Counted from the stretch's first letter, positions 1 to 35,388 are shown. The stretch: DNA of 35,388 nt from Bacteroidia bacterium (GCA_044377255.1 JBILJL010000003.1:1-35388), one strand, 5' to 3'. Numbers and translations are program-made. The notes: generated by a model from the sequence alone, not told the origin.

Positions 1-2385
1 AAAAGTGATGCTATGTGTGGCAGAAGTATCTTTATACAAACCAGAAGTAACAACTCGCTTAAAATAACCATTTGCTGTAATACCAATTGGATCATAATCT
101 ATTCCATTTCTTACGCCATTGGCTATACCAAAAGTACCTGCAGCACCCGTGCTAGAATACAGCCATTCATATACGTATGTGCCATTGCCACCTTGTGGGC
201 TTGAACCAATTATTTTTGAAGCAGTACTTCCTATGCACAAGCCTTGGTTGGCTGGTAAGGTGTTGTTGGTAATGGGTCCTTCCACTACAGGAACGCCAAC
301 AAAAAACTTGAAAACAAAGGATTCTTGTGATGACCCATTTTTTACTGTTTGGTAGGCTCCTGGTGTAGCAATATTGTTATCTGATGAGGTAACTCCTAAG
401 GCATATAAATATCCTGCTTTGTCTAAGAAAATCCTTTCTATGTTCTCTGAGCTTGAACTCCCCCCAAAATAACTTGCCCATTCTAATGCTCCATTTTTAT
501 TAAATTTTGCAAATAATGCATCATAGGTAGCATTCATTGTGGATTGAAAAGAGCCTGCAGTGGCCAATCCTACAGAGCCTGTTCCACCCGAAAAATAAAT
601 ATTACTAGCTGCATCTAAAGCAAGATTATATAAATTATCAGTCCCCGTTCCTCCAAAATAAGTGCACCAAATAATGGCACCAGAAGTATCCATCCTTAAT
701 ATAAACGCATCATAAGCCGATCCAGTAATACTAGTTTGAAATGCACCAGGTGTAGCAATTCCAGCGGTAGAACTTGTTATACCTCCAATCACCAATTTCC
801 CTTCTGCATCCAAAGCAATATCATACCCAACATCTGCAGCTGCTCCTCCATAAAAGGTGCCATAAACCAATTTTCCCAAAGAATCAAACTTTGCAATATA
901 AACTTCAGAACCTCCGGCACTATTTACTTGGTAAGCTCCTGGAGTGCTAAATCCTCCAGATGAAAAAGTATTGCCTGTGATATAAATATTGGCATTGTTA
1001 TCTGAACAAATTCCCAAGGCATTGTCATTCAAAGTTCCACCATAATAAGTTGCCCATTTTATTTGTCCAGCACTATTAAATTTCGCAATGATTACATCTG
1101 TTAAACCAGCCACTGAAGTTTGATGGGTATTGGGAAAATTTAAAGACGTGGTTGAACTAGAAGTACCAATGATGGTAATATTATCAAATACATCTATATC
1201 TATATCATAAAATGGATTTGCTGATGTGCCGCCAAAATAAGTTGCCCATATCAAATTTCCAGCCTGACTAAATTTTGCTAATATGCCGTTGCTAGTGCCA
1301 TTATTTGTTGTTTGATAAGCTCCAGCTGTTGCAATACCAGAGCTTGAACCTGATCCCCCAGTAACAAAAATATTTTGGTCTTTGTCCAATGCTAATTTTT
1401 GCAATTCATCAGCCCCTGTGCCCCCATAATAGGTAGCCCATAACAAAGCCCCTGTAGGACTGAATTTTGCCAAAAAACCATCGAAACCGTTACCTCCTGC
1501 CAAGCTACTTTGATTGGCTCCAACAGTTGCAATATTTGTTAAGGATGCAGTTCTTCCCGAAATAAATACATTACTATCCTTATCAACTACAATTCCGCCA
1601 CTTTGTTCTATGGAAGTACCGCCAAAATAGGTAGACCAAATCATTGGATCAATAACAAGTATTTTACTTGAATTATACCTAGGCACATTTAACCCAAAAA
1701 TATTTGCACCCAATTGTTTAAATCTTGCAGTAATTTTCTTTCCTTGTTGTCCGCCTTGGTTCAGCTCATAACTCAATGGAACCTGCTCTTCTAAACTGCC
1801 AAGAGCTGTTTTCATTTCAATAGCACCACTATTCAATAATTTTACTTCATTGGCACCTGTAATTAACAATTTTACCCTACTGATATCTGCTCCAGGCCTT
1901 AAAATAATATTATACTTGAATCTTGGTTCTCCATTGACAGGTATTACCAAAAATTCTAGGTCGGTTTCTGGGTAAATGTTTCTAAAAACAACTTTGGAAT
2001 ATTGAGTTAAATGGCTTGCAGTATTGGCATCTTGCTTCGAAATCAAAATCAATTTACTTTTATTCTCCTCGCCAAAAGAATCTTCAATATGGGCATGGGC
2101 ATTAACAAAATCTATGTCTACTCTATGAATAGCCGTTTTACTTTCATTTTCACTAATATCTTTTTTTAACTCATAACTAAATCCATTCTGGCGCAGTTGA
2201 ACCGACAACTTTGGCGTTTCAAACAAGTACAATGCACTGTTATTGGTTCTGCCATATTGGTCTTTAATTTGCCCAACATTTTTAACAAAACCTTGATCAA
2301 GCACAAAATTAATTTTGCCAGTTGACAAAGCAAATAAGCTGGCGTTCAAGAATATAAGCAGAAATATAGTAAATGAGCTTTTCAT
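1..2385 (-). CDS. Secreted SBBP-repeat (seven-bladed beta-propeller) protein, 3' end outside the window
   Basis: Absent from the ORF track because no stop lies in the window. I translated the start and sampled motifs. ATG at 2385 gives signal peptide MKSSFTIFLLIFLNASLFA, then FVKNVGQ, VIDP and seven W/Y-x-T/S-Y/F-x-GG repeats (IWSTYFGG, LWATYYGG, IWATYFGG, KWATYYGG, VYGTFYGG, IWCTYFGG, EWASYFGG) about 190 nt apart, then an Ig/PKD-like GGNGTYTYEW segment. Confidence 0.85.
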   Translation of the reverse strand, partial: MKSSFTIFLLIFLNASLFALSTGKINFVLDQGFVKNVGQIKDQYGRTNNSALYLFETPKLSVQLRQNGFSYELKKDISENESKTAIHRVDIDFVNAHAHIEDSFGEENKSKLILISKQDANTASHLTQYSKVVFRNIYPETDLEFLVIPVNGEPRFKYNIILRPGADISRVKLLITGANEVKLLNSGAIEMKTALGSLEEQVPLSYELNQGGQQGKKITARFKQLGANIFGLNVPRYNSSKILVIDPMIWSTYFGGTSIEQSGGIVVDKDSNVFISGRTASLTNIATVGANQSSLAGGNGFDGFLAKFSPTGALLWATYYGGTGADELQKLALDKDQNIFVTGGSGSSSGIATAGAYQTTNNGTSNGILAKFSQAGNLIWATYFGGTSANPFYDIDIDVFDNITIIGTSSSTTSLNFPNTHQTSVAGLTDVIIAKFNSAGQIKWATYYGGTLNDNALGICSDNNANIYITGNTFSSGGFSTPGAYQVNSAGGSEVYIAKFDSLGKLVYGTFYGGAAADVGYDIALDAEGKLVIGGITSSTAGIATPGAFQTSITGSAYDAFILRMDTSGAIIWCTYFGGTGTDNLYNLALDAASNIYFSGGTGSVGLATAGSFQSTMNATYDALFAKFNKNGALEWASYFGGSSSSENIERIFLDKAGYLYALGVTSSDNNIATPGAYQTVKNGSSQESFVFKFFVGVPVVEGPITNNTLPANQGLCIGSTASKIIGSSPQGGNGTYVYEWLYSSTGAAGTFGIANGVRNGIDYDPIGITANGYFKRVVTSGLYKDTSATHSITF

Positions 2386-2608
2386 AGTATTCAATGTAAA
2401 GAACGAATATAATTCCTAACATCGATATAACCCCGCATTAAGAAAAAATTAGGACTGCCTTGCAGCATTATTCTAAGCGAATAATTTTAACAATCCAATC
2501 AAAAACTTAGGTCCATCGAAATAGTGTTTATTTTGAGCCAATTTCAATTGCTTTTTCCATAAACTAATAATATCTTTGAGATTGTACTCCCTAAAAATAT
2601 TAAACTTT

Positions 2609-3481
2609 ATGAAACATTGCATTTTACTTTTCATATTACTCAACTGCTTTTATTATACCCAAGCCCAAGACACCTTGTATCGAACCAACGGAAAAATACA
2701 AGTAGTAAAAATCATGGAGGTAAATACGCAACAAGTAAAATATAAAAATCCCAATGGGCAAAGCGGTCCTTTATTTGTTTTGAGCAAAACAGAGGTTTCA
2801 AAAATTGTTTATGAGAGCGGCAATGTTGACCAAATTAACTCAGAATTTAAATCAGTTTATGAATCTACCTCCAATAATGTTTGGAAAGAAAAAGTAGAAG
2901 ATGACCTTTTACATAAAAATTTCAATAGAAGAATGATAGAAATTAACCTTCCTGATTACTTTTTTGGCTCGGTTACCATAGCCTATCAATACTTCACAAA
3001 AAACGGGGATTACGCGCTAAGAGTGCCTGTTTCTATAGGCCTTTATGGAATAGGTTTAAATAAATATGCAACCCTTGAAGAACAATACGGGAAACAAGGT
3101 TACTACCGTGAAAGAAAAAAATTTAGTACAGGATTTGATTGCAATTATTTTCCTACCGGACAAGGAAAAGTAAGATATTATGTAGGGCCTTCGATAGAAT
3201 TAGGTTGGTTCGATTATTCCGAAGATCAATACCTAAATTATTATCCTTACACCAGAACTAAATCAACACAAAAAGCCAATTTTCAATCCATCATTTTACA
3301 AAATGGCTTTCTTTTTCAGCCAACCCCTAGCGTTAATTTTTCTTTGAACATTGGATTGGGTTATACTCGCGAACGTTATATTAGGAAGGATATTTCAAAC
3401 CAGTATCCAGATGATTACTACGCAGAAAACAATCATATTTTCGCCTTTAGAGCTGGTATGTGTGTAGGGTATCGGTTTTAG
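2609..3481 (+). CDS. Hypothetical outer-membrane beta-barrel protein with small N-terminal domain
   Basis: ATG 2609 gives signal peptide MKHCILLFILL..AQA. N-terminal QDTLYRTNGK..KIMEV..VKYK module, amphipathic strands and C-terminal GYRF. Confidence 0.7.
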   Translation: MKHCILLFILLNCFYYTQAQDTLYRTNGKIQVVKIMEVNTQQVKYKNPNGQSGPLFVLSKTEVSKIVYESGNVDQINSEFKSVYESTSNNVWKEKVEDDLLHKNFNRRMIEINLPDYFFGSVTIAYQYFTKNGDYALRVPVSIGLYGIGLNKYATLEEQYGKQGYYRERKKFSTGFDCNYFPTGQGKVRYYVGPSIELGWFDYSEDQYLNYYPYTRTKSTQKANFQSIILQNGFLFQPTPSVNFSLNIGLGYTRERYIRKDISNQYPDDYYAENNHIFAFRAGMCVGYRF

Positions 3482-3506
3482 TTTTTAATCTGCTAATTTA
3501 CTAGCC

Positions 3507-4058
3507 ATGCCTTTTTTTAAGCAAACTAATTTTTGGTTCGAACCAAAATCTTTACGACTACTTTTTATTTTGCCTTTATGGTTGCTACTGTTTGAAGGTT
3601 GCCAAAGTTCAATTTTTAATTATTACAAAATTGCCGCAAGTACCAGTGATGGCGAGCAAGTTGAAGGGGCCATTGCTAGAGAAAAATACATCATTGTTCA
3701 TAACCATAGCGATGTTTGGCATTTAAAGAATCCAGAAATAAATAAATCAACTGGTGAAATCACTGGCACAAGAACGGAGCTTCCAAGTAATCATTTATTT
3801 TACCTAAAAGTAGAAGCTAGAAAAAATCTCAAATACAACCTAAATGAAGGACATCCAGAAAATGAAGTTCATATTTACCTCACCGAATATGCCATTGACG
3901 ATCGAAATAATGTGGTGATTCCCCTGCAAAGCATCAACCGACTGGATGTTTACGATAAGAGCATTGGTAAAAATATTTTGAGCTATTTTGTTGTATATGT
4001 TGGAGGATATTTCACAATTCTTATCATCGCTAGTCTGTTTGCGCTTCTACTCTATTAA
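3507..4058 (+). CDS. Hypothetical lipoprotein-like membrane protein
   Basis: 183 aa ORF 25 nt after the previous gene. Hydrophobic stretch ending FEGC and a C-terminal hydrophobic helix. Confidence 0.65.
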   Translation: MPFFKQTNFWFEPKSLRLLFILPLWLLLFEGCQSSIFNYYKIAASTSDGEQVEGAIAREKYIIVHNHSDVWHLKNPEINKSTGEITGTRTELPSNHLFYLKVEARKNLKYNLNEGHPENEVHIYLTEYAIDDRNNVVIPLQSINRLDVYDKSIGKNILSYFVVYVGGYFTILIIASLFALLLY

Positions 4059-4202
4059 CTTTTCTATTTAGTTTGGAATTTAGATTATTAATAATTATTA
4101 TTGAATTGTAATAGAGGCATTTAATTAAGTGTTCTATTAAATAGGTCTTTCCTTTTTTATCGTTTTCGTTCGTCAATTTCTTATTTACTAAAATTTATTT
4201 GT

Positions 4203-4562
4203 ATGAAAAAAAACATTACTTATTTGTTTCTTTTGTTTGCTTTTATTTTATTGCTTAATTCGGCTAAGGCTCAATTAAATTACCTTCCTGGAGGCTTCAC
4301 AACTTCTGCGAGTACCTATGTAGATTTAGGTACAAATGGTGATACTATTCCGCTTGCAAACAAAGATGATGCCTTCTCTTTACCATTGCCAATAGGGTTT
4401 ACTTTTAATTTTAATGGTTCACCAAGTGATTCATTTACTTTTAGCACCAATGGTTTTATAAAACTTGGAAGAGACACTGCTTCATGGCAATTTCTTTTTA
4501 CTACGCATGCCCAACCTCCCGTTAATGGCCCATTTCTAAACCATATGAAACACTATTGTTAA
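4203..4562 (+). pseudogene. 5' fragment of a secreted (T9SS-type) protein gene
   Basis: Signal peptide (AKA-Q), then DDAFSLPLPIGFTFNFNG..FSTNGFIKLG, a typical start of large Bacteroidota secreted proteins. It ends abruptly at 119 aa with an unrelated tail (NHMKHYC). Confidence 0.65.
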
Positions 4563-4598
4563 TAAAAAAAATCAATATCTAATCCAAATTAACTGTAT

Positions 4599-6695
4599 AT
4601 GAAAACAATTCAAAAAATACGAATTCCGATTCTTTTAATTTTTGGAATTTTCTTCTATTGCTCTAACCTTTCATCCCAAACCTGTAATATTCCGTTTAAC
4701 ATTACAGGTGCATCAACAAGGCCTTATGATCCAACATATTGTCATGATAGTTATTGGGATAAAACATTTTCAAATATATTTGATGCAAGTTCCATTGCAG
4801 TAGGCATAGCTGCAACCCAAATTACCCCTTCCTCAATTGACCAATGTAATATTAGTGTCACAAATAATTGTAAAAGATATTACTCAATAGGAAGTTTTGC
4901 GGATGAAATTTTTAGTATTAGTACTAATAGATTAGTTGTTTCTAAATACGACGATGATTTAATTGTAATTTGGTCAAAAACATATGCCTTGCCAATTTTA
5001 GAGGGATCATCTCCATTAACTTTTAGGCCAAAAGACATCAAAGTAAAATCAATTGATTCTGATGAAGGAGCAATAATTTGCGGCACATTAGTTGCTAATG
5101 CAAATAGTCCAACAACACAGTATGGCAATGGTTTTATTGCTAAAATTGACTCAGCAGGAAATATGCTTTGGCTTACAATTGCACCTAATAATTCTAATCC
5201 AAATGGATCAGATGAAAGTTCAATTAGTTCTGTTGCAGTATTTTGTGATAATAGCACTGAATACATTTCCTTTTGTGGATATATCAACCACATTTCCTAT
5301 TCTCGAAAGGCAATTGCAGGAGTATTAAATGCTAATAATGGAACATTAATTGATATGGATTTAGTTTATCCAGCCAGTGGACCTGGACTTTTAATGAATA
5401 GGGATGGCATTTTTTATAGTAATGAATTTAGGGATATAAAAGTTGTATCGAAATCTAGTGCCTCGCCGACGTGTATTACAAACATTATCAGCTGCACGGG
5501 CTTTCAAAGAGATTTTGAGACATTACCATATTTTGGAAATTTGGATAATGATATTTTACTTTACTCTTTTGAATTCAATGGTACACAGATGCTCCCAATA
5601 GATTATCGAACCATTGGTAACGGAGTTAATCCCATAGGCCTAAATACTTCTGAAAATGATGAAGTTGGAATTTCAATTGCCGTAAATGACCCTGAAAATA
5701 ATATTTTAGGAAGTATTACCATAGCTGCTGAATTTTCCACCGGGACATTCGCTTGGCCAGTCAACTGGGCTAGAAAAAACCCTATTATAGCCAATTTTAA
5801 TTTAACTTCAATTAGAAATCAATCACCTGCACTTAATTATATCAAAAAAATTGATCAAAATCCTATAAATGGATTTTTAATGATTAATCCAATTAGCATA
5901 TTCCAAGAATGTCTAAATCCAGGAAAAATAACTCTTTTAAGTTTTTCTGAGGATTTTAATTCTATGAATAATTCATACACAAGTCTAATAGAATTAAATG
6001 AACCAACAGGAAACATTTATAGGATGTTTCACGAGCCAGCAGGGACATCAATTCTTCATCCAACTCGTTTATTTAACCCAGTTGATTTTGTTTCTACATC
6101 AAAAAGCAAATGGAACAACAATTATGGGTCAGCTATACTATACAATTATGCTGACCCTATCCTTTGGAATAAATTTGGCACTTATAAAATTGAGATAAAA
6201 GGAGGGTCTGATAACTTATGTGCAAATATTAGCAAAACCATTTCTATAAATAATTACAATGAAATAAATGGTTTTTATCAAGACTTTATTTTTCCAGTTT
6301 CTACTCATATACTTAACCCTAACTATTTGTTTTCAAGTCAACCACTACAATCAACATCCAGTGTATCCCTATTGAATAGCGAAGACTGTGCCAGATTTTC
6401 CTATGAAATTGTTGCAGCAAAAACTAATACAAAAAATACAACCAAAAATGAAAAAAACAGCAATATCTCAGTTTTTCCTAATCCTGTTATAAATGGTGTA
6501 GTGTTTATTGAGAATTTCAACAATGTTGAGCCCAATGAAGCTAGTATCTATTCAATGTCTGGCAAAGTTTTGTTTGAAAATTTAAAATTTACTGGAAAAA
6601 TTGAAATAGATTTAGTAAATTATCCTAAAGGCATTTACTTAGTAGAGGTGAAAAATAATAGTGGAAATTATAGGTTTAAATTTGTGCTACTTTAA
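4599..6695 (+). CDS. T9SS type A CTD protein of unknown function, possibly beta-propeller
   Basis: Signal peptide. Propeller-like GFIAKIDSAGNMLW segment. CTD ISVFPNP...GIYLVEVK...FKFVLL. Visibly AT-richer than its neighbours. Confidence 0.8.
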   Translation: MKTIQKIRIPILLIFGIFFYCSNLSSQTCNIPFNITGASTRPYDPTYCHDSYWDKTFSNIFDASSIAVGIAATQITPSSIDQCNISVTNNCKRYYSIGSFADEIFSISTNRLVVSKYDDDLIVIWSKTYALPILEGSSPLTFRPKDIKVKSIDSDEGAIICGTLVANANSPTTQYGNGFIAKIDSAGNMLWLTIAPNNSNPNGSDESSISSVAVFCDNSTEYISFCGYINHISYSRKAIAGVLNANNGTLIDMDLVYPASGPGLLMNRDGIFYSNEFRDIKVVSKSSASPTCITNIISCTGFQRDFETLPYFGNLDNDILLYSFEFNGTQMLPIDYRTIGNGVNPIGLNTSENDEVGISIAVNDPENNILGSITIAAEFSTGTFAWPVNWARKNPIIANFNLTSIRNQSPALNYIKKIDQNPINGFLMINPISIFQECLNPGKITLLSFSEDFNSMNNSYTSLIELNEPTGNIYRMFHEPAGTSILHPTRLFNPVDFVSTSKSKWNNNYGSAILYNYADPILWNKFGTYKIEIKGGSDNLCANISKTISINNYNEINGFYQDFIFPVSTHILNPNYLFSSQPLQSTSSVSLLNSEDCARFSYEIVAAKTNTKNTTKNEKNSNISVFPNPVINGVVFIENFNNVEPNEASIYSMSGKVLFENLKFTGKIEIDLVNYPKGIYLVEVKNNSGNYRFKFVLL

Positions 6696-6709
6696 ATTTA
6701 ATTTAATAA

Positions 6710-7156
6710 TCAAATTTTTCAGAAATTGGTCAGGTAAAGGCTGCAGGAAATAGTAACAAAAAAATAGTCTATACTTTCAAAGATGCCTTGGATCAAGCCT
6801 TTGAAAAAACCATGCAATACCGCATCAAACAAATCGACCTTGATGGCTCATTTAGTTATAGCAAAGTCATTACTCTTTCTCCAGCTTCGAGTTTGAATCA
6901 ACCCGAAATAAAAGTGAGCAACCCTTTTGAGAGTTCTCCAATTGTTTGGGTAAAAAACATGCCAAGTAATTCAATTTCATTGCTAATTACCGATATGAGT
7001 GGCAAAGTAGTTTTAAACAAAACTATTCAAACTCAAGCGGGGCAAGCAACCCTAGTTTTAGAGGAAATGGAAACCATGCGTGCCGGAATATATTTAGTAG
7101 AACTATCTAGCGAAGGCTCAAAAATTGGTCAACAAAAAATTATCAAATCAAAGTAA
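6710..7156 (+). pseudogene. 3' fragment of a T9SS protein gene (pre-CTD Ig-like domain plus CTD)
   Basis: The frame is open from 6710 (after TAA 6707-6709): NFSEIGQVKAAGNSN..YTFKD..YRIKQIDLDGSFSYSKVI, then CTD (SNPF..GIYLVEL..QKIIK). It begins mid-domain with no signal peptide. The same domain is intact in the 33107 protein. Confidence 0.75.
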
Positions 7157-7174
7157 GCACAAACTCTTCTCATC

Positions 7175-7212
7175 AAAAAAGCCTGACCAAAATTGATTGG
7201 TCAGGCTTTTTT
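7175..7212. terminator. Bidirectional rho-independent terminator
   Basis: AAAAAAGCCTGACCAA-aattga-TTGGTCAGGCTTTTTT between convergent genes. Confidence 0.9.
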
Positions 7213-7229
7213 ATTTTTAGCTTGTGAAT

Positions 7230-8504
7230 TTACTTTACATAAAAAGGAAAATTGGCGCAAGCAACCTGATCGTGTGCATCGTAAATATATACAAACAATC
7301 GGTAAGCACCTTTTTGAAATGGTGCTTTAAAATTATAACCAATTTGCGCATCGCCTTTCATGCTAACAGGTATGGCATCGGGCTTCTTTTCTGCATCTCC
7401 ACCACTTTTGGTAAATTCACTCTCAGGTAAAATTTCCCATTTGTATTTGAGGGTTGATAACTCCTTATGCACAACCATAAGCTGCACTTTTACATTCGCT
7501 CCTTTACTTGCTTGAAAACTCTCAGTAGGCTTTTTATCGGCCAATAAAAATTGAGTAATCTGCGGAGCCCAATGTTCTGGAGCCTTTCCGCTCCAAACTT
7601 CTTGCAATACATTTACCGCTTCAGTTTGTTTTTCGCCAACAAAAACACCGTACCAGGTAGGGGTAGTTTCTTGTTTTTGACCCCACAAAAATACGTATGA
7701 GCCCAAACATAAAGCACTATCCTTCTTAATATAGTTTGTAAACCTGTCTCTGTATGTTATGGCTTTCTCGGTAGAGGTTTGCTCAACTGGAGCTCCCCAA
7801 GTGGTTTTGGCAACTTCCCAATGCCCATTAGGGCCCCATTCTGTAACCATATAAGACTTATCCCAACCAAACAACCTAATTTTTTCTGGTAAAGCAGGTA
7901 GATCACCATAAGTGTTCACACCCAAAATATCTATGTCTTTGCAAATTTCTTTGATCAATTGTACCTCTGGCGCATCAATACCAGCAGTAACCACGCAAGT
8001 TGGGTGGTTCTTATCTTCTTCATGAATCATGGCTGCAATGTTTTGAACCGCTTGCCAAACCGCAAAGTCAGAGTATTCCAAATCAACCTCATTACCCACA
8101 CCCCACATTAACAAAGCAGGATGGTTCTTAAACCTACTTACAACCGATTTAAATTGCGCCACTTGATCTTGGCAAGCCCACTTATCACTGTAATCAAATC
8201 CATGACGTTCTGGTGCCATCCAAAGGCCAAGCATAACCGTAATACCTCTTTTTTGCGCTTCATCCAAAACTTCTTGTGCATTTTCTGCACCCCATAACCT
8301 CACAGAGTTACCTCCACAAGCTTTGGTTTTATCCATAAAAACATCTCCACCAGCACCATTTACATAATATGGCAATCCGCCACGCAATAGTTGAAAACCG
8401 CCCGAAGGATTAACAACAACTTCCACTTTTACCACTTGGGCCAATAAAGATTGAACCATAGTTAGTAGCAAAAAAGAAAAAATAAAAGCTAGGTTCTTTT
8501 TCAT
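7230..8504 (-). CDS. Clan GH-A TIM-barrel glycoside hydrolase (GH158-like / 'GH2 TIM barrel'), probable beta-1,3-glucanase
   Basis: Signal peptide without CTD. Motifs PYYVNGAGG, GGNSVRLWG, WGVGNE (acid/base), VTEWGPNGHWE (nucleophile), and C-terminal Ig-like GAYRLFVY. Exact family and substrate are inferred from context. Confidence 0.75.
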   Translation of the reverse strand: MKKNLAFIFSFLLLTMVQSLLAQVVKVEVVVNPSGGFQLLRGGLPYYVNGAGGDVFMDKTKACGGNSVRLWGAENAQEVLDEAQKRGITVMLGLWMAPERHGFDYSDKWACQDQVAQFKSVVSRFKNHPALLMWGVGNEVDLEYSDFAVWQAVQNIAAMIHEEDKNHPTCVVTAGIDAPEVQLIKEICKDIDILGVNTYGDLPALPEKIRLFGWDKSYMVTEWGPNGHWEVAKTTWGAPVEQTSTEKAITYRDRFTNYIKKDSALCLGSYVFLWGQKQETTPTWYGVFVGEKQTEAVNVLQEVWSGKAPEHWAPQITQFLLADKKPTESFQASKGANVKVQLMVVHKELSTLKYKWEILPESEFTKSGGDAEKKPDAIPVSMKGDAQIGYNFKAPFQKGAYRLFVYIYDAHDQVACANFPFYVK

Positions 8505-8505
8505 G

Positions 8506-10326
8506 TTAATGGTTAAACTTTATAATTTTTATTGGCTTCATCTTGTCACCATCAAATACCTGAAGTACATAGGTTCCATCTTGCAATGTTCCTAACTGAT
8601 CATTTAAATCCAACAGATTATTAGATTGAATACAAACCCTTCCCATTAAATCAATAACAACTAATTGGCTTGGTACAAAATCGGTTTCTAAATCAATTGA
8701 ATGGTTAAAAGGGTTGGGCTGAACCAATATTGCGTTGGCAATTTTTCCTTTCTCTAAAACACTATTCAATGTCTCTTTGCAGGGTAATTCTTGTATTGTA
8801 AAATCATCATAGAAATAAACATCACTGCTATTGGTATTTGGCGCAAGCAACATCACCAATTGATTGATACTAGCTTCACTCATGTTTAAATCGGGCCTCA
8901 AAATTAGTTTAAAAGTTAGTTCTTCCCAAGATTTACTCTTTGTTGTTTTGGCTTGTAATACGCACCTTCTGCCTATAGGATAATCATTGTTAGCCGACAA
9001 ATTCCTGTTTTCAAAATTTATATTTATCTCCGTTCCAATTGGAGCTGTGGTATATAATTTCATTTTTAAAATCAATGTGCCATCTTCAAATGCTTTTGCC
9101 CTGCGAATTAAATCTGTGTGTAAGGTTATCGCATCGTATTGAACGCCTCCATTCCTGTAATACCTGTTCACCAAATTACTTTGGTTTACTGCATCCTTAG
9201 CTGGATTGGTAATAGAAGATTTATGGGTACCATTACTCCCTACCCAATAAACAGATTTGATAAATTCAGCATCATCAATTTTACCCAAACAAGTATCGGG
9301 CAGGGTTTCTATATACTTGGCTACTTTATAGGTATTTCCTAAATGTGTAATGGTAACAAATAAACTATCACTCTTTAAACCCCAATTTACCTTTACATTC
9401 GGAGTACCTTGCCCAGAAGTAATTTGAATGCCCGCAGGTGCCGACCAATTATAGGTTGCACCCGTTAGCTTTTGAGTATAAAAATCTTTCTGTTGATCCA
9501 AACGCAACACAGATTCTGGTCCGGAAATAAATATATGTTTTAGGTCTTGATAAACCCTCACATAATCTACTTGTAAGGTAGCAGTATCTGGTGTACTTGC
9601 ATCAGGATTACCTAAAAAGTATCCTCCAACTGCCAAGTTAATCAAGAAGTGAAAATTACGATCGTATGGCCACCAAAATTCTGGCAAATTTGCACGCGTT
9701 TTTGTGCTATACAATACATTGTCAACAAACCATTGAATGGTATCACTTTTCCATACCAAACCATAGGTGTGAAACTCAGAGGTGAATGAACCACTAGGCA
9801 AAGTATAGGATGCTCCTGTATACTTATTATTTGGTGTATAAGCCCCATAATGAATAGTGCCATAGGTATTGTTTGGTTCCTGCCCTTTGCCTTCCAATAA
9901 ATCAATTTCACCACTTAAAGGCCAGCCACCATAATAATTTTCTGTTGGCAAAAACCAAACTGCAGGCCAGTAACCTCTGCCAATTGGGGTTCTAGCCCTT
10001 ACCTCAATTCTGCCAGAGGCAAAATCAAACTTGTTAATCGACCTGATTCTACCTGATGAATAAGTACTATTTTCTATCTTTTCTTTTTTTGCCTTAACTT
10101 TTAACAAACCTCCTTCTACCACCAAGGCGCTTTTTTGATACGACTGCAATTCGGCATTTCCCCAGCCACATAGGTTTGGGCAACCATCACCAATTTGATA
10201 CTCCCAATAATTGGTATCGAGAGTACTTCCATTAAACTCATCCGACCAACGCAAAAACTCTTGAGAATAAAGCTGCGCTGGAACACAATATAAAAAAGCA
10301 ATAAATAATGTTTTTTTGATAGCCAT
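8506..10326 (-). CDS. GH16 laminarinase-type beta-1,3-glucanase with PKD-like, CBM-like and T9SS CTD domains
   Basis: WSDEFNG, WGNAELQSY, GYWPAVW, catalytic GEIDLLE, NLAVGG, VDYVRVY. CTD VQPNPF..GTYVLQV. Confidence 0.92.
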   Translation of the reverse strand: MAIKKTLFIAFLYCVPAQLYSQEFLRWSDEFNGSTLDTNYWEYQIGDGCPNLCGWGNAELQSYQKSALVVEGGLLKVKAKKEKIENSTYSSGRIRSINKFDFASGRIEVRARTPIGRGYWPAVWFLPTENYYGGWPLSGEIDLLEGKGQEPNNTYGTIHYGAYTPNNKYTGASYTLPSGSFTSEFHTYGLVWKSDTIQWFVDNVLYSTKTRANLPEFWWPYDRNFHFLINLAVGGYFLGNPDASTPDTATLQVDYVRVYQDLKHIFISGPESVLRLDQQKDFYTQKLTGATYNWSAPAGIQITSGQGTPNVKVNWGLKSDSLFVTITHLGNTYKVAKYIETLPDTCLGKIDDAEFIKSVYWVGSNGTHKSSITNPAKDAVNQSNLVNRYYRNGGVQYDAITLHTDLIRRAKAFEDGTLILKMKLYTTAPIGTEININFENRNLSANNDYPIGRRCVLQAKTTKSKSWEELTFKLILRPDLNMSEASINQLVMLLAPNTNSSDVYFYDDFTIQELPCKETLNSVLEKGKIANAILVQPNPFNHSIDLETDFVPSQLVVIDLMGRVCIQSNNLLDLNDQLGTLQDGTYVLQVFDGDKMKPIKIIKFNH

Positions 10327-12569
10327 TATGGATAAATGTTTAAAGAATCTGTTAATTGAGAAACACTGAAAATAAACTTACCAGGCTCAATAACAAATTT
10401 GTTATCAAGGCCTACAAAGGCAAGCCTTTCGGCAGGTATAGAAAATTTAAGCTCCTTACTTTCATTAGGATTTAATGTAACTTTATTAAAGGCACACAGT
10501 CTTTTCACAGAAGGAGTTATGCTTGCAACAACATCCGAACTAAAAACAAGCACTGATTCAGACCCAGAAATGGACCCTACATTTTTTACAACAACACTTA
10601 GTAAAATACTATCTTTTGAATTAGCCTCCCTGTTCGCAATCTTCATATCCGAATAGCTAAATTGGGTATAACTCAAACCATGTCCGAATGGAAACAATGG
10701 ATCAAAACCCAAGGGCTTAAAATCATTGTTCAACACTTCTATGTATTTGCAATCATAGGTTGTATGCGTACCAGCAAAACGAGGAAATGTAAAAGGTAAT
10801 TTTCCACTTGGATTTACAGTACCACTTACAATATTAGCAATAGCCATTGCCCCTTCATCACCGGGTAAAGCAGCATAAATTATTCCATCGCACAAAGGCT
10901 CCATAGCAGCAAAAGTTCTTGGCCTGCCCTCTAATAAAATAACAATTACCTTCTTTCCTGCCAGTTTATATATAGAAATCAACTCTTGCTGTGCACTACT
11001 CAACTCAAGGTCGTTGATGTCGCCGGGCTTTTCTGTATAAGTATCTTCCCCCAAACACAAAACTACTGTATTGATTCCAGTTGCCGCTTTTAACAAGGCG
11101 CTTGGCGATAAATGATTGGCATAGGTATTACCAGATAAATAAGTAACATTAGACTTTCCAAAAACATTTTTAAAGGCCCCTACAACAGTTGGCACTTTTG
11201 AGTTATATGACGTGTCTCTACCCTGCCAAGTATGCGTCCAGCCACCGTTTAAGGCATTGATATAATCTGCATTTGGACCAGTTATCAAGATTTTTTCTCC
11301 TACATTTAGTGGTAAAATATGATTCTCGTTTTTAAGCAATACAATACTTTGAGTGGCCAATTCATAACTTAATTTTTTACTTTCTAGTGAACCAGGTTGA
11401 ATATAAGATTCCATAGCTGGTAGTTTTTCATCAAATAAACCCAACTCGTATTTTAAAGTAAGAATTCTTAGCACCGCTTCGTCTATTCTTTGCTGCTTAA
11501 TTTTTCCCTCCTTCACATTTTCAATGAGGTATTGGGTAAATACTAAATCCATTGGAACCATTGCCAAATCTATGCCTGCATTGATTGCCAAAGCCACTGC
11601 CTCTTTATAAGTAGCAGCAATCTTATGCCTATCAGTTAAGTTTTTAATGTCTTCCCAATCTGTTACAGTTATTCCCTTAAATTTCAGTTCATCTCTCAAT
11701 ATAGTTTGTAAATAAAACTTACTAGCATGCACTGGTTCACCATTAATTTCAGAAGAGTTAATCATAATGGTTTTTGCTCCTGCCTCAATTGCTTTTGCAA
11801 AAGGATATAAAAATATTTGACGCAATTGGCGCTCTGCAATATAAGCTGGCGTTCTATCATGTCCACTTCTAGGATCACTGTAACCAACATAATGCTTTAA
11901 ACAAGCTGCAACTCCAGCGTATTCGCCACCAGCAGTGTTTTGGTAACCTTTTACCATAGCCACTCCCATTTGAGAAACCAAAAATGGATCCTCCCCAAAA
12001 GTTTCCCAAAACCTTGGCCACATTGGATTTCTTCCAACATCTAAAACTGGAGAAAAATTCCAAGGAATACCACTAGCCCTCACATCGGATGCAACATAAG
12101 TGGCCATTTTTTCTGCCAATGCTGGATTAAATGTTGCTGCCAAAGCAATTTGTTGAGGATAAAGTGTTGCCCCAACAGTATAATTGGCACCATGTATGGC
12201 ATCTATACCATACAAAATAGGTACTTGTAACCTACTTTGTAAACTGTATTTCTTGATAGCCGCATGCACCTCTTTCCAGTAAGAAATTGGATAGGTATGT
12301 CCGCCTACATTTAAAATTGAACCAATACCCATTTTCACAATTACGTTCCTCAGTTTAGCCGTATCCATGGCATGCTGAATTTCCAATTGAAATCCTTCAC
12401 CTTTGGTTATCATTTCAATGGTAAGCTGAGTCATTTGACCTGCCTTTTCCTCCAAAGTCATCTTGCTCATCAAAGCCTTTGCTTGTGCTTCTGCCGTTTT
12501 TTTCTGTGGCATACCGCATTGCATTAAAAAGGCCAACAATGAAAACATGCCTAGCAATTTTCTATTCAT
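10326..12569 (-). CDS. GH3 beta-glucosidase, probable lipoprotein
   Basis: MTLEEKAGQM, GIDAIHG, ETFGEDP, CLKHY, VTDWED nucleophile, NPSGKLP, PFGHGLSYT and Fn3-like tail. Start moved to ATG 12569 (MNRKLL..LMQC) to avoid overlap with the upstream gene. Confidence 0.93.
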   Translation of the reverse strand: MNRKLLGMFSLLAFLMQCGMPQKKTAEAQAKALMSKMTLEEKAGQMTQLTIEMITKGEGFQLEIQHAMDTAKLRNVIVKMGIGSILNVGGHTYPISYWKEVHAAIKKYSLQSRLQVPILYGIDAIHGANYTVGATLYPQQIALAATFNPALAEKMATYVASDVRASGIPWNFSPVLDVGRNPMWPRFWETFGEDPFLVSQMGVAMVKGYQNTAGGEYAGVAACLKHYVGYSDPRSGHDRTPAYIAERQLRQIFLYPFAKAIEAGAKTIMINSSEINGEPVHASKFYLQTILRDELKFKGITVTDWEDIKNLTDRHKIAATYKEAVALAINAGIDLAMVPMDLVFTQYLIENVKEGKIKQQRIDEAVLRILTLKYELGLFDEKLPAMESYIQPGSLESKKLSYELATQSIVLLKNENHILPLNVGEKILITGPNADYINALNGGWTHTWQGRDTSYNSKVPTVVGAFKNVFGKSNVTYLSGNTYANHLSPSALLKAATGINTVVLCLGEDTYTEKPGDINDLELSSAQQELISIYKLAGKKVIVILLEGRPRTFAAMEPLCDGIIYAALPGDEGAMAIANIVSGTVNPSGKLPFTFPRFAGTHTTYDCKYIEVLNNDFKPLGFDPLFPFGHGLSYTQFSYSDMKIANREANSKDSILLSVVVKNVGSISGSESVLVFSSDVVASITPSVKRLCAFNKVTLNPNESKELKFSIPAERLAFVGLDNKFVIEPGKFIFSVSQLTDSLNIYP

Positions 12570-12573
12570 TTCG

Positions 12574-13749
12574 TTAGTTTTTTTGTATACTAATTTCATC
12601 CACCCAAACATCTCCAATTCCATTCATTTGAATTAAAAACTGTTTGAACCTATTTGTGTCAAAACCATTTTTATCAAAATTAAAATCTGCAAATGGAATG
12701 GTAACCTCCATCCAGTTTTCTTTGAGCTTACTTGGTTTACTGTAATTACTATGAACATTCACCAAATTGGTTTTTCCATTATACGACTCAAAGCCAACTT
12801 GTAATTGACCCAAAGCGGCCGGATAATTTCCTTTAACAAAGAAATGTAGGCTTAGTTGACTCATTGAATCTTGAATTGCTATTGCTTGCCAATGATCCCA
12901 ATTTAAACCCATTTGCCTGTTACCCTTGCCCATTTCTTGCTCATTCCATTTTAGGTTCAAACCTTTATTGCCCGAATAATATTCATCACTTGTTAATGTG
13001 ATGTTTCTTCCCGGATAATTACCCAATCCCCATGCATAAGTTAACTCATCATGGAACAAAACAATGGGGTAATTTGTAGCAGTTACCTGACCAAATTTCT
13101 GACTGCTACCAGGTTTAATTTCTGCACCACCTATTTTCAATTCATCAAACAAAAATGCACCAGACCCTTGGCACTCTATGTTTAAACTTTTGATATTACT
13201 AAAATCACTCAATGGCGCAGCCGCTTGTAGAAAGGCACTCAAAGGAATGCTCACTTTTTGCCATTGCGTATCAATTGGATAGCGTTGCAATTGTTTTGCT
13301 TTTAAAACAGTTGCTGTTTGCACTCCCGCGTAATCCTCTAATAAAAAAATAAGCGTTGGAATAAATTGTTTGCCCTCAATGGCACGCATATAAAAATCAA
13401 TACTACCCGTTGCCATCACGTCACTCAAATCCTTTGGTGCATAACCATTCCAGCCAATTCCAAATCCAATCCAAGGACATTTTCCTGTTTTGTCCCAGCT
13501 TATACTTAAACTTGACTTACCAGAATAAGAAATACTATCTATACGGGCAAAGTTTTTACAATCTGTTTTTTCTAAACCCCAAACATCCACAGATTGATCG
13601 CTATAAACTTCTCTATCTTGAAACTCTCTTGAAGACTTAGAATCATAGGTGCTTCCCCATTCATCTACCAATACTGTTTGCTGCATGTGAATGCCGCATG
13701 CGCTTAGCAAAACGAATAGAACAAAATAAAATACTACTAACTTTTTCAT
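12574..13749 (-). CDS. Lipoprotein with two tandem CBM-like (galactose-binding-like fold) domains
   Basis: Lipobox LSAC. Internal repeat WGL..YSGxxxLxxxW..W..VxIPxxxF..DE occurs twice. Confidence 0.7.
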   Translation of the reverse strand: MKKLVVFYFVLFVLLSACGIHMQQTVLVDEWGSTYDSKSSREFQDREVYSDQSVDVWGLEKTDCKNFARIDSISYSGKSSLSISWDKTGKCPWIGFGIGWNGYAPKDLSDVMATGSIDFYMRAIEGKQFIPTLIFLLEDYAGVQTATVLKAKQLQRYPIDTQWQKVSIPLSAFLQAAAPLSDFSNIKSLNIECQGSGAFLFDELKIGGAEIKPGSSQKFGQVTATNYPIVLFHDELTYAWGLGNYPGRNITLTSDEYYSGNKGLNLKWNEQEMGKGNRQMGLNWDHWQAIAIQDSMSQLSLHFFVKGNYPAALGQLQVGFESYNGKTNLVNVHSNYSKPSKLKENWMEVTIPFADFNFDKNGFDTNRFKQFLIQMNGIGDVWVDEISIQKN

Positions 13750-14783
13750 TAAGGTTGAAAAGGTGTATTATAAGTAAATGAACAATAATCCATTCCTACT
13801 CTTGTTGCACCAGAGGTTCCAGCCTGTGCTAGCAACAAAAATTGAGTGGCAATAATTCTATCTAAATCTTTTCTTCCGGTACGATCCACATTTCCAAAGC
13901 CACCTGAGGTAGAAATTTTAGTAGCCGAATAAGGAAAACTTACCAATTTCCAACCAGTCCAATTTACAGGGAAACGGTAGGTATAAGCGCCTTCTTCAGC
14001 TGGCTGATAAATGCCATCTTTGTTGTCATCTTCTTGAAACTCTATGCTCATTTCTGCCTTGTTATCACCCCATCCATAAACATAGGCATTGAAGAATACC
14101 TTCTCTGGATTATCTGTACTGAAACTAAAATAATTTTCACCAGTACCTTGGCTAACTTTTGCGGATAGGTTCATACCGCATAAAAATAAACTAGCGCTCG
14201 GGCCATGGTTTCCTGCCAAAACATAGTAACGTGTTTTTTCGGCTGGTGATATTCCTTGATAATTAACTGTAGCTCCATTGAATGATTGTTGGCCCTCGGT
14301 AAAAGTGTTGTAAGGCCTTTGTGGGCTCTCAAAATCATCTATTAAAATATCCACTGAAGGTGTGGGCCTAACATCAGTAATAACAATGGTATCTGAATAT
14401 AAAGTATCAGGATAGGAATCAAAACTCATTCGTGCCACACAAGGTTCATTCTTTCTAAAAAACGGTGCAAAGGTTATCGTTCCATTCCAAGCCAATTGGT
14501 TCAGGCTAAAATCTTTGTCGTTGCCCGTAAATACCTTTCTAGCACCGCTGTTTAAGCCAATAACCTCAACTGTCCATTTGGTTCTTATGCTTAAGGTTGT
14601 TTTATAATAAACAATGTCTCCTTTGGCAAAATCTGCAGTTTTTTGTGAGGCACGCAATGGCTCCATTATTTTAAATTCCCCAAATATATCAACCAACTCC
14701 GGTCCTTCTATTGAGCTATCTTTCTTACATGCTGCAAGAAAAACTATGGCTATTAGCCCAAAATATATGATAATCTTATTCAT
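13749..14783 (-). CDS. Surface lipoprotein, putative glycan-binding protein
   Basis: Lipobox LAAC-KKD. C-terminal domain starts LIDDFE and contains VNWTGWKLVSFPY, a CBM11-like pattern. Confidence 0.7.
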   Translation of the reverse strand: MNKIIIYFGLIAIVFLAACKKDSSIEGPELVDIFGEFKIMEPLRASQKTADFAKGDIVYYKTTLSIRTKWTVEVIGLNSGARKVFTGNDKDFSLNQLAWNGTITFAPFFRKNEPCVARMSFDSYPDTLYSDTIVITDVRPTPSVDILIDDFESPQRPYNTFTEGQQSFNGATVNYQGISPAEKTRYYVLAGNHGPSASLFLCGMNLSAKVSQGTGENYFSFSTDNPEKVFFNAYVYGWGDNKAEMSIEFQEDDNKDGIYQPAEEGAYTYRFPVNWTGWKLVSFPYSATKISTSGGFGNVDRTGRKDLDRIIATQFLLLAQAGTSGATRVGMDYCSFTYNTPFQP

Positions 14784-14790
14784 AATTTTA

Positions 14791-16521
14791 TTAAAAAAAC
14801 AAATTATACAAAACGGTAAAACGATTGATTTTATATTGGTTTTCTGGCAGCAATTGATTACCCCAATTGGTTTGCTGAAACTGTAACTTCAAACAATTAT
14901 TCTTACTAAATTGATAGTTGATACCACCAATATAAAGCGTTTCATTTAAATCGGCCTTAAAGGCATTGTAAAAGATTACTTCATTAAAGCTGTTTCTCTC
15001 TGCCAAATATTCATTACCTGTAGCATTCACAAAAATGCTTGCAAACTGTAATTCCAATTTAGGTATTACCTCAAACTCTATACCTACCTTCAATTGGTTG
15101 GTTTTCAAATCTATTTTATCAATCCCTTCAACACCATCTCTCGTGGTATTTTGAATGCGACCATAAACCCCAACATGCAATTTCTTTTTGCCTTTATACA
15201 ATTCATTCAAACCCAGATCAGCATAAGCTTCTATGTGGGTGAAGCTTCTCAAATTAGTAGTTCCTTGACCTGTTATTTCGTTATACATTGAACCTTCTGC
15301 GCCCAATTTCAACAGTTGCTTTTTAGAGTGACTCCAACCCAATTCTATATCTGCACCCTGCCTGTTCGGTGTTGCTTTTCCGTAAGGCAACATGTTTTCA
15401 TAAGCAGGATTGTATACTTTTAATGCGGGATTTAAAAACATGTTATAATAGTTGCCATCAGTTAAAATATCAAGTATGGTTGCTGGCCTAACAGATTCTC
15501 TGTTGGTATAATATGGATATTCACTTGCCACCATGTTATAATCTACTCTTCTACTTTGAGCACCCATGCTCCTAAAACTGGTTTCCACACTTCTATAAGA
15601 AGCCCCAATTGTCCATGATTGTTTCTTGTTTTGCAAATCAAATCCTGCATCAACAAACCCGCCATCTGGCACATTTGGCGCGCCTGCAATATTATCAAAG
15701 GTAACCTTAGAATTACCCAACTCAGCCTTTAGGTTCAATAGGTGATTGCTTAGGGTAATTTTTTCTTTAGCTGCTATACTTTGAACATTGTTTTTAAACA
15801 AGCCATTAGAAAACATGGCCGAGTTTTTAACATCAAATATATATACATAATTATAAGCTAAACTCAATTGATGAAAAGCCCTCGCCTCAACAGTGCCGCT
15901 AGAAAACAAGCGATCTGGCGTACTAAAATAATCTGTTTGTCTGTTCTTTGCAATCATACCTGTTACATGCAGGTGATCTAAATGCTTGTCAAAATCAAAA
16001 CCAATATCAGCAGTGGCACCTTGCTGTCTCCAAGAATTCTTACCATAAAATTTATCATAGTCTATAATCTCCGAAAAAGTATTTAACGCCAAAGGATTGT
16101 GTGCACTTAATTCTCCGGTAGGATTATATAATGTATAAGGAGTCATTCTTGTGTTTAAATCGCCCACCTGATATTTAACGCGCTTAAACATTAAACCACG
16201 TAAATACAATTCACGCAAATAAAAAGTAATGCCTCCACCCCAAAAACCATTGATATCATTGGTAACACGAGTAATGGCTTTGATTTCTGTTTCCTCTGTT
16301 GGCCTAATATGAAAGCCCAAATCAAACAAAGTAGCTCCTGTCATTTGCTTCCTCGCAGTGGTGGTATCCTTATCCAATAATGGTCCGCTCAAATTGCCAT
16401 TGTTCAATAAAAATCGGCCTGAACCAAAAAAATCAACCTTCTTTTCTTGCTTGTCTTGTCCAAAAACAAACATTGGCATTGCAGCCAATAACAACAATAT
16501 ATATGTATAAATAACTTTCAT
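14791..16521 (-). CDS. Uncharacterised outer-membrane beta-barrel protein
   Basis: Signal peptide, many alternating hydrophobic strands, C-terminal VLYNLFF. No SusC motifs. Confidence 0.7.
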   Translation of the reverse strand: MKVIYTYILLLLAAMPMFVFGQDKQEKKVDFFGSGRFLLNNGNLSGPLLDKDTTTARKQMTGATLFDLGFHIRPTEETEIKAITRVTNDINGFWGGGITFYLRELYLRGLMFKRVKYQVGDLNTRMTPYTLYNPTGELSAHNPLALNTFSEIIDYDKFYGKNSWRQQGATADIGFDFDKHLDHLHVTGMIAKNRQTDYFSTPDRLFSSGTVEARAFHQLSLAYNYVYIFDVKNSAMFSNGLFKNNVQSIAAKEKITLSNHLLNLKAELGNSKVTFDNIAGAPNVPDGGFVDAGFDLQNKKQSWTIGASYRSVETSFRSMGAQSRRVDYNMVASEYPYYTNRESVRPATILDILTDGNYYNMFLNPALKVYNPAYENMLPYGKATPNRQGADIELGWSHSKKQLLKLGAEGSMYNEITGQGTTNLRSFTHIEAYADLGLNELYKGKKKLHVGVYGRIQNTTRDGVEGIDKIDLKTNQLKVGIEFEVIPKLELQFASIFVNATGNEYLAERNSFNEVIFYNAFKADLNETLYIGGINYQFSKNNCLKLQFQQTNWGNQLLPENQYKINRFTVLYNLFF

Positions 16522-16522
16522 A

Positions 16523-18490
16523 TTAAAAGAATAATTTTAGTTCTATGGTGGTTTCTGTTCCCTTGATATTGTCTTGCACAAAGCTCTGATCTACCTGACT
16601 CATCCACCTTCTCCGCAAATACAGATTAGTGTTCTTAGATAGATGAATATCCAAACCCAATCCAAACAATTTTCCAGTTTGGTTGATTGCGTCGTTATTA
16701 ATACTTCCAACCTTTCCATCCTTGTTATCTCCCTTATTGAGTTGCTTGTTTCCTTTTATGTACTCTCTACCAAAAGTGGTAACCAAACTTACGTCTTTGT
16801 GTAGCATAAAAACGCCATCTAACTCGTGGTAATATGTGCGCAAATAAGCACTGCTACTGAAATCTGGCAATAAGGCAAATTGGCTTTGGGCTGATCCAAA
16901 TGACCCTACATAAAGCACATAAAATGGCAACCAAGATAAGTTCACTCTTTGCTTTAATTGAACTTGTAACATGTTAAATCCTAACAAACTTTTTGGCATA
17001 CCTATTTCATTGGTATCTATAATTTGCATGGTTTGCGAAAAACCCCTGAAATAGGATGTCCAATTACTGTATGCACCTACATTATTTGTAAATGGTGTAA
17101 AGCGAGAAAATGGCAATGCATTTATCTTATGTCCAAATGCCACCTGCCTGCTCATAGAACTTACCTCCATTGAGCTCATGTTTCCTACATTTAATTTGGT
17201 TGATTTTGTTAAGTCGAACCAAGCATTTACGCTGAATCCTTTTCTATTATTACTCACCTGACCAACATCTGTAATGGATCCGGCAAAATTGCTTATACCT
17301 CCACTTCCACCTAGAGTTGCGCCATTTTGGTTCAAAGCTGCTGTGCTTACAATATTGGTGTTGAAGCTTAAAAAATTACCATAGTAATTGATAAACTGCG
17401 GACTCAAATAAAATGCTTCTAATTCTATTGGAATCTTGGTAACTTTTGCTGGGGTTCTTAACAATATTCTTCCTGCATTTCCCCAACCTTCCTTTTGTAC
17501 TTGTGAGTAGAGTTGACCTCTTCCCATTTCGGCAGAAACCACAAATCCCTTGTAATTTAAATCATATGAAAAGGTAAAGAGCTGAATGCCGGCTTGCTCT
17601 TTTGCTGTAGAATCTACAAACAATCGATAGTCCATGGTATTGATCCCTATGCTTTGGTTTTTAAACTTCTTTTTAATCTTTCCACCCAACACATAAGAAG
17701 GAATATTACTGGTTATAAATGCTTGAGCTGGCGTGGTGCCATATAAGAACCTAAATGAAACATTGCCAGGTAATTCTTCACCATCAACCAATAAGCCCTT
17801 AAAAGGCTGCATCCCAAAACGCATGTCTCTGCTGATGCTTCCATAACTGTAATAATTAGATGCCCTATCATAAGAAACTGCATTGCCCTCCCAAGGCCAA
17901 CGCTCATAAATGCTAAATCTTTGGTATCCTATAAAGCTACTGAATACCATGCCACTCAGCTCCACCCAATTGATACCGCCCATGTGAGCCGTAAATTTTC
18001 CAACATCTGTTTGTATGCTGCCTGTTAAATTAATTCCTAAGTTTAAGTTAATTGGACTGGTACCTGGGTTTCCAGAAAAGTTATGGTATAAGGCATAATC
18101 CATCCCAATAAATGTTTTAGAAGTAGGCTGAACCGATAAATTCAATAGCATCATGGGTGGGTCTCTGTATACATCCCCTGTGCCCAATATGTATGCAGGA
18201 GCACTGGCATAGGGATTTCCTGGTATTACCACAAATGGTTGTTCAAGGTTTCTGTTGATTCCAAAAAATCGGTAATAGCCACCTACATTCAACTTTTTTA
18301 AGGGAATCAAACCTGCAGGCCCAGTTGCAATTGGCTTATAGGTAGAATCTGTTTCTAAATCCTGAGCCTTTAATTCATGAGGGAAGACCACGAAACAGGC
18401 AAACCCAATCACAATTAATAATCTGTTTAAAAAGTAAGATGAATTCAATATCCTTTTAATTATTCCGTGAATCTCAATGATAGTTAGCAA
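16523..18490 (-). CDS. Uncharacterised outer-membrane beta-barrel protein (start may be TTG 18448)
   Basis: Signal peptide ending LKA-Q, amphipathic strands, C-terminal IELKLFF. First gene of the operon. Confidence 0.7.
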   Translation of the reverse strand: MLTIIEIHGIIKRILNSSYFLNRLLIVIGFACFVVFPHELKAQDLETDSTYKPIATGPAGLIPLKKLNVGGYYRFFGINRNLEQPFVVIPGNPYASAPAYILGTGDVYRDPPMMLLNLSVQPTSKTFIGMDYALYHNFSGNPGTSPINLNLGINLTGSIQTDVGKFTAHMGGINWVELSGMVFSSFIGYQRFSIYERWPWEGNAVSYDRASNYYSYGSISRDMRFGMQPFKGLLVDGEELPGNVSFRFLYGTTPAQAFITSNIPSYVLGGKIKKKFKNQSIGINTMDYRLFVDSTAKEQAGIQLFTFSYDLNYKGFVVSAEMGRGQLYSQVQKEGWGNAGRILLRTPAKVTKIPIELEAFYLSPQFINYYGNFLSFNTNIVSTAALNQNGATLGGSGGISNFAGSITDVGQVSNNRKGFSVNAWFDLTKSTKLNVGNMSSMEVSSMSRQVAFGHKINALPFSRFTPFTNNVGAYSNWTSYFRGFSQTMQIIDTNEIGMPKSLLGFNMLQVQLKQRVNLSWLPFYVLYVGSFGSAQSQFALLPDFSSSAYLRTYYHELDGVFMLHKDVSLVTTFGREYIKGNKQLNKGDNKDGKVGSINNDAINQTGKLFGLGLDIHLSKNTNLYLRRRWMSQVDQSFVQDNIKGTETTIELKLFF

Positions 18491-18541
18491 AATACCTCAT
18501 ATCACCTCCCCAACTCACCTACTTCAAAGCAATTACAACCT

Positions 18542-18558
18542 ACAACATCACTACTACA
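18542..18558. promoter_or_regulatory. Putative regulator box, copy 1 (ACAACATCACTACTACA)
   Basis: 15/17 match to the two identical copies. Lies between the operon and the divergent regulator. Confidence 0.65.
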
Positions 18559-18639
18559 AAACTTGTCAAGTATCTGTAAATAAATATTTTATTGCTTGTA
18601 AGATAAAAGAGAATTTACTATAATTGATTCTACATTGAT

Positions 18640-21519
18640 ATGATAAAAACAAAAAAATATTCATGGTTACCCTTGTTTCTGGTAGCATATTTCTTCCTAA
18701 GCCAGGTATATGTTATGGCGCAGCCTATTTCTAATAGCCCTTTGATTAAAAACTACACCAAAAAAATTTACCAAGGAGGCACCCAAAATTGGGATATTTG
18801 CGAAGGAGATAATGGATTAGTGTTTTACGCCAACAACGAGGGCCTCCTGGTATTTGATGGAAAAATATTTAGCAAACATGCTCTTCCTAAAAATACCATT
18901 CTTAGGTCTATTTTATACGATAGTAAAACAAAAAGAATTTATGCCGGTGGTCAAAATGAAATGGGCTATTATCAATTTGAGACCAATGGCAGCTTGCAAT
19001 ACATTTCCATAGCCAACCTCATGCCAGAAGGTTATAAAGGCTTTGAGGATGTTTGGGGAATTGAAGAATATGAGGGCAGGTTTTATTTTCAAACCAATCG
19101 CCAGGTATTTATGTACGACCAAAAATCACTCATTGCGGTAGCACAGTTGGAAAATACACTCGAAAATATTTATAAAGTTGGCAAACGCCTCTTTTTAACA
19201 GATATTGAGGGAAGCATTTTTGAACTCAAAGGTGGTCAATTCAACAAACTAATTAGCAAAAGTGGTTTAGATATCTCGTCTATTCTTGCCAGAGGTAATA
19301 ACCAATTACTGATTACTACCTATAAAAACGGACTCTATTTTTATCAAGACCAAAAGCTAGTTAAGGCGAGTAATAACCAAGAGTTATTTAGGGTTAGTCG
19401 CATTTACAAGGCTTGCAATTTTGGGAGTAATTATATTTTAGGTTCAAACCGAAATGGTGTATTTATTTTAGATAGCAACGCCCAAATTATCAAAAACATT
19501 AGTAATAAAGACGGGCTTCAAAACAACAATGTGCTTTCGGTTTATAAAGATGCCAACCACAATATATGGTTAGGCTTGGATAATGGCATAGATTTGCTTA
19601 GAACCAATTACCCTTTTGCATACGTGGTGCCTGATGGACTGCTTAAAGGGACAGGATATTGTATGGCCGAATTTGGTGATAGTTATTACTTTGGCACCAA
19701 CAATGGGTTATATGCTCAAAAGAAAAATAATAACAGCACCTTTGAATTGATTGCCAATACCGAAGGTCAGGTTTGGTGGGTTCAAGAAATTAACGGAAAA
19801 CTGTTTGTATGCCACCACGAGGGTTTATTTGAAGTGCAAGGCAATACGGCAAACAAAATTTCTGAAATCAGAGGCTGTTGGAAAATCATTCCTTTAAAAA
19901 GCAATCTCGGTTTCTTTGCTCTTGGCACCTACAATGGCATTTCTATTTTTAATTGGCAGAACAATACGCTCTCCTTTGTGGCCACACCTAACCCATTTAA
20001 AGAGTCGAGCCGATTTTTAGAAGAAGATGAATTAGGCAATATTTGGGTAGCTCACCCCTATAAAGGCCTCTATAAAATAAGGTTAAACAACGACTTACAA
20101 AGTGTGCAAAACGTAAAACTGTTTGGTACAAAAGAAGGATTGCCTAGCCAAAATGAAAACTATGTTTTTAATACCCAACAAGGTTTAAGTTTCTGCACCA
20201 CCAAAGGTGTTTATGAGTTTCGCGAAGATTACGGACGATTTCAACCTGCTAAAAGCTTCAATGGATTACTTGATAACAACGATGCATTCAAAAGATTGTA
20301 TGTTGGCAAAAATGGCAAATTGTGGTTCATCAATAACCATGAAATTGGTTTTATTAAACCTATTTATGATGGGGTAGAATATTCTTTCTCTAAAGTGTTG
20401 CTTCCTAAACTAGACCAAAACCTTGTGGGAGGATTCGATTTCCTACATGAATGTGGGAATGGAAATGTTTTCCTTGGTGTGGAATCTGGCTTTGAGCAAT
20501 TTAATTTGAACCAAATTGGCAAATTCAAACCTGTTCAACCGCAAACTTTAATTACAGCAATTCATTCTCTTGAACAACTGGATTCTGTTTACTTTAAATA
20601 CCTTGGACCGCAAAGCAACACCGTAGAAATAAACGACCGCTCTATAGAATTCTCGTACAGTTCAACCAATGCAAATTTTTTTAACGACTTATCGTTTTCA
20701 AGTTATTTAGAGGGTTGGGAGAAAGATTGGTCGCCCTACAAAAGCTCCACTAACAGAGAGTTTAGCCGTTTATCTTTTGGAGACTACTCTTTTCATATCA
20801 AAGCCAAATGCCTTGGTATAGAAGGACCCGAAACCATTATAAAAATTCACATTCCTGCTCCTTGGTACTGGACCAAAGTTGCCAAGTTTATTTATTCCTT
20901 TATAGGTATTATTATAGTATTACTCATTGGTTTCTTCCCGCAAATGTTGGTAAGAAAAAAAGCTATCCGCATTATTGCCGAAAAAGACACCTTGTTTAAG
21001 CAGCAAACAGAATCGCTCAAACAAGAAAAGGATCAAAAAGACAAAGAGCTGATAGAACTAAAAAACCAACAATTACAGCAAGAAATTGAACACCAAGGCA
21101 GAGAATTAGCGTCCTCAACCATGCATATTGTTCAAAAAAGTGAAATGTTATTAAGCATCAAGGATAAGCTTAAACACATTTCAAGTATTAGCAATGATCC
21201 TAAAATTAAACCTGAGATAAGCGATCTCATCAAAAACATTGAAAAAGATACCATCATTGACAGAGATTGGGAAAAATTTGAACTCTATTTTAATAATATT
21301 CATGATAGATTTACACTTATTTTAAAAGCGCGTTTTCCTGTATTTACTGCAAACGACATCAAAATGTGCGCCTACCTGCGTATGAATCTTTCAACAAAAG
21401 AAATTGCAACTATTCTAAACATCTCTGTGCGTGGAGTTGAGATAAGCAGGTATCGCTTAAGAAAAAAGATGGGGCTAGATAATGGAGCCAACCTTACTGA
21501 GTACTTAAGTAAAATATAA
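18640..21519 (+). CDS. Membrane-spanning one-component regulator: beta-propeller sensor, Y_Y_Y domain, TM helix, LuxR-type HTH
   Basis: QNWDI, ANNEGLL, GLQNNNVLS..NIWLGLDNGI repeats. LEGWEKDWS..GDYSFHIKA. PWYWT plus TM helix. C-terminal CAYLRMNLSTKEIATILNISVRGVEISRYRLRKK. No kinase or receiver domain. Confidence 0.9.
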   Translation: MIKTKKYSWLPLFLVAYFFLSQVYVMAQPISNSPLIKNYTKKIYQGGTQNWDICEGDNGLVFYANNEGLLVFDGKIFSKHALPKNTILRSILYDSKTKRIYAGGQNEMGYYQFETNGSLQYISIANLMPEGYKGFEDVWGIEEYEGRFYFQTNRQVFMYDQKSLIAVAQLENTLENIYKVGKRLFLTDIEGSIFELKGGQFNKLISKSGLDISSILARGNNQLLITTYKNGLYFYQDQKLVKASNNQELFRVSRIYKACNFGSNYILGSNRNGVFILDSNAQIIKNISNKDGLQNNNVLSVYKDANHNIWLGLDNGIDLLRTNYPFAYVVPDGLLKGTGYCMAEFGDSYYFGTNNGLYAQKKNNNSTFELIANTEGQVWWVQEINGKLFVCHHEGLFEVQGNTANKISEIRGCWKIIPLKSNLGFFALGTYNGISIFNWQNNTLSFVATPNPFKESSRFLEEDELGNIWVAHPYKGLYKIRLNNDLQSVQNVKLFGTKEGLPSQNENYVFNTQQGLSFCTTKGVYEFREDYGRFQPAKSFNGLLDNNDAFKRLYVGKNGKLWFINNHEIGFIKPIYDGVEYSFSKVLLPKLDQNLVGGFDFLHECGNGNVFLGVESGFEQFNLNQIGKFKPVQPQTLITAIHSLEQLDSVYFKYLGPQSNTVEINDRSIEFSYSSTNANFFNDLSFSSYLEGWEKDWSPYKSSTNREFSRLSFGDYSFHIKAKCLGIEGPETIIKIHIPAPWYWTKVAKFIYSFIGIIIVLLIGFFPQMLVRKKAIRIIAEKDTLFKQQTESLKQEKDQKDKELIELKNQQLQQEIEHQGRELASSTMHIVQKSEMLLSIKDKLKHISSISNDPKIKPEISDLIKNIEKDTIIDRDWEKFELYFNNIHDRFTLILKARFPVFTANDIKMCAYLRMNLSTKEIATILNISVRGVEISRYRLRKKMGLDNGANLTEYLSKI

Positions 21520-21526
21520 AAGAAAA

Positions 21527-21547
21527 GCCCCGCTAAATTAGCGAGGC
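21527..21547. terminator. Probable terminator hairpin between convergent genes
   Basis: GCCCCGCTAA-a-TTAGCGAGGC preceded by an A-run (U-tract on the minus strand). Confidence 0.6.
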
Positions 21548-21577
21548 CTCTCTTCTCAATTACAAACAAATCAGAAC

Positions 21578-24500
21578 TTATTCAACCAACAACTTGTAGG
21601 TTTTTACGGCTTGATCCAACTCAATTTTTACCAAATAAATGCCTGGAGTTAACGCTTGAACATCTAGGTTCAAACCGTTAATTGCGTTGGCTTCAGTATT
21701 GGCTTTTTCCATCATCAATGAACCCACTACATTGTATACACTTACTTTTGAATTAGCCTTAATGCTTTGTCCAAAATCTATATACAAATTATCAGTTGCT
21801 GGGTTAGGATACATTTTTACTGAATTCAAAACCTGATTAGCTAATCCAACTGCATCACAAATGGTACAGGTGTTCCAGCAATAAGCACCAATGGTTTTTG
21901 CAGCTGTATCAGATACTACCATATAACGATTGGTAAAAGTTCCTGTAGTTTTGGTACACAAATCAGAAGGACTAAACGACTCTTGATCGTCCCAATTACC
22001 AATTGTATACTTAAATTCATAAGCACCAGTATCTAAACTCAAGGTAACGCCATAAATGTTTGAACCAATTAAAGTCATTGGTGTACAAGCACCGCACCAA
22101 CCATTAAATGAACCATTTAAAGTAACTCCTTTAGAAAGGTCTCCTACATAATTTTTCATGTTTACCTTAAAGGTAACCTTTGCCTTAGGTGCAGTATTTG
22201 CGCAACTTACACAGCTTTCCCAACATACTACCGGCATGGTATCATTGGTTTTAGAAACCTTGATAGTACGATTGGTAAAGCCAGATTTGGTAGTTGTACA
22301 AGGCAGACCTTCCTTCAAAATTTCTTGTGAAACCCAGTTACCAATTGAATATTTAAAATCATATGTGGTGTCCTTATCTAATAATACAGTAGCTGCCCAA
22401 ATATTGCTAGTTCCCAATTTAGTCATTGGGGTACATTTGCCACACCAGTTGTTGAAGGTACCATTTAGAGTAACTGTGTCACCAGCATTCATATTATATT
22501 TCGACATATCCACTCTAAAGGTTAAATTGGTTTTTGTTGGTCCGCCACTGCTACATGCATTACAAGTTTCCCAACAAACCATAGGAATAGAATCGTTTAC
22601 TTTAGTAGTTTTATAAATCCTATTGGTAAAACCACTAGTAGTTTTAGTACAAGTTAATGAAGGAGCTAAGTTCTCTTGCGAAACCCAGTTACCAATGGCA
22701 TACTTATATTCATATTCCATAGCTGTATCTAAAGCAATGGTGGTAGTCCAAATTTTGGTTCCAACTATATTGGTCATTTTGGTACAAGCGCCACACCAAC
22801 CATTGAAAGTTCCATTTAAAGTAACTGTATCACCCGCATTCATTGGAATGTTTTTGGTATCAACAGTAAACTTCACATTCACCTTTGTAGGTGGCGGAGG
22901 CGTAATACCACCAGCCATCATTACATCATCAAAATAGTAGGTTTTATTGCCAGCAGTTGCACCTGTAACGCCAAAGTTAAAGAAAATAGAAAGCATTTTG
23001 TATTGGTAGGTATAATTGATTGGAACAGTACCACTAGATTGTTTTGAAAAATCAAATTCAATCACCTGCCATGCGTTTGCCACAGTAGTTTTGGTGTCTG
23101 TTTCTACGCTCTTGGTATTATCTGTAGGTACTTCAGCTTTCAATTTTACAACAATGCCTGTATCTGGTGAAAACACTCTTACACGTATTTTATTTGAAGA
23201 GGCAGAAAAGGGAATTACTTCTGCTAAACCAGCTCCAGTGCTCATGGTAGTTCCAGCCCATAACTCAGCAGTATTGTTTTTAATTACTTTAGCTACTTTA
23301 TTAGCTGCATTGTTTGGATCAGCTACAACACTGCTAGCATTGCCACCAAAATCAATCATGGTATAGTTTACATTAGCTGAATCAAAAGTAATTGGCAATT
23401 TAACCTGAGCCATTACGGGAGGTGTTGTTCCTGCATAGAGAATATTGTCGAAATGATATGTTTTGGTACCTGCAGTTGCACCCGTAACACCAAAATTAAA
23501 GAACACAGACAACATCTTATAGGTATAACCATAATTGATTGGCGCGGTTCCTGTAGCTTGATTAGCAAAATTAAATTCTAATTCATGCCACGCATTGGCA
23601 ACAGTTGTGCGCGCTTCTGTCTCCACACTTTTAGTTGGATCTGTAGGATCTTCAGCTTTTAAACGAACAGCAATGCCACTATCAGGTGAATAAACCATCA
23701 TTTTAATTTTAGCATTAGTTGAAGTAAATGGAATTGCCTCTGCCAAGCCTGTAGCTGTGCTCATAGTTGTTCCAGCCCATGTTTCGGCTGTATTTGATTT
23801 GATTACCTTTGCCACTTTATTTGTAGCATTTGTTGGATCAGCAACAACACTACTAGTAGTTCCGCCAAAATCAGTCATGGTGTAATTCACATTGGTAGAA
23901 TCGTAGTTAATAGGTAATTTTACCTGAGCCAAAATTGGACCACTTGCAGGTACAAATCTTAAATCATCAAAATAATACACTTTTGTACCGGCAGTTGCAC
24001 CAGTAACACCAAAATTAAAGAATGCAGAAACTTTCTTATAGGTATAAGTGTAATTAATTGGAGCAGTTCCTGAAGCTTGATTGGCAAAATTAAACTCTAA
24101 AGTTTGCCAAGTATTGGCAGCTGTTGTGCGGGCTTCCGTTTCTACACTTTTACCTCCATCATTAGGATCTTCGGCTTTTAAACGAATAGCAATACCACTA
24201 TCAGGTGAATAAACACGCATGGTCATTTTGGTAGCATTTGCAGCAAAAGGAATAGCACTTACAAATCCACTAGCTGGTCCAACAGTTGTACCAGCCCATA
24301 ACTCTGCTGTATTAGATTTTGTTACCTTAGCTACTTTATTGGTAGAAACCACAGGGTCGGTAAACACCAAACTTGCGTTGCCACCAAAATCTTGCAATAC
24401 ATAATCAACGTTTGTACTATCAAAATTAACCGGCAAATTCATTGGCAATAAGCTAGTACAAGCTGAGCATGAATTCCAGCAAACCACTGGTAAAATAGTT

Positions 24501-24847
24501 GCCGCAGTAACATTCAACGACCTATTGGTAAATCCACCATTGGTTACAGTGCAAGGCAAAGAAGAAGCCAATGCTTCTTGCGCGTTCCATCCACCAACAG
24601 TAAACTTATATTCCTGAGCACCAACAGGAATTGGTAAAGTTACCTGCCAAACATTAGTAGTTCCTTGTTTCACCATAGGGTTACACCTACCGCACCACGA
24701 ATTCCAAGTACCATTCACATAAACGGTATCATTTAATCCAACATAATTGGACATGTCTACCTTAAAGGTGACATTGTTTTGAGCCTGAACCGCTACGTTT
24801 AGTAGCATCATCAGGAAAAAAACCTTGATTGTTGTAAAAATTTTCAT
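21578..24847 (-). CDS. Secreted multi-module carbohydrate-binding protein (A-B-B-B-A-A-A-T9SS CTD)
   Basis: Four Cys-rich CBM48-like modules (V/L-x-FxV..NGT/SF/WNxWCGxC..CWxxCxxC). Three about 173-aa modules (LPxxF/YDS..DFGG..WAGTT..FFNFG..YY/HFD). CTD MYPNP..GIYLVKI. No catalytic motif recognised. Confidence 0.8.
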   Translation of the reverse strand: MKIFTTIKVFFLMMLLNVAVQAQNNVTFKVDMSNYVGLNDTVYVNGTWNSWCGRCNPMVKQGTTNVWQVTLPIPVGAQEYKFTVGGWNAQEALASSLPCTVTNGGFTNRSLNVTAATILPVVCWNSCSACTSLLPMNLPVNFDSTNVDYVLQDFGGNASLVFTDPVVSTNKVAKVTKSNTAELWAGTTVGPASGFVSAIPFAANATKMTMRVYSPDSGIAIRLKAEDPNDGGKSVETEARTTAANTWQTLEFNFANQASGTAPINYTYTYKKVSAFFNFGVTGATAGTKVYYFDDLRFVPASGPILAQVKLPINYDSTNVNYTMTDFGGTTSSVVADPTNATNKVAKVIKSNTAETWAGTTMSTATGLAEAIPFTSTNAKIKMMVYSPDSGIAVRLKAEDPTDPTKSVETEARTTVANAWHELEFNFANQATGTAPINYGYTYKMLSVFFNFGVTGATAGTKTYHFDNILYAGTTPPVMAQVKLPITFDSANVNYTMIDFGGNASSVVADPNNAANKVAKVIKNNTAELWAGTTMSTGAGLAEVIPFSASSNKIRVRVFSPDTGIVVKLKAEVPTDNTKSVETDTKTTVANAWQVIEFDFSKQSSGTVPINYTYQYKMLSIFFNFGVTGATAGNKTYYFDDVMMAGGITPPPPTKVNVKFTVDTKNIPMNAGDTVTLNGTFNGWCGACTKMTNIVGTKIWTTTIALDTAMEYEYKYAIGNWVSQENLAPSLTCTKTTSGFTNRIYKTTKVNDSIPMVCWETCNACSSGGPTKTNLTFRVDMSKYNMNAGDTVTLNGTFNNWCGKCTPMTKLGTSNIWAATVLLDKDTTYDFKYSIGNWVSQEILKEGLPCTTTKSGFTNRTIKVSKTNDTMPVVCWESCVSCANTAPKAKVTFKVNMKNYVGDLSKGVTLNGSFNGWCGACTPMTLIGSNIYGVTLSLDTGAYEFKYTIGNWDDQESFSPSDLCTKTTGTFTNRYMVVSDTAAKTIGAYCWNTCTICDAVGLANQVLNSVKMYPNPATDNLYIDFGQSIKANSKVSVYNVVGSLMMEKANTEANAINGLNLDVQALTPGIYLVKIELDQAVKTYKLLVE

Positions 24848-24950
24848 TGTATTTTGATTTGTTGATGTAAAAATAAACTAAAGATAATCTAAGCCTATTT
24901 TTAATAGCCCTTCATCACTATCACCAATAATAATTCAAAATCAAAAAACT

Positions 24951-24967
24951 ACTACAACACTACTACA
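24951..24967. promoter_or_regulatory. Putative regulator box, copy 2 (ACTACAACACTACTACA)
   Basis: About 100 nt upstream of the 24847 start. Identical to the reverse complement of 30008-30024. Confidence 0.75.
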
Positions 24968-25154
24968 TAAAAATGTAAAAAATTGATAACGTGTAATTTA
25001 ATGAAAATTCGGTTTGAACCCAAAAGCGCCTTTTCCAACAATATTAAAATAGCAGAAATAGCAAGAATCACTTTCAAAAATTCTAGGCCGAAAAAAATCA
25101 AAGGACCTAATTCCCACACTATTTAACCTAAAACGCATGCAATTTCAAAAAAAC

Positions 25155-25185
25155 TTTGCAAAAATGAAAGGAAACCTTACTTTTG
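25155..25185 (+). promoter_or_regulatory. Bacteroidota housekeeping promoter for tRNA-Phe
   Basis: TTTG (25155)-N19-TACTTTTG (25178) matches the -33/-7 consensus. Confidence 0.8.
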
Positions 25186-25254
25186 CACTCCTTAGAAATA
25201 GGTGAAAGCCCATATTTAAGGAACAATTCACTCCAGTTTAGGCAAAAGTGAAAC

Positions 25255-25327
25255 GGTGCGGTAGCTCAGTTGGTAGAGCAAAAGACTGAAAATCTTTGTG
25301 TCGGGGGTTCGAAACCCTCCCACACCA
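25255..25327 (+). tRNA. trnF: tRNA-Phe (GAA)
   Basis: GGTGCGG-TA-GCTC-AGTTGGTA-GAGC-A-AAAGA-CTGAAAA-TCTTT-GTGTC-GGGGG-TTCGAAA-CCCTC-CCACACC-A. CCA is not encoded, and there is a C5.A68 mismatch. Confidence 0.95.
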
Positions 25328-25342
25328 CAAACAAAAATTATA

Positions 25343-25376
25343 AAGCCCTGAATATTAAGTTATTTAGGGCTTTTTT
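25343..25376 (+). terminator. Hairpin after the tRNA (terminator and/or att-associated inverted repeat)
   Basis: AAAGCCCTGAATA-ttaagt-TATTTAGGGCTTT followed by Ts. Confidence 0.7.
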
Positions 25377-25440
25377 GTTTTTAATGCTGAAACTATACTG
25401 AAATTTTTTCCTTCTTATCCTCCTTTTAGTGTGCCTAACA

Positions 25441-25662
25441 TCAAAGTTCAAGTCCAATAAATATAGGTCTTTCTTTAGTATGCTTCCACTTTTGCCAATA
25501 GTCAACTAATAAGCTGCAATACTTTTCTGGCTCTGCTTCATCTAAAATTATTGCCTTAATTCCTAAATGCCATATCAACTCATTGACCTTTTTTAATTCT
25601 GGTTTTTCAGCTTTAATAAAACTACATAAAGTTTCAATGCTATTTATTTTAAATCCTTTCAT
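25441..25662 (-). CDS. Small hypothetical protein, probable mobile-element remnant
   Basis: 73 aa ATG ORF with protein-like composition, coupled by TAATG to a start-less upstream frame. Confidence 0.45.
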   Translation of the reverse strand: MKGFKINSIETLCSFIKAEKPELKKVNELIWHLGIKAIILDEAEPEKYCSLLVDYWQKWKHTKERPIFIGLEL

Positions 25663-25821
25663 TATGAATTAGTAAGAATTGGAGCAGTTAACCATTCAGG
25701 CAATACATGGACCTCATTTAATTTTATATCTGTTTGTGCTTTATCTGTATCAAGTACACAGAAGGAAAACACTGCTCTGTAAATGGCCTAAAGGCCACCT
25801 CCTAAATTTATGGATGCACCA

Positions 25822-25857
25822 TAATAATCCCGGGCCTAAAGGACCCGGGCTATTATT
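25822..25857. terminator. GC-rich imperfect hairpin
   Basis: TAATAATCCCGGGCC-TAAA-GGACCCGGGCTATTATT followed by Ts. Confidence 0.5.
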
Positions 25858-26006
25858 TTCTTACCTATAAATAACCCATTACCAAAATCAAAATGAAACA
25901 TCACATTGTCGAATGGGTATTGAAGGGTAAAAGGGCAGCTGATAAATAAGCTCAGCTGTAGGAAGGCATTTTGGTTCAAACCGAAAAAAGAGGAAATGAG
26001 GTTTTA

Positions 26007-26039
26007 TTTGTAGTTCGGTCGAAATTTTGTTTAATTTTG
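26007..26039 (+). promoter_or_regulatory. Housekeeping promoter for the PKD lipoprotein
   Basis: TTTG (26007)-N21-TAATTTTG (26032). It supports ATG 26096 as the start. Confidence 0.55.
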
Positions 26040-26095
26040 GCATGTTTGTTGGTTATGATACAATTGCCTTCAATTTAAACTATAGAACAATAATT

Positions 26096-26662
26096 ATGAA
26101 TAAAGCCTTATTCCTTCTGTTAATTACAGTTTTCATCATACCATTTGGATGCAAAAAAGCCGATACAGATCCTGTTGCAAGCTTCAGCGTTTCGAACAGA
26201 AACCCCACCATTGGAGAGTTTGTAACCTTTACCAATACTTCGCAAAATGCACACCACATTAAATGGACCTTTCCTGATGGCACCACTGCATCTAGCAACT
26301 CTGTGTCGTATACCTTTAATTTTAATGGCATCTTCAATGTACGACTTGATGCTTACGATAAAAATGAAACCTATTCTGATTTTGCTACAGAAGACATCAG
26401 TGTTTGTACCCCAGGAAGTGTAGTGTTTTATACAGATAGCGCTAGTTACAAATCGCCAATAACCATAAGTTTAAATGGTGCCTTTGTAGGCACACTAAGC
26501 AACCCTTTTGATGGCATTCCTAATTGTGGCAGCCCTGGCGCTGTAACTGCAGAAATTTGTCCTGGCACTTACTCTTATTATGCAGTTAGTGCCGAAAATA
26601 AGGTGTGGCAAAACATGGTTAAAGTTACCGCAAACGGTTGTGTAGCAATTAAACTGAATTAA
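26096..26662 (+). CDS. PKD-domain lipoprotein
   Basis: MNKALFLLL..PFGC-KK lipobox. PVASFSV..VTFTNTS..WTFPDG PKD motif, then a Cys-containing beta domain. Confidence 0.8.
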   Translation: MNKALFLLLITVFIIPFGCKKADTDPVASFSVSNRNPTIGEFVTFTNTSQNAHHIKWTFPDGTTASSNSVSYTFNFNGIFNVRLDAYDKNETYSDFATEDISVCTPGSVVFYTDSASYKSPITISLNGAFVGTLSNPFDGIPNCGSPGAVTAEICPGTYSYYAVSAENKVWQNMVKVTANGCVAIKLN

Positions 26663-29600
26663 TTTTTCAGGAAACGTTTATAGCTCACACTTCCATCTTC
26701 TCTGGTTATAGCTAGTAGATATAATCCTGTTTTCAATTCTAGAATTGCTAACTCATTAGCTCTTCCTGTTTCAATATTTTGATGGATCATTTCCAATCCA
26801 CTTAAATTATACACTTTTACTGATAGCAACTCATTTCTATCAGTTCTAATGGTTAATTTATCTGTTGCAGGATTTGGGAAAATAACAATGGGCATAGCGT
26901 TTAATTCAACATTTCCAGTAGTGCTAATGAGGTTAAAAGTTAATCGGCCTAAATTAAACCCTGCTTCATCAAACTTTAATTTTAAAATATGGTTACCTGC
27001 CGGCAATTGAATACTATCTACTTTCTTATTGGCATAAATTTTCCAATTATTTGAAGTACTATTTATCCTAATATTTGATGCAATAGTGGTAGTGTCCATG
27101 GCAATACTAAATGGTCCGCCGCCGCCAGCTAAACCAGAACTGTACCTAAAATTCAATCCATAAATGCCAGATTTTTCAATATTAACTGAATAACTCAGCC
27201 ACTCTCCCTTTTCTATAAATTCCACTATATTGCCTTCACTTCCAAACAAGCCTGCATCAACATATTCTGGACTCCTAAAATTACCTACTTGATTGGTTAT
27301 GGAGTTATCAAAATAGGATACACCTTGCCCTATACCACCCTCAAAATAATCATAATTACCTGCCTCTATACTTTGAGTGGGAATTGTTACAATTTTGTTC
27401 AAATATGGCAGCTGCGACCCAACTATTGCTTCTTCTACATTACTAAAAGAATAGCCAGTATCGGCATATGCTTTTACATAAAAACGATGGATGCCAACAT
27501 TCAATGAAGGAGTAATAATTTGAAATGGCGCTTTGGTAATTGTTCTCAACAAAGTAAGTCCATCATAAAACTCAACCTTACTAGCTATACCTTGCAATAC
27601 TGCTGCATTTAAATAGGCACTTTCTTGTGCCTTCAACTTTTTTTGCAAGGCAGTAATTCTTGCATTAATAGTTACCTCTCTATTAGTTCCCAACATACCT
27701 GGCAAAACAGTTAAAGTAAAGCCATCTGAAAAATTGACTATTAATGGCACAGTTCCATAATTTTTTGCCACATAGGTTTTTACACCCTTCTTGTTAAACA
27801 CCGCAGCTATTGGGTAGTTTGCAGTTACCGAAGCATCTGGATAACCTATACTATTAAACGTATGTAACCAATGATAAGTTTGTGCATCACTGCATCCACC
27901 TTTAGGTTTATAATTGGTATAATTATTATAGAGTTTGATTGCAGTTTCTGGATCTATCATGGCTAAATAGCTCCAATATATTTCAAACCACAAGTTATCA
28001 TTTGGGGTATTTGTGCTTACTCCTGTTTTAAGCTTCATGTCGTTCCAAAGTGTGCGCACATAGGTGGTATCATGCGCCAAATAAAAGGAAGAGCCTGTTA
28101 ATGGAAACAGTTCAATGCCATACATAGCTGCAATATCATTGGTCCAAAAAGTTCCCCTATCATAACCGTTGTTCCAAACCCTAGAGCACATTATCTGAGA
28201 ATAATTTGAAGAAAAATTCCTTTTGCTCTTATTAAAATAATACTCATCTATAGCTGTTTGCTCTGTTGTATAAAGATAGATTCCCAAATCTCTTATGGCT
28301 TTATTCCCTGTAATCTGACCCCACTGAATCAGTGATGCATTAAAATTCATTGCCTCCGATGACGACTCTTGGTTGTTGCCATGAGGTTCATTGTTGAGCA
28401 AGCCAGAGGCAAAACTATGGCCTGCATAAGGACTAAAATTTCTCAAATACGGAAACATATTGTCCGACCTATCCCAATTAGCTGCATCCCTAATCATCAT
28501 GGTTACCATTGGCCCCCAGCTAGCGGCCCAACCGGGCTCAAACTCTTCAATTGCCGCAGCCGTAAGAATAAAATTGCCATAATGAAAATGATGGTCGTTT
28601 ATATTTGCATCCGAAGAATATCCTGCAGGAAAACCTATCAAAGTAGTCCAAGGAATATTATAATAAAACAAAAAAGCATTCTCACCATTCTCAACTTTTA
28701 ACCAATCTTCCAATCGTGCTTTTACTGTTGCTACAATTTTATCCTTGGTTTCAAAATTACCTGTTTGTGCAGCAATTCTAGCAACTTGCATCAACCTGTT
28801 CATGGCCAATCCCTCATTATAAGAATCAGTCCAAGTATCTAATGCAGGATTCTTTAACAAATCAACTTTCAATTGCAAGGCACTGGGATCAAAACCACTA
28901 CTGTATTTTGCTAAATTTGGCAATGTAGGCAATACGCCATTGAATTTATTTTCAACAACAAAGCTATTACCTACCAACATTTTTAATGCTCCTCTCGCAC
29001 TTTGATAGCTCAAGGTTCCAGGCTTTGGTGAACTTAAACTAAGGTGAGCCCATTGGTGCGGCAACAAACCCAAAAGTGCCTCTGTTGATAGTCCTTCCTT
29101 TACCTCTGTAGTCAAGTTAAAGTTGGTTTGAACCAATGCTATTTCTTGGTTATAATTATAACTGGCAGTGCTATTAATTGGAAATACATAAGCGTATTGC
29201 TTAAATAAATTTGCTGTGCTTTGAGCGGCAGCTCCTTGCGGCAACATAGCTGCAGAAAAATAATTTTTACCTGCTAAGGAAGAGGTGTAGGTATTACCCG
29301 TTTTATTCCAAATAGCGCCAACAGGGCCGTATACCGCAAAATTAGAACCACTCAAAGAATTGGTAATTAGCAGCATTTCATTTTGAATACTAACCGTACC
29401 AATGTTAACCGTAATACTTGCTTCGTTGTTAATAGCCTTGGTAAAATATACAAAAGGCATTCCTGTTCCCATGGTGGCTTGCAATTGCTGGGTACCATTA
29501 TTCCAAGCGGTTTGAACCAACCAATCTGAATGATTAGAAACGGTTGGATAAGTTACATTTAAGCCCGTTAAACCAACTAAAATAGGTTGCTCTGGTCCCA

Positions 29601-29946
29601 TAGGTTGCCTTGAATCCAAAGCGCCATTACCCAAAAAAGTATAACTAATAACCAATCCTGTTGAAATTGCTTTCATCGACAAAGGATAGTTATACAGGTT
29701 TGCATTATTGCTACTCAATAAGCCTGTCCACCAATCATTAGTTGGAATGGCTTTGCTTGCTGCCAAGGCAGAAACTCTGGGAGTTCCAGCAGGCTTATTG
29801 TTTCTTCCTGCGGCATCTGCTGGCGGTAATTGTGTGGTATAGCTCCCAGATCCAATTGGAACAACCTGACTAGATACTTTTAGGCAAATAATTATAAAAC
29901 ATACAACTAACAGAAATCTTCCTTGTACTTCAACTTTCAAACCCAT
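26659..29946 (-). CDS. GH81 endo-beta-1,3-glucanase with Ig-like, CBM6-like and T9SS CTD domains
   Basis: IPTNDWW, NDHHFHYG, NNQESSSEA catalytic motifs. IEAGNYD..GEWLSYSVN CBM6-like domain. CTD IFPNPA..GLYLL. Confidence 0.92.
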   Translation of the reverse strand: MGLKVEVQGRFLLVVCFIIICLKVSSQVVPIGSGSYTTQLPPADAAGRNNKPAGTPRVSALAASKAIPTNDWWTGLLSSNNANLYNYPLSMKAISTGLVISYTFLGNGALDSRQPMGPEQPILVGLTGLNVTYPTVSNHSDWLVQTAWNNGTQQLQATMGTGMPFVYFTKAINNEASITVNIGTVSIQNEMLLITNSLSGSNFAVYGPVGAIWNKTGNTYTSSLAGKNYFSAAMLPQGAAAQSTANLFKQYAYVFPINSTASYNYNQEIALVQTNFNLTTEVKEGLSTEALLGLLPHQWAHLSLSSPKPGTLSYQSARGALKMLVGNSFVVENKFNGVLPTLPNLAKYSSGFDPSALQLKVDLLKNPALDTWTDSYNEGLAMNRLMQVARIAAQTGNFETKDKIVATVKARLEDWLKVENGENAFLFYYNIPWTTLIGFPAGYSSDANINDHHFHYGNFILTAAAIEEFEPGWAASWGPMVTMMIRDAANWDRSDNMFPYLRNFSPYAGHSFASGLLNNEPHGNNQESSSEAMNFNASLIQWGQITGNKAIRDLGIYLYTTEQTAIDEYYFNKSKRNFSSNYSQIMCSRVWNNGYDRGTFWTNDIAAMYGIELFPLTGSSFYLAHDTTYVRTLWNDMKLKTGVSTNTPNDNLWFEIYWSYLAMIDPETAIKLYNNYTNYKPKGGCSDAQTYHWLHTFNSIGYPDASVTANYPIAAVFNKKGVKTYVAKNYGTVPLIVNFSDGFTLTVLPGMLGTNREVTINARITALQKKLKAQESAYLNAAVLQGIASKVEFYDGLTLLRTITKAPFQIITPSLNVGIHRFYVKAYADTGYSFSNVEEAIVGSQLPYLNKIVTIPTQSIEAGNYDYFEGGIGQGVSYFDNSITNQVGNFRSPEYVDAGLFGSEGNIVEFIEKGEWLSYSVNIEKSGIYGLNFRYSSGLAGGGGPFSIAMDTTTIASNIRINSTSNNWKIYANKKVDSIQLPAGNHILKLKFDEAGFNLGRLTFNLISTTGNVELNAMPIVIFPNPATDKLTIRTDRNELLSVKVYNLSGLEMIHQNIETGRANELAILELKTGLYLLAITREDGSVSYKRFLKN

Positions 29947-30007
29947 CGTTTTTATTTAATACACAAAGAAAGCAAATGCAAGCTCAAATGGCCTAAGTAA
30001 TGTGGTT

Positions 30008-30024
30008 TGTAGTAGTGTTGTAGT
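30008..30024. promoter_or_regulatory. Putative regulator box, copy 3 (TGTAGTAGTGTTGTAGT)
   Basis: Exact reverse complement of 24951-24967, about 60 nt upstream of the GH81 start. Confidence 0.75.
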
Positions 30025-30056
30025 ATACTTACAAGCAAATATAAAATTTCATCAAC

Positions 30057-30560
30057 CTATTTTACCTTTTCATAAGATTGCACCTCATCGTGAAAAAACT
30101 CCAAACTCACACCTGCTTGTTGCAACATGCTTTCACTCTCCCCTCCCGCATGGTACTTGCGTTCACAAACAACTCTTTTGATACCACAATTAATAATCAA
30201 CATGGCGCAAACTCGGCAAGGCGTCATGCGGCAATAAAGCGTTGAACCATCTAATGAAACCCCATTCTTTGCTGCCTGGCAAATGGCATTTTGTTCGGCA
30301 TGTACGGTACGCACACAATGCTCGGTAATACTATCATCTTCATGAATCATTTTCTTCATTTGGTGACCAACCTCATCGCAATGAGGCAAACCTATTGGCG
30401 ACCCAACATAGCCTGTAACCAATAATTGGTTCTCGCGTGCAATCACACATCCACTTCGTCCACGACCGCAAGTTGCGCGTTTGCTAATGGCTTCCATTAC
30501 CTCCATAAAATACGCATCCCAACTCGGACGAACATATTTAGTTTCTGTTGCTTGGTTCAT
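30057..30560 (-). CDS. dCMP deaminase (ComEB/deoxycytidylate deaminase family)
   Basis: RPSWDAYFM, RATC, HAEQNA and PCRVC zinc motifs. Confidence 0.92.
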   Translation of the reverse strand: MNQATETKYVRPSWDAYFMEVMEAISKRATCGRGRSGCVIARENQLLVTGYVGSPIGLPHCDEVGHQMKKMIHEDDSITEHCVRTVHAEQNAICQAAKNGVSLDGSTLYCRMTPCRVCAMLIINCGIKRVVCERKYHAGGESESMLQQAGVSLEFFHDEVQSYEKVK

Positions 30561-31104
30561 CGTTTATTATTTGATCTAGTTGTTGATACAATTCTTCAAA
30601 GGTACCGTTATTGGTAAAATGATAATCTGCTTGGCTCATGCAAGCACTTAGATTTTGTTTGTTCGGATCAATCGAATTCATTTCTCTTTCTTCATTTGCA
30701 GCAAATGTTTCAAATGAAATATGATCTGTTTCCGATCCTCGCATTAAAATCCGATCATACCTAATTCGCCTATCGGTATCTACCGAAAGTAGTTTAAAGC
30801 CACCTTTGGCCTTTAATGCACTTACTTCGCCTGGTGTTCTAATGCTTTCAATGATACAATTGGCACCCGATTTTTCTGCTTCCTTAAATAATTCTTCAGC
30901 AATAAAACTCGGACTATTATTAGCTCTTAATTCATTTGCAGTATGGGTTAAACTATCGCGATTAACTTCTAAGCCTTTTGCTTTTATGATTGCCATTAAG
31001 TAACCACGTACTGAAAAATGTGTAAACCCGTGTTTAGCAACTAAATAATCTACAATGGTTCCTTTTCCTGCGCCAAGTGTGCCTGTAATGCCTATGATTT
31101 TCAA
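30538..31104 (-). CDS. P-loop nucleotide kinase-like protein (NMP / dephospho-CoA kinase-like)
   Basis: IIGITGTLGAGKGT Walker A, IIESIR..EV, RYDRI..R, ADYHFTNNG. TTG start, and it overlaps the deaminase by 23 nt. Confidence 0.8.
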   Translation of the reverse strand: MKIIGITGTLGAGKGTIVDYLVAKHGFTHFSVRGYLMAIIKAKGLEVNRDSLTHTANELRANNSPSFIAEELFKEAEKSGANCIIESIRTPGEVSALKAKGGFKLLSVDTDRRIRYDRILMRGSETDHISFETFAANEEREMNSIDPNKQNLSACMSQADYHFTNNGTFEELYQQLDQIINDEPSNRN

Positions 31105-31189
31105 AATATAGTTTTTGGTGAAAATAAATAAATTTACTAAAAATCAAAAATATCAGTCGGGTATCAACCAAATTATACCCAACTTAGGT

Positions 31190-31816
31190 CTAATTATATT
31201 TTCCAGTTGCCAGTAATTTACGCATGTTAAGCACTGTTTCAAATGGCGCTTTATCAATAAACAAATTAATTAACCAAGCAGGCACCTCACCACCTGGATC
31301 AATAACCACCTGGTATTCTCCAATGATGCTTTTGGCCGAAGTTGCTTGTATGGTCCACGTAGCTTTTAAAACCGGAATGCGCACATATTCATTCTTGATT
31401 GGATATAAATGACCAACCGCTTTGGTTTCAAAAACAATGGCTTTGTTGACTTGATTTGAGTATGAAATTTGCTGAAAATAGCCATCTCTATCACTTAACG
31501 GCCAAGGCATATTTACTTGTTGGTAATAGATTTGCTCCTGTTTGCTTTTGGCCTGAACCAACTCCGTATGCTTGCACGCAAACAAGTATTTTGGTTGTGA
31601 GGCAACATCTAGTAGCAAAGCAACAAAAGATTGCGCACTGGCATCAAAATTTGCAATAATCTTAAGCTCTTTGATATCGTAACCTTTTACCGTTCTGGTA
31701 TAAACTTTTATTTGCTGTTCATTTCTTACTTCCTTCCAGTCACTTTGTGCAAAGTTTGGTTCGAACCAAAAACAAAAAAGTAACAAAATTAAACGGCTGT
31801 GATTGGAGGTAAGCAT
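31190..31816 (-). CDS. START domain lipid-binding protein
   Basis: Signal peptide, W..IKVYTR, MPWPLSDRD, DPGGEVPAWLIN. Confidence 0.85.
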   Translation of the reverse strand: MLTSNHSRLILLLFCFWFEPNFAQSDWKEVRNEQQIKVYTRTVKGYDIKELKIIANFDASAQSFVALLLDVASQPKYLFACKHTELVQAKSKQEQIYYQQVNMPWPLSDRDGYFQQISYSNQVNKAIVFETKAVGHLYPIKNEYVRIPVLKATWTIQATSAKSIIGEYQVVIDPGGEVPAWLINLFIDKAPFETVLNMRKLLATGKYN

Positions 31817-31954
31817 TAAAAATATTAGCTAATTAAAATGCAATGATGCGCTAAATGCCCCAATAATCAAAACAGCAACTTTGCATTATATTATAGTATC
31901 TGAATTGCTAATCTTCTAAATTAAGCAGTTATATGGGTAAAGTGATTAATTAAT

Positions 31955-31962
31955 TACCTTTG
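31955..31962 (+). promoter_or_regulatory. -7 promoter element for moaA
   Basis: TACCTTTG (TAnnTTTG) about 45 nt upstream of the ATG. Confidence 0.5.
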
Positions 31963-32007
31963 TAAAATAGGGTAGTTTTTGTGCAATAACCCTAACCAAC
32001 AAATTTA

Positions 32008-32988
32008 ATGCTTCAAGATAATTTCAACCGTATTCATGATTACCTGAGAATTTCACTCACCGATGTGTGTAATTTTAGGTGCCAATATTGCATACCTGAT
32101 GAAGACGCACAATTTATGCCAAACAGCCATTTAATGCTGTTGGATGAAATTGTTGGCATTGCTACCCAATTTGTAAATCTAGGAATCAAAAAAATTAGGC
32201 TTACCGGCGGCGAACCATTGGCAAGAAAAGATGCGGCCGATATAATTCTTGCCCTTTCAAAACTTCCTGTAAAACTTACACTCACTACAAACGGTTCGCG
32301 AATTCATGAATTCATTGACGTTTTTAAAGCCGCAAAAATGCGTTCCATAAACGTGAGTTTAGATACATTAGATGCCACAAAATTTCACCAAATAACAAAG
32401 CGTAACCAATTCACACAAGTACTCAATAATATTAACTTACTCATCAACCATGGTTTTCATGTGAAGTTAAACATGGTGGTAATGCGTGGCTTCAACGACA
32501 ATGAAGTACTCAACTTCATAGATTGGACCAAAGACTTGCCCATTCATGTGAGGTTTATTGAGTTTATGCCTTTTACAGGCAATCAATGGGACAATGAAAA
32601 AGTGTTTACATTCCAAGAAATTTTAACACTTGCATCTTCGAAATACCAATACGCAAAACTGCGTGAAGAGCCCAACGAAACCGCCAAAAAATACCAAGTT
32701 ATTGGTCATAAAGGAACCTTTGCAGTTATAAGTACCATGACGGCTCCCTTCTGTGGTAGCTGCAATAGGCTGCGACTAACAGCTGATGGCAAAATGAAAA
32801 ACTGCCTTTTTTCAAAAGGAGAAGTTGGCCTATTGGAAGCGTTAAGAGCAGGCGAAAACCTTACTCCACTCATTAAACTTTGCCTAAACAACAAAGCTAA
32901 AGCCCTAGGAGGCCAATTTGAAGGCGATTACCATCAAATTGACCCTCAGGCCATCTCTAACAGGAGCATGATAAAAATCGGCGGTTAA
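32008..32988 (+). CDS. moaA: GTP 3',8-cyclase (molybdenum cofactor biosynthesis)
   Basis: YLRISLTDVCNFRCQYC radical-SAM motif, RLTGGEP, RFIEFMP, FCGSCNRLRLTADG..CL, C-terminal IGG. Confidence 0.97.
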   Translation: MLQDNFNRIHDYLRISLTDVCNFRCQYCIPDEDAQFMPNSHLMLLDEIVGIATQFVNLGIKKIRLTGGEPLARKDAADIILALSKLPVKLTLTTNGSRIHEFIDVFKAAKMRSINVSLDTLDATKFHQITKRNQFTQVLNNINLLINHGFHVKLNMVVMRGFNDNEVLNFIDWTKDLPIHVRFIEFMPFTGNQWDNEKVFTFQEILTLASSKYQYAKLREEPNETAKKYQVIGHKGTFAVISTMTAPFCGSCNRLRLTADGKMKNCLFSKGEVGLLEALRAGENLTPLIKLCLNNKAKALGGQFEGDYHQIDPQAISNRSMIKIGG

Positions 32989-33052
32989 ATGGCCTATTAA
33001 CTGCTAAACACAAGTTAGTCCCATTCTTACCTTCAACCAAAAAATCTCAAAC

Positions 33053-33088
33053 AAAAAAAGGCCCCATCAGCTAACTGATGGGGCCTTT
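33053..33088. terminator. Rho-independent terminator (U-tract on the minus strand)
   Basis: AAAAAAAGGCCCCATCAG-ctaa-CTGATGGGGCCTTT. Confidence 0.9.
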
Positions 33089-33106
33089 CTCGTATTTAAA
33101 TCCTGA

Positions 33107-35388
33107 TTAGTTTGTTTTCTGAACTTTAAAGCTCTTCAATTCACCATTCATATTAACTTGTACCAAGTACATGCCATTTGAAAGATTAGCCAAATTATCA
33201 ATAGAAATATATTGGTTTCCTTTGTTTACTTCTTTCTCGGTAGTGAAGATGGTACGTCCCATTAAATCTTTAACTTCAATTAAAACCTTAGTGTCTTGTA
33301 ATGAACTTACAAAAATACCAGCTTCATTGTTGAAAGGATTAGGATAAAGTGTGATATCATCATTTTCTGTAGCAGTTAACATAACCACTTTGCTATATTC
33401 AAAATTGCCATCTCTGTCAATTTGCTTCAAGCGGTAATAAACATCGCCATTGCTATTGAATGAAAGAACCTTAGCATCAACAAATGAGTAGGTTTGAACC
33501 GAGGCTGAGTTACCAGCACCTTTTACAAAACCAACTACCTCAAATTCGTTTCCGTTAAATGAGCGCTCTACTTCAAATCCTTTGTTGTTCACTTCAGATC
33601 CAGTAGCCCAATCAATTACCGCATCTTTACCGCTTACAGAAGCTGTTAACGACAACCAGCTTACTGGTAAAGTTCCGTTTGAACCAACTCCCATAGGGTT
33701 TAATATAGTAAGACCACCAATTGTTCTGGTATAAGGATCGGTACCAACTGCCGCACCTGCTGCAAAATTGTTCCAACCATTGGCCATATATCTAGCTACA
33801 TAAGATGATCCACGGGTAAAGCCGCTTAATTCTTGTGTGCCATTCCATTGTAAGGTTACACTTAAGTTAGATCCACCGTTTACAGATTCGCTAACTATCC
33901 AATTTGCAGCAACTGCATTTGAACTTACCGCAGCACCACTTGGAACATTTCCAGTATAAGTTGGGAAAGCACCTACAATTACACGAGATGAATATTGATC
34001 AGCAGTTCCTGTATTGGTTAAGCTAATAGGGTTATAATTAGTTAAAGTTCCAATAGGGAATACAACTGCACCTGTTCTACCAGCCACACCAATGTTTCCA
34101 ATAACTAAACTTCCAAGGTCGTTGGTTACAATGTAATTGGTAGAGGTAACACCTAAAATTCTACCTGTATTACCAATGTTTAAATCATTTACACCCAATT
34201 CTACTTTACCATTGGTTAATTGTAAAGTATCAACAACAGTAAGTGCTCCTGTTAATTTAACACCAGTAGTATTGTTAACTGATACTTTGTTGTAAGAACC
34301 TCCGTTAATTGATTGCTGAGTAGTTCCCATCATATTAATCCAACCAGTTGTTCCACTTATAGTTCCATTGTTGGTTAAATCACCATAGATATTTAAAGCA
34401 GAAGCTGAAGAAGACATGGTTAAGGTTGCTCCAGAATTTACAGATAAACCTTTCATGTTTGCCGATCCAGCCAATACTGGCATATTAAAGGCAGTTGCAG
34501 GAATAACCACATCTACAGCAGAAGTAGGTAATGCAGAACATCCCCAGTTGCTGGTAGTAGTCCAACTTGAACTTGTAATACCACTCCATAAACCAGGTGT
34601 TTGAACCACCATAGGAACAAGGTTAGTAAATGCAACATTACAAGCATTTGTAAGTGCACAACGGATATTGCCACCATTGTAACTTGCAGGAACACTTGAT
34701 ATAGTTAAAGTACTAGTAGTTGCACCTGCAATATTTGAATAACCACTACCTAAATCAATTTGCCATTGGAAGGTTGTTGCGCCTGTTGCAGCCATACTTA
34801 ACACTACAGTTGACCCAGCACAAGTGCTAACAGAAGTTGGTGCAGGCTGACTAGTAATGGTAATAGGACCACTTACAGTTAACATAGCTGTATCTGATGT
34901 TCTATTTCCACAAGTACCAGATATTAACAATCTATATTTGTTGCCATTGCTAGCTACTTGTATATTAGTTTGAATCAAGTTAGCAGAAACAGCCCCAGAA
35001 ATTGTACTGTATGCTCCTCCTGTACTTTCTTCCCACTGGTAGGTTAAATTAGATCCAGTTGCAGCTGCAGTAAATGTTACGTTATCACCTAAACAACCCG
35101 AACCATTGACTGGCTGCGTGGTAATATTGGTTTGAACACCCATGGTTAAAGTAGCAGAATTGGTATTAGCAGTACCGCTTAAATTGGTAATTGTACAACG
35201 ATACATTCTTCCGTTAAATGAAGCATTTAATCCGTTTACAACTAAAGTTGCTGTTGTAGCTCCGGTAATATTGGTAAAGCCACCTCCTGTATTTTGTTGC
35301 CATTGGTAAGATAAACCTGTACCAGTTGCTGTTGTAGTGAAAATTACTGAATCACCATTACATTTTGTTTGACTAACAGGTTGTGAAG
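33107..35388 (-). CDS. Large T9SS-secreted protein with Ig-like repeats, 5' end outside the window
   Basis: The frame stays open from 35206 to the window edge (SQPVSQTKCNGD..LSYQWQ). Repeats ITxQP..Y/FQW, a beta-rich region, an LPVSW..YYRLKQID domain and CTD LYPNPF..GMYLVQV. Confidence 0.88.
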   Translation of the reverse strand, partial: SQPVSQTKCNGDSVIFTTTATGTGLSYQWQQNTGGGFTNITGATTATLVVNGLNASFNGRMYRCTITNLSGTANTNSATLTMGVQTNITTQPVNGSGCLGDNVTFTAAATGSNLTYQWEESTGGAYSTISGAVSANLIQTNIQVASNGNKYRLLISGTCGNRTSDTAMLTVSGPITITSQPAPTSVSTCAGSTVVLSMAATGATTFQWQIDLGSGYSNIAGATTSTLTISSVPASYNGGNIRCALTNACNVAFTNLVPMVVQTPGLWSGITSSSWTTTSNWGCSALPTSAVDVVIPATAFNMPVLAGSANMKGLSVNSGATLTMSSSASALNIYGDLTNNGTISGTTGWINMMGTTQQSINGGSYNKVSVNNTTGVKLTGALTVVDTLQLTNGKVELGVNDLNIGNTGRILGVTSTNYIVTNDLGSLVIGNIGVAGRTGAVVFPIGTLTNYNPISLTNTGTADQYSSRVIVGAFPTYTGNVPSGAAVSSNAVAANWIVSESVNGGSNLSVTLQWNGTQELSGFTRGSSYVARYMANGWNNFAAGAAVGTDPYTRTIGGLTILNPMGVGSNGTLPVSWLSLTASVSGKDAVIDWATGSEVNNKGFEVERSFNGNEFEVVGFVKGAGNSASVQTYSFVDAKVLSFNSNGDVYYRLKQIDRDGNFEYSKVVMLTATENDDITLYPNPFNNEAGIFVSSLQDTKVLIEVKDLMGRTIFTTEKEVNKGNQYISIDNLANLSNGMYLVQVNMNGELKSFKVQKTN

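Follow-up and report, generated by a model that had tools for sequence, protein, structure and literature searches.

According to the accessible text of a 2026 preprint (Bartosik et al., bioRxiv 10.64898/2026.01.10.698779), BguR of Formosa agariphila KMM3901 is a laminarin activator that is required for growth on laminarin, with an induction of 70- to 110-fold, and its binding motif is predicted in the gap between the regulator and the first structural gene (XSTREME E 2.4e-85, Fig. 3C). In the same text, Y_Y_Y is the authors' selection criterion for the BguR type and SusR is named as the only comparable case in Bacteroidota; our text searches for publications on this regulator class returned this preprint only. 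Three further kinds of systems share features with the regulator described here. The hybrid two-component systems of Bacteroides (3v9f, 4a2l, 3ott) have a homologous periplasmic sensor, and the NarL/FixJ (LuxR-type) proteins have the GerE-type DNA-binding domain in common with it. NarL/FixJ-family sites are mostly inverted repeats, whereas the half-sites reported here are direct and 11 bp apart. Finally, SusR, ToxR and CadC, the latter two of which bind direct repeats, likewise work as one-component regulators, with a sensor outside the cytoplasm and DNA binding from a membrane-anchored position, though by description their sensor and DNA-binding folds are different.

The regulator of our locus (959 aa, 18640..21519, + strand) is encoded in the window, i.e. 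the whole stretch of 35,388 nt that was analysed, and has a BguR architecture. As far as the accessible preprint text allows comparison, both proteins combine, in this order, a signal peptide, a tandem propeller, a Y_Y_Y region that is only a candidate in ours, a membrane helix, a helical linker and GerE, and both are devoid of a phosphorelay. Pfam matches comprise Reg_prop (1.3e-7) and GerE (27.1 bits for a cut-off of 23.5, residues 907-954), and the Y_Y_Y match (PF07495; 21.6 bits, E 2.1e-4) stays below the 26.6 bits that Pfam requires; the profile match to 3v9f extends over residues 548-744, Y_Y_Y region included. The sensor matches the hybrid two-component structures 3v9f (4.3e-42), 4a2l (4.1e-34) and 3ott (2.5e-26). 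In contrast to these systems, the regulator lacks a histidine kinase, a receiver and an AraC-type output, and carries its GerE HTH directly behind the membrane helix; no HisKA, HATPase or receiver domain was found at Pfam E <=1e-3 and NCBIfam E <=1e-2. Hydropathy windows exceed 1.6 at residue 9 and at 744-755 only, the best one starting at 747 (VAKFIYSFIGIIIVLLIGF), which corresponds to an N-terminal hydrophobic stretch (signal peptide) and a single membrane helix before the cytoplasmic part. The C-terminal HTH is of the GerE type (PF00196) and aligns with EsrB (PDB 7vim).

The surroundings are also similar. Beta-glucan genes adjoin the regulator, namely GH16, GH3 and CBM30/SGBP-like genes in the divergent operon with GH81 near, and the GH16 + GH3 locus and an intergenic motif are shared with the BguR system as far as its accessible text goes; the two motifs agree in position, and ours may be the one predicted in the preprint. 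On the same basis, our locus differs in belonging to a freshwater-metagenome lineage, in an operon without SusC/SusD and in boxes at two genes outside the operon. No Formosa record was among the best 80 matches of a scan of named genomes.

The 17-mer ACTACAACACTACTACA occurs exactly at 24951-24967 (+) and 30008-30024 (-) and with 2 mismatches at 18542-18558 (+), just as the original prediction had it; the window holds no further match at up to 3 mismatches. All three copies are intergenic by ORF context, again as claimed. The proposed repeat of hexamers holds for its 11-bp period, but the unit is better described as two tandem 8-mers in a 19-mer, CTACWACA-N3-CTACTACA (W being A or T), which begins 2 nt ahead of the 17-mer and spans 18540-18558, 24949-24967 and 30008-30026. 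Box 1 (CTACAACATCACTACTACA, 18540..18558, + strand) occupies the gap from which the operon (-) and the regulator gene (+) diverge and has the sense of the regulator. Box 2 (CTACTACAACACTACTACA, 24949..24967, + strand) lies 102 nt 5' of the multi-CBM gene and antisense to it, and box 3 (ATACTACAACACTACTACA on the - strand, 30008..30026) lies 62 nt 5' of GH81 in its sense, its centre being 71 nt from the GH81 ATG. The start codons of the operon and the regulator are 92 and 82 nt away, respectively, all distances being measured from the nearest end of the 19-mer unless its centre is named. The spacing of about 50-100 nt announced earlier is thus right overall (62-102 nt), except that the operon start had to be moved: the first gene most likely starts at the TTG at 18448 rather than at the ORF-finder's TTG at 18490. 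The distance from this TTG to the box is 90-92 nt in seven of eight relatives, and for the eighth only an ATG at 84 is listed.

The box-linked genes are diverse. The seven-gene operon (7230..18448, - strand), divergent from the regulator, encodes, in order, two putative outer-membrane barrels of 655 and 576 aa without significant similarity to each other, a 344-aa lipoprotein, a CBM30/SGBP-like lipoprotein, GH3, GH16-PKD and a TIM-barrel hydrolase with a weak GH2_C match. A DUF6029 lead from cluster look-ups, where the clusters were otherwise unnamed, was not confirmed by Pfam even at an E limit of 10. The scan of 16 ORFs of the window (7230-35206) gave no match to Plug, TonB-receptor or SusD, so that the adjacent SusC-like and SusD-like genes which define a canonical PUL are not seen there. 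In relatives G003, G006 and G007, SusC-like (Plug-domain) genes stand at the box, with a SusD match in G003 as well; relatives' loci read GH3-SusC-SusD-GH16, with GH81 farther along that strand, past a GNAT gene. The multi-CBM protein (1089 aa, 21578..24847, - strand) carries AMPK1_CBM/CBM_48, X25 and Por_Secre_tail (T9SS sorting tail) matches. Its assignment to a beta-glucan unit is favoured by the box and by the resemblance of its repeat modules to the protein encoded after SusD in the box-controlled loci of relatives, but not by the Pfam matches, which are of CBM48/AMPK type. GH81 is an endo-beta-1,3-glucanase of 1095 aa (26659..29946, - strand; Glyco_hydro81C 9e-47) with CBM6 and a T9SS tail. 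Between boxes 2 and 3 there is also a segment (25255..26662, + strand) with tRNA-Phe (25255-25328) and a PKD-domain gene (26027-26662).

The boxes are the only strong sites of the draft genome. In the draft (2.56 Mb, 380 contigs, 79% complete), the 17-mer has four matches at <=2 mismatches, of which three are the window sites and one (C28:374-390) is internal to an open reading frame. With a weight matrix trained solely on other genomes' sites, boxes 2, 1 and 3 score 36.0, 32.2 and 26.6 bits and the next independent site 13.4 bits, a match of 15.3 bits being the third site shifted by 3 nt. The genome-wide motif scan suggested with the prediction thus returns the three window boxes alone as strong sites, all at the locus, and the motif is not common across the genome; since the draft is 79% complete, additional sites may exist. 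In a relative with a genome 99% complete in 10 contigs (G005), there are just two zero-mismatch sites; its other matches all have 2 mismatches, 16 against 11 for the backwards control. Additional regulon members were sought with the 2-mismatch pattern in five relatives, and since the counts are about those of the control, further members cannot be claimed.

Comparison of related genomes shows that the box follows the regulator. Across 25 genomes of the genus, the box (<=1 mismatch) was present in 16/16 with the regulator and 0/9 without it, the backwards control pattern giving 1 match; in a family sample of 61 genomes, the figures were 16/16 and 1/45, with 2 control matches, both in one genome. 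The genus scan yielded 31 box matches, one inside an ORF and 30 intergenic beside recurring kinds of genes: 12 in the operon/regulator gap, 13 before the multi-CBM gene, 3 at GH81 and 2 at SusC-like genes. The place of box 1 is occupied in 12 genus genomes, the window's included (11 loci, and G012:C45:6776 by coordinates), box 2 is 101-104 nt from the multi-CBM ATG in all 13 such loci, and the place of box 3 is also occupied in G012 and G016. In the aligned sites the 8-mers are nearly invariant, and the N3 spacer varies, with at least 11 forms (TCA, TCG, TTG, TTA, TGC, ACA, ATA, ATG, ACG, AGT and TAG). The suggestion that the box ties GH81 to the locus applies to the window genome, G012 and G016 only, as the 1.5-kb flanks of eight GH81 paralogues from other genomes of the genus contain no box.

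The same arrangement extends to distant regulators. Our comparison covered 124 regulator loci from across Bacteroidota, each with 120 nt or more of upstream sequence and with 27-100% identity, from records named Saprospiraceae, Chitinophagaceae and others; the set is redundant, L021 and L152 being one place, and kin are not independent. A NTACNNCA-N3-NTACNNCA pair was found within 350 nt upstream on the regulator's strand in 91 of these loci, and on the opposite strand in none of the 124. The strict pair is absent from the remaining 33, which include Prolixibacteraceae-, Mariniphaga- and Draconibacterium-named loci (L073, L086, L128, L138), L116 and L117 (named Bacteroidota/Bacteroidia only) and a subgroup with a 22-bp spacing. 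In another family, L160 and L171 carry four in-phase half-sites. Furthermore, the recognition helix and the half-site vary together: when the second position after the conserved Val is Ala or Gly, half-site position 5 is G (8/8 loci), as against 3/82 loci with Ile or Val. On the regulator tree, this covariation comes down to 1 change and 1 independent pair in 90 rows, a single event that allows no statistical test. Profile comparison of the regulator with solved structures found EsrB and not NarL, so the placement of the covarying residue at NarL Val189 is tentative. In NarL, the residues of the recognition helix that read bases are Lys188, Val189 and Lys192 (PMC10853779).

Collectively, co-occurrence, fixed position, family-wide pairs and the lack of other strong genome sites support the original claim of an operator. 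The box is very probably a real control element, largely anticipated by the 2026 preprint, and we consider it likely, on comparison of sequences, that the adjacent regulator, a membrane-spanning one-component activator of the BguR type, has the box as its high-affinity binding site. We infer that the regulator would bind the box and activate from it. What is new with respect to the preprint is the set of extra putative box promoters, genus-wide for the multi-CBM gene and in the three closest genomes only for GH81.

In the mechanism we propose, the periplasmic propeller domain would sense beta-glucan fragments, and the two C-terminal GerE HTH domains of a dimer would occupy, in head-to-tail arrangement, two CTACNNCA half-sites spaced by one helical turn, so that the box-bound dimer activates weak promoters. 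A single box could serve the divergent operon/regulator pair. It would act in sense on the regulator's own gene, with its centre 91 nt ahead of the ATG; on the operon side, the antisense box would be backed by a conserved block A, with its centre 69 nt before the TTG. The multi-CBM gene could copy the operon layout, with a distal antisense box and a block A' at 69.5 nt, and for GH81 the sense-oriented box itself would act at 71 nt. Since the box is in sense for GH81 and the regulator and antisense for the operon and the multi-CBM gene, either an orientation-tolerant activator or some help from blocks A and A' would be required. A wider and unusual LuxR/GerE reading is advanced tentatively, as one joint claim to which we would give a little less than an even chance. 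Here, a tethered parallel dimer would read direct CTACNNCA repeats, with a 22-bp spacing in one subgroup and some arrays of four half-sites in phase; divergent promoters would be fired jointly by a strong site farther off and a weak one close by; the code would be conserved from Saprospiraceae to this lineage; the regulon would extend beyond the locus to the multi-CBM protein and GH81; and it would drive an uptake operon whose two uncharacterised outer-membrane barrels take the place of the SusC/SusD of relatives.

Towards the operon, at a distance of 13 nt from box 1, lies block A (CCCCAACTCACCTACTTCA, 18508..18526, + strand). It is nearly invariant in 11 aligned loci and unique in the draft genome at <=3 mismatches, and its right half, CTACTTCA, is a half-site variant used in other families. 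Block A' (cccttcatcactatcacc, 24908..24925, + strand) lies between box 2 and the multi-CBM gene, and its pattern CCCt.CA.c.CT.TCAc is kept in 13 loci. Both blocks presumably have a functional role, and block A could be a weak box, a reading that its score of under 8 bits with the box matrix does not support. It may even be asked whether the blocks are the functional operator, the perfect box being auxiliary, architectural or the site of a second protein. Indeed, block A is conserved as much as the box, and A and A' lie 69 and 69.5 nt from the starts, where GH81 has its box. We nevertheless regard this as unlikely, given that GH81 and, apparently, the regulator's own promoter have a box without block A, and that only the box recurs upstream of regulators across distant families. 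The half-site variant in block A would fit a weak second site of the same protein, and four in-phase half-sites are known in L160 and L171.

Lake-sample RNA contigs cover the operon and stop at 18449/18450 in three runs; others span the whole multi-CBM gene in four runs and stop at 24846 in one, both stops being next to the start codons. None of the listed RNA pieces extends from the target genes as far as box 1, block A, box 2 or block A', which gives a weak hint that these four elements lie upstream of the transcripts and that 18449/18450 is a 5' end. At the putative promoter positions, -7-like elements resemble TAnnTTTG weakly, sharing between 3 and 5 of its 6 fixed positions. The regulator gene is partially covered by RNA contigs; in the four runs there is none on 29577-30878, and 25020-25670 is covered in X2 only. 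Holes in RNA contigs prove nothing.

In principle, the box could merely travel with the locus and be read by a different protein, for instance an alternative sigma factor or a regulator whose gene lies at a distance. Box and regulator always stand side by side, so that co-occurrence by itself does not distinguish the regulator from the rest of the locus, but other observations make this explanation quite improbable. Both orientations and distances of 62-102 nt from start codons are ill-suited to a promoter core element, and no sigma factor gene was found in the scan of 16 window ORFs from 7230 to 35206. The targets vary (barrel operon, SusC operons, GH3-first operon, multi-CBM gene, GH81) and the regulator is the constant neighbour; moreover, the pair stands upstream of regulator genes even in families at 27-36% identity.

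Boxes 2 and 3 could also be recombination scars instead of regulatory sites, if they were the inverted termini of a 5-kb segment (tRNA-Phe, PKD and GH81) that was inserted or is able to invert. They do form 18-nt perfect inverted copies that bound exactly the segment missing in G003, G005, G008 and G020, where a deaminase gene directly follows box 2. However, in 10 other genomes box 2 exists without the segment, at its fixed distance from the multi-CBM gene, and the spacers of the two copies differ (ACA/ATG in G016, ATA/ACA in G012) with unchanged 8-mers. The flanks of boxes 2 and 3 have nothing in common beyond the box, the segment has the same orientation in all three genomes and no joints appear in four RNA runs, which leaves this origin highly improbable. 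Although the region is AT-rich and of low complexity, the chance recurrence of an A/C-rich word is a negligible explanation for three copies, as 0/100 shuffles reached 3 matches of the 17-mer, a gap of >13 bits separates the boxes from the next genome site and the site positions are conserved in relatives.

In waters, a large carbon flux passes through laminarin-type beta-glucans, and description of how their use is switched on in uncultured Bacteroidota is only beginning. An operator of the BguR-type regulator, with a defined word, an orientation rule and a half-site spacing, would offer a direct bench test for the BguR class and would make its regulon readable from genomes and metagenomes. 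Since the code appears simple and conserved, beta-glucan-responsive genes could, if it is true, be predicted from sequence in uncultured Bacteroidota. In the lineage studied here, it would point to unannotated proteins, namely the two barrels, a lipoprotein and the multi-CBM secreted protein, as probable parts of beta-glucan uptake and binding in a locus without SusC/SusD.

The original prediction placed a 17-mer, ACTACA-N5-ACTACA, upstream of three glucan-related units, and it is borne out by exact copies at 24951-24967 (+) and 30008-30024 (-) and by a copy with two mismatches at 18542-18558 (+). Across 100 shuffled versions of the window, this three-match outcome never arose. When the whole draft genome was scanned (2.56 Mb, 380 contigs, 36% G+C, 79% complete), only one extra match with at most two mismatches was found, within a reading frame of contig C28. 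A weight matrix, trained on sites of other genomes only, gave 36.0, 32.2 and 26.6 bits for the window sites and 13.4 bits for the best independent site among 5.1 million positions scored. Since there is one further match and the next score is this low, the motif is not common genome-wide. Alignment of relatives' sites defines the box unit as CTAC[A/T]ACA-N3-CTACTACA, two tandem 8-mers with an 11-bp period, usually trailed by A-rich sequence; in word form, the motif is a tandem pair of CTACNNCA. The 8-mers are almost invariant in the relatives, the N3 spacer occurs in at least 11 forms, and no inverted symmetry was found within the box. The box, present in the window at 18540-18558 (+, box 1), 24949-24967 (+, box 2) and 30008-30026 (-, box 3), is real, specific and conserved.

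Box 1 lies in the divergent gap between the operon and the gene of a LuxR/GerE-HTH regulator (18640-21519). Behind its signal peptide, this protein has a propeller sensor with homology to the solved sensors of hybrid two-component systems (3v9f, 4.3e-42), then a Y_Y_Y region slightly below the Pfam cut-off, a single membrane helix near residues 747-773 and a GerE HTH in a cytoplasmic part of about residues 775-959; neither a kinase nor a receiver domain was found in it. Its orthologues, at 55-97% identity, occur in 18 of 60 relatives. The same regulator type has been described in Formosa agariphila as BguR, whose gene deletion abolishes growth on laminarin and whose locus is induced 70- to 110-fold in the wild type only (bioRxiv 10.64898/2026.01.10.698779). 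BguR homologues are recognized there by a single membrane helix combined with GerE and Y_Y_Y, and the window regulator fits this description, with its Y_Y_Y below the cut-off. In the preprint, XSTREME also yielded a motif (E 2.4e-85) in the gap that separates bguR homologues from the first structural gene; Fig. 3C gives its letters, and from the text it is comparable with box 1 by intergenic position alone. Text searches of the literature returned no paper on this regulator class besides the preprint.

Presence of the box closely follows that of the regulator. Among 25 genus genomes, the box at up to one mismatch is found in 16/16 with the regulator and 0/9 without it, and the pattern read backwards, used as control, gave one match. 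In an evenly drawn family sample of 61 genomes, the exact box is present in 16/16 with the regulator versus 1/45 without. Its position is also conserved: the 31 genus matches divide into 12 between operon and regulator, 13 at 101-104 nt before the multi-CBM gene, three at 61 nt before GH81, two before SusC-like genes and one inside an ORF. Co-occurrence, conserved position and uniqueness support the proposal that the box is the operator of the adjacent LuxR-HTH regulator; very probably this BguR-type activator binds to it, as predicted from these comparisons.

The association extends beyond the genus. A set of 124 regulator loci, not de-duplicated and each with 120 nt or more of upstream sequence, was assembled: 30 come from another family, 80 from named records (Saprospiraceae, Chitinophagaceae, Prolixibacteraceae and others, 32-64% identity) and others from relatives in the genus and the family. 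In 91/124 loci, the 350 nt before the regulator gene hold a NTACNNCA-N3-NTACNNCA pair on the strand of that gene; none of the 124 has one on the opposite strand. Half-sites differ between lineages, reading CTACTACA in this one, CTACATCA in records with Chitinophagaceae names and CTACGACA in those with Saprospiraceae names. Spacing varies too: upstream of the regulator in L152-L158, loci from the family of genome G047, half-sites are 22-23 bp apart (CTACATCA-N14-CTACTACA) and not 11, and L160 and L171 carry four in-phase half-sites with steps of 11, 22 and 11 bp. No such pair was found upstream of the homologues L073, L086, L128 and L138 (Mariniphaga, Draconibacterium and Prolixibacteraceae records) or L116 and L117 (named only Bacteroidota/Bacteroidia), where another word may be in use.

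In the recognition helix, replacement of Ile/Val by Ala/Gly in GVE-x-SRYR coincides with G at half-site position 5 in 8/8 loci, versus 3/82. The Ala/Gly-helix regulators (L067, L069, L074, L080, L085, L106, L122, L140) are of Saprospiraceae type with CTACG.CA half-sites. On a regulator tree from which the HTH columns were left out, this covariation amounts to one clade and a single change, and so is no more than suggestive. Placed by alignment with EsrB, the covarying residue would correspond to Val189 of NarL. Val189 is one of three base-contacting residues of NarL (PMC10853779). Among the homologues lacking a pair, the helix reads VEICRYRVRKK in L086, L116, L117 and L138, and RYRLRKK is retained in L073 and L128.

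The operon (7230-18448, -) encodes 655-aa and 576-aa proteins, a 344-aa lipoprotein, a CBM30/SGBP-like lipoprotein, GH3, GH16-PKD and a TIM-barrel hydrolase. The 655-aa and 576-aa genes are adjacent (14791-18448, -), and their products, without Pfam or NCBIfam matches, each have a signal peptide and a Phe-Phe C-terminus. Of 37 aligned members of the 576-aa family, eight match PF13505, a family of outer-membrane barrels, and the profile of the 576-aa family matches the OprF barrel 4rlc (E 0.0034); both proteins are probably outer-membrane barrels. No SusC or SusD was found among the window ORFs scanned. The two putative barrel genes occupy the place of SusC-like genes behind the same box in G003, G006 and G007 (SusD also in G003). 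In the G003 genome, the regulator faces GH3-SusC-SusD-PKD proteins-GH16, followed on the same strand by a GNAT gene and a T9SS GH81; therefore, in a single genus, operons of SusCD type and of barrel type would be driven by one box type. The repeat modules of the multi-CBM protein (21578-24847, with a T9SS sorting tail) are akin to a 521-aa protein after SusD in G003 and G007 (31-36% identity).

The first operon gene most likely starts at TTG 18448 (18446-18448, -), 92 nt from the box as counted by hand. A TTG start lies 90-92 nt from the box in seven of eight relatives examined; for the eighth, only an ATG at 84 nt is listed. In most of these relatives a nearby in-frame ATG is absent, and the protein atlas copy begins at a GTG 12 codons further in. 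Counted by hand from element centre to start codon, the box lies at 91 nt for the regulator, 101 nt for the operon and 111 nt for the multi-CBM gene, and closer elements lie at 69 nt (block A, 18508-18526), 69.5 nt (block A', 24908-24925) and 71 nt (the box of GH81). By these distances, operon and multi-CBM gene share one layout, a distal antisense box with a proximal conserved block; in GH81, the proximal position is taken by the box itself, oriented in sense. Block A has no second copy in the genome and scores below 8 bits with the box matrix, and its right half, CTACTTCA, serves as a half-site elsewhere. At 32 nt beyond each of these two blocks is a conserved -7-like element. Since these elements match the sigma-A consensus TAnnTTTG at -12 to -5 (PMC9723704) only in part, the promoter positions there are putative.

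The box was also proposed to tie GH81 (26659-29946, with a T9SS sorting tail) to the locus. This holds for the window genome and for G012 and G016, which alone carry true orthologues (93-95%), each with a box; it fails for eight paralogues (48-51% identity), whose 1.5-kb flanks hold no box (top score 7.3 bits). The segment with tRNA-Phe, the PKD gene and GH81 (24968-30007) lies between inverted box copies. Because the orthologues are limited to these two genomes and the segment is missing in G003, G005, G008 and G020, where a deaminase gene directly follows box 2, it is a lineage-specific insertion carrying its own box. The two flanking copies of G012, and likewise those of G016, differ in spacer, an argument for selection acting on the 8-mers and against a recombination scar.

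Parts of the window are present in twenty lake metatranscriptome runs. In four runs, each from a different study, the operon and the entire multi-CBM gene are covered by contigs, GH81 and the regulator in part; 21550-24846 is covered in all four, so that the multi-CBM gene is read end to end, by one contig in X1, X3 and X4. RNA contigs of three runs end at 18449/18450, one followed by adapter letters, as is a multi-CBM contig ending at 24846. None of the listed contig pieces from the target genes extends as far as boxes 1 and 2 or blocks A and A', which weakly suggests that the boxes are situated upstream of the transcripts and not within a leader. In the 655-aa gene, contigs of three runs lack one nucleotide and, three bases away, have an extra one (18059-18062), which looks like a frame-keeping strain difference.

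As a kind of element, the box is already anticipated. New from the window locus are its tandem-repeat anatomy and strand rule, boxed promoters outside the operon, and an operon version without SusCD.
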